Source of the DNA: Mytilus californianus
Taxonomy: Eukaryota
Assembly: GCF_021869535.1 (NCBI RefSeq)
Contig: NW_026262668.1
Coordinates: 24,428,001-24,492,000 of the forward strand
Reading direction: 5' to 3'
Length of the DNA: 64,000 nt
Part shown: one piece after another, positions 1 to 64,000 of the stretch
How the letters are laid out: every line of letters begins with the position of its first letter
How positions within the stretch are numbered: the first letter of the stretch is position 1
Made by a program: the position numbers and the translations under genes
Notes under the pieces: model-generated
What the model saw: the letters and a program-made list of their open reading frames with translations, nothing else
What the model was told of the DNA's origin: nothing
Databases searched by the model: none

Positions 1-236
1 TTGATACTCCAGGAATTTATTCGCAAAGCAACATTTTAAATCAATGTTACATCAAGTTCCTTTTTAAGCAAATTTGTCCGATATTGGTTATTATCTTGAA
101 AAATATTACAGATAAGTGATTCAGGCTCTTGGAAGCCTCTTGTTTAATGGGTTATTTTTTTTAATTCTTGAATGATTTCTACCTGTCTTACTTTATTTCG
201 GTCAATTTGTATTGTAAAAACTCATGCTCAGAATCA

Positions 237-242
237 TGACGT
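237..242 (+). promoter_or_regulatory. CRE/ATF-like TGACGT in the upstream block of C1qDC copy 1
   Basis: TGACGT sits in a block homologous to the upstream regions of copies 3 and 4 (TGACGTAA at 21676-21683 and 33129-33136). Function is inferred only. Confidence 0.25.
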
Positions 243-290
243 TGAAGTGGTTTTACCTTGACTACTCATAGTTGTTACGTGCACATGACA

Positions 291-510
291 GAGGGTCTTG
301 ATTTGGAGGGGGGTTCATGTTATTTTATTAGATAATTTTTCTCTATTCTTTTTTTCATTTTGACCATTATTTTCTATTCTTTAAAGTTTAGCACCCAATT
401 ATTCTCTATTCTTTATTTTTCATTCTATTTTCTCTATTCTTTTTTTTTTGCAATTTATTCTGCACTTTTTGCCCATTATCCTGTATGCCGTAAACCCCAT
501 CCAGACCCTC
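291..510. mobile_element. 220-bp MITE in the 5' leader region of C1qDC copy 1
   Basis: Imperfect TIRs GAGGGTCTTGAT / ATCCAGACCCTC, a 6-bp TSD-like ATGACA/ATGCCA, and internal TTCTCTATTC subrepeats. The empty site is visible in copy 2 (gtgcacataaccgattg, ~12287-12303). Confidence 0.7.
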
Positions 511-599
511 ATGCCAGATTATTGTTTGACGTAGACGACAGGTTTTGTTTAATTCATTCTGTACCCTTCATTTTGTTACATGCTTTTCAGATCAACAGT

Positions 600-783
600 A
601 TGAGGACTATTATTATTGGAGTTGTGCTTCTCTTGAAAGCTGTATGGTCGATGAAAACGTTAGATGGAAAACTACCAACACTAAACGGAAATGGATTACC
701 GTTAAATATTGATATAGATGTTTCTGAGTTTAACACAAGATTTGCCGACATTGTTAACAACGCCATACCCGAAGAAATATCAA
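600..783 (+). CDS. C1qDC copy 1 exon 1 (signal peptide, MRTIIIGVVLLLKAVWS...)
   Basis: ATG at 600, hydrophobic N-terminus, 184 nt ending at a phase-1 GTAATT donor; homologous in all four units. Confidence 0.85.
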
Positions 784-810
784 GTAATTCAAGAATTGTG
801 TATACTTATT

Positions 811-908
811 TTGAGGATTCTAAACATACTGATTGATATTTTAGTCTAAAATACATCATTGAGGATTCTAAACATACTGATTGCTATGTTAGTCTAAGAT
901 ACATCATT
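811..908. repeat. 48-bp tandem duplication in intron 1
   Basis: GAGGATTCTAAACATACTGATTG... occurs at 813 and 861. Confidence 0.8.
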
Positions 909-944
909 TCTTTATTAGTAGTTATTTGCTTTGTTATTCTGCTG

Positions 945-1110
945 TTCTGTTACACCACTGTCCCAAGTTTGGGGAGGGTTGGGCGCCAGTAATTATGTTT
1001 AACCCCGCAACATTTGCTAGGCGCGTGTACCAAGTCAGGAGTCTGTAAATGTTCTCGTTTGAATTGTTTTACATTTGTTATTTCGGGGTCTTTTATATTT
1101 TGCGTATGCA
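945..1110 (+). mobile_element. Degenerate short retroelement (subfamily D) with a decayed twister-like core
   Basis: GGGGAGGGTTGGGCGCC...TTTAACCCCGC...TACCAAGTCAGG core shared with many copies in the window. Confidence 0.65.
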
Positions 1111-1513
1111 GTATGAATTTTTATGCATGAATGTACTTAGGTGAAATTAAAAAAAATCTAGAATTTAAAATTGATACTATAAGTCGGAAGAGCATTAGTT
1201 AAGGAACAAAATAAGCTAAAAATATTGATAGGTTATGGAGCTCCTTTTCGAGATATTTATTTTATTTCTAAATGGCGGGAAATGGCTGACTCGGACTTTT
1301 ACCTTATATTTGCATTGGTATTATTTGGGTCTCAAATCGAAAGAAAAGAAATCTAGAATCTGCTTAAATTTTGGTAAACGACCTTTTATGAGCTATTGAA
1401 GTCTTGTATGAAAAGAAAAATGGGTGTTATGGGACAAAATATTTTACCCTGTATTGTCGGAAAAAAAAACCAAGGAGTCCGAACATCTGACACAGATTCC
1501 TAAACCTGACCTA

Positions 1514-3375
1514 AGGGACCGTTCAATATTTATCAGAGGGATGGGCCGGTGCATTCTTAATATTGTTTAATTTAAAATGTTGATGCCCATCCTTTTAAAT
1601 TCTACAAAAAAGTGCTTGCCCATCTCAAAAATTGTATAAAAAAGAGCTTGCCCCTCTAAAACTTAAAGACAATCAATAATGATTTAGGTTCTTTTTCAAT
1701 TCTAATGTTTGCATGTAACTTTATTTCTGGAAATCAAAGAATAGACTTTGGTGTAACACAAAATACAAAATGTGCTTGTTAATTCCATATATTGTTGTTT
1801 AAATCCAGTATGAATATACATGTATAGATTTGATTTTATCTGAAGTGCAGCCTGATACAATATACATATAAACATCACAATTACATCTCAATACATAAGT
1901 AATAGTATACTATATCAGCAAGCCTTTAATAAAGGCTTAAGAAGTGCTAACAATATTCATACAAGTCATAAACATATGAAGAAATATGAACCATACTATT
2001 AAATGTGCTAAGTTTATATTTATTGTGAAATCTGGGGTCTTTTTCAATTTGAAACAGTTTAGTGTATCTCTTTTTAAGTCTTTGTTCTATTAAATAATTG
2101 CATAAGTTGTAGTTTTTAATGTTAAAAGCAGAATTATCATTTAAAAGTAGCAATGTCTGTAATATATCATACCTTGTATAGTCATATATATTTGGAAAAC
2201 ATTAATAAGCAGGAGTTGTTTCCCCTTTTCAAGAGCAACAATGATTGATTCACATCTACATCATTAAAATCTGTATATTTGTTATTAATAGTGCTAGGTT
2301 TAGTCTGCAAATATTGTTTCATCTATCAATATCAAATTGAATTCAGAACATAGTTTAGACAAGACTAAAACATGTGAAACTCATCAATGATCTTTTCTTA
2401 AAATGACAGTAAATTATATTGCTAATTAATAAATTATCTCCCCTTTCTAACAGTTTTGTATTGAATTCAGATCCCTTTTTACATTTTTACTCAAGGGAGG
2501 TATACATAATCTGCATATCTTTTAATTGCATCACAAAAACTCATTTAATAAAACCTTTCGGGTTTCCTTTAATACAGATACCATAATTATATCCTGCTTG
2601 GTTCTTCAAATATAATAGAAATACTTGTTCACTGTAAGACTGGTGTTTGGAATATTTTTGGAACAAAATATTGCTAAATAAATTCATCCTATATCTGTCT
2701 TTAAGATAAATATAGAATATGTTCCATGCTATAACATTATCTATCATTGAAACATGTAATAAAGGACAGCTTATAGTATTATTTAAAGTAGAACAAATAA
2801 TTTACATTTTTTTAGATACATGTGCTCTTGAAGTTATACTGTCATTTTGAAATTAGTGAATATAAGTCAGTACGCAAATCTATTTCTGTAGTAATTTTAT
2901 ATTTTTAAGCATTGATCAGAAGTTATATACTGAATATATCAAACAAGTATAATTTTACAATCTTTAATACATAGGAGATAACTCAATTCATGTGAAAATT
3001 GTTGGTTGATCAAAGTTTTAAAATGTTGTGTTTTCATGTTACATGATTAAATAAGGTGCCATTAAATTATTTCTAAAATGTTGTGTTTTCATGTAACATG
3101 ATTTAATTGTTTCTAAAATGTTGTGTAATCATGTTACATGATTTAATACTTTACAATCATTACTTTTGTTTTCATCGTGTTTGTGTGCCTGCAAAAGAAA
3201 TTTCCTACACACCGACAAAATTTATAGCAATTTTTTTCCCTGTTAAATAAGTTCTGGCCCATGCACTATACATATTAAAAAAAGATCTCGCCCATCCAAA
3301 TATTTACACAAAAAAGTGCTTGCCCCGCCCCATTTTGTACCGGCCCATCCATCTGATAAATAATGAACGGTCCCT
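1514..3375. mobile_element. 1.86-kb non-autonomous TIR DNA transposon, TA-flanked
   Basis: 37-bp TIRs AGGGACCGTTCA(A/T)TATTTATCAGA(G/T)GGATGGGCCGGT (35/37 match) with TA on both sides (1512-1513, 3376-3377). No transposase ORF. Absent from the paralogous introns. Confidence 0.85.
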
Positions 3376-3677
3376 TAGTACATCCTTAAAAACAAATCCG
3401 AGAAAAGTAAGGCTTTGACCATTGAAACATCCTCTCCTAAGGATCCGCAGCTGCTTTGAATTTCTGTCTCGTCTTCCCAACTTTTCAGGATAAAGGGAAC
3501 CGATGACCAAATTTGCATTTTAATGGAACAAAAGCAGTTTTTGTTTTGCATTTATGAATTTTAAAATGGTGCAAATAACAAAACGTGTGTACTTCCCCTT
3601 AAGTAGTAATCCACGAATCTCACATCCCTTTAATACAATATATCACCAGGTTAAACTTAGTTAGAAATGTTTTTCAG

Positions 3678-3776
3678 AGAAACTTTCAGCTTACTTGAAA
3701 AGTGATAGATTTAAAGAAGTCGTAAGTAATGAAACCAAAGAAGACATTAAAGCAATAGCACAGCAAGCTTTGAATG
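3678..3776 (+). CDS. C1qDC copy 1 exon 2 (coiled coil, EKLSAYLKSDRFKEVVSNETKEDIKAIAQQALN)
   Basis: ttttcag acceptor, gtaag donor, 99 nt, phase 1-1, open frame, conserved in four copies. Confidence 0.85.
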
Positions 3777-3904
3777 GTAAGGTATCTTATGTGATAATCA
3801 ATTGTTTACCAAACGTACCACAAGATAACCTTTAGTATGACTTGTTAATTTTTCACACTTTTTCAATTCTTGAAATGTGCTATCTGACATTTTTTGGGAG
3901 CCGA

Positions 3905-4250
3905 GACATAACGGTTATTTGTATTGTGGTCCTGTCATGTGATGTTGTCGTTTTGGTGTTGTGTTTGACGTTGCCATTAAAGCGGGAGGTTAGGCATGCC
4001 ACAAAACCAGGTTCAACCCACCATTTTTTTCTTAAAATGTCCTGTACCAAGTCAGGAAAATGGCCATTGTTATATTATAGTTCGTTTCTGTGTGTCTTAC
4101 ATTTTTAATGTTGTGTTTTTGTTGTGTCGTTGTTCTCCTCTTATATTTGATGCGTTTCCCTCAGTTTTAGTTTGTAACCCGGATTTGTTTTTATCTCTAT
4201 CGATTTATGAGTTTCGAACAGCGGTATACTACTGTTGCCTTTATTTATAA
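3905..4250 (+). mobile_element. Short retroelement subfamily A (3' end ...CAGCGGTATACTACTGTTGCCTTTATTT) carrying a twister-like core
   Basis: Near-identical 3' part occurs inverted at 29045-29208 and a related copy at 62320-62586; absent from the paralogous intron 2. Confidence 0.75.
3973..4064 (+). ncRNA. Putative type-P5 twister ribozyme (subfamily A)
   Basis: P5 GCCAUU/AAUGGC, L1 GA-GGU, C|AA site at 4014/4015, T2 AC/GU, P3 CAUUUU/AAAAUG, P4 CCUG/CAGG, L4 UACCAAGU, T1 ACC/GGU. P2 is weak. Confidence 0.7.
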
Positions 4251-5139
4251 CATTTTACGACTCATTATGCAAATGTTTGCACAACCCGCACGAGCTACAG
4301 AAATGAAAGATTTTGTTTAACTATCCCCTTGCATATATTTTTTGTAACGACGGCAATGTCAAGGTTCTTTTTTGCTTTTCAGTCTTTCTCATTACCATTT
4401 TCCTTTTATAATATATGTAAACGTAAGCGTGTAATAAACAGATAATATATTATATGGCTTTTTCATATAACATCCGTATCAACCTGCAATATAATCATAA
4501 GAGCTCTGCTCGATGGATTATATTAGTTGACGGTTGATACGTTGTGTGATATTGCATATAATATGCACTTTATTATAAATCTTAAGTAGATGTTTTTCGT
4601 ATAAGTCGTGCCATGCCGTAATACAGATTAGGGGTTTGATAAAGCCTTTGCAACCTTGACTGATATCGATATCATCTCAGATGGCTGATGCAGCACTATT
4701 GCCATTGACTGTATTGCACATTCATTTTACTTGTATTTACTTCTCAATATATAATAACATATCATATTGCAGTAGTGCAGTTTTAGCTTCAAATTAGTGA
4801 CGTCATCAGTGATAAAAAATATTTTAAACAGTGTTCCAGCTTTGCTATATACAATAAAGGGTTCTTGCATGAATTTTTGTGAATATTATTCATCGTAGAC
4901 TTTATATTACACTCGCAAGTTAGTGAGATATTAAAATTAACTAAATTCAGTCTTAAATTGTAATATTTGTATGACGACGAAGATTTTCAACATTTTGAAT
5001 GAGAAGATAATAAATTATTAGTCTATGTTTAATTTTCTCTAGTCACATTTAAAGTCCCGTATGTGAGAATGGCAATATTAACGGTCCTGTACTCCTTTTT
5101 TTTTCATTTTTACATTTTCTTTTTTCTCTCTATTTAAAG

Positions 5140-5214
5140 ATATATTTAAGCCTTATGCTTACAGTTGGGAATTTAAACAAGATCTGAAGAGAATGTCGGC
5201 TTTTATTACCAAAG
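5140..5214 (+). CDS. C1qDC copy 1 exon 3 (DIFKPYAYSWEFKQDLKRMSAFITK)
   Basis: Polypyrimidine tract + AAAG acceptor, GT donor, 75 nt, phase 1-1, conserved in four copies. Confidence 0.8.
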
Positions 5215-5289
5215 GTGAACTTACTTAAAGATTTCTGTTTTTCTTTCTTGTTGATTAAAGAAAAATACAAAAAAAATAATATTTATGTA

Positions 5290-6100
5290 ATAAACATCGA
5301 TCGCAGTAGAAATATGGGATTAATAGATCACAATAACAATATTCATTTAATAGATTCCAACAGCTATATGCTATGAATGGAATACGATTACCATATACAA
5401 TGAATAGGTCACAATAACCAATTACAATCACAATTACTAAGTACAATGAATAATTTTGATCACAATAGCAATATGAAATAAATGCATCGAAAAAAATATA
5501 CAATAAATGGATCACAATAGTCATATACAATTAATGGATCACAATAGCCATATACAATGAATGGATCACTAAAGCCATATGCAATTAATTATGGATCACA
5601 ATAGCCGTATACAATAAATAGACCACAAAAGCCATATACAAAAAGTGCATCAAAATAGCCAAGATAAACTATGTACAATGAATGAATCACTATAACCATA
5701 TCCAATCAACTGATCACAATAACCAATTACAAAGAAAGGTTCACAATTACTATGTTCAATGAATAATTTTGATCACAATAGCAATATGAAATAAATGCAT
5801 TGAAAAAAATATACAATAAATGGATCACAATAGTCATATACAATTAAGGGATCACAATAGCCATATACAATGAATGGATCACTAAAGCCATATGCAATTA
5901 ATTATGGATCACAATAGCCATATACAATAAATAGACCACATAAGCCATATACAAAAAGTGCATCAAAATAGCCAAGATAAGCCATATGCAATAAATGAAT
6001 CGTAATCGTCACATACAATAAATGGATCACAATAGCCAGGTACAATAAATGAAACACAATAGCCATATGCAATAAATGGATCACAATCAAAATATACAAA
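5290..6100. repeat. 27-bp minisatellite (ATACAATAAATGGATCACAATAGCCAT) in intron 3, with a ~313-bp higher-order duplication
   Basis: Unit period 27 (5501, 5528, 5555); the block starting at 5448 recurs at 5761. Confidence 0.9.
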
Positions 6101-6276
6101 TGCAGCATTAAATGTAAAGGATATATGCGATTATGATATAGACATTTGTCTTTTGTAGAAAACAATATCATTGACCCTATGTGTATTGTGTATTCGTTGA
6201 ATGAATCACTGTATCATTGACGTATATACTTTACAATCTTTTAATTGAATTCATTTGTATTACTTTTTTTATATAG

Positions 6277-6683
6277 AATCTTAATTACGACCAGCATTTT
6301 TCGTCTCTATTATGGCGAACTCTTATACACTGACTGGTATAGATGATGTGGTAAAGTTTGATGATATCAAGGTAAACATAGGTGGTGGATATGACAAGTC
6401 AACTGGTGTCTTCACTGCAGGAAGAAAAGGACTATATCAAATATCTTGTACCATTCTTGGAGATAATGGACATGTTGTACACTACATGCTAGCTAAAAAC
6501 GATGCAGAATATATTAAGGGATATTCAACAAGAGGAACGCATACATCGAGCACTATAAATGCAGTTATTACAATGCATAAAGGCGACCGTGTTTATATCA
6601 AACACCGAGCTGTTCACACGTCGCAGAACATTAACGGTTTAAATCATTCATCTTTTTCTGGTCATTTTCTGCAGGACTTATAA
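6277..6683 (+). CDS. C1qDC copy 1 exon 4, gC1q domain (interrupted upstream by TAA at 6282)
   Basis: gC1q motifs AFFVS, VKFDD.KVNIGGGYD.STGVFTA, GLYQIS, KGDRV, FSGH; ORF 6312-6683. Confidence 0.9.
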
Positions 6684-7599
6684 TCTAACTTTCCATCGAC
6701 ATCATTTTCATCGTATGTTTATGTAGACTTTGGCGGTATGGTTATAAATCAAAGGGCACATGTATTTTATTAAACCTCTTAAAATGAAGATAGGGACAAC
6801 GAATGTAAGCCTTTTTTAAATGATAAAAGTAAAAGAATGTCTCATTACTTGGTCAAAATTTTACTATATTTTATTACAAATAAGACATAATGAGTGAAAC
6901 TTTTATTCCGCCTGCAACATTTAATATAAAGTTGTATTGTTTCCAGCTTTTAAGACAATAACATAAATTCATAAAGCTAACAAGTTTAGAGGTTGATCTT
7001 AAATGTTTTTATGTGTCAACTTGTGTTTTTTTTTTTGAATTATCTATTATACCGTTATTAGAGAGTAAAATTGCTTCGTCTGTACTGATTTTTGTTGTAT
7101 GTTGTGTTGTTGGCCAACTGATCGAGATTAAACACAGGTAACGTTTAAAATTAAAAAAAAATGAATTAACCTCACTGCATATGCATGTGCCTGCCCCAAG
7201 TCAGGAACATCGTCAGTTGTTATTTGATGTCGTATTTTATTTTTTAATTGGAGAAATTTGTGTTAAAGGTATTTCTGTTATTTGAATAACAACTTTCATA
7301 TCCCTGGAATATTTAATGCTAAACAAATTGTAAAGACATCTGTCTTATGTTGAAGACTGTTTGTTGCCGTCTATTTTTTTATCCGTTGGGGGGATGTCCC
7401 ATTGACGCTAAAACCTTATCCTTTTATTCACCTTTACAAATACCTGAACATGTTTAGCATGTTGACAAAACAAATATATATATATAGATCTATCTGTAGA
7501 ATTTCGTATATTTTTCAAGACACTCTGAATTGTTAGTTCTGTCTTTTCCTCTATATTTCAATGTTTCTTTTAACTTCCTGCTACAAAATTTAGGTTGCT

Positions 7600-8470
7600 G
7601 TTTTTTCAATTTAATCACACTCAAAATCTAAGATAGATTTAATCTACCAAATTATATCTCTCTTATTCGACCTCATGCTATGGAAGTATTATATTTACTG
7701 CTTCCATGCTCATACAAAGGTTTGACTTTTTCGCCTCTTACAAAAGAATCCCTCATTCTTAAGTTGATGACAGATCGGACTTATTATCATCCTTTATTTG
7801 GATATTTTACTATGATTCATAAAAAAGAATAAACAACGTATACATAAAATATCTTGTATTAGGAAGGAACTTCGTTGAAAAAAAAACCAAAACGCTCCGA
7901 TTTTTACAAATCAAAATCTGAAACTTGCATCTTTAAATGCATTTTTTAATGACATATTTTATTGCGTCCCGGCATTCTTATGGTAACAAAGAGTTCCTAT
8001 TTTGAGCGACTTGTTTCTTTAATCGCAAGAGACAGTCTTTATAAGAAAAGATTAGAATTAACTATTAACTTTGAATTTCTCTTGTCGATGATTTTCTGTT
8101 ACTGCATAGTTCAAAGTCTGATAACTATTTAATTGTCTATACATCCTGTTGAACTTTAAATAAAAGTTTACCACAAATGAAGCTACCTTCACCATTAGAC
8201 TTGGTTGATCTTTATGGAATACATGATATTATTCACGAGTGACATAAGATACATTCCATTTGTTGTAAAGCAACATCCAATCTGAGTTTTGTTCTAAGCT
8301 TTCGACGGGTTCCACAAGTGGAGCATTAATAACTAACTCATCCGTGGTACACGAGTTAGTCGGTGTTTTAGGGGGTTCTTGCTGTTCAATCGTTAATCTT
8401 CTGTACTTTGTTGAGTGGTCCGTTGTTTTATCTCTTGTCTCGTTTTTTGTCTTTACGGTAAGTGTCGTTT
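7600..8470 (+). mobile_element. Highly decayed Penelope-like RT fossil (paralogs at 16680-17460 and 27830-29030)
   Basis: Frameshifted remnants of FDFSTLYT.IPH, YLVL, GIPMGTNCAP.LADLFL, YP.EL..K.TT, plus the family 3' tail. Confidence 0.6.
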
Positions 8471-10889
8471 GTTAAAATGATTTTTCTAAACTTTTAGGTA
8501 TAAGCTTATTGTTTTAGATAAGAAATTCAACGGAGGCATTAATGTTATTTGTTGTAATTGCAACATAATTTCTTAATAATTTTCATTATTTTATATATTT
8601 CTACTTTTACATTCTTGATTTTGACAACCTACATAGAGATAATATTGTCTTCGTGTAGATAACATATATGAAGTTTGATGGTGACTTTTCCGTTTCAACA
8701 AAAGTTTTTGGGTGGATCTCAGCTTGAAATTTTACCCTGAATATGATAATCCGTAGTATGTATCACCTAAGATATATAGAGATTGCAAAATTAATACAGA
8801 TAGACAAGTGAATGCAAAATTTTATATTTATATATTAAATAAGATTTAAAGTTATGCATACTAGTACTATTTTCTATCTGTATGAATTTGGGAAAGTTGA
8901 CATAGGACGCTTTCGATTATTCTGTTTTCATATAGGGCCCTTGAATTTGTTCAAAAACCTTTAGTTTTCATTGTTCTCTCTTCAAAAAACAAGGATCCGA
9001 CATACTGAAATCAATATCATATATCATAATGCATTGACATGGCATTATCGATGAGGGCGCAAGACATTTGGCCTAATCATAACCTAGACCATGGAATCAT
9101 TTAGGCTTAAACGTTTAGAGTCAAGTTAACATTTCGACTAATTTTATTTTTTTTACCTGTAATGGTGTATTACGGATAAAAAGTATCGATATAAATACTA
9201 GTATTTGATATAAGATATGTATTAAAATACGGTCATTTGAAAAGCATGCTAGTTTGAAAAGAAAAGAACTTGAAATGTTAGACCAGTTAATGGAAATGAG
9301 TTTAAAGTTGAGATCAAGCAGTATCCTAAGATTACAGTTTTGAAGGCTGTTAGCTTTAAATTCAGAGAGCAATCAATTTTTGAGAACGATAAACTGAATG
9401 TACTTTTATATCTGTATACCGAACTTATATTAATATTTATATACACTCCCGGCACTCCGGCTGATTTTCCTTTATAAAGGTTATGCAATCGCGTTTATAA
9501 TATTTTGCATTTTTGTCAGTGGTCACATTGATAAAAAGTAAATTAACAAAAATACCGAATTCCAAGGAAAAGTCCTCCTTTAAATGCACGCATTAGTTTT
9601 CGAATTTACAGTTGTTTTAAGTTTTCTGCATATAGTTTTGAGACCAGTGTTTGTCTTTTCGTCGGTTTTTATCTTCGGCTTATTAATTTTGATGGTCCCT
9701 TGTGTATGTGCCGCCTCATTTTGTTTTGTCAAATGAGCCCTAATACGGATTAATCAGCATACACAATGCTGATAGGATTTCCCTGTTGGTATTATAAATA
9801 ATGAAGCCAATTGGATAATACAGCAAACGTCACATCCGGTTGCAAAATGTAATACACCTGGCAAAAATTTGAACTATTTTGATGCATACGATATATGTGA
9901 CTTTAAAGGACATGAAAAAGTCGAAGTGATATTCCGTATATTGTGAAAATTTCTAAGTTCTTTGCACAGATGGCAAGAATAATAAGAATGATTAAAAGTC
10001 AGATTTATTCTTCCCATGAAAGAAGACAGTCGGACAGTAACAAAGCGACAATTAGGATCCATAAGTCGAAAATAAATCGACAAAAAGACAATAACAGTCA
10101 AAACACCGCATAGAAAACAACAAATAGAACAACACGGACTTCCATTTACTTTATAAAATAAATTAGATTCAGTTCTTTGACGGATAATCAGAAATCGTAG
10201 CAATATTGACCAAAGAAAAGTAACGTGACAGAGGAAAGTGATATACCAACTGCATGATTATTTGTCCAGAACAGTTTTATTTCAGTATGATTCTGATAAA
10301 GTTATTTTTATTGTACGAGATATTATAATATTATTTATTTACAACTTAGGTTTATTTACGCGTTTCAAGTCTTATCACAAATGTAGTGCCTAGTATATAT
10401 AATATATTTCGTTCTCATTTGTTCCCATTAATTTTTCCAATTCTAGTTTTCATGTTTAATGAATACAAAGAAAAATGAGGTAATTTTTACGTCATTTGGT
10501 CTTTTGTGGAAAGTTGTCTCATTGTCAATAACACCACATATTCTACTATTAATTTAAGACTGCCCTTTAAAAAATTGTGTCACTGAATTGTAATTTAAAG
10601 AAGTGATTTGGTCTAGAGGGAAGAATTCATAGAGAACTTAAGACCTTGTTCAAATACAATTGTTTATATATTAACACAGAGTGTATATTATATATACTAG
10701 GTACTACATTTGTGATAAGATTTGAATCGCGTAAATAAACCTTAAGTTGAAAATAAATTATATGATACTATCTCGAACAATAACAATAACTTTATCGGAA
10801 TCATACTGAAATAAATCTTTTCTTGACAAATAATCATGCAGTTGACTATAAGTTTAAAAAATTGAAAAAAACACGTTTTATAATTTCAT

Positions 10890-10931
10890 GCGTCCGAAGC
10901 GCTTTTCTGGATTTACCTTCATCATGAACGC
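10890..10931 (-). ncRNA. Minimal type I hammerhead ribozyme, core mutated (C3>A)
   Basis: GCGUUC-AUGAUGA-AGGUAAAUCCA-GAAA-AGCGCUUC|GGACGC; stem I 6 bp, palindromic stem III AAGCGCUU. Confidence 0.8.
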
Positions 10932-11243
10932 TCAAAGCCAAACATTTGAAATCCGAGGGATGTATAAGTATCGAAACAGTTGAAGAGCTATATGACAAAA
11001 ATACCTAAAACAAATAGCCAAATCCATCTAAGGTCAACTTTGCCTGAGGGAGTTGAAACCTTAGTTTCTTTATAATTTCAAAATTTATAAACGGGCAATT
11101 TTAGAAAAGTTTGTTATAAATCATGTCAGTACCGAAGTACTGACTACTGAGCTGATGATACCCTCGGGGACTGATAGTCCACCAGCAGAGGTATCGACCC
11201 AGTGATGTAATAAATTGAAAAAAAACACGTTTAATAATTTCAT

Positions 11244-11282
11244 GCGTCCGAAGCGCTTTTCTGGATTTACCTTCATCAGGAA
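11244..11282 (-). ncRNA. Minimal type I hammerhead ribozyme, intact core, truncated stem I
   Basis: UUC-CUGAUGA-AGGUAAAUCCA-GAAA-AGCGCUUC|GGACGC; only 3 bp of stem I remain. Confidence 0.8.
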
Positions 11283-11425
11283 GGTACACATCTTATATAC
11301 AGTTATTGCTTTTTCTTTTATAATTCTTTATTTTACCGATGAATGTAGTTTAATGATGTCAGTTACTGCGTACTGACGTTGTTTATCATCTTAATAACGT
11401 GTTAGAGTATTCTTTTATTTGTCCT

Positions 11426-11630
11426 TATTAATATTACTTTTACTGTTAAGTCTGTTTTTTTGTGATATCCATTTGATGTGACTCTGTACTTATGTTTCCC
11501 GTCACACTTTGAACGACACAATTTTTATATTTTATTAATATTACTTTTACTGTTAAGTCTGTTTTTTTGTGATATCCATTTGATGTGACTCTGTACTTAT
11601 GTATCCCGTCATACTTTGAACGACAAAATT
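11426..11630. repeat. 107-bp tandem duplication
   Basis: TATTAATATTACTTTTACTGTTAAG... occurs at 11426 and 11533. Confidence 0.85.
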
Positions 11631-11664
11631 ATGTTATATGTGATTTTACTTTTTACAGCTGTAC

Positions 11665-11930
11665 ACTATGTCAGGAGTCGGTAATTCAGTGGTTGTTGTC
11701 TGTCATATTTATTTGTCTTTTTTTCCCCTCATAAATCAGGTTGTTGGTTTTCTCGTTTAAATCGTTTTACATATTGTCAAGTCGGAGCATTTTAAAGCTA
11801 ACTATGAGATATATGTTTTGTTCATTGGTGATGCCGTAAAGGGACCTGTAATTGCTTCCATTCACGACATGTGGTCGCTGATTGATAGTTATCTCATTGT
11901 CAATCATACAACATCTCCTTATTTTTACCT
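11665..11930 (+). mobile_element. Short retroelement 3' part (subfamily D tail), uninterrupted state
   Basis: GTCAGGAG..GTAATTCAGTGG ... GTT(A/G)TCTCATTG.CAATCATAC tail. The paralogous copies are interrupted by a HINE. Confidence 0.65.
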
Positions 11931-12260
11931 GGCGTGATTTAAGTATCCATAATTGAAGCCGGTGTTGTGACCACTTGATATCTTCTTAGTAAACTTGTGT
12001 TGTTGCTATTGTCGTTTCCTTACTTTCTCGTGCAATAGTATTTAATTATAACCAATAGCCTCTCGAAATATATGAGTGTTTTATTTCTATTTAGAACTTT
12101 GACACTTTTAAATAGCAGGAGTCTATGGGTTTTTATCATTTATTTCTTATTTCATTTCTTTTTCTTCAGATGATTTCTGTTTTATTTTATTTCTTTCATT
12201 CAGGGTTGTAATAAGCAAAACGAAGATTAATAATATAGAATTTCTTTCGCCTTGACTGTG

Positions 12261-12268
12261 TATTTATA
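12261..12268 (+). promoter_or_regulatory. TATA-like TATTTATA upstream of C1qDC (also 21706-21713 and 33159-33168)
   Basis: Conserved in copies 2-4 about 90-130 nt upstream of ATG and deleted in copy 1. Function is inferred. Confidence 0.35.
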
Positions 12269-12373
12269 TTTCCTGCCAGTTGGTATGTGCACATAACCGA
12301 TTGTGGTAATTAATAAGCTTGAACATCAGTTTTTGTTTAATTCATTTCGTACTCATCATTTCAGTTTAACAAT

Positions 12374-12557
12374 ATGAAGACTATTCTAATTAGAGTTGTA
12401 TCAGTCTTGAAAATTGTATGTTCGCTCAAAACGTTAGATGGAAAACTACCAACACTAAACGGAAATGGAATACCATTAAATATTGATATAGATGTTTCTG
12501 AGTTTAACAGAACATTTGCCGACACTGTTAACAAAGGCATACCCGAAGAAATATCAG
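12374..12557 (+). CDS. C1qDC copy 2 exon 1 (signal peptide)
   Basis: MKTILIRVVSVLKIVCSLKTLDGKLP...; 184 nt; donor GT>AT. Confidence 0.75.
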
Positions 12558-13861
12558 ATAATTTAAGAATTGTGTATATTTATTTAGAGGATACTTAACA
12601 TAATTTTTTATAAATATATTTTTAAATCTCAAAATATTGACAGTAAGGGCCGGTTGAGAACTTAACAATACGACAATTCAATATTTCCATTATGAGCAAT
12701 CTATTTATATTTAGCAATGTATATATTTTTCAATTGATACGATTTTATAGAGCTTGTGTTTCCTATCATGATTTCCATGATAAAGGGTTTCTGCTTACAG
12801 GGAAGCTTTTTGTAAATTTAAAGTCACCTTTTATATATACGTCTGAAGGACACCGTCATGATTTAATCAGCCGTTGTTGAAAATGTACCTGTGTCACAAA
12901 TGGCCGTGGAGATATTCCATTTATCTTATTTTTTTTTATAGTGCACAGTCAAAATTTACTTGTATGCAGGCTATAACACATTATATGCTTTCATGATATC
13001 AATCATTATAGGTTTAGGTATAAACTTAACTTTTTGAAGTAGCAAAACGAGAAAAATTATTAGAAGATGATAATTCACAATTGTTAAAAGAGTTTATGGA
13101 CGCTTCTACATTTCAAATTACATTTTGATAAAGAATATGATTATGTTATTCATTAAAGTTACCATTTTCTGGTCCATGCAAAAATAAAATATGAATATCG
13201 ATGTTCATGAAGTTGTCTTTTCGGTAACGTATTAATTGGTAGTACATTACCACGGCGTAAAATAAGCAAAGACCAGACAAACAAAGAAGTTTCAAAATAT
13301 TTGAAATCTTAAAAATTATTTAGAAATTAAACAGCTGATAAAACCAAAAAGGCCAAAAGTATAGCCAAAGCCTGGGCGAGGAATCAATAGTTGCCATTAC
13401 ATCAACGGAAACAAAGTCAATATTGTGACGAACAAAACATTACAATTAACGTTGTTTATCAAAACCCAACACGACTTTATTTTTAAAATTTGAAGTATAA
13501 AATTCTAAAAAGGTGTTCGTCCTTAAAAAACAAATCCGAGAAAAGAAAGGATTTGATCATTTAAACATCCTCGCTTTTGCGTCCACCGCTGCTTGAATTT
13601 CTGTCTCGTCTTCCTAAATTTTCAGGGCAAAGGAAACCGATGCCCAAATTTGCATTTTAATGGAACAGAAAGGGTTTTTGTTTTGCATTTAGGAATTTTA
13701 AAGGGTTGCAAATTTCGAAACGTAAGTATTTCCCGTTAAGAAGTAATCCACGTATCCCACATCCCTTTAATACCCTTTCTTCAGTAATCTGTTGTGAACG
13801 AGCTCAATTAAATAGAGACTTTATAATCATCAGGTTATAGTTAGTTAGCAATGTTTTTCAG

Positions 13862-13960
13862 AGAAAGTTTCAACTTATTTGAAAAGTGATAGATTTAAAG
13901 AAGTCGTAAGCAATGAAACCAAAGAAGACATCAAAGCAATAGCACAGCAAGCCATTGATG
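13862..13960 (+). CDS. C1qDC copy 2 exon 2 (coiled coil)
   Basis: AG/GT, 99 nt, EKVSTYLKSDRFKEVVSNETKEDIKAIAQQAID. Confidence 0.8.
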
Positions 13961-14356
13961 GTAAGGTATCTTAAGCGATCGTAATCAATTGTAAACCAAA
14001 CTTTTTACACAAAAAACCACAAGATAACCTATTCCAAACTGCTTTTATTATGACTCGTGATTTAATTCACATGTGTTAAATTGTTGTTTAAAAAATGTAT
14101 TAGCGATGGAATTGGTATAAACAAAGCGGAGACATTATCAAATTCCTGACTGATCCAAAAAATGATTCAGCGTTTAAAATTTAAGCAATTTAAACTTAGT
14201 AAGTCATATCAAGCTCGAAACAAAAGTCAGGAAACATTTGCTTTATTTAATTTTAATTTTCAGTTCTACAGAGTAAACAAAGTCCCGTATGTGAGAATGA
14301 CAATAGGTGCTGAACTCCTATTTGTCTTTTTACGGGATTTTTCTTTCTTTTTAAAG

Positions 14357-14431
14357 ATATATTCAAGCCTTATGTTAACAGCGGCGAATTTAAGCAAGAT
14401 CTGAAGAGAATGTCGGATTATTTTACCAAAG
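14357..14431 (+). CDS. C1qDC copy 2 exon 3
   Basis: AG/GT, 75 nt, DIFKPYVNSGEFKQDLKRMSDYFTK. Confidence 0.8.
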
Positions 14432-14499
14432 GTAAACTTATGTAATGATTTCTGTTTTTTTTCTCTCTTATTAATTTAAAATATTACAAGTATTTATGT

Positions 14500-14760
14500 A
14501 ATAAAAATCGATCGCAGTGGCCGTATGCGATTAATGGATCATAATAACCATATTCATTTAATAGATTCCAACAGCCATATGCTATGAATGAATCACAATA
14601 ACCATATACAATGAACGGATCCCAATAAATAATTACAAAGAATGGATCACAATATCTATGTACAATGAATCATTTGATCACAATATCCATATGAAATGAA
14701 AGCAAAAAATCATATACAATAAATGGATCGCAATAAAAATATGCAAATGCAGCATTAAAT
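14500..14760. repeat. 27-bp minisatellite, short degenerate array
   Basis: ATGGATCACAATA units in intron 3 of copy 2. Confidence 0.75.
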
Positions 14761-14953
14761 GTAAAGGATATATGAGAAACATTATTTGTCTTATGATATA
14801 AGACAATTAAAACTTTACATATGGTAAATGTATATACATTTGTCTTTTGTTGAATACAATATCATTGACCCCTATGTGTATTGTGCATTAGTTAGGTCAC
14901 TGTTTTATTGGCGTATATTTAAAATTTTCTCTTATTATTATTTGTTTTTATAG

Positions 14954-15360
14954 CATCTGAAATACAACCAGCTTTTTTCGTCTCTCTTATAGCGGGCACT
15001 TATACACTTTCTGTCATTAAAGATGTGGTGAAGTTTGATGATGTCAGAGTAAACATAGGTGGTGGGTATGACAAGTCAACTGGTGTTTTCACTGCAGGAA
15101 GAAAAGGACTATATCAAATATCTTGTATGATTCTTGGAGGGGATGGACATGTTGTACGCTACATGCTAGCTAAAAACGGTGCAGACTATATTAAGGGATA
15201 TTCAACGAGAGGGGCGCATTCATCAAGCACTATAAACGCAGTTATTGCAATGCATAAAGGCGACCGTGTTTATATCAAACACCGAACCGTCTACACGTCA
15301 GAACAAATTTTAGATGAAAATCAGTCATCTTTTTCTGGTCATTACCTGCAAGATATATAA
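14954..15360 (+). CDS. C1qDC copy 2 exon 4, gC1q domain
   Basis: Acceptor tttttatag; open frame SEIQPAFFVSL...FSGHYLQDI*. Confidence 0.9.
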
Positions 15361-16350
15361 TTTCCGTCTTATTTTTTTAGCTTACTATGGCGGTACGGTT
15401 ATTTATCAATGGGCACATGGATTTGATCAAACCTTTAAAAATTAACGACGAAATGTAAGCATTTTTCTTAAATTGATGAAAGTAAAAGAATATTTCTTTA
15501 ATTGGTCAAAATGTTACTATATTTTATCACAAATAATAAATGTTGAGTGGACATTTTATTCCGCCTGTAAAATCTATTATAAAGTTGTATTTTGCATCAA
15601 GCTTTAACGACAATATTCTGAATTCATAAAGCTAACAAGTTTAGCGGTTGTCCTTCAATTTTTTTCATAGTAGCTAAATAGACTTATTGATGAAGGATAT
15701 GATTAATTCAATCAGTACGTCAGATATTTTTTGGGGGTAAACATCAATTCGCTAATTCATAGTGTGACGAAAAACCAAAACGTTTCATTCGTTTTTCTGC
15801 ATTTTAAATCTTTACAGTGCTGTGTATCGCACATCATCATATCTGCCTGTACAGTTAATTAATAACGTTGCTGTATGAAATCTTATATGAAGTGAAGCAA
15901 CTGATATAAGACTACTTTTATAGCGTTATGTCTCATTTAAGTTCAGTACTTTGAGCTTGCTCAGAAACTATAAACATACTTTGATACCATATATATTGTT
16001 AATTGTGCTATAATGTGTGTACTTACGTTTCTTTGCAATTATTTATGAGAGTTTTATATATTTTTTAGACCCCAAGTCAGGAACAATGCAGTAGTTATTT
16101 ATTTCATATCATACTGTTTTTGTTTTTATTTGGACAATTTTACGTTGACGGCTGATCGTTAATATTTCTTTTATTTAAATCACAATTTTCATAGACCAGG
16201 GAATATCAAGATCTTAACATATTGTATAGACATCTGCCTAATGTTGAAGACTGTTTGTTGCCGACTACATGTCCTTTTAATATTTATTTTTATTCGTCGG
16301 GTGCTGCCTCGTTGATGTATACCCCACTTCTCTTTTTATTCACTTTAGAT

Positions 16351-16535
16351 AATAAACTCATCATAGATACATGTACCAGGATTAAAATTTTGTATGTCAG
16401 ACGCGCGTGTCGTCTACAAAGACTCATCGGTGACGCTCGAATAAAAATGTTAAAAAACAACAAATAAGTACGAAGTGGATTCCCGTTGAGGACCCGAAAC
16501 GCGTTACCAAATACAGCTAAGGTAATTATATTCCT
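16351..16535 (-). mobile_element. Fragment of a second hammerhead (retrozyme-like) family, core degenerate
   Basis: Minus strand GCGUCA-CCGAUGA-GUC(UUUGUA)GAC-GACA-CGCGCGUC|UGACAU, with two core mutations. Absent from the flanks of copies 1 and 3. Confidence 0.7.
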
Positions 16536-16679
16536 GTACATGTTTATCATGTTGACTATAATAAATATTTATAGATCTATCCGTTGTATTTGTTATATTT
16601 TTCAATGTTTCTATGAACTTATTTTCCTGCTGCATAATTTAGGTAAAGGTTTTTTAGTTTAATAACATTTAAAATCTCA

Positions 16680-17460
16680 TTTAGATTACAACTACCAAAT
16701 GTTTCTTAGTCGACTTCAAACAAAGGTTTGGCTTTCCCCGCCTCCTACACAACTATCCCTCATTTTAAACTTGATGACAAACCGAACTTATTATCTTTTA
16801 TTTGGATTCGAAAAAAAAATATCTTGTATTAAGAAAGAACTTCGTTTAAAAAAATCCAAAACGCTCCGATTTTTACGAACAAAATCTGAAAATGATATTT
16901 TTAAATGTATTTTGTTTTATCGACAACATATTTTTGTGCGTCACGGCATTCTTATGGAAACGATATGTGTTCCTATTTTAACCGAATTGTTCCTTGAATC
17001 CTAAGAGACACACTCCATAAGGGGGAGGGGCTAAAAGTATCCTTTAACATTACATTTCTGCATAACGAGGATTTTTCTGTCACTGCATAGATCAAAGTTT
17101 GACGACTATTTTATTGGGTCGATACATCCAGTTAAACTTCACTTAAAGTATACCACAGATGAAGCTGTGTGTAAATCTGCTTCATACCTTCGCCATCTTG
17201 ACTTAGTTGATCGTACATGTTTCATGGTGACATTATATATATTCTGTTTGTTGTATAGCAACATCAAATCTGTTTTGTTTTTATGGTTTTCGATGGGTGC
17301 AACTGTGGTGCATTAATAGCAAACCATTCCGATGCACATGAATTAATCGGTGGTTTTGGTAGGGTTCCTGTTGCTTAATTGTTAGTCCAATGTATTTTAT
17401 TGAACGGCGCACTGTTTGTCTTTTTCTCCTGTTTCTTTTTGTATTTGCGATAAGTGTCTC
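16680..17460 (+). mobile_element. Decayed Penelope-like RT fossil
   Basis: GILMETICVPILTELFL ~ GIPMGTNCAPLLADLFL; LSLHRSKFDDY ~ LSLNNSKFGDY. Confidence 0.6.
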
Positions 17461-19171
17461 TCTTTTAATATGATTTTCCTTATAAATCTTCTTGATATAA
17501 TCTTATCTTTTTAAATAAGAAATTCAACGAATGCATCCAGGGAATTCGTTTCAATTTGAAATTGCAACACAATTTCAATATATAATTTTTATTATTTTAT
17601 TTGTTTTTACTTTTGCATTCAAGGTTTTGATGTCCTACATGGAAATTATAGTGTCTTCAAGTAAATTACCTTAAGGAAATTTTAAATTATGAATACAATT
17701 TTCTAGCTGTACTAGTTGGGTCATTTGACAATTGACGCTTTCGACTGTTCTGTTTTCATATATGGTCTTGTGAAATTGTCTTCCAAAACTTTAAGCGTAC
17801 CCTCTAACAACATGGATCTGGCATACTAAAATCAGTATCATACTTCATTATGCATTGACAAGGCATTAGCACTGAGGGCGCAAGATATTTAAACTGAATC
17901 ATATTCATGACCATGGTATCAATTTGGTTAAAAAAGTTAACATTTGGGATAATCTAATTTTCTACCTTTTATGTTTCTTCAAGACAAAAGTTATCTATAT
18001 CAGTACTAGTATTTGATATTAAATATATAATATATCACTTAAAAAATGAAAGATACAACCTGCATACAATATGGTCATTTGAAAAGCATGTTAGTTCCAA
18101 AAGAAAAGAACTTGAAGTATTAGACCATTCAATGGAAATGAGTTGAGATCAGGCAGTACTATACGTTTACAGTTTTAAAAAATCTTTTAGCTTTAAAATC
18201 AGGACATCAATCAATCTTTGAGAATAATTGACTGGATGTACTTTTATATCTTAACTTAGCTGTTTTATACCTACACGTTTTACGTACAAAGTTTAAAACA
18301 AACATTTTAGCGGTATTAAGACTCATATTGCTAAAAATCGCATTTCCTTCTCACCGTGATGAGCCGGGTCCAGTCACTGTCTGGCAAACGGAAGGGATGC
18401 ATAAACATGAAATGTTATCAATAGAATCTCATTTATTGCATATCGAATATTAATAAATAATTAAAATATAAATATGATACCTGTAAATTACATGTACATG
18501 TGAGGATTAGCCCAAATGTCGAAATGACAAGGTATTGTATTTGTGATAAGATTTGACAAGCATTAATAAACCTTAAGTTGTAATTAATTATTATAATAAT
18601 ATTTCGTACACCAAGAAATAACTTAATAACTTGATCCAAATCGTACAAAAATAAAACTGTTCTTCACAAATAATTATGCAGTTAACTATTTGTTTAACAG
18701 TGGATACTTCAAATACAAGTATTGCCATTGCCCTTAGAATTCTTTATTGTTTTATAGATGCATGTAGTTCATTGAAGTCAGTCACTCTAAGAGCCTGTAA
18801 TTCAGTGATTGATGTCTGTCACAATTGTTTGTCGTTTATTGTACCCCGCGCAACGCATAGAAATACCGGGCGTCCGTCCGTTCGTGTGTTCGTCAGTCTG
18901 CTGTCTGTCCGTCTGTATGTCCGTCCGTCCGTCTGTCTGTCTGTCCCTTCATCCGGTCTGGTTAAGACTCCCACGTGTACAATTCCTGAAAGATTTTAAT
19001 AAAACTTATATCATAGGTTTATATCGGCACTGTCTCAGACAAGTTCAAAAATCAGTGCCGATCAACAAAAAGAGGAATGCTCCTTGGAAATATTAATTAT
19101 ATGGAAAATTGCATTGTTAGCACTCTCATTTGTACAATTCTTGCCAGATTTTTATGAAACGTTTATCATAG

Positions 19172-20754
19172 CGAATACATATGTTCAAACTCTTTTAGGT
19201 CATTTTTTAGTAGCAACAAACAAAAAAGCTATGTCAATTGGACATGCTTTGATACTATATCTGCCCTTGAATTTTTACTTGATAACATTTTTGTTCGCTT
19301 TGGAGATTCCGTATATCGCCAAGTTATCCGAATTCCAATGGGGACTAACTGTGCACCACTTATTGCGGACCTGTTTTTGTATTGTTATGAGTTACAATTT
19401 ATGACTAAAATCAGCAAAGACCCATCGAAACAACATCTGATACAAAAATTTAACAATACTTTTAGATATTTGGATGATATATTGGCTCTCAATAATGACG
19501 ACTTCAGTATGTATACTTAAGAAATTTATCCTGTTGAACTTACTTTAAATAAAGCTAATACTAACAATGACCACTGTCCTTTCCTCGATCTTGATATCTA
19601 TATATTAACGGGAAGCCTAATACAAAAATTTATGATAAAAGAGATGATTTTTCATTTCCTATCGTTAATTATCCATTTTTAGATGGTGACGTTCCCTTGT
19701 CACCATCTTATGGTGTTTATATATCTCAACTTGTACGATTCGCTCGTGTATGTAACAACGTATTAGATTTTAGCGAGAGAAATTTATGTATTACTGAAAA
19801 ATTATTACACCAGGGTTTTCGATATCATAAACTAGTCAAAACATTTACTAAATTTTATCATCGGTATAAGGACATCATTCGTAAATATAACTCAACATGC
19901 AGACATCTTATACGTTCGGGTATTTCACATCCAATCTTTTATGGTAATATTCTTTACAAAGCACAAAAATGTCAGTATTCACCTCAAAAGCTAACAAAAC
20001 CTTTAAACAGACTTATTAAGAAGGGATATAGTTACGATACTGTTGTCAGGTCATTAAAGATTGCATATTTTGGCTTTAATATTGATTCACTTATAGGGTC
20101 TTTGCATCGGAATTAAATATATTTATTCTAAAACCTCTTGCTGGCATGACACGGGTTATGTTCTTCTCATATATTTTATGATGGTATAATACTAAACCCC
20201 TAACAGGAGGGATTGTGCCTGATATTCATATGATGAAGACATAATCTTTCAATCAGTTTAATTGAGGTCTGGATCTGGCATGTCAGTAACTGCTAGTAGT
20301 CTGTTGTTATTTATGTATTATTGTCATTTTGTTTATTTTCTTTTGTTTCCCATTCTGACATCGGACTCGGACTTCTCTTAAACTGAGTTTTACTGTGCGT
20401 ACTGTTGTACGTTTGTTTTTTCTACATTGGCTAGAGGTATATGGGAGGGTTGAGATCTCAAAAAACATGTTTAACCCCGCCGCATTTTTGCGCCTGTCCC
20501 AAGTCAGGAGCCTCTGGCCTTTGTTAGTCTTGTATCATTTTTTATTTTAGTTTCTTGTGTATAATTTGGAGTTTAGTATGACGTCCATTATCACTGAACT
20601 AGTATACATATTTGTTAAGGGGCCAGCTGAAGGACGCCTCCGGGTGCGGGAGTTTCTCGCTGCACTGAAGACCCATTGGTGGCCTTCGGCTGTTGTCTCT
20701 GCTCTATGGTCGGGTTGTCGTCTCTTTGACACATTCCCCATTTCCATTCTCAAT
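19172..20754 (+). mobile_element. Young 5'-truncated Penelope-like retroelement (RT C-terminal half + 3' UTR)
   Basis: RT motifs IPMGTNCAP, YLDD (19467-19478) and TKIYDKRDDF; one stop (19518-19520) and one frameshift (~19603). 10-bp TSD TTTATCATAG (19162-19171, 20755-20764). Empty site at ~32181. Confidence 0.9.
20429..20519 (+). ncRNA. Putative type-P5 twister ribozyme (subfamily B) in the RT element 3' region
   Basis: P5 GGCUAGAGGU/GCCUCUGGCC, GA-GGG, U|AA at 20472/20473, T2 GC/GU, P3 CGCA/UGCG, P4 CCUG/CAGG, L4 UCCCAAGU. P2 has only 2 Watson-Crick pairs in this copy. Confidence 0.75.
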
Positions 20755-21798
20755 TTTATCATAGGTTTGTATCAGCAATGTCTCGGACAAGTTCGAAAAT
20801 CAGTGCCGGTCAATTATTTTTAATAGAGTTATGCCCTTTGAAATAATAATATTATGGAAAATTGCATTGTAAGCGCTTTCACGGGTACAATTTTTGCCAG
20901 ATTTTTATCAAATTTTTATTAAAGGTTTAATCAGCAATTTCTTGGACAAGTTCAAAAATCAATACTGATGAAACATTTTTAAAAGAGTTATGACCCTTGG
21001 AAATATTAATTATATCTGAAATTGCATTGCATTTGCTCTGAAGCCTTCATTTCTCTAAAATATTTATTAAAAAATTAAAGAAATTTTTAGTTTTTGCTAA
21101 TGGGCAGTTAAAATATGTGCAACGCGGGAGACATTGGAACTCCGTTCTTTTATTTTATTTTTCATAAATCAGGTCTTTGGTTTTCACGTTTGAATCGTTT
21201 TACATTTTGTCAAGTCGGAGCCTGTTACAGCTAACTATACGGTATGGGTTTTGCTCATTGTTGAATGCCGTAAAGGAACCTGTAGTTGCTTACGTCCACG
21301 TCTTTTGGTCACGGATAGAAAGTTGTCTCATTGGCAATCATACCACATCTCATTATGTTTACATGGATTGATTTAAGACTTGTCATATGATTTTTCACTT
21401 TAATATCCATAATTGAAGGGGTGTCATGTCCTTCAGATTTCTTCTTAGTTAACTTTTGTTTTTGCTGTTTCATTGTTGTTTCCTTACTTTCTTATGGAGT
21501 TATATTTAATACCAATCAATGACCACTCGAGATTTATGAATTTTGACACTTTTAGATAGCAAGAGGTTATGGGTTTTTAATATTTCTACTTATTTCAATT
21601 CTTTTTTATTTCAGATTATTTATATTTAACTTATTTCGGTCATTCAGAATTGTAAAAAAACAACTTGCAGCATAATGACGTAATAGTCGTTTCGCCTTGA
21701 CTTCGTATTTATATTTCCTGACAATTGGTTATGTGCAAATATTTAGTTTTATTCATTTCGTACTTATCATATTGTTATATGCTTATCGGTTTAACAAT

Positions 21799-21982
21799 AT
21801 GAAGACTATTCTTATCGGAGTTGTTCTAGTCTTGAAAGTTGTATGGTCGCTGGAAACGTTAGATGGAAAACTACCAATTCTAAAAGGAAACGGAATACCA
21901 TTAAATATTGATATAGATGTTTCTGAGTTTAACAGAAGATTTGCCGACATTGTTAACAAAGGCATACCCGAAGAAATATCAG
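21799..21982 (+). CDS. C1qDC copy 3 exon 1 (signal peptide)
   Basis: MKTILIGVVLVLKVVWSLETLDG...; G|GTAATT donor. Confidence 0.88.
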
Positions 21983-24900
21983 GTAATTTAAGAATTGTAT
22001 ATATTTATTTAGAGGATACTAAACATGCATTCATCAGTTTTTTTATGATAAATTTATTTTAAAATCTCAAAAATATTGACAGTAAGGGCCGTTTGAGAAC
22101 TTAATCTTACGACATATCTGATAATTTCAATTGTTCCATTATGAACATTCCATTTCTATGTATAGTACTATTTTCAAATGCATGATGAGTATGGACATTG
22201 AGAATATATCCCCCAGTCGATACCACATTCCAGGGCTGGCGTTTCCTATCATGATTTCCATCATAGAGAGTTTCTGCTATCAAGGAAGTTATTGTATATT
22301 TGAAGTCATCTTTTCATGTATACATCAAAAGTATGCGGTCATAATTTGAACGACCGTTATGGGAAATGTTTGTTTGTCACAAACGGCCGTAGATATGTTC
22401 CATTTATCTTATTTTTATAGTGCGCAGTCAAAATTTATGCAGGCTATAATAAATTCTATGCTTTTATAATACCAATCTTTATAGGATTAGGTCTAAACTA
22501 AAATAACCCCAATATAAACACGAATGAAGTGAAGCCGCTGTTCCGGGATTGTAATCAATAGTAGCAATTACTCCAACGAGAACACAATCAATATTGCGAC
22601 GAATAAAAAATTAACAATTAACATTGATTATTAAAACCCAACACGAGTTTATTTATAAAATTTGAAATATACAAAATCTACAAAATGTACAAAACAAAGG
22701 CTTGGCATTAAAAAAAACAAATAAGAGAAAAGTAAGGATCTGACCATTGGAACCTCTGTTGCTTTGAATATCTGTCTCGTCTTCTTCTTCTTTCGTTTGG
22801 CCCTTTTCCGATTACTTTTTCAACATCAAGCACTCGTTACATTCGACAAAATCATGATTTTGAAAGGGAAACTAAGTGATGCAAGCTAACAAGTTGTGAA
22901 TCATGAGGTACTATAATACCCGAAATACTATCATATTCCATGTTTGCCCGATAGAAGTTATTATTTGTTTTTCGCCAATTTTATGACAAATGGATTTTTT
23001 CGAAACGAATAATGCTTGCCTATAATTATTATTACAGTCATGATAGTACATAAAGTAGAGTATTAATTAATGCTGATTTTATTGGTTTATGGCATCCGCA
23101 TTCTTGGGAAGATAGTAAAGTACTATCATCAGTGCAATTAACAAGTGGTTACTGAAAGATAGTGCAAAGCCAAATTTCAGCTAATTAATAACCATTCTAT
23201 CATACTTAAATATCAATCAGTACACTCCAACAGATTTTAACATGACCTTGTCACAATGTGCAATACAAAAACTTAATTTAAGATGATTTTATTGATCAAG
23301 TTTGTCTATTAAACACCGTAATAAAAATCTTTAAATATTGTTTTAATCGGTAGTAACATTGATTTTGTTTTTTTAATAAAATACATCATGACTAAATATA
23401 TTGCTATATATGTACAGCTAGGACTACTCATAATCCTACATCCGGTAGAGACTGTTTTTTTATATTTTGGCATTGCACAAGATCAGGTGTTTCTCAGACT
23501 GTTTATGACGTTATACTAAATCCGTTGGATGTATACTTATTGATACTTTAGTCTGGGCGAACAGGATTTATTTATTAGTTGTAATCGACTTTCAGCTACT
23601 GCGAGTACTCTTATATTGGTGCGCTGTGTCAAGAGTTTTTTTTTAAGCAAGTTGCTATTTAGTGTTTCGTAACGAGTTAAGCAATTTGGAACTAATTTTA
23701 ACAGTTTGTTCTTATGTTGTGATGTTACACCACTGTCCCAGGTTTGGGAAGGGTTGTGCGCTCACAAACATTATCAACCCCGCTATGTTCTTCTTGTGTC
23801 TGTCCCAAGTCATAGCTTGTAATTCATGGGTTGTCGTTGGTTCTTGTCTATCATATTTGTTTTTTTCGTAAATTGCATTATTATGAATTAGGGCATTAGT
23901 TTCTCGTTTGAATTGTTTTAAATTTTTCATGAAGAGGCCTTTTAAAGCTACCCATATAGTATGTGTTTTGTTCATTTTTGAAGGCCATACGATGACCTAT
24001 AATTGCTTATGTCGACGTCGTTTGAACTTAGGTGGATAGTTGTCTCATTGGCAATCTCACTACATCTGCTTCTTTTTATTCGTATCCGTATGTTGACCTC
24101 AATAGATATCGTTTGGTTGAAATGTGTTGAGACAACATGTCATGAATATTTATGGAATTAAATTAAGAAAGCCATTTGAGGAAAAAATGTAAGAAAAAAT
24201 ATTGCTTCATTTTTTATCTTTTATGTTCATATATTTTTTATCATTAGTGTTAAAATCTTTAAAGCGAAGTTTAAAGGCTTGTTGGATTTTGCTCAGTTCT
24301 TTTTACCTCCCAAGCGAAAGTTTCCTTAAACCATAAGTCAAAAGACCGTAATTCTGCAGTATGTTAGGCTTACATATATAGTTGGATTAGGATGGATAAA
24401 AGGAATCAATGCACACATCTGCATTTTAATGGAACAAAAATAGTGTTTGGTTTGCATTTAGGAATTTTAGAGTGATGAAAATAACAAAACGTTTGTATTT
24501 CCCCTTAAGAAGTAATCAACGTAACCCACATCCCTTTAATACAATTAACTATAGTATGTTGTGCGCAACCTCAATTATTTTATAGAGACTGTATAATAAC
24601 CAGGTTATAGTTAGTTAGCAATGTTTTTCAGAGAAACTTTCAGTTTATTTGAAAAGTGAGAGATTTAAAGAAGTTGTAAGCAATGAAACCAAAGAAGACA
24701 TGAAAGCAATAGCACATCAAGCTTTGAATGGTGAGGTATATTATGTGTAATCAATTGTAAATTAAACATACCACAAGGTAACCTATTCCAAACTGCTTTT
24801 AGTATGACCCGTGATTTTGTTTTTCACGTCTTAAAGTTTTGTTTTAAAATGTACTTGCCATGTAATTGGTATAAACCAAGCGCCAACATAATCAAATTCC

Positions 24901-26409
24901 TGACTGATCCAAACAATGTGAGCGTTTATACTTTAAGCAATTTAAACTTAGCAAGTCATATCAAGCTAAAAAAAAGACAGTAAACATTTGCTTGTTTAAG
25001 TTTATCATTTAGTTCTACAGAGTAAGCAAAGTCCTGTATGCAAGAATGAGAATAGTAACGGTGCTGAACTCCTATTTTTCTTTTTACTTTTTTCTCTCTC
25101 TATTTAAAGATATATTCAAGCCTTATGTCAACAGCGGCGAATTTAAGCAAGATCTGAAGAGAATGTCGGCCTTGATAACCAAAGGTAAACTTATCTAATG
25201 ATTTATATTTTTCTTTCTTATTGGTGTTTCGAAAATATAGTTTCATTTTAAAAGATAACAACTATTTATCAAATATATTCGATCCCAATAGCCATATGGG
25301 ATTAATCGTTATGGATCACAATAACCATATTTAGTTAAAAGATTACAGTAATACACAGTTAATGGACCACAAAATCCATGTAAAATGAATAGTCATATAC
25401 AATAAATTATATACATTTATACAATAAATGGATCACGATAAAAATATACCATAAATAAATCACTATAACTATATCCAATAAATGGATTACAACAGCCGTA
25501 TACAATAAATAGATCACAATAGACATATACAATAAATGGATCACAACAGCCACATACAATAAATAGGATCACAATAGCCATAAACAAGAAAAAGATATCT
25601 ACAGCCATATACTATAAATGGATCACAATAGGCATAAACAAGAAAAAGATCACAACAACCATATACAATAAATGGATCATAATAGCCATAAACAAGAAAA
25701 AAAATCTCAACAGCCATATACAATAAATGGATCACAATAGCCATAAACAAGAAAAAGATCACAACGTTTATATACAATAAATGGATCACAAAAGCCATAT
25801 ACAAAAAAATGGATTAAATGTACAGCATTAAAAGTAATGGAGATATGAGTAAATAAATTCGTCTTAATAGTACACGAAAACGTTAAATTGTATATTAGAC
25901 ATTTGTTTATTGTTGACCTCTATCTGTAGTGTGTATTCGTTGGGGAAACTGTTTCATTGACGTTTACCTACTATCTTCTTTATTAATGTTTTTTTATAGA
26001 ATCTGAAATACGACCAGCATTTTTCGTCTCCATTATGCCGCACCCTTATACACTGTCTGGTATAGATGGTGTAGTAAAGTTTGACAATGTCATCGTTAAC
26101 ATAGGGGGTGGTTATGACAAGTCAATTGGTGTTTTCACCGCAGGAAGAACAGGACTATATCAAATATCGTGTACGATTATTGGAGATCGTGGACATGCTG
26201 TACACTTCTTGTTAGCTAAAAACGATGCAGAATATATTAAGGGACATTCAGCCTTAGGACCTCATACATCGGGCACTATAAATGCAGTTATTGCAATGCA
26301 TAAAGGCGATCGTGTTAATATCAAACATCGAGCTACTCACCATTCGGAGAATATTACAGGTTTAAATCATTCATCTTTTTCTGGTTATTTTCTGCAGGAT
26401 TTGTATTGA
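21799..26409 (+). CDS. C1qDC copy 3, intact: secreted coiled-coil + gC1q protein of 255 aa (C1q-like type II)
   Basis: join(21799-21982, 24632-24730, 25110-25184, 26000-26409) = 768 nt, all GT-AG, no internal stop. Confidence 0.9.
23715..24080 (+). mobile_element. Degenerate subfamily D short retroelement (paralog 35205-35560)
   Basis: Decayed twister-like core and the GTTGTCTCATTG tail. Confidence 0.65.
24632..24730 (+). CDS. C1qDC copy 3 exon 2 (coiled coil)
   Basis: AG/GTGAG, 99 nt, open. Confidence 0.88.
25110..25184 (+). CDS. C1qDC copy 3 exon 3
   Basis: AG/GT, 75 nt, DIFKPYVNSGEFKQDLKRMSALITK. Confidence 0.85.
25280..25820. repeat. 27-bp minisatellite with a 54-bp alternating dimer
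   Basis: Variant unit TAAACAAGAAAAAG at 25581, 25635, 25689 and 25744. Confidence 0.9.
26000..26409 (+). CDS. C1qDC copy 3 exon 4, gC1q domain
   Basis: ESEIRPAFFVSIMPHPYTL...FSGYFLQDLY*. Confidence 0.92.
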
Positions 26410-26997
26410 AGTCTTTAGCGACTTAATTTTTATTCTGTTTTTTTAGCAGTACATTGCGGTATGGTTGTTAATCAAAGGGCACATGGATTTTATTAAACAA
26501 AATGTAAACATTTTTTGTTAATTGATAAAAGTAAAAGAAGGTCTCATTAATTGGTCTAAATTTTACTATATTTCAGCACAAATAAGACATGTTGAGAGGA
26601 TATTTTATTCCGTCTGCAACTTTTTAGATAAAGTTTTTGCATCATAAATTCATACAGCTGATAAGTTTAGGGATTGAGCTTCAATTTTGTCGTATTAGCT
26701 AAAACGTCTTATTGATAAAGGTTATAATTTTATCAATCAGTACGTCAGGTATTTTTTGGGATAAACATCAAGTCACTAATTCATAGTTGGACGAAAACAA
26801 AATGCAAACATACTTTGATACCATGTATATTGTTTATTATGCTACAATGTGTGTACTTATCTTTTTTTGTAATTATCTATTTTACCGTTATTTCAGAGTT
26901 ATATTTTGTAAATTTGCTTCATCTGTACCGAATTTTGTTCTATATTGTTTTGACGGCCAACTGATCGAGATATAACACAGGGAAACGTTAAAAAGCC

Positions 26998-27365
26998 CCC
27001 ACATAAATAAAAATAAGGAAATGTTGTATGATTGCCAATGAGACAACTCTCCACCAGAGACCAAATTACAAAGAAGTTAACAACTATAGGTCACCGTATG
27101 GCCTTTAGCAATGAACAAAACCCAAACCGCTTAGCCAGCTATAAAAGCCCCCGAAATGACAAATGTAAAACAATCCAAACAAAAAACTAACGGCCTGATT
27201 CATGTACAACACAATGAACGAAAAACAAATATGATATACATCAACAAACGACAACCATTGAATTACAGGCTCCGGACTTGGGACAGGCACATGCAGAATG
27301 TGGTGGGGATTTAAACATGTTTGCAGGTGCCCAACCCTCCCCTTACCTAGAACAGTGGTGTAACA
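26998..27365 (-). mobile_element. Subfamily D short retroelement, near full-length, degenerate twister core at 27266-27349
   Basis: Reverse complement of the core plus tail; absent from the flank of copy 1. Confidence 0.75.
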
Positions 27366-27829
27366 TATGCATGCTCTGTATGCATGTGTTTGCCCCAAGT
27401 CAGGAAAATATCGTCAGGGGTTATTTGTTGTCGTATCTTATTGTTTTTTTTTGTAATTTGGAGAATTTGTGTTGATGGCAGATCTTTGCTAATTCTGTTT
27501 ATTAAAGCACAACTTTCATATCCTTCGAACAATTAGAGCTTCACATATTGTAGACATCTGTCTAAGAGCGAAGACTGTGTCTTGCCGTCTAGATGTCATT
27601 TGAATTTTTACTCGTTGGTTGCTATCTCGTTGACGCTAACCCCCTTATCCTTGTTGTTTATCGTGTTGACAAAAAAATAAAACAAAAATAGTATCTATAG
27701 ATCTATCCGTAGAATTTCTGATATTTTTCAAGGCACTTTAAAAAATCTTTTTACTGTCTTTTTCTGTATATTTCAATGTTTCTATTAACTTATTTTCCTG
27801 CTACACAATTAAGGTTTTTTTTCAGTTTA

Positions 27830-29030
27830 ATTATTCAAAATTAAGTTAGATTACATCTACCATATCAAATTTCTCTTATTCGAACTCATACCATAGAAGT
27901 TTTATATTGGCTACTTCCATGCTCAAACAAAGGTTTGACTTTTTTGCCTGTAACAAAAGTATCCCTCATTCTCAACTTGATGACATATTGCACTTATCAT
28001 TTATTGTTATGCCCCACCTAGGGGCATTATGTTTTTGGTCTGTGCGTCCGTTCATTCTTCCGTCCGTCAGTTCGTTCGTTCGTCCGTCTGTCCCGCTTCA
28101 AGTTAAAGTTTTTTGTCCTTCAGGTTAAAGTTTTTGGTCAAGGTAGTTTTTGATGAAATTGAAGTCCAATCAACTTGAAACTTAGTACACATGTTGCCTA
28201 TGATATGATCTTTCTAATTTTAATGCCAAATTAGAGTGTTGATCCCTATTTCACGGTCCACTGAACATAGAAAATGATAGTGCGAGTGGGGAATCTGTGT
28301 ACTATGGACACATTCTTGTTTTGGATAGCTTTGATTCGCAAAAAAGGATAACCAACGTAGATAAAACTGTATTGTTTTATTTTAAGAAACAAATCCTAAT
28401 TTGTTGAAAAAAATCCCTCCGATTTTACAAAACAAAATCTGAAACTGACATCGTTAAGTGCATTATTTTTTTATTGACGTTAAATTTCATATGCATTTCG
28501 GCATTCTTATGGTAACGATGAGTGTCCCTATGTTAACTTTTAATCCTAAGAAACAGACTTCATAAGGGAGAGGGGCTAAAAGTATCCTTTGATATTACAC
28601 TTCTGTATAACGATGATTTTCTATTACTGTGTTGTTCAAAGTTTGATAACTAATTTTTATTAGGTCGATACATACAGTTGAACTTCACTTCAAGTATACC
28701 ACAGAGGAAGCTGTATGTAAATCTGCTTCATATCTTGGGTATCATGACTTGGTAATCGTATTTGTTTCATGGTAACATTATATATATTCCGTTTGTTGTA
28801 TAGCAACATCAAATCTGTTTTGTTTTTTTCATGGCTTTCGATGGGTGCACCAGTGGTGCATTTTAAAAAAGAACAAACCATTCCGATACACATGAGTTAA
28901 TCGGTGGTTTTGGTAGAGTTCCTGTTGCTTAATTGTGTGTCCACTGTATTTTGTTGAACGGTCTATTTTATTTTTTTTTTTTATCTTTTTGTCTTTGTGA
29001 TAAGTGTCACTCTTTTAATATGATTTTCCT
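27830..29030 (+). mobile_element. Decayed Penelope-like RT fossil, interrupted by a HINE
   Basis: Paralogous to 7600-8470 and 16680-17460. Confidence 0.55.
28005..28320. mobile_element. Short HINE-like element with a GTCC/GTTC microsatellite, inserted at a TT site
   Basis: Empty site ttttat|ttgga in copies 1 and 2 (~7797, ~16797). Confidence 0.7.
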
Positions 29031-29044
29031 TACCTTCTTGATAT

Positions 29045-29208
29045 AAATAAAGGCAACAGTAGTATACCGCTGTTCGAAACTCATAAATCCATAGAGATAC
29101 AAACAAATCCGGGTTACAAACTAAAACTGAGGAAACGCATCAAATATAAGAGGAGAACAACGACACAACAAAAACACAACATTAAAATGTAACACACACA
29201 GAAACGAA
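29045..29208 (-). mobile_element. 3' fragment of the subfamily A element
   Basis: Near-identical reverse complement of 4080-4248; absent from the paralog at ~17495. Confidence 0.8.
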
Positions 29209-30839
29209 CCTTGTTATTCTTAATTAGAAATTCGGCGAATGCATCCAGGGAATTCTTTTAAATTTGTAATTGCAACACCATTTCAATATATCATTATTAC
29301 TATTATTTGTTTTTACTTTTGCATAATGGGTTTTGATGTCCTACATAGAGATTATAGTGTCTGCATGTAGGTAAACTTTAGGAATATTTCAAATTATGCG
29401 TACAATGTCCTATCTGTATTAGTTTGGTCAGTTGTCAATTGACGCTTTCGACTGTTCTGTTTTCATATAGGGTACTGTGAAATTGTCTTCCTAAAGATAT
29501 TGTTTGGGTACCTTCTAACAGCACGGATCCGGCATACTGAAATCAGTATCCTACTTCATATTGCATTGACAAGGCATTAGCACTGAGGGCGCAAGACATT
29601 TGGACTGAATCATATCTATGACCATGGTATCAATTCAGTTAAAAAATTTGGGGTCAAGTTAACGATTTGGGCTAATCTTATTTTCTACCTTTATGTTTCT
29701 TATAGACAAGTTATCTATATCAGTACCAATATTTGATATTAAATATATAATATATCACTTAAAAATAAATGAAAAATACAACCTGCATACAATATGGTCA
29801 TTTGAAAAGCATGTTAGTTCCAAAAGATAAGAACTTGAAGTCTTAGACCATTTAATGGAAATGAGTTGAGATCAGGCAGTACTACACGTTTACAGTTTTT
29901 AAAAGATGTTAGCTTTAAAATCAGGACCGCAATCAATCTTTGAGAATAATTGACTGGATGTACTTTTATATCTTAACTTAGCTGTTTTATATCTGCATGC
30001 AGGTTGTTCATAGTTTAAAACAAACATTTGAGCGGTATTAATACACATCTTGCTAAAAATCTCATTTCTTTTTCACCGTGATCACTGTCTTGCAAACAGA
30101 AGGGGTGCATAAAACATGAAATGTTATAAATAGAATCTCATTTATTGCATTTCGAATATTAATAAATAGTTAAAATATAGATATGATACCCGTGAATTAC
30201 ATGTACATGTGAGGATTAGCTCAAAATGTCGACATGCCATTGGCCCAAACGTAATATATTTTTAGACCAAATTACACACCAATTACCACATCTCCCAGGA
30301 CTGAGCATGGAACGAACATACTTATTTGATATTTAATAGTGCACATGGCGTTTTCAATATCACACCCGTACCAAACCGAGACACTAATATAATCCGAAGA
30401 GCTCTGCTCGATGCATTTTATTGGTTGAGGGTTGAAACGTTGTGCGATATTGAAAAAATCCATATCATATATACTTTACTTTTCTGGTATTGAAGTGTGA
30501 ATATATACCGGAACCAATACAGAAACAGTCAGTAAATAACACTATATTTTCTATAAAATACTTCATCATTGACAAATAATAACAAAATTCCATTCAATGC
30601 AATCAAACTGTTTATATTCAACCAATAATCAATGTTTTTCCCTGTACAAGTGCAACATAGCTTTAGCATTTTAAAAGAATTTCTGTGGTAGCTTTAATTT
30701 ATGAGCACTCTATGTCAATATATAAACAATTGAATTTGAGCAAGAGCTGAAGACCTCTATGAATTCTCCCCACTAGACCAAATCACTTATTTAAAACGAA
30801 ATGTTTTATATAAAAAGCAGAACATGTGGTATGATTGGT

Positions 30840-31458
30840 CGGTTGATAACAAAGCTTTACGACAAAAGAGATGATTGCAGCTTCCCAATTGTGAACTTTC
30901 CATTTCTATGTAGCAACATTCCTGCAGCGCCTGCATACGGAGCATATATCTGCCAGTTGATACGATATTCCAGAGGTTTTATTTCCATTCATTTTATTGA
31001 TAGAGGGGTGCTTCTCACAAGGAAGCTATTAAACCAAGAGTTCCAAGTGGTGAAGTTGAAATCATCCCTTCGTAAATTTTACGGACGCAATCATTGGTTG
31101 ACCGTTATGGAATATCCGTTTCACAGATGATAGCGGATATGTTCAAAATGTCGTCACTACATCCCCACCCCTTTTCACGAATGTGAACTACGGAATTAGA
31201 CTTATTAGCGGGTTTGTACTAACATGAGCAACACGACGGGTGCCACATGTAGATCAGGATCTGCTTACCCTTCCGGAGCACATGACATCACCCCCAGTTT
31301 TTGGTGGGGTTCGTGTTGCTCAGTCTTTAGTTTTCTATGTTGTGTTTTGTTAACTATTGTTTGTCTGTTGGTCTTTTTCTTTTTTAGCCATGGCGTTGTC
31401 AGTTTATTTTCGACTTATGAGTTTGAATGTCCCTTTGGTACCTTTCGCCTCTCCTTTG
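30840..31458 (+). mobile_element. Penelope-like RT 3' fragment with tail
   Basis: ITKLYDKRDDCSFPIVNFPFL...YGAYICQLIRYSR. It appears to be inserted into a subfamily D tail (ggtatgattg|...|ctaatgagac). Confidence 0.8.
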
Positions 31459-31904
31459 CTAATGAGACAACTTTCCATAAAAGACCAAATGACGTAAAAA
31501 CTACGGTACCCCATTTTTCATTTTATTCACAAAACATGAAAAATTGAACTGGGAAAATTGTAGGGGACAAAGGTTGAAGAAATACATTTTAAGTACTAGG
31601 TATTATATTTGTGATAAGATTTGACAACCGTTAATAAACCTTAAGTTGTAATTAATTAATATAATGATATTTCGTACACCAAGAAATAACTAAATAACTT
31701 GATCCGAATCGTACTAAAATAAAACTGTTCTTGACAAAGAATTATGCAGTTTACTATATGTTTAACAGTAGATATTTCATATACAGTTATTGCCCTTTTC
31801 TTTAGAATTCTTTATTGTTTTATAGATGCATGTAGTTCACTGAAGCCAGTCACTCCTAGAGCCTGTAATTCAGTGATTGGTGTCTGTCACAATTGTTTGT
31901 CGTT

Positions 31905-32585
31905 TATTGTCCCCCGTACAATGCATAGAAATGTCCGTCTGTACGTCCGTTCGTCCGTCTGTCCCTTCATCCGGTCTTGTTATCACTCTCACGTGTACAA
32001 TTCTTGAAAGATTTTAATAAAACTTATATCATAGGTTTATATCGGCACTGTCTCAAACAAGTTCGAAAATCAGTGCCGATCAACAAAAAGAGGAATGCTC
32101 CTTGGAAATATTAATTATATGGAAAATTGCATTGTTAGCGCTCTCATTTGTACAATTTCTTCCAGGTTTTCATGAAACGTATATCATAGGTTTGTATCAG
32201 CAATGTCTCGGACAAGTTCGAAAATCAGTGCCGATCAATAATTTTTAATAGAGTTATGCCCCTTTGAAATAATAATCATATGGAAAATTGCATTGTAAGC
32301 GCTCTCACTGGTGCAATTTTTGCCAGATTTTTATCAAATTTTAATTAAATGTTTAATCAGCAATGTCTTGGACAAGTTCAAAAATCAATGCTGATGAAAT
32401 ATTTTTAAAAGAGTTATGACCCTTGGAAATATTAATTATATCTGAAATTGCATTGCATTTGCTCTGAAGTCTTCATTTCTCTAAAATATTTATAAATTTA
32501 TAAAAAAATTAAAGAAATTTTTAGTTTTTGCTAATGGCCAGATTAAATATGTGCAACGCGAGGGACATTGGAACTCCGTTCTTTT
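31905..32585. mobile_element. HINE with three ~155-161-bp repeats (uninterrupted)
   Basis: Units at 32027, 32182 and ~32343; paralog of 18835-21150. Confidence 0.7.
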
Positions 32586-35500
32586 ATTTTATTTTTCTTA
32601 AATCAGGTCTTTGGTTTTCACGTTTGAATCGTTTTACATTTTGTCAAGTCGGAGCCTGTTAAAGTTAACTATACGGTATGGGGTTTGCTCATTGTTGAAT
32701 GCCGTAAAGGAACCTGTAGTTGCTTACATCCACGTCTTTTGGTCACGGATGAATAGTTGTCTCATTGGCAATCATACCACATCTCATTATGTTTACGTGG
32801 AGTGATTTAAGACTTGTCATATGATTTTTCACTTTAATATCCATAATTGAAGGGGTGTCATGTCCTTTACATTTCTTCTTAGTTAACTTTTGTTTTCACT
32901 GTTTCATTGTCGTCTCCTTACTTTCTCATGAGGTTATATTTAATACCAATCAATGACCACTCGAGATTTATGAATGTTATTCTTATTTAAAATTTTGACA
33001 ATTTTATATAGCAGGAGGTTATGGGTTTTTAATATTTCTACTATTTCAATTCTTTTTTATTTCAGATTATTTATATGTTACTTATTTCGGTCATTCAGAA
33101 TTGTAAAAAAAAAAAACTTGCAGCATAATGACGTAATAGTCGTTTCGCCTTGACTTCGTATTTATATATCCTGACAATTGGTTATGTGCAAATAACCGAT
33201 TGTTGTTATTAATAATCTTGAACGTCCCTTTTAGTTTTATTCATTTCATACTCATCATATTGTTATATGCTTATCGGTTTAACAATATGAAGACTATTCT
33301 TATCGGAGTTGTTCTGGTCTTGAAAGTTGTATGGTCGCTGGAAACGTAAGAGGGAAAACTACCAATACTAAAATGAAACGGAATACCGTTAAATATTGAT
33401 ATAGATGTTTCTGAGTTTAACAGAAGATTTGCCGATATTGTTAGCAAAGGCATACCCGTAGAAATATCAGGTAATTTAAGAATTGTATATACATTTGTAT
33501 TTATTTTGATGATACTTAATCAGTTTGTTTATGATAAATATATTTTAAAATCTCAAAATATTGACAGTAAGGGCCGTTTGAGAAATTACCCGTACGACAT
33601 ATGTGATATTTTCAATTGTTTCATTTCGTTTCTATGTATAGCAATATTTCCTATGCATGAGGAGTATATGCATTGAGAATATATCCCCAAGTGGATACCA
33701 CATTCCAGGGTTGCATTTCCTATTATGATTTCCATCATAGAGGGTTTCTGCTAACACGGAAGCTTTAGTAAATTAGAAGTCATCTTTTCAGGTAAACGTT
33801 TAAAGGATGCGGCCATGAACGACCGTTATGGAAAATGTTTGTGTGTCAAATATTCCATTTACTTTATTTTTGTATAGTGCCTTGTCAAAATCTAGGCTGG
33901 CTATCGTAAATTCTATGCTTTTATAATGCCAATCATTATAGGTAAAATAACCCCGATATAAACATGAATGAAGTGAAGCCGCTGTTCCGGGATTGTAAGC
34001 ACTAGTAGCCATTACTTCAACGAAAACACAGTCAATATTGCGATGAATAAAAATTTAAAACTAACATCGATTACCAAAACCCAACACGAGTGTATTCATA
34101 AAATTTGAAATATAAAAAATCTACAAATCAAATGTTTGGCCTAAAAAAAACAAATTTGAGAAAAGTAAGTATCTGATCATTGGAACCTCCTCGCGTATAA
34201 ATCATCCGCTGCTTTTAATTTCTGTCTCGTCTTCTTCTATTTTCATTTTGCCTTTTCTGATTACTTTTTCAACATCAAGCACTCGTTGAATTCGATTTTT
34301 AAAGGGAAACTAAGTGATGCAAGCTATCAAGTTGTGAATCATGAGGTACTATCATCCCCGAAATAATAGTATCTTCCATGTTTGTCCGGTAGAAGTTATC
34401 ATCATCATGTCTGTTATTCAGTATCGTTTTTCGACTTCCTAAAGTAATGTTTTTCACAAATCTTATTACAAATTGATTTATATCGAAATAGAATCATGCT
34501 TGCCTTTACTATTGCAGTCATGGTAATACATCAAGGATAATATTAATAAAAGATGATTTTATCGTTTTGGGCATCCGCATTCTTGGGAAGATAGTAAAGT
34601 ACTATTATCAGTGCATTACCAGTGGTTAGTAAATGATAGTGCAAAACCAAATTTCAATAGTTAATAACCATGTTCTATCATATTTGAATATCATCAGCAA
34701 ACTGCAGCGGATTTTAGAATGACCTTGTCACAATGTGCAATGCTACAATTTAAATTAAGATGATTTTATCGATCAAGGTTGTCTATTTAACACCGTAACA
34801 AAAATCTTTAAATATTGTTTTGATCGGCAGTAACGTTAATTTTGTTTTTTGAATAAAAAATCAACATAACTAAATATATATTGCTATATATGTACAGCTA
34901 GGAGTACTCATAATCCTACATCCTTTCGAGACTGTTTTCTTATATTTTGGCATTGCACAAGGTCACGTGTTTCGCAGACTGTCTATGACGTCATTACACT
35001 AAATCTGTTGGATGTATACGGATTGATACTTTAGTCTGGGAGAACATTTATTAGTTGTAATCAGCTTTGAACTAGGCTAAGCCTTCAGCAACTGCTAGTA
35101 CTCTTATATCGGTGCGTTGTATCAAGTGTTTTTATTTTTATGCAAGTTGTTATTTTATGCTTCGTAACGAGTTAAGCCATTTGGAACTATTTTTTACAGT
35201 TTCTTCTTATGTTGTGCTGTTACACCACTGTCCCAGGTTAGGGGAGTGTGATCGTTCACAAACATTATCAACCCCGCTATAGTTTCTTGTGTCTGTCCAA
35301 AGTCATAAGCTTGTAATTCGGTCGTTGGTTCATGGCTATCATGTTTGTTTTCCGTAAATTGTATAATTGTGAATTAGGCCGTTAGTTTTCCATTTGAAAC
35401 GTTTTAAATTTTTCATGTAGAGGCCTTTTAAAGCTGTCTATACAGTATGTATTTTGCTCATTTTTCAAGGCCAAACGATGAAATATAATTTTATATCGAC

Positions 35501-35882
35501 GTCATTTGAACTAAGGTGGATAGTTGTCTCATTGAAATCTCACCACATCTGCTTATTTTTATGCGTATCGCATGTTGACCTCGATAGATATCTTTTGGTT
35601 GAAAAGTGTTGAAACAACATGTCATGAATATCTATGGTAATTAAATTTAGAAAGCCATGTGAGAAAAAATGTAAATAGGAAATATTGCTTCATTTTCTTT
35701 CTTTCTTGTTCATATATGAATGTGTATGTGTTAAGGATTTGTTACGAAACTATACTGTTTTATTATTTGTATTAAAATCTTCAAAGCGAAGTTTAAAGGC
35801 TTGTTGGATTTTCTCCGTTTTTCCTCCTTCCAATCGAAAGTTTCTTAAAATCATAAGTCAAATGACCGAAGATTCTACAGTA

Positions 35883-36130
35883 GGGGCCACGGTGGTCGAA
35901 TGGTCTAAGTAGTCGAACTACTGTATCACTAACCTGTCAACAGGTTATCAGTCCGAGTTCCGCACGTGGCAGGTGCGTTAGACCCCAATCTTAATTGACT
36001 AGTATTGTCAGTTTTCCTGCCGAAGGTCGATGGTTCTCTCCGGCTTCCTCCACCAATAAAAACTGACCATCACGAAAAAAGCACTATAGTGTTGAAAGTG
36101 GCGTTAAACGTCAAACAATCAATCAATCAG
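35883..36130 (+). mobile_element. tRNA-derived SINE, full length
   Basis: A-box TGGTCGAATGG (35893-35903), degenerate B-box, (CAAT)n tail, 10-bp TSD TTCTACAGTA. Empty site at ~24352 in copy 3. Confidence 0.85.
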
Positions 36131-36401
36131 TTCTACAGTATGTTAGGCTTACATATATAGTTGGATTGGAGTAATTAAAAGGAATCAATGCACAAGTTTG
36201 CATTTTGATGGAACAAAAGGAGTTTTTGGTTTGCATTTAGGAATTTTAGAGGGGTGAAAATAACAAAACGTTTGTATTTCCCCTTAAGAAGTAATCAACG
36301 TAACCAACATCCCTTTTATACAATTGAGTATAGTATGTTGTGCGCAGCCTCAATTATTTTATGGAGACGTTATAATCTACTTAGTTAGCAATGTTTATCA
36401 G

Positions 36402-36500
36402 AGAAACTTTCAGCTTATTTGAAAAGTGATCAATTTAAAGAAGTCGTGAGCAATGAAGCCAAAGTAGACATTAAAGCAATAGAACAGCAAGCTTTGAATG
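36402..36500 (+). pseudogene. C1qDC copy 4 exon 2
   Basis: 99 nt, AG/GT, EKLSAYLKSDQFKEVVSNEAKVDIKAIEQQALN. Confidence 0.8.
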
Positions 36501-36874
36501 GTAAGGTATATAATGTGATTATCAATTGTAAACTAAACTTACTACAAGGTAACCTATTCCAAACTACTTTTAGTATGACACTACTTGAGTTTTTTTACGT
36601 GTTGTTTTAAAATGTACTAGCTATGTAATTGGTATAAATTGTTATAAGCAGAGACATAATCAAACTCCTGTACGATCAAACAATGCTATAGCTTCTATAC
36701 TTTAAGTAATTTAATCTTAGAAAGTCGTATCAAGCTGGAAACAAAATTCAGTGTACATTTGCTAGTTTAAGTAATTTTTTTGTTCTACAGAGTAAGCAAA
36801 GTCCCGTATGTGAGAATCACAATAGTAACGGCGCTGAACAATTTTTTTATGATTTTTTCGCTCTCTATTTAAAG

Positions 36875-36948
36875 ATATATTCAAGCCTTATGTTAACAGC
36901 GGCGAATTTAAGCAAGATCTGAGGATAATATCGGCCTTGATAACCAAA
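36875..36948 (+). pseudogene. C1qDC copy 4 exon 3 (donor shifted)
   Basis: accaaagtagac versus accaaaggtaaac in copy 3. Confidence 0.75.
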
Positions 36949-37189
36949 GTAGACTTATTTAATGATTTCTGTTTTTGTTTCTTATCGGTGTTTCGAAAAA
37001 GGTAAAATAACAAAAAAATTCCAAGGAAAATTCAAAACGGAAAGTCCCTTAACAAATGTCAAAATCAATAGCTTAAACACAACAAACGAATGGAAAACAA
37101 CTGTCATATTCCTGCCTTGGTACAGACATTTCCTCAAGTATATAGTTTTTATTATTTTAAAAGATTACAATCATTTATGAAATAATATT

Positions 37190-37545
37190 CGATCCCAATA
37201 GCCATATGTGATTAATCATTATGGATCACAATATCCATATCTAATCAAAAGATTACAACAGCAATACACAATGAATGGACCACAACAGCCATAAAAAATG
37301 AATAGCCATATACAATAAATTGATCTTGATAGCAATTATATACATTTGTACAATAAATGGAGCATGATAGAAATATACAATAAATAGATCACTATAACCA
37401 TATCCGATAAATGGATCACAACAGCCATGTACATGTACAATACATGGATCACAATAGCCGTAAACAAGAAAAAAGATTCCAAGAGCCTTATACAATACAT
37501 GGATCATAAAAGCCATATACAAAAAATGAATCGAAATATACAGCA
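37190..37545. repeat. 27-bp minisatellite in intron 3 of copy 4
   Basis: ATGGATCACAA(T/C)AGCC units. Confidence 0.8.
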
Positions 37546-37711
37546 TTAAAGATAATGGAACTATGATTTAATACATTCGTCTTTGGTATATGATACAAGA
37601 AAACTTTATATTGTATATTAAACATTTGTTTATTGTTGCCCTCAATCTGTAGTGTGTATTTGTTGGGGAAACTGTTTCTTACCTAACATCGTCTTTATTA
37701 ATGTTTTATAG

Positions 37712-38121
37712 CATCTGAAATACGGCCAGCATTTTTCGTCTCTATTATGCAGCACCCTTATACACTGACTGGTATAGATGATGTAGTGAAGTTTGACAAT
37801 GTCATCGTAAACATAGGGGGAGGGTATGACAAGTCAACTGGTGTTTTCACCGCAGGAAGAACAGGACTATATCAAATATCGTGTACGATTATTGGAGATA
37901 ACGGACATGTTGTACACTACTTGCTAGCTAAAAACGATGCAGAATATATTATGGGATTTTCAACCAGAGGAGAACACACATCGAGCACTATAAATGCAGT
38001 TATTGCAATGCATAAAGGCGATCGTATTTATATCAAACACCGAGCCACTCACTGGTCGGAGAAGATTACAGGTCTAAATCATTCATCTTTTTCTGGTTAT
38101 TTTCTGCAGGATTTGTATTGA
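37712..38121 (+). CDS. C1qDC copy 4 exon 4, gC1q domain (open frame)
   Basis: ASEIRPAFFVSIMQHPYTL...FSGYFLQDLY*. Confidence 0.85.
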
Positions 38122-38397
38122 ACTCTTTCACGACGTAATTTTCATTGTATTTGTTGGCAGACCATGGCGAAATGGTCACATGGATTTTATTAAACCTCTA
38201 AAAATTAAGTTAGTAACAACGAAATGTAAGCAATTTTTTTTTAAATTGATATAAGTAAAAGAATGTCTCATTGATTGATAAAAGTTTTACTCTATTATAT
38301 CACAAATAAGTGATGTTGAGTAGAACTTTATTTCGCCTGCAAATCTTTGTGGAATACATTATATGTTTCACGGGTGACATCAGATATATTACATATG

Positions 38398-38512
38398 ATA
38401 CTGATATTTCATATTGGACGTTCTTATCTTAAATTTGTTATCGTTGAGCAGCTGTAAACTCGTCTGGTCGTCAGCCGTCGTCTTTTCCGCCGATTTTAGG
38501 CCAAGGATCGCC
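38398..38512. repeat. Unclassified ~115-bp dispersed repeat (second copy at 40773-40882)
   Basis: CTGATATTTCATATTGGACGTTCTTATC...GATTTTAGGCCAAGGATC occurs at both sites. Confidence 0.7.
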
Positions 38513-39345
38513 TTTTTTTGTCCTGTTTCGTTTTGTGTTTGGGATAATTTTGTTCTCTGACTGTGTGATTTTGCTACCCTCCTTGGTATATGCCTATCTT
38601 TTTTAATATGGAATATTCGCTTTGATCTTATAATGTTATCATTTTAGATTTTGATATACTTAAAAAAAACCACACATCATGCGTATTGAAATCGGTGTCA
38701 TACTTTATAATACATTGAACAGGCATTAACACGGAGCTTGGAGCGAAAATGCTTATCTGATATTTAAGAAGAATACATAACAGAATTGAAATCAGCATAC
38801 TCTCCTTGAAACCATTGTAAAATATGTATAAAATATCATACCAGAAGTGTTAGGTAAACGTCCAATATTGATGATGTGACCTATTGGTATTTTCAATGCA
38901 GTCTATCGGATAAAACAGGATACGTCTCATCCGTTTGTAAAATTTTGTTTTATATATATGTTTTACTTAAAATGACATGAAAAAGTCGAAATTATGTTTC
39001 GTGTTTTGTTACGATTTAAAATGGAAAATTCCTATCCATGGGACATTTTCTATTACTCGTTAAATCACTATTTCATTTCAGTTGTCCTGAAACTGCAAGA
39101 ACGCAGTCTTTAAGAATAAAAATTATGAAATTTCAGGTTTATTCTTCCTAAGAACTTTCTTTTTGCTAGCTTAAACGAATCACGTTAGCATAGATTAAGA
39201 ACTTGGACGGAAAATCGCAGCAATATTGACAAAAAAAATGCATCGTGACTGAGAAAAGAAAAGTTCTTATACGAATTTCTTTACCAAAATAGCTATAAGT
39301 TTTTTTTTAATTTACTTAAAAGAATTAAAAGAACTCTTTATTTGT

Positions 39346-39845
39346 ATGCGTCCGAAGCGCTTTTCTGGATTTACATTCATTAAGAGTGCTCAAAGCCAAA
39401 AAATTGAAAGCCATTGAAAAATAAAAATGTGAAATCTTAGGGATTTATATGACCAAAAAGGACATAAAAAGAAAAGTCCAATCCAAGGTCAACTTTGTCT
39501 AAAGGAGTTGGAGCTTTAGTTTCATGATTATTTCCGAATTTATGATTGGAAAAATTTATGAAAGGGTATATTATAAAGCATGTCAGTACCGAAGCTGACT
39601 CTGCGAAGTTGATGATACCCTCGAGTACTAGAAGTCCTTCAGCAGAGGTAGCAAACTAGTGTGCTTGTAAATAAAGATAACAAATTAACGAAGCTAACAC
39701 TGCGGAGCTAATGGTACCTTCGGGGACTAGCAGTCCACCATCAGAGGTTTCGACCTAGCGCTAGTAAATGAAGATAACACTTTATAAATGAGTTGCGTAA
39801 AAAGCGCTTTTCTGGATTTGTCTTTATCAGAAAAGCACAAAGCCA
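39346..39845 (-). mobile_element. Degenerate retrozyme of the 354-nt family with a ~99-nt internal duplication
   Basis: Two decayed hammerheads (cores UUAAUGA and CUGAUAA); cleavage-site spacing 39354-39800; duplicated segments at 39591 and 39690. Confidence 0.75.
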
Positions 39846-40569
39846 AGATAAGATTTGAAAAGCGTAATTACGTTGTAAAGTAAATTAATAATAGAATATC
39901 TCTTACACTTTATTCATGCAAAAATACTGAAATAAAAGTGTTCCTGGCAAATAATCATGGAGTTACTTGGATTTTTACAGTAGATACTTTTGTATTAAAT
40001 TATCGTCCTTTCTTTAGAAATAAATTCGTTATTGTTTTTTAGATTAATATAGTTCACTGATGTCAGTTACTCCAAACGAAGTGAATCCTTAAGGGTTACT
40101 GGGGTATGGAAATATGCTCATTCATGGACTTCTCCCATCCGTCTGTAAAGCCTATGCCGAAGAAGGGAGTCCGTATGGCTGTGCTGAATGAATGATTACG
40201 AAGTCGTGCCCGGTCGCTGTGGGGATGATTCGTGTAGGGAAAGTACAACTTACGCTCTCTGAACAGCAACTGTTTATTGGTATATTCTAGGTCCTTGTCG
40301 ATCTTTTTTGCTGCATCTACCTATTGAATGTATTGTTACTTTGTTCTCGTTCTAAATATTCATGAACATGCCATAGGATGTTAAGCAAACAGCAACCAAT
40401 CAAAAGGAGTGATTACACAGTGTTAGTTCTCAGACAATACACAGGGCACATGGCACTTTGTTCACTGGTTTTGCCTCAATTGTATTTAGCATAACCTTTC
40501 GGAATTTTGGGTCCTCAATTTTTTTCCATATCGTACTTTATTTTGGCCTTTTTAACTTTTTGGATTCGA

Positions 40570-40617
40570 GTATCACTGATGAGTCTTTTGAAGACGAAAT
40601 AAAATAAAGTCTGGCGT
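40570..40617 (+). ncRNA. Type I hammerhead motif of the second family; core intact, stem III altered
   Basis: GUAUCA-CUGAUGA-GUC(UUUUGAA)GAC-GAAA-UAAAAUAAA-GUC|UGGCGU, within a repeat fragment of ~40455-40660. Confidence 0.65.
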
Positions 40618-41909
40618 ACACATTTTTTATCCTGAAATCTATGATGAGTTTATTTACATTTCATAACACTCAGTAATGCAGTTTTTGCCAAACTTAGATA
40701 TTTTCAGTGAAGTTTTTTGAAAATAACAAGTTTTTTTCTAGATGGAATCCTTGATACGACAGTAGAAAGAAACTGATATTTCATATTGGACGTTCTTATC
40801 TTAAATTTGTTATCGTTGAGCTATAAATTCGCCTGGTCGTCAGCCATCGTCTTTTCCGCCGATTTTAGGCCAAGGATCACCTTGTCCACTACTGGCTGTT
40901 TACCGCCTCAGGCTGCTGGTCCTGAATTCGCACATATATATTTTGGTGTTGCAGGCTTTTCTTATTTGCTTCATTCTTTCATAAGAAATGGGAATGTCTT
41001 GATTAATTCTCTGATAAATCATTTTAACCTATACAAAGGAAAAATATCAACATATGTCCAAGCAAACGTAAAACAAACGGTTTTTTTTTTTTTCATTACC
41101 TCACCCGAAAATTGCATGTATGAAATCAGACGTTCTACCCATGAAAAACGTGCAATTAACATACATGTACTTTAATAACGGAAATGGTATTAACCAACGT
41201 TCTAACGTTATATTGATGTAAAACAGGCGTCCGTCGAATTTAGTACCTGCACCATGATATCATATTGCAAACGTTTATTCTGTTATATATACCTTTTACA
41301 TATGTTTACAGTGGGTACAGCATCCCACTGTAATCGACACAACCGAAGGTTTTACAGTCACCACCACAAATGGGTTCACCGATACGATGTGTCTGTGTCT
41401 CGTGGTGTTAGATCTCTAGATACCGGAACAGTAGTCAGGTCCGTTATTTACCGATTGTGTCCTTTTCCCGGTTGTGACATTTTGGATTCGCATGTCGGTT
41501 GATGCATGCATAGCAGCAGACGCTGACCCTGTCGACGCACCTGGCCTAACTCCTTTCTGAGTTCACGTGATTCCCTCAGTTTCTGTTTGTTACCTGGATT
41601 TGTATCTTTTTATTCGATTTATGAGATTAAAACATCGGTTAGCTACTGTAACCTAAATTTGTAACGTTCGTTTTTCATCCATGAAAAAAAACAAAACAAA
41701 ACAAAAAAACATACGTTAAATGTACAAGTTATGACGTGGCACAGGTGTTGGTATTTTGTCTGTGTAGTTGGATAAAAATTTAAAAATATTAAATTTAACA
41801 TCACATGTGTAGTGTTCGGAACGCTTTCTGTCCATGTAGTTGCCGATTCGAATAAATGTGACCTAGTTCAAAAGATTCCCACGTAAACTTCTGTGCCAGA
41901 GCAGCTTTT

Positions 41910-42352
41910 TAGATTGAAATAAACAATTAATTTCCCCATAGGCGACAATGATAGCCTTTTTCGAGATACAGACTTCAGAAAGTTGATTTTTTTAACAAAA
42001 CCTTGCTAGAATTAAAGAAAAGTTATTAGGACAGTATTTTTTGGTCCAAAAAGTATAGGTGCGCGTTGCTTTTCTTAGCGTAATTTGTACTTATCTCCCA
42101 TGCCTATCAATTTTGCACTTAAAAATACGTGTCTCATCCTAGCGTTTAAAAGACATCTCAGTTCCGTTAGGGCTAAGGAAAATAATTTATTTGGCCTTTG
42201 GTATAATGCAGAATGCACGAAGTCTCTAATAACAAAAATTACGGGCGCACATATCAACCAATCAGGATTAGCTATACTCTTAATTCTGAATACCATGTTA
42301 TGCTCATAAAATGGCTGCGCCCATAAAATCTAATGGTGTATTGTAACCTATA
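41910..42352. repeat. 443-bp direct repeat copy 1 (imperfect TIR-like ends)
   Basis: Near-identical to 43195-43637 (offset 1285). Confidence 0.9.
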
Positions 42353-43194
42353 CGGTATTTAATACTTTCTAGAATCATGCAATTCATAGTTCGTTAGATG
42401 CACAAATATATATGCCACACAAAAATCATCTTCAAAACGTTCTGGCATTACTCTCTGAATTTTCACAATTTTTTGAAACCAGTCAAAAAATGGGAAAAAA
42501 AATTTTCAGATTTTTTGAGTAAATGCGGTACTGCTAAAAAGGGCCTGAAGATAATGTCCACTTTCTCCAATGATTCTTTGTATGTCATCAAGTACTGATT
42601 ATATTGATACCAAAACCGATCCAATATGTAACTACTACGGTGAATTTTGAACAACAGTTTTAAATGAAACCATTTTCGTATAAAAGTACATTTTTGAAAC
42701 AGACTATAGCATTTCAAAATATGAAAAATGTGTAAATATTTGTGTTTAAACATCGAAAACTATTCGTTAACTACAAAATGTAATGCCCATTTTTTTATAT
42801 AGTCTGTCATTCGAGTGAACATTTCAATGTTCGAAGGGGATCATTTCTATACATTTTCACTGAATTTGGTAATTTCGATAACAGCACTTGGATCGAGATT
42901 GTCATGTTTAAAAATCGATTTGTGTATCCAAACTCTAGACGTGTACGTGCTTTTTTCAAACAAATCAGCAGAAGTTCAGAAAATGACATAGTCTCTCCAC
43001 AGTAAGTCAAAAGTCGAACCCACCCTTGTTTCTATGGTAAAACGCAATACAAAAATGAAACAGACTATAGCTTAAAGACTAGTTAATCAATAATTCATTT
43101 GTCACCAAAAAATACGGTTTCATATCAAATATCAAGTAAAATTACTGTTTTTGACACTTTTTGAGCACTATGATAAAGAAATGTCGACGCTGTA

Positions 43195-43637
43195 TAGATT
43201 GAAATAAACAATTAATTTCCCCATAGGCGACAATGATAGCCTTTTTCGAGATACAGACTTAAGAAAGTTGATTTTTTTAACAAAACCTTGCTAGAATTAA
43301 AGAAAAGTTATTAGGACAGTATTTTTTGGTCCAAAAAATATAGGTTCGCGTTGCTTTTCTTAGCGTTATTTGTACTTATCTCCTATGCCTATCAATTTTG
43401 CACTTTAAAATACGTGTCTCATCCTAGCGTTTAAAGACATCTCAGTTCCGTTAGGGCTAAGGAAAATAATTTATTTGGCCTTTGGTATAATGCAGAATGC
43501 ACGAAGTCTCTAATAACAAAAAATAACGGGCGCACATATCAACCAATCAGGATTAGCTATACTCTTAATTCTGAATACCATGTTATGCTAATAAAATGGC
43601 TGCGCCCATAAAATCTAATGGTGTATTGTAACCTATA
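43195..43637. repeat. 443-bp direct repeat copy 2
   Basis: About ten differences from copy 1 by eye; TA-flanked. Confidence 0.9.
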
Positions 43638-45794
43638 TCCAGTATCACAGTTCTTTTCGGACAATTTCCTGCAGGAAACATAATGTGATTTGCTTTAGGA
43701 TATTTCTGTCTCCTTGTTTTGCGTTTTTGAAGGAATAATGAATCATAGTTACTGTAAACATGTCAATCTAGATGACTGAAAAAAGATAATGATAAAATAA
43801 AAGTTCGATAAAAACCCAATACAAAACTGTCATTCGAACCAAACAACAAACCAGCAGTGAAACTGGATGAAAGTCACAACGAAATTGGCGGTAAACCGTT
43901 AACCTCGAACACATGTTTACAACCCGATCAAACTCCCTGTGTTCCTTAGGAATTTCTAAAGTTTAATTTCTAACATATTGAAAAATTTATTTACTTCATT
44001 CTTTTTTTATTATTATTATTATTACCTTGATATTTTATCCAAAAAAAATATTATAATCTATAACGGCAATTTGTATTGAAACATTTCGCTGCCAGTCATT
44101 CGAAGTGTGGTTAGTCACTTTTCCCCAAAAAATGCTGAATCTATTCAGAATGTTTTGTTTTGCATAAGAAAATCAGAGCTGCTTATACCCTGCAAATCGA
44201 CTGAGCTGATCTAAAATGGCTGCAATAGAATCGTCTGAATAGTAATGATGCAGGTGAAATTTCTGAAAACAATCAAAAAGATTGAGTGATGGTTAATATT
44301 ATGAATGTGTACGGGTGATGGAACATATTTTTCATGTAGGTGTTGTAGTTGCTATAGGTGGAGATCAAAACCCATAAATTTTCACAGCTTTGTAATATTT
44401 TACCTTAAGTTTAATGTTATGAGAACCATTTATATCCCGAATTGAACATGTATCTCCTTTCTATATATATGCCGATTTTTAACCAATGTTTAAAGTCTTG
44501 TAGTGACACATGACGTTCCTGGAATCACCTATTACTACACATAGCACTCTGATTTTCTAAAACTCATTAATAACGTTGAAAAGCATCTCATCTACCCTAA
44601 ACTTGTAATGCAAATTATAAACAAATAATTTGGGCTCAGAATGGTTAAAATGTTTTTCTCGCTCAGCAAAGTTTCATCCATGCAAATTTATTTGCTAGTT
44701 TTAGTAAATAATAGCACCAAAAGCACTATGTCTTGTCAGAGTAGGTCTACTGATCTGAATTGGCGGTGTGACACTTAATCATATTGCATCACCGGACGCC
44801 TCGAACTATTCAAAGAAGGATAACTCTGATTCCATTATTTATTACTTATATCAAAATCTACTTTAAAATGAAAACAATAAGTTATTTGGTGTGTCCGGAC
44901 CGCTTTTCTGGATTTACATTAAGAGATTTTAACAGTTTAAGTATGATTGCAAACATTATTATAGAAATATTAGGGTTAGAAAAAAAATATTTCTTTTGCT
45001 CCTATTTCCCAATTTAGTTTTCCCTGATCTTGACAACTTAATCAGTTTCCTTCGGATATGTTTTAGTTCACTATATTTGTCTCTATACGTTTAGGCATTA
45101 TGTTTGTCTTCCTATAGAGGCTTTTGAAGCCTTATTTTCTTATGTGACTGATACACTTTAAAAAGTACTAATAACGTTAGCCTCTCATGACAATAGATTA
45201 GTGTTTATATCCAATTGTAAAATGGGTCTAATTTTACAAAAACAACTACTTCAGATGTAAGTCTCTCTTGAACATACTCTTTCTGACTTGATGTTAGAGA
45301 GGCAGTTAAGCTAAAACATTGACGATTACTATCAGTGGAATGTGTATGTCCACGGATTGGTTTTAAGCTCAAATTGATGTGTGAAATCTTTATGTATTTG
45401 CAGGTAAAAGTTAAGTAAAAGATGCCAAGGATGTAATACAAAAAATCATTAGACAATGAAAAAGAAATTGTACATATCTGCAATGTCCAATGCTTGTTAA
45501 AAGGCCTGTTAAAAGGCCTGTTATTCAAATTTAACATATACATGCAGCACATATACCAAATTTTTGTTTTCTTTTTTGGACAATTATTTTAGTTATTCAA
45601 GTAAAATTAATGAAGTTTGTTTCATATATCTACCACAATATCAATCAGCTAATCTCATAACGGTTTTGTTTCTGGTGTACGAGTGTCATTATTCTTATAA
45701 ATTTGCAGTATGTGTCCCTCATTTCGGAAAAAAAAATACAAATGGAAAAGCAAAAATAGTTTGATTATGAATAATGGGAGAAATTATATACTTT

Positions 45795-46108
45795 GGTTGA
45801 GATCTCACAAAACATGTTTAACCCGCCGCATTTTTGCGCCTGTCCCAAGTCAGGAGCCTCTGGCCTTTGTTAGTCTTTGTATGTTTTTTTTAATTTTTAG
45901 TTCATTTATATGTTTTGGAGTTTATTGTCACGTCCATTTTCACTGAACTAGTACACAATTTTATTTAGGGGCCAGCTGAGGACCACCTCCGGGTGCGAGA
46001 TTTTCTCGCTGCATTGAAGACTCATTGGTGGCCTTCGGATGTTGTCTGCTCTTTGGTCGGGTTGTTGTCTCTTTGACATATTCCCCATTTCCATTCTCAA
46101 TTTTATTT
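45795..46108 (+). mobile_element. 3'-terminal fragment of the subfamily B RT element
   Basis: Matches 20448-20757; the twister is truncated upstream of the first palindrome. Confidence 0.85.
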
Positions 46109-46369
46109 GTATAGAGTATAATACCTCTAACTATTGTAATTTAATTCGTACACAATAATTATAAAGCTATCGTCCTAGGATTAAAATGGATTGTTATAAC
46201 ACTTAGATCGGAAACAATATCTAGTATTTCGATTTCTTCGAACCATTTGCACAAACGCTTAAGACTTATAACGTAAAGGAGAGTTTTGAATCTACAAATA
46301 CCGTTTGGTAATTTTTCATGTATGAAGATGCCTGAAGTATGGTACGTAAATTTCTGTAAAAAAAAACCT

Positions 46370-46520
46370 CACCAAAGATACCAAGATTACAATTGTATAC
46401 GCTAGACGCGAGTTGTGAATAAACCATATAGATACCAGGATTAAAATTGTGTACGCCAGACGCGCCTTTCGCCTACAAAAGACTCAACAGCAAGGCTCGA
46501 TTCAAAAAAGTTAAAAACGA
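46370..46520 (-). mobile_element. Second-family hammerhead fragment, core degenerate
   Basis: CUGUUGA-GUC(UUUUGUA)GGC-GAAA-GGCGCGUC|UGGCGU, plus a partial tandem repeat of the cleavage-site side. Confidence 0.65.
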
Positions 46521-46981
46521 AATAAATTCAGTGTTACTGACATAACCATATGCCCTGGGAAATTCAATAAAAGGGTCATTTAAGGGTCACTACCGCTTTT
46601 TGATTTTTTAAGAGAAAAAGTTGAAAATATTATTCAAATGGTGTATTTTTTTCAATTTTAGATAATGTAAAGAGATTATGTCTTTGTCTTCTAAACATCT
46701 TCGGGCATGGTTGAGAATGTCAATCAAGTTGTGTTTTGTAAGGTCTTTGCAAAATGTAGCCATTTTGAAATTACAATTTACGAAAGTAAATGAACAAACT
46801 TGCTATAAGGATGAACATTTAGTTCCCATCGATATACGGATCACTTGACGTTATATTTAATTGAATATTTAATTTTTATTATTCATATTACTGGATGTAT
46901 ATTTTTGTTAAAACAATTACTATCTTTGTGAAGGTAAAATTTTATCAACGTTTCTTCGCATAACATCAGTAGTATCTTATA

Positions 46982-47390
46982 TAGATATAGGAAGATGTGG
47001 TATGAGTGCCAATGAGACAACTCCCCATCCAAGTTGCAATTTATAAAAGTAAACCATTATAGGTCAAGGTACGGCCTTCAACACGGAGCATTGGCTCACA
47101 CCGAACAGCAAGCTATAAAGGGCCCCATAAAATTACTAGTGTAAAACCATTCAAACGGAAAAACCAACGGTCTAATCTATATAAAAACGAGAAACAAGAA
47201 ACACGTATGAACTACATAAACAGACGACAACTACTGTAATCAGATTCCTGACTTAGGACAGGTGCAAACATTTGCAGTGGGATTAAACGTTTTAATGGTA
47301 CCAAACCTTCTCCCTTTTCTGAAACAATAGTATAACATCACAACATAGAAAACACACTATAAAATATCAATTGGAAAGCTTAACTCAATC
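46982..47390 (-). mobile_element. Short retroelement subfamily C with an intact twister-like core
   Basis: Tail GTTGTCTCATTGGCACTCATACCACATCTT; related + strand fragment at 52990-53255. Confidence 0.8.
47240..47322 (-). ncRNA. Putative type-P5 twister ribozyme (subfamily C), best-preserved copy
   Basis: P5 UCAGA/UCUGA, P2 UCCC/GGGA, L1 GA-AGG, U|AA at 47285/47284, T2 AC/GU, P3 UGCAA/UUGCA, P4 CCUG/CAGG, L4 UCCUAAGU, T1 CCU/AGG. Confidence 0.82.
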
Positions 47391-49918
47391 AAAAAACGTA
47401 AATTAACACACAGTAGAATGTATACAACAACGTCAAAACTTAAGGACAAGGGACTTATCTTTAACAGCTTTTTTAATTTATGTTCCGAAGAGTAATAGTA
47501 CTTCTGTGTAAGGATATATCAGCCTTATTTGTCGACGATTGTTCAGATCGTGAAAACACGTTATTCCCCTTTGACTTATTCATAGAATATAGATTTAGGC
47601 TTCGTTCATCGTAAATAAATATTGTACATCAAGAAAATAATTCGATGCTTTGTCTTATGCGGATAAGGGATTGGAGGTATACTCATTTATTTTGAAGACT
47701 CACCATTTTGATGTTTGCTCTTTTATTATCTGTTTTAACATGTTCAGGCATTATATTTTTTAATATCCAGTTTGTTTGTCAGTTGCCAAATACTCGCAAT
47801 TACAAATGTAAATATGAAATTCTGAATTTATATTAAAATTAATAATCTTTAAATGTTTGAATATCCTAACCTTGTTACAATTTATATAACATCAGCAGAC
47901 ATTTGTATATTACATACCACAAATTGTGTGATATTATAGAAAATAAATTATTCTGGAGTTTGTGCAGGATTTGACTTTTATACTTCGAACTTATGAACTG
48001 TTTAATTATTGTTAAGTGGTGACATTTACAGGCATATTAATGATGAAAACACGATAAACAATTGGTTCTCAAATTAACAGCAAAGAAAAAAAATAGGACA
48101 TTCATTTATAATGAATTTTGTCATGCACAATTTAAAAATATAATCTCATACCATGAGCACTTTTTCCGTAATTGTAAATAAATGCTGAATTTGTCGGAAT
48201 CTCTATCTTGAGTTTTCTTTATCCATTAGTTGGATTTCTTTTTATTGATTTTCTTTATACAAAGCTTTAATAACTTTATAAACAATTTTACTTGTTTCCC
48301 TAGAAATAGTTTCTTTTTGAAATGCGAAATCTACCACTGCGCATATTTCAGAAAAGTAGACTAGAATTTGTAAACAGTTTTGCCTATTTTGAAAGATTTG
48401 TTTGTTTATCTAATATTTTCTAACATCAAATAACCTCACTTTTTGAAAAGTAAATGTCTGAAATGCTATTTTCACCAGAATTTTTGCCGTTTGGTCTACT
48501 TTTGTTTTTGTATTTATCATCTGAAAACTGAAAGAAACATGACCAAACATTTGACGGAGGAAGATAGATTTGTGACTCCTGGTCGAATAGGGGAAAGACG
48601 AAACCATGCTTTCATTTTATCACGTCTGTATTGTACAGTTCTCCAACTTTGTTTGATTCCATTCATTCGACACTTGAAAATTTGCATAGATAAGCCGTTT
48701 GATTTACGACTTTCGTATTGGATTTTTGCATAATTAGGTCCGTCCCAGTCTTTGTGGATTTAGATCTATCAGATGTTTCTGTTGATATCAGTGTTAGCTT
48801 TGAACCATTAGGGGCTTTTTCTAATTAATATTGATTTTGAGAGACAGATTTTGAGAGTTAATTGACAAAAGAAATCAACCGTCATGTGTATATTTATCTT
48901 TAACAAACTTTAAGGTTAATCTCTTGGGATAAAAATAAGAATGACACTTTCTTAATGGTTATCAGATGTAAAGTCTTGTAAATCGCAATTGAAAATTGGA
49001 AACTTTATAATTTCTTAATAATTAAACGAATAATATCTTCTTACTTTCCATTATACTGGAATTAAGTTCATTCCACTTAAAAAAGATTTTTTTTTAATGG
49101 AAAAACATATTTTAAAACAAAAGATAAAGTGAATACAAGGAACAGAACAAAATTATTAATCATTACTTTAAAAAAAACTAAAACTAAATTGAGTGACTCC
49201 TGTTAAATTGAAGATAAAAGACACTCAGGGTAAAACATAAAAATTCCAAAAACAAACAATAGATCAGTGACCTGGAAAACGTTCATTGATATCTCAGACG
49301 TCCAAACAATTGCAGGAACATTGGCCATACACTAGATTAATACAAATAAGTTAACAACACTGCCAATAAATAGGAAAGTCAGAGTCGTCATGTTTGTTAT
49401 AATTTTTTGGTATGAACATGGAAGTCCTTACCTATCTTGACGATATTGTACTCCCATGGTATGAAGATTGACATGAGAAGTATTTTTTTTAAAGACGATG
49501 ATCACATTTAATGCTTAATTTAGTAAGAGTATATTAAGGTGCATGAATTTCAATGGTTTATTTATTTAGTTTTTAATCAGGTTCATTTAGAGACATTTTT
49601 ATATGTCGTCATTGTATCGATGGATACATTTCCTTGGAGTTCGGTGTTTTTGTTATTTTACTTTTCATTATTATTCGTGGATTTCAAGGGTATAAGTAAA
49701 CTACGAATTCAAATGTTCAACGAAGTACACATTTGCTATAGATCTGTATGCAAATCCACGAAAACAAATATCCACGGAACTACAATTTTCCTCAGTCCAC
49801 GACAATTGGTATTGGTATCAACGAACATAAATGAATCCAAAGTACATGGAGTAGTGTCTTTCTGGAAGTTTAGTCATAACTAAATGAACTAAATCAGATG
49901 AAAGAGGGGCACAGTTAA

Positions 49919-50002
49919 GTCACCATCGGATTACCAATCACTGGATGTCACCATTGGAATACCAATCACATAACGTCACCATCGGAATACTAATCACTGG
50001 AC
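49919..50002. repeat. 28-bp minisatellite x3
   Basis: GTCACCATCGGA(T/A)TACCAATCACTGGA units at 49919, 49947 and 49975. Confidence 0.85.
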
Positions 50003-50369
50003 AGTATACTGTATCTTCAAAGCAAACAGAAATATCATCAAGCTAAATGTGTAAAAATTATTCTCTATGTACATAAACATAATAAATACAAACATTGGCA
50101 TTTTCAATAAACAACAATAAAGACTCTTAATCGCTCTTTAAGGATTGTCAAACTTGAATTTCATTTCATTTCAGTTGAAGCTACAGCGGTCGTATGAAAC
50201 ACTTAATAGATTAAAAACGGTTACAATTGACAGTTTTTTTGCCAGCTTCCTGTAAAGTATATGCCGTCTTTTTTGTTAAAATTAGTGATCGACCTATTGG
50301 TTCCCATCATTTCTTTCAAACTTTTTAATTCATCAATAAACAGTTTAAGAAAGTGTAAAATTGTGTCCG

Positions 50370-50442
50370 TCCCGAAGTACTGACTACTGAGCTGATGATA
50401 CCCTCGGAGACTAATAGTCCACCACCAGCTTTATCGATCCAG
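50370..50442 (-). mobile_element. Internal fragment of the 354-nt retrozyme family
   Basis: CCGAAGTACTGACTACTGAGCTGATGATACCCTCGG..GACT.ATAGTCCACC matches 11132-11185. Confidence 0.8.
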
Positions 50443-51939
50443 TATGAGTACAGGTTCCGTAAATTATATTGGAAATACAGGTAATAGTATGCAGGCGATG
50501 TGTTGCATATGTCTTCATTTGTATATGTAGGGACTTATGGATCACCTCTAGGCTTCTCCCATCCGGTAGTAAAATTAATTTCAAAAGTGGCGTCTGTTTC
50601 GCTGTGCGGGATGTATAAATACACAGCCACGTCTGGTCGAAATACATGCCTGGTGTAAAGATAGTACCACAGTCGTATCTCACTGCATGTAAAAGAACCA
50701 TTGCATCAACTCTATGCAAGGCAAAATGTCTACCCTATCAACCGTACCTTCTCTTTTTCTAGTGGCACTGTTTATTTCAGGACTACTTTTGACCGGGCCA
50801 GAATTGGTGTTACATCTTATAAAGTATATCCGAATTTGTTTGCAAAGAATTCCTAAAAGCGGGCATAGGTGCCGTCTTAAAATTGCAGTGTGGTGAGAGT
50901 TCTTTTGCTCCATGGTGAAGGCCTCACTGTGACTTTGAGATAAAGAACAGCAATAAAAGTGCTGTTCCTTTGCTTTTTGTGTGTTTTTTGCTGTGCATGT
51001 ATTAATTTTGTGTCATGGATGGTACCCCATATCCTTTGTTTTCCTATAACAAAATGTTCAGCCAAAAAAACTTATATTTTCTGATTTTTCTCGACTTAGA
51101 TATACAGAAAATGTGTCTCTTGTTCATTTTTCGTTTGTTGCAAGGTCTTTGATCTAGTAAGTTTATCCATTTCTTCCCTTATATTTTTATATGATATTCA
51201 GGAGCGTTGCTCTCATACGAATCACAATGAATAAAGTACAGAATTGTGTACACCGTTTTCCAACGATGCCAACTATCTGTTTGAAGATACATCAAAGAAG
51301 ATCATCCTGTTCAGTTTATCAATTTTAAGAAACAATAAGAAAGTAGTTCACACCTGGATCGGTTATGTAACGAGCAAATCATACAGCTTTTCAATGTTGC
51401 CACTGTTATTAAGTCTTTGATCTCTGCTTGCTTCCTCGTTTACTATTAACATCAGGAAATTTACTTAAACATTCTTATTTCTACGGAAGCCAGTTAGTAC
51501 CATCATGAATAATTTACATAAGATTGCGTTTTGGAATCGCTTAATAAATTCAATTACGAACTGCTTATTTGCTAAAGCAAAAATTGAATATAAAAAAGCT
51601 TAGTATCTGTCTGGCCTCTGTGAAAAACAGTGATTAATAAACTAAAACAATCGTTTTGTTATTTTACTTTCGCAACTCGTCTCGTGTCCATCTTCATCAG
51701 GAAATTTGTACCCTTGCACTGCATACCCAGAGGGACGGCCAATATTATAATATTGTGTCTCTAAATAATTGTGTACTAATTGATATTTTTGTGTGGGTAG
51801 ACATGTTTATTTATTGGTTAAAATTTGCTTTGAACTAGCTTTCAGAAACTTCAAGTTCTCTCAGATCGGTATTTAATTGTTTTTGTCTTATGCAATTTGC
51901 TCTGGTTGAAGATCGTGTGGTGACCTTTAGTACTATGCA

Positions 51940-52290
51940 TTATCCCCAGGTTAGGGGCAGGGTTGAGCGCTCACGAACATGTTTAACGCCGCCATATTCT
52001 TTATGTGCCTGTCCCAAGTCAGGAGCCTGTAGTTCAGTGGTTGTCGATGGTTCATGTCTGTCATATTTGTTTTTCGTAATTTTTTTTTTGTTATAAATTA
52101 AGCCGTTAGTTGTCTCTATTGGATTGTTTCACATTTTTCATGTCGGGGCCTTTTATAGCCGACTATACGGTATGGGTTTTTCTCATGTTGAAGGCCGTAC
52201 GGTTGCCTATAATTGCTTACATTAACTTCATTTGAACTTTGGTTGATAGTTGTCTCATTGGCAAACATACCACATCTCCTTATTTTTATA
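51940..52290 (+). mobile_element. Subfamily D short retroelement; twister core 51947-52029 with the catalytic G mutated
   Basis: P5 CAGGU/GCCUG, palindromes UGAGCGCUCA and AACAUGUU; GA>CA at 51958 and a P2 mismatch. Confidence 0.8.
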
Positions 52291-52989
52291 TTGTCCTGTA
52301 TCAAGTTGTAGATGAATCCAACAAAGATGGTCATATAGAACAAATAAAAGGACAAAAATCGTCTAAGTTTGAATTTGACTGAAGGAGTGAAGACTTAGTC
52401 TAATAACTGTTATTTAAACTTTAAAAAAAACCTTCATGAAAACAAAAATTGTTTTAAAACAATTCGGAATAAAAAAAAAAATGCTGTCACGTAGTAAAAG
52501 TTATCATTGACAACGTAAGCATGCCTTCACATACTCTAATACTGCTTGCTGTTCATTATTAGAGGTACAGTGTAAACACCTGACCCGTTCAATGTAATTG
52601 ATCATTTTTATTTTAATCCAAAGAAGTGAAAAGGGTTACCGTAAACACGCACAATTTTTGTTTCAACGCGTCGATTATTTAATCAGTATTTTTTAAACAT
52701 GCAAAAGGACCTAATTTATAGGATGATTCGGTTTGGTCAAAAATGACATATAATGTTTATGTTGGTTATTCGTGTCGTGAGGTTGCTGACGCAATGACGT
52801 AAAACCAACACCCCTCTAGTTCTTTATAGTAAATGGGATACATATGACAAACTTGAACATGGGAGAAGCACGTGCATGACGATAGTGTATATTTTGCGTA
52901 TCTCTGCAGTTCTTAAATAACAAAAGCTAACAAAATATATCAGAAATAAAAAAACTAAATAGAAACAAGAAAAATATGCCTTTCTAACA

Positions 52990-53255
52990 AGACAGCCATG
53001 CAGGAGCCTGTTGTTCAGTTGTTGTCGTTCGTTGGTGTGATTCATAGGTGTTTCTCGTTTTTATATAGATTAGACCGTTGGTTTTCCTCCTTAAATTGTT
53101 TTACACTAGTCATTTTGGGGCCCTTTATAGCTTGCTGTTCAGTGTGAGCCAAGGCCCCGTGTTGAAGGCCGTACTTTGACCTATAATTGTTAACTTTTTA
53201 TACATTGTAACTTAGATGGAGAGTTGTCTCATTGGCACTCATACCACATCTTTTT
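52990..53255 (+). mobile_element. Subfamily C-like 3' fragment
   Basis: Matches the reverse complement of ~46990-47240. Confidence 0.7.
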
Positions 53256-56200
53256 ATTTAAATAAAAAGTACTATTTTTTTTAAGATGATTTGAATTGCA
53301 GATTATTGTCACGCCTGTACATAAGAAGATATGATATGACTGCCAATGAGACAACTCTCCGCCAGACACTAAATGACGTGGGAGTTAGCAACTATTTACA
53401 GTCTTCTAAATAAAAAAAATCCCTACAGGACCAATCACATCGTCTGAAAATAGATCAATTGTAATTTTACAAATGATTCAAGATTCAAATACATAGCAAA
53501 CAATAAGGCTACGAATGTCCAAGTTCTTAATTAAACTTAGAAAACACTAAATATTGTCGGATGGTCTATTTTGGCGTCCATACATTTGAGAAACCTATAA
53601 TAAGTGATCAATCATTTTCCAATGTTTGCTGACGATCAAAACATATGATTGACGTTACAACAAATAACTTAAATGAACTATCACGAGATCTCCACAATCA
53701 CGTATGCAAATTTAATTAATTATGTTAACCAACACGAGGAAAATAAATCAAATTTCAAACCAGTGGACTATGTGACAGTTCATTTTTCTGCTTCACGTAC
53801 ATTTTGATATTTATTCCAAATTTTGGACAAGTTTCAACTTGTGAGTAAGACAGTATTCCAAAAAAAAACTCTTATTACAATCAGGAATACATGAAATTAA
53901 ATTACGTGTATAATTGGTCATTGATCAAATCATCTAGTGCTCGCAGTTAAATAATGTTTAGAAAAAAAAATAAAATGCATATTGTGGACTTCTTTCTCCT
54001 TGTTTGAAACAAAATATAAATAAATCAATTTTTCATCCATTTTGAGAGTTTAGTGCTTTTTTTTCTTTGCTTCGAAAACGCATGGCAAAATATACTTTAT
54101 TAAACTGTTTAATATCTTTCAAACGTTCTCCAAATCGCGTTATTTGCACGAATAAAAGAAAATGTGGATTTTACTTCACTGAGACAGCAACCAAACGGTA
54201 CAAAAATCAAATATTTTCAGATAAAAGGCACTTTTTAATTTGAGTATGAATCGCCGATTCAAATTTTCAGTTTTATGCAGAGCGCATGATGGACTGAGTG
54301 CAGGTATATATTTATACGAGTCCTTGTTTCTTAATGTTAATTCGAATGAGATAAAATATACTCTCTCAATTATTCTATTTTACTTAATATAGTTGGTGCG
54401 ACACAACAATTAAATCAGTTAACAAAAGTCTCCGAAAATTTAGTCGTTTTCTGTTGGTATATGCTTTCAAACATATTATAGTCATGCTGACCCGTGTTGT
54501 GATGACATGCAGTATCTAGGTTTATGTAAAACGAAAAAAACAAACAAAAAAAACAACAAGACTTATTTTAGATGGTTTCCTCCTTCATTCCAGTTTTTTC
54601 AATATATTTTGGCATATTAGTTTTTTCCCAATGACGGCAAGGAGTGTGTTACTTTTGTTAATATTTTTTTATCAGTTTCAGCATCTTGAATTTAACCACG
54701 TGATTCCTGGAGGGTGGAATATTTTACATTAAATACAATTTCAGGTAGATCTGTTTCATTAACTATTAGTGTATTGGACGAGTACCTCTATATATCTTTA
54801 AGGTAATACATATAGAATAGAAAATCATTAATGGCCTCCAATTGAATATTTATGAACTGTTTATCTAGCAATAGTAACGGGGCTCATGTTTCGTGTATAC
54901 AATGAAGAATTAACTTTATGTCCATTAAATGGTGAGAAAATCTCCAAATAACTGCCTGTAGGTTAACATCACGTTTATGTATCGTTGTAAACGAGATATC
55001 TTTATACAAACTACACGTTATAAATCACTATTCAGTTAAACAAGTAGTAAAGGCGTTTTGATGAGATTATGTGATCATTTATGTTTGCAATTCTTTTACG
55101 AGCTATAAAAATCTCATTATAAGAGGCATCAATTTGTCGATTTTTGTATGATACAAAAGTTAATTGGACTATCTGGAACATAAATCGAATACACCGTCTG
55201 TAATCACATTTATGTCAATAAAAAGATAGACGAAGGTGGTCCGTATAACTATGTTTTGGTAATAAATTTAAAATGAAGCTGCTGTAAAAATAGTTTAAGA
55301 GAATTAGTCTCTGATCGAAAAAAAATATTTGGTTATTCTCTGTGTAATTTCAGGATTGTATTATCTTTATACTTTCAGGATCTTGTTCTCTGTAGGGATT
55401 TTTTTCTCTGTATGTTTGGTTTTTATTAAAATTATACAGATATGCAAGTCTAGCTGTTACTAGTTTTCTTTTTAATCAAACCCCCAAAAATGCAGAGAGG
55501 TCATTCCTTACCAAAATCAAAATTAATATGTTTGGTCTTTTAGATATATAATAGAATTACAAAAACATGTCAAAATTGTCTTCAGCTCTAATGTTTAGTA
55601 TATTTTATTATATTATATAAGTATCTATATTATATAGATAAATGTACAATTTTAGAAATATTTTATATTATATATTATTTACAACCAAGCTTCATTCGAC
55701 ATCAACTTTCTGATTTTGAACCAAAATCAGCGGAAATTGGCCATACCTTTTCTTGAATTTAATTTGAGTCAAATTTGAATGTATACTATTTTATGACACA
55801 AAACTAAATACTCTATGTGTATCATACATCTTAATAATTGTTTTGTCGCCTTCTTGCATTATCTATTTGGAAAAACTAAATATATTACCAGGAAATCATT
55901 TCCCTTGTTTTGAACAAAGTTAGAAATACATGTTTACGATCCTGTAACGTGTTTTCATTCACGGGGGATGCTTTCATTGTAAATTGTTGATCATACAAAA
56001 ATAATGATTTTAAATTAACCGTTGTAAAAATTTATGACAACATTCTAAAAATTTATTTCAAAGAAAAAAGAATTGTAGGCGTTCCTAATTTAGTGCAATT
56101 AGAATATTTATACTTTTCAAATAAAAGCAACTTCTTCTATTTATATCGGTTTTTCACCTTAAATAAATAGTGACAAACCAGACGTGTATATATGTCTCTG

Positions 56201-59200
56201 GAATAACTTAGAAATTATGACATTCATGGTGAAAAACGGAAGCAGGATTTATAGCCATTACCTCTATTTGAGACTAGGAAATATTAAATATGAACGTGAA
56301 TTCTAGTAGCAAATTCCATATCTTTTTCAGAGAACTAAGGCCCAGCGATTAAGATCAATCGAACATGTAATTTAAGGTTTGAAACCAACAAATAAAAAAG
56401 ACAAACCTACCATAAACGTGAAATTCTCATTGATGACTGTCCTCTATTCTCAACAGATATACAACCTTTTTTACTGTAGCTTAATTATTCAAAGTATGGA
56501 AACACTATGCCCATTCTAAATAATACAGGAAATAATGATTAAAGCATAGTAAAAACAAGATCAGAACTGAATTATATGTTAAATGCAATTGTTGATTATA
56601 ACTTTTAACCTTTATACTATTTCAATAAATGGGAATTTACACACACCAAAAAAAAATGAATTGGACACATTTCTAGGCCTGTTTACAATGTATGCAGAAG
56701 GAATATTTACATTTTCGAGATATATACCTTTAAAAATCATATCTGATCTTATAATTTGAGCTGCGTCGGATAGAAATCGGCCCTATGCAAATGAATATCA
56801 ATACATAACTTATTTCGGGTTGAAAAAATCTTTATGCAAAGTCTGTAACTGTCTGGAAATTGAGTTGATATAAGAACCCTACAAAAAAGACCAAAATTCA
56901 TCTTTTATTTCGTATTTAAATGTTCCAAAAATCAATCAAAGTCATATACATGTACATGTATACGTGCACTTGCATAAGGTCGATTTCTATCCAATTTAAT
57001 GAATATAAGTTCTCTGCATATACGGAACTCGCTTTCAGGAATATAAAAAACTGACAACTTGTTAATTTCATAAGCAACAGAATCTTATAGAAGACGAACA
57101 TTACTAGAACTAGAAAATACTTGAATTATTTTTCATCTCAAATAAGTTAAATCAGTTTATCATATAAAAACGAAAATTGTCAACTATAAAAATGTTCCCA
57201 CTGTAAAAGTACTCCAAGCTCAAAATATAAAATCAAAAGTATTCATTTCAATTTTAAGCACCACAAAATATCGCATTCAAAGTCATAACAATAAAATTAA
57301 TAGATAAATCATTTAGATTTTAAGAGATTTATAGGCAAAATATAAATTTAAAATTATGCTTTAAACATGTTAAGGATATTGTAAAAATTTTCAGCTCGTT
57401 CATCCAAAAAATTAGAATCACATTATTTTACGTTTTTCTACAAGAATAAATTGTAAATTGAAAATTTTCACAATTATAATTTATTTAACATTACTATCAA
57501 GTATTGAAAAATATGCCAATAAAATGAAATAAAGCTATATTCAACCTATACAAAAATGAGATGTTAAACATAGTGTAAACTGGCAGTTGTTGCTTTTTAA
57601 TGAGCATTCTTGTCATATTAAATTACTTAAATCGCTTCAACACAAATCATTTCCAATTTGGATATTAACGCGTTAAAGTTTGATAGTAAACAGATGCAAA
57701 ATTGAAAATTTTGACAGTAGCTGCTGTTTTGCGTAACTTAAAATCTTTAAAACAATTTCAACAGAAAGATTTGCAAAGCTTATAATTAGAACTATTGAAC
57801 ACAAATGAAATGTTATTTATATCAAGATAATTTCTATAGAAAATAGTTGAAATAACTGCATAACAACAGGGGGAAAAGGAACACTTAGAAAACATATTGT
57901 GTAACTATTGAATTTGCTATAGACGTCTAAATTGTTTTTTGTGCAACGGAAGCTAATAATAGCAATTCAAAAAAATTACACTATTATATATTTGCAACTT
58001 TAACTAATGTTGCTCGTTATATAAATTATATTCGTGACAATTAAATTTTAAAACTAACTGAATAAATAGTAAAAAAGACGTAGTCCAGGTCGGAAACGAA
58101 TTTGTTTATTTCTTTTTTTAACATGAGGTTTCACTCCGGTTAAAAAAACCCGCAATTAATTTAATGCAAATTACAATGACATATACGGATATGTTAATGA
58201 AAAAATAGAGATTTGGTATAATTGACCATATCATCAACATAAGACTGAAAGATTACACAACTACGGTCACACAAATATAGTGAACTGTATATAAGATATG
58301 GATTTTGTGTGTTGTTGGGCTGCTGTCTTATCATGGCGTTGTATATATTACACCACATCTCATGTTATTCATATAGTGCATGGTATGGGAATAGTACCCT
58401 TTTTAAGTATTAAAACTAGCTACATAGTTTGCAGTCAATCTCATAAAGATTCCCTCTCATCCTCACGTTTACAAAACGTGAATATATATTTTCAATCCTT
58501 AATGAAACCACGACACGTGCTCCTAATGAAGAGAATGTACAACTAAATAATGTTTACAATACCAAAGAATAACCTTTAACTAAAACAATTCAGAAATGTT
58601 ATTGTTGTGTCTAAAATACCTGGTATTCCCTTCTCTAGAAGGTACACCCTAAAGTAACGTAGAAAAATAAAACCACAAAGGTGAAAGTACATTGTATGAA
58701 TATTTCGCTTTTCCCCTGAAGCATTTTTTTTTCAGTAATAACATGATATGTAAACAAGTCGATGAAAGGGGAAAAAGGTAACAATTATCATTGGATTTTT
58801 CAAACGCTTTTCGCTTTATCCGAGGTTTTCTTATTGATTATGTTGGTTTGGTATCAAGACCACAAATTCCCGACCTAAATCTTTTTATTCCTACTCTTAC
58901 TATTACTTAATGCTTAACAATAGCGAAACTGGAGAATAAAGCAACATTATAAGATCAAAGGAAATCCGTCAATATTAGATTATTACCCAGTTTCTGACCG
59001 GAAAGAAAACAATTTATCATTCGTCTTATTTAGAAGGACAGTATTGATTTAAATATATTGATGAAAGTCAAAATCGGTTTGGCGCCTAGATTTCCGGATT
59101 TTTCCATGCTCATATACATTTGCATTTCATCCTGATTACAGTCACATTAAATAAATAAAAATACAAGTGTTGATGTTTTGATAGGAGAAGGGGTATATGA

Positions 59201-60167
59201 CAACAAAAGGATTTTTCAATCCCGATGAAGAGATAAAATAAGCAAAACATTTACTTTTTCTGTGTATTGGCTTTATACGTAATGAATGAGTAAACAAACA
59301 CACAAAATTCATAAGAACGGATGGCTGAGCACTGAATTTTGTAATATCAATGTAATCAAATCATATAAATCAAAGATCAATTATCAAAAAAGGGTATAAA
59401 TATATGTATGCATGTCGGAATCCATTTATTATGGTAGAAAACTACAGTGTACTTTTAAGCATTTCAATGCTTAATAGAAAGGCCATTTACCTTACATACA
59501 AATGAGAATAGGGGGTGTTTGATCATTAAGCATCCAAGGATGGAGAGCATGTTTAACGAGACGGGTCCAAAATGTACAAACTGTATAAATTATGCTGACC
59601 TTTTTAAATTAGCGTTATCTAGAAATGTTTTGATATTTACTAATATAAAGCTTATTTTTGGTGAACACATGCAATCTAATCTTGTCAATTTTATTTATTT
59701 CTGATACTGTATATACTATGATTTATGTATTCAGATTAAGAACAGTGACAATCATTGTAATGCCGGTGTTTTATTTTAAGATTAAACCCACTTGCAAATT
59801 CACGTATACTCTAGTAAATTAGTCATCTGCATTACTGTAGACTGAAGCTGAAATTCCATAAAATGTACTTTATTAAAACCATAATGCAAGTTTCTAAACT
59901 GAGAACAATCCTGTGTTTGTATATCTTTTCTTTTTATCGTACGATTGCTGTCATCTAGGAAACCATAATTACATTTCTCCATATCACCATAGTCTAACCA
60001 CACTTTGCATAGTATTTGTAGAATAGTCGTACCATATGACTTGCAACTACTTAGCTTGATCCGTCGACCATCTATTTAAACAATGAACGCTGAACTGTCG
60101 ATTATTTTCATTGTAAGACAAAAACAATCAAAAAGTAACGTTGGGTACATTTGCTCGACACTGTATC

Positions 60168-60232
60168 TCATTTAGTTGGAGCTGCAGAATTCTCAACTTT
60201 TTCATTCTTGAAACCAATAACAATGTTTTTAC
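60168..60232 (-). CDS. Candidate terminal coding exon of an unidentified gene (xKNIVIGFKNEKVENSAAPTK*)
   Basis: Strong acceptor tttttcttctctttcag and an open frame to TGA; no homology recognised. Confidence 0.25.
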
Positions 60233-60564
60233 CTGAAAGAGAAGAAAAACGAATTGATAAGGACAAATACATCCATTGCTGCAATCATGTCGGAAGATGA
60301 GGGGAAGTGTTTAATTTTATATCCACATTAACTTAGGATTTGTTCCATGACGTTTGGAACATTATCATGTGACATTTGTAAAATCACGATATGACACAGG
60401 CAACACATATTTTTCTTCAACATATTAAATAATGTTTTGGAATTACTTTGGAATAGGCACTCTTGAGACCAAAGTTGGGGCTAGACATACGCGTATAAAC
60501 GTTAACGGACCTAATGCTAAGTTGAAAACAAACATTTTATCTAGAGATATCGGGCGCTCATGAA

Positions 60565-60700
60565 TATAAGAGAGGCGAAAGATACCAAAGGGACATTCAA
60601 ACTCATAAGTCGAAAATAAACTGACAACGCCATGGCAAAAAAGAGAAAGACAAAAAGATTAACAACAGTATACAAAACACAACATAAAAAACATATAACC
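60565..60700 (-). mobile_element. Penelope-like 3' tail fragment
   Basis: Reverse complement of ~31335-31455. Confidence 0.75.
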
Positions 60701-62319
60701 TGCTGAACCTCAAAAAACCTAATATGAGAAAATTGCTCTGACCTTAAAATGGGTTTTTCCTTTAAACAAATTACTTCTGAAGACAAAATTCGCACATTTT
60801 CTAGTAAACATTTGCTTGGGTTCCGTATTGATCATAGTTTTAACCCTTCCAGAGCACCTTAGATTCGGATCATTCCACTGTTGATGGGGCACGTCTTGCC
60901 CAGTATTTAGTTTATATATAGTTTTTTTTTTGTAGACGGTGTTTGTCTTTTTGTCATGTTTTTTACCATGGTATTTTCGGTTTTTCTTCGACTTTTCATT
61001 TTTGATTGTTCCTTTGATATTTTCTGCCAGTGGCAAGTGTTTCTAGGCTACCCATTTTATTTGATAAACCCAAGATTAAAATTTTGTGATTACACAAATA
61101 CAGAAAAAGTTAACGAGTGTTTGGCTTAGTTGTATAAATAGGATTTCAATCTGATTGGCATCAATACATTATGTATCAGGAACTTTAGTATTAACATGTA
61201 GAATTTACTAAATCGTCTGTTCCCACCCTTAGACAAATATCTTTTCCCACATCAGCTTTGTCGATTGATCGCCACAGTGGTATTACCTGCACATCGTACT
61301 TTTATATCAATGCAACTTTTTTCATATTTATTTGTTTCATCATATGAATAATAACGAGAATATATATTTGGGTGACACGTGCGTTTTACGTCACTCTTTC
61401 ACTATTGTTAAACAAAATGGTAGAATTCGATTCTTTGTTTACAAACATATGATTAGGATAACGTCTAGATTTTGGTTTAGCGATCCCATTTATCATTCTT
61501 AGAAAACAAAGAATCTCCATTTTCTCTCTTTCACTGTTACAAATAATTAAGCAGGTGTATCATTTTTAGCGAAAGAAAACGGAAATTCATTAATCAAAAA
61601 TATAAACGTTAAGTCGGAAGCTTTATACAGATATTGAAAATTATGAATTCATGTTGCATTTGTACCTCAAATGCTTAGTTTTAACACTTGTGATGATACC
61701 ATCTTATCCGTATTGACAATGTTCATTTCTAGTATCATTTCTAGGTCTGATAGAAGTCGTTACTATTAGCTCAAGTTCAGCCTTTGACAAACGCTTCTGT
61801 ACCTTTGATTGACAGAATATGACGGCGTCGTTTTGATTGTTACAATTATCGGGATCATTTCATAATTTAATTGCATTGCGTATTAGTGGTAATGATTAGA
61901 TATTTTATAACATTGTAATTACATACAATTAGGGTGAAACAAAGCGCAATCCAATTGTTCCTTTTGATAATGCTTAAAAGTGACGGTTTTGAGGTTGGAA
62001 AACTAAAGGGTGTTTTTTATTTAATTTTTAATGATATCTAGCTTTCAGGGGAAATCCAACTAACTGCATGCCCTAGTTCCAAATCAAGATTAGAGAGGTG
62101 CTCTTATTTACGTCAATCAATCTGTTCTACATTATAACAGATTCTGAAAGTTCTACACTAGAAAAGATTTGGACAGCTTTATCTTAAAAAACAATTCTGG
62201 CAGTTCTACCCAAAAATTGTTTAGAATAGTTCTATGACAGATTAAACTGACAGTTCTATAAAGAAAGGTTAGAACTGATCCCAACTGTATAGAAGGCTCG
62301 GCCCCTGATAACTTAATCT

Positions 62320-62586
62320 TAAATAAAGGCAACAATAGTATATCGCTGTTCAATAGTCATAATTCGATTAAGCAAAACCAAATCCGGATAACAAACTAAA
62401 ACCGAGGGAAACACATCAACTGTAAGAAGAAAACAACGGAACAACAGAAACACTGAACAACAACAAAAGCAAACGCCAACATACATAGAAACAGACTGTG
62501 TGATAACAACTGCCATATTCCTGACTTGGTACAGGACATTTTAAGAGAAAATGGTGAATTTGAACCTGGTTTTATGGCTAGCCAAC
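62320..62586 (-). mobile_element. Subfamily A-related element with the 3' half of the twister core (62512-62586)
   Basis: GGCUAGCC, AACCAGGUU, CAA, ACC, AUUUU/AAAAU, CCUG-UACCAAGU-CAGG; lacks the GA-GGU strand. Confidence 0.75.
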
Positions 62587-63370
62587 AGTCAGCACAGAGA
62601 AATACATAAATCTAAAAGTAAACTCAATGTAATACGTAATATTAAAAATTGGCATTACTTTAGAGTTTTAGAATTAAATATAGGGCATTGTATTACTTTT
62701 TTGGTCTGTAAATGTAATCATGTTAACATCATTGTAAATGATTTCTTGTCATATCAGACATAATAAACATGAACCTATTTATCAAAAATCGAATCTCTTT
62801 TCTAAAAAATAAAATTACTTGAAAGAATTGATTTCCAACTTGTATATACAAACTTGTCATGTCTGACAAAACCCTTAAATCTCTTGAGGAAAATAAACTA
62901 TCACGATCCGATACCTATATCCATTTCTGGCCAGCGCGTGTATGATAGATTAAGAAAATTATTCAAACGGCGTTTGAATATTTTGATGAATGTGCGTAAT
63001 GACTAAAAATGACAATGATCTCTTTTCAAGATCAGGATCATGAAAACGTTTGATGTTTTCCTGCACCTTTAGTTTCGCATCTGTATCACATTTTGATTTT
63101 TGGCTCTGTAACTGTTTCTGGAGGGGTTTTAATAAAACCACGCTGCTCAATACTAAATTCTCAATAGTATTGACAGAGATGATATATTTATACCATTTCT
63201 CAAGTATCTTTGAAGTGTTTTTGCTGCCCAGATGAACATATAGAAGAGAATTGATAACCATTCTGCTAATTCATTTGAAGACATAGATTAGGAAAACAGG
63301 TCTTGAAAGTTTACATAATATAAATTCATCTTGAAGATGCATGCTAACTTGTTCAAAAGAAACGTCTTAC

Positions 63371-63435
63371 CCCTACTGCAGGAGTCGCTTTTGATGTTTT
63401 TTATTCTCTGCAGAGTATCTCTACCACATATTCTG
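63371..63435 (-). CDS. Candidate internal exon (RICGRDTLQRIKNIKSDSCSR)
   Basis: tttttatag acceptor, G|GTAAGA donor, one open frame, phase-compatible with 60168-60232. Confidence 0.22.
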
Positions 63436-63744
63436 CTATAAAAAGACTAAAGTCACAATAGAAAAAAAATGAAGCCATTAATAATTCGACCCCCTGTTTA
63501 TACTTTGAACATACATTTGAAAGAGAAGTACTTATAAGTGGATAGGATACATAACTTTGGTAGAGAAATAGATTTAACATTGTAACAAAATCGTAATTGA
63601 CATAATATTTGTTTGTCACTTGTATGGAATTTGGTCAAGAGCTTTCTTTTGTTTTATCTTAATATTGTTTGTAATTTTGGGAATTTGGCATCTTAAAACT
63701 TATCTGTTAGTTTTGACTCTGGACGATAATTATAGATGAATAGA

Positions 63745-64000
63745 TATAAAAATAAGGTATGATTGCCAACGAGACAACTATCCACCAAAGTTCAAATAAA
63801 TCGGATGTAAGCAATTATAGGCAACCGTACGGCCTTCAATGATGAGATGTCCGTTTAACGTCCAGTGGCAAGTTAAATGCATATTCAGGAGGCCACGAAC
63901 ATGATAATGTAATATGAATATAACCCCTGCTTTCTACTAGACCGACATGCTAAGCCGGATTTTTTACATGCTAGTTTACAAGGTAACAGTCTACTGGAAG
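63745..64000 (-). mobile_element. Subfamily D tail fragment followed by a SINE-like fragment running off the window
   Basis: GGTATGATTGCCAA.GAGACAAC tail (minus). The downstream segment resembles a common bivalve SINE body, recognised from memory only. Confidence 0.45.

Follow-up and report, generated by a model that had tools for sequence, protein, structure and literature searches.

A putative, conditionally active twister-class motif opened at P5 in the 3' tails of Naiad-type Penelope-like elements of Mytilus californianus

Introduction

A short repeated core at positions 47240-47322 (minus strand) of a 64,000-nucleotide stretch of Mytilus californianus DNA (NCBI RefSeq assembly GCF_021869535.1, contig NW_026262668.1, positions 24,428,001 to 24,492,000; the whole stretch is called the window below) raises the question of whether an abundant repeat holds a ribozyme of the twister class, what kind of mobile element carries it and whether its RNA is cut. 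A preliminary description of the window had read the core as a type-P5 twister common to several subfamilies of short retroelements.

The question touches on an older one. Penelope-like elements form an ancient retroelement branch whose sister is telomerase, and to our knowledge the reason why most of them carry hammerhead ribozymes has never been settled. Dimers of these hammerheads were reportedly the subject of a study in 2017. The biological role of Penelope-like hammerheads has been described as unresolved, and the Naiads, a clade of these elements, have been reported to be without canonical hammerheads (PMC8557442).

Architecture of the flagged core and its copies

Read 5' to 3' on the minus strand, the flagged core runs UCAGA, AAA, GGGA, GA, AGG, 21 nt, U-AA (with the predicted cut between the U and the first A), UCCC and AC, and continues with the hairpin UGCAA-AUGU-UUGCA, CCUG, the loop UCCUAAGU, CAGG, AA and UCUGA. 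This order of elements is that of a twister ribozyme opened at P5. P5 is formed by UCAGA (47322-47318) and UCUGA (47244-47240), P2 by GGGA (47314-47311) and UCCC (47282-47279), P3 by UGCAA and UUGCA (47276-47263) and P4 by CCUG (47262-47259) and CAGG (47250-47247), P4 and L4 together occupying 47262-47247. The T1 pseudoknot joins AGG (47308-47306) to CCU (47257-47255) and the T2 pseudoknot joins AC (47278-47277) to GU (47252-47251), all on the minus strand. The G-A of L1 lies at 47310-47309, the palindromes UGGUACCA and AAACGUUU lie inside 47305-47285, and the AA follows at 47284-47283. All coordinates and pairings that had been proposed for this copy were confirmed, and its RNAfold minimum-energy fold recovered P5, P2, P3 and P4. 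The features of the locus are as follows.

47240..47322, minus strand: flagged twister-like core, lineage B3 (sequence parse, Rfam alignment, RNAfold)
47284..47285, minus strand: predicted scissile bond between U47285 and A47284, placed by positional homology only (Rfam alignment, parse)
46977..47426, minus strand: whole B3-type tail copy holding the flagged core (blastn against the L003 copy), from ~-164 to +285, counted from the first base of P4

The Rfam model Twister-P5 (RF02684) aligned at full length with 47247-47314(-), at 21.3 bits and E 0.012 in a 161-nt scan. In three cores, scoring 21.3, 23.0 and 18.3 bits, the alignment spans all 58 model positions and every conserved unpaired nucleotide fits, in the flagged copy the G-A, UAA and U-CC-AAG among them. 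The scores of 18-23 bits remain far under the gathering threshold of 37.6. Whole-window Rfam scans at the gathering threshold and at E<=10 returned no twister match; the match appears only in scans of ~130-160 nt, and its absence from large scans carries little weight. Since whole-window scans are empty and a short scan matches, the filters hide this family. A search of the organism's own genome with RF02684 gave no match among the 79 of 35,978 candidates that were scored, and the core of L017, a related locus from another assembly, gave no Rfam twister match at all.

With type-P5 twisters (RF02684) the core shares the order P5a, P2b, G-A, T1, (P1), U-AA, P2a, T2, P3, P4, P5b, the P4 loop U-NNN-AAG-N, both pseudoknots and the conserved unpaired nucleotides. 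It differs from them in having self-complementary tracts instead of a P1 hairpin, in a T2 that is usually G.U/A-U plus C-G rather than G-C/C-G, in the scores given above and in an activity that is predicted.

The window holds about 14 further copies of the P5-open architecture (P2-P5, both pseudoknots, U-AA, L1 G-A and L4 U-NNN-AAG). Intact, decayed and truncated copies include the following.

20256..20760, plus strand: subfamily A tail; core 20429-20519, predicted cut between 20472 and 20473, 3' end 20759/20760
3973..4063, plus strand: lineage C core; T1 GGU/ACC, P5 GCCAUU/AAUGGC, P2 of only 2 bp
955..1046, plus strand: lineage B core, decayed, L4 and P4 mutated
27266..27352, minus strand: lineage B core, head to head with the truncated copy 27379-27591(+)
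27379..27591, plus strand: copy beginning ~10 nt before P4, inverted neighbour of 27266..27352(-)
7180-7373, plus strand: copy resembling 27379..27591
51945..52035, plus strand: lineage B core, L1 G-A mutated to C-A, P2 mismatch
23730..23815, plus strand: decayed lineage B core, with a duplicate at 35225-35308(+)
45794..46105, plus strand: subfamily A copy truncated just after T1, start UUGAGAUC
62320..62585, minus strand: lineage C copy truncated after T1
36989..37140, minus strand: lineage C' copy truncated inside P3

The T1 variants noticed earlier are present, namely CCC/GGG at 20498/20447 and at 52013 and ACC/GGU at 4046/3988. For the copy at 20441 the pairing CCC/GGG stands, but the reading of the window copy has to be corrected to AUGG-GA-GGG, against GGGG-GA-GGG in sister copies and in >85% of RNA reads. 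L004, one such sister of the subfamily A element in the window, has the sequence GGGG-GA-GGG ... UAA-CCCC-GC and reaches 23.0 bits.

The window also carries a duplication whose period is ~11.5 kb (18011~29731, 20791~32216, 23799~35292); it doubles one decayed twister copy and the sequence that flanks the subfamily A insertion. At 53217-53360 lies a long inverted repeat whose arms are identical to the final ~35 nt of tails of type B (GGAGAGTTGTCTCATTGGCA...). Plant miRNA models match it weakly, and it may have arisen from two tails fused at their ends.

With up to 2 mismatches allowed, the window contains 10 instances of the P4/L4 string CCTGTNNNAAGTCAGG where 0.6 would be expected, and exact matches of the string number 70,314 in the 1.65-Gb genome against 20 for a reversed control. 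Nine 10-kb pieces of the same genome together with the window yielded ~30 copies, which fall into the six lineages A, B, B2, B3, C and C'. Subfamily A has at least 40 copies that share 97-98% identity across 335 nt, and a 24-mer of this subfamily that begins at the predicted cleavage site and reaches into P4 is found without mismatch 8,634 times genome-wide. The family, which had been proposed to be large and recurrently active, is indeed very large and was recently active, and subfamily A is young.

Conservation of the fold

Copies for comparison were chosen with a descriptor of the unpaired anchors only, which found 21 matches versus 4 in reversed sequence, and three more B-lineage copies were added through a local parse. 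Ten lineage representatives were compared, of which this genome supplied six and other assemblies four. They keep standard pairs at 120 of 130 places in P2, T1, T2 and P4 (34/40 in P2, 29/30 in T1, 18/20 in T2, 39/40 in P4); moving the partner 1-3 nt out of register leaves no more than 66 of the 130 pairs. Changes on both sides that keep the pair were found at 7 of the 13 positions, among them P2 positions 2 and 4 and P4 positions 1 and 3, and they affect all four of these helices. T1 takes the pair types GC, AU, UA and CG across lineages, and in P3 and P5 the sequence is wholly different from one lineage to another, complementarity being retained.

Over all six helices 224 pairs were counted, compared with 160.6 +/- 9.5 when partners were permuted among lineages, and 0/5000 permutations reached the observed value. 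Taken singly, the helices were equalled in 0/5000 (P2), 1/5000 (T1) and 16/5000 (P4) permutations; T2, reached in 409/5000, is weak when taken alone. The combination of MAFFT and RNAalifold recovered P4 alone, with both-sides changes at 3/4 pairs, because the MAFFT alignment of three lineages is out of register by one base in P2b/T1. Departures from the scheme include lineages C and C', with 2 P2 pairs only, and lineage N2, with U.U in T1. The unpaired U-AA or C-AA, L1 G-A and L4 AAG are present in 10/10 representatives, the same residues having served as selection anchors, and the RT proteins of the lineages are only ~45-60% identical to the RT remnant of the window.

Therefore the fold, including the pseudoknot T1, is maintained by selection: P2, P3, P4, P5, T1 and T2, together with the unpaired nucleotides of the twister, have been kept across ten lineages through compensatory change. 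The earlier proposal of a P5-open architecture common to several subfamilies with compensatory changes is upheld and extends to six lineages in this genome. The constancy of P4 as CCUG/CAGG, which had also been proposed, holds within this genome only; in relatives from other assemblies the helix covaries.

Carrier elements

Naiads are marked by an N-terminal endonuclease, DKA instead of DKG, and a C-terminal RT (PMC8557442). Upstream of the subfamily A twister the window contains two features that bear on the identity of the carrier.

19230..20113, plus strand: RT ORF remnant, 5'-truncated and frameshifted, with the Penelope-like RT motifs GTNCAPLIADLFL and RYLDDIL, ending at a stop
20168..20232, plus strand: SECIS-like hairpin lying after the RT stop and before the twister (SECIS_1 29.8 bits, threshold 35)

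Only the C-terminal RT is present in the remnant 19230..20113(+), and no endonuclease follows its stop. A second subfamily A copy from the same genome (L005) has the same RT upstream, and the 5' parts of subfamily A tails run on into SECIS and RT sequence. The layout is RT ORF, SECIS-like hairpin, twister and then ~290 nt to the element end. Tail copies reach ~125-240 nt before P4 and ~135-285 nt after it, with the twister 60-240 nt inside them; as they extend on both sides of P4, the motif is internal and not a head. Most genomic copies, the flagged one included, are 5'-truncated tails of ~300-500 bp. ARAGORN found no tRNA-like sequence in the whole window, and hence no small-RNA head of the SINE type. 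Pfam assigned no family to 14 ORF pieces, a protein atlas search gave no usable match, and hammerhead families were absent from the Rfam matches of the window (to E 10) and of seven related loci (to E 5).

A protein search with the RT piece of the window returned 112 relatives, and nine contigs from other assemblies (L010-L018) were examined. In L012, L013, L015 and L016 the ORF holds, in order, a Cys-rich finger, a GIY-YIG-like block ending YWIKTL...PLGLN, PIDKAANN or ADKASNN, LPKLHK, the RT motifs and a stop, so that the translations of all four place GIY-YIG N-terminal to the RT and have DKA for DKG. The twister architecture was found in eight of the nine foreign loci, the copy in L012 having a degenerate 5' half. 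It lies ~110-1000 nt after the ORF in L010, L012, L013, L014, L017 and L018; in L011 and L015 it precedes the ORFs. P4 is there ACCG/CGGU or GCCG/CGGC, P2 is GGGU/GCCC, GUGG/CCAC or GAGU/ACUC, T1 is GGC/GCC and T2 is CC/GG, and the P3 and P5 strings are unrelated to those of the window. The remaining locus, L016, is Naiad-like, with an N-terminal endonuclease, ADKASNN and a C-terminal RT piece 48% identical to the RT piece of the window; its positions 3163-3947 (784 nt after the stop) contain neither a twister-like motif nor a SECIS match. The twister motif may not be universal in the Naiad clade.

Partial tandem (pseudo-LTR) arrangements and inverted 5'-truncated neighbours, likewise typical of Naiads, were seen as well: tandem tails lie 512 nt apart in L014, and inverted truncated pairs occur in L013, at 27287/27389 of the window and at 9534/9735 of L006. 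An RT remnant at 46686-46850 (-) sits just downstream of the 3' end of the flagged tail in the same orientation, and in a few RNA reads elsewhere the end of the tail continues into the RT region (20756 to 19921); both observations fit partial tandem arrangements.

Hairpins resembling SECIS_1, at 25-33 bits (threshold 35), were noticed at 20168-20232 of the window and in L010 (3737-3803), L013 (3094-3159), L017 (1539-1602) and L011 (339-409). In L010, L013 and L017 these sub-threshold hairpins separate the stop from the twister, and in L011 the hairpin adjoins the upstream tail copy. Their recurrence suggests that some of the elements may be selenoprotein-coding Naiads, as in clams.

Our reading of the motifs and the homology between loci assign the carriers to the 3' tails of putative Naiad-type Penelope-like elements. 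The view of them as independent short retroelements was not borne out: the motif is internal, there is no tRNA-like head, subfamily A follows directly after an RT remnant and a SECIS-like hairpin, and homologous ORFs elsewhere combine the hallmarks of Naiads with the same motif. With the published Naiads, including the selenoprotein families of clams (PMC8557442), the elements share the GIY-YIG-like N-terminus, DKA, an RT at the C-terminus, a SECIS a short way past the stop, truncated copies in tandem or inverted positions and copy numbers of tens of thousands in bivalves. They differ in the motif itself, as that description contains no ribozyme of any class, nor the word 'twister'.

The P1 region and tests of cleavage

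No P1 helix is present in any lineage. The 20-25 nt between T1 and the predicted site, treated by Rfam as a local end, hold two self-complementary tracts. The first occurs as GAGAUCUC, GGGAUCCC, GGCGCC, GGUACC, GGCAUGCC, GGGCCC or UGGAUCCA, and the second, which ends at the U before the predicted cut, as AAACAUGUUU, AAACUAGUUU, AAACCGGUUU or AAACGUUU. In the ten lineages the minimum free energy of the P1 region as a monomer is 0 to -2 kcal/mol, against -10.8 to -18.2 kcal/mol for the homodimer, and in most lineages the homodimer energy beats nearly all shuffles. A hairpin would need no self-complementary centre, and pairing of two copies is therefore the natural reading; each tract is complementary to itself and not to the other, so that a simple dimer geometry does not follow. 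The replacement of P1 by palindromes suggests that two copies pair. Twisters deprived of P1 have been found to go on cleaving, slowly and inefficiently (PMC8501958), and in the short-stem hammerheads of animal retrozymes it is the dimer, rather than the monomer, that cleaves (PMC7761336).

Four raw RNA-seq runs were mapped on 19900-20800. The subfamily A element is transcribed in both orientations, with a depth of ~160-600 over the core, and most RNA reads carry the intact canonical GGGG-GA-GGG core. Across the predicted site (20472 to 20473) the depth is continuous, and no pile-up of molecule ends reaching 1/5 of the local depth was found in the core. The last ~55 nt of the tail (20706-20760) have 3-10 times the RNA-seq depth of the rest, with reads entering from several upstream sequences; this terminal block is common to more families than the twister-bearing body.

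Insertion starts were counted genome-wide as subfamily A copies in which none of the three upstream bases agrees with the family sequence. Counting from the first base of P4, 15 of the 8,634 copies (0.17%) begin at -20, the predicted site, 6 at -33, a control position, and 21 at -43, and 73 begin at -10, inside P3, more than at the predicted site; the count of 39 at -52 represents small indel variants and not junctions. With so few starts at the predicted site, insertions from cut RNA are rare. All truncated copies share their 3' end (+265, ~290 nt past the site), and the template RNA was therefore uncut there. The 5' ends of truncated copies cluster ~10 nt before P4, in the 5' strand of P3, also at 7180, 27379 and 37140(-) of the window and at 4303(-) of L011.

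The RNA-seq coverage and the start counts lend no support to routine cutting and argue against it. They are compatible with a ribozyme inactive in monomeric form and also with one that has lost the ability to cut.

Discussion

We consider it probable, with room for doubt, that these sequences are a conditionally active motif of the twister class, a circular permutation opened at P5 and built into the 3' tails of Naiad Penelope-like elements. The RNA would cleave at U-AA by the usual chemistry of twisters, using the guanine of L1 and the A after the cut. With P1 replaced by self-complementary tracts, cleavage of a single copy would probably be poor and would become efficient only where two copies pair; the two could belong to one tandem or pseudo-LTR transcript, or to separate transcripts. 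Its job would then be the conditional processing of multi-copy transcripts and not the definition of an end for every insertion. The unpaired residues of the catalytic site have been kept in all ten lineages despite divergence of the RT, which argues for catalysis, bearing in mind that they also served as selection anchors. The RNA-seq data, the absence of P1 and the low scores in Rfam speak against constitutive activity.

A dependence of cleavage on pairing would parallel the dimer-dependent type I hammerheads of animal retrozymes. In those, as apparently here, one helix is too short or palindromic to close in the monomer and cleavage takes place in the dimer (PMC7761336), and the hammerheads of retrozymes and of canonical Penelope-like elements resemble the present motif in being small, self-cleaving (here putatively) and situated near a 3' end or terminal repeat; they belong to a different class of ribozyme. 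The stricter form of this idea, in which the Naiad twister would be active only when two copies pair through their two palindromes and would be the counterpart of the dimeric Penelope-like hammerheads, is one that we advance tentatively and would not expect to hold in full.

The same observations can be read as a selected twister fold that no longer cuts and has become a structured module, either a recognition or priming site for the RT or a signal for pairing or packaging through the palindromes. RNA-seq coverage unbroken at the predicted site, the very few insertions beginning there, the uncut template RNA of truncated copies, the lack of P1 in all lineages and the sub-threshold Rfam scores all agree with a loss of cutting. 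A structural role, however, would not need every one of the residues that matter only to catalysis or to the packing of the active site, and these are found in 10 of 10 lineages; as they were also selection anchors, the weight of this point rests on their presence in every lineage sampled. On balance we regard a purely structural module as unlikely, if by no means negligible. That the resemblance to twisters is a chance by-product of a conserved repeat whose structure was never selected would suit the descent of all copies from related repeats and the failure of Rfam to call any at its threshold, yet none of 5000 partner permutations attains the observed pairing, slid registers lose half of the pairs, P2, T1, T2 and P4 have changed on both sides with P3 and P5 wholly replaced, and the anchor descriptor matched 21 times as against 4 in reversed sequence; we attach next to no probability to it.

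A further possibility concerns the carrier, which could be an independent SINE-like element moved by LINEs, with the twister processing its 5' end as in Perere-3/RTE or in the LP-SINEs of molluscs. Variants of the twister are indeed known at the 5' ends of RTE-type LINEs (PMC8501958, PMC7761336), mollusc SINEs with a 68-bp head derived from LINEs have been described (PMC4758252), and the 5' boundaries are fairly constant in lineages B and C. Against this, the motif is P5-open and internal and does not stand at the first base, 0.17% of subfamily A copies start at the predicted site, subfamily A and five foreign lineages sit after a Penelope-like RT ORF, and head-to-head and tandem arrangements are typical of Penelope-like elements, so that we hold this reading to be very improbable. 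SINE and LP-SINE identities were rejected on the internal position of the motif, the want of a tRNA-like head and the RT ORF upstream. The twisters of Perere-3 (RTE) in Schistosoma mansoni (PMC8501958) are nevertheless instructive relatives: they too belong to an abundant non-LTR retroelement, have a weak or external P1 and share the string GAGGG-UUGG after P2b. They are of type P1, stand at the first base of the element, cleave in vitro and in cells, and their insertions start at the cut, whereas the motif described here is P5-open, lies in a Penelope-like 3' tail and almost never gives rise to insertions from its predicted site.

As to novelty, twisters had already been predicted in gastropods and bivalves (PMC11662667). 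The view of the preliminary description, which knew of no account of such a family of twister-bearing retroelements in a mollusc, holds within the literature searched: searches on twisters with Penelope-like elements, SINEs or bivalves, and on the P4/L4 core string, found no paper linking twisters to Naiads, and twisters go unmentioned in a 2026 preprint about retrozymes and Penelope-like elements.

The meaning of a conditionally active twister in Naiad tails would lie in the biology of Penelope-like elements. The Naiads, dominant in the genomes of bivalves, have stood as the counter-example, a success without a ribozyme. If their tails carry a twister, this counter-example falls away, and there is more reason to think a ribozyme step essential. 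The family, overlooked entirely by the Rfam twister models with default filters, would with its ~70,000 P4/L4 cores be among the largest twister families of any genome; it would also provide the first case of a twister with self-complementary tracts in the place of P1, and would offer a handle on pair-dependent catalysis. If the stricter form set out above is true, one and the same step in the life cycle of Penelope-like elements would have recruited two unrelated classes of ribozyme, and this step would then be both essential and open to experiment.
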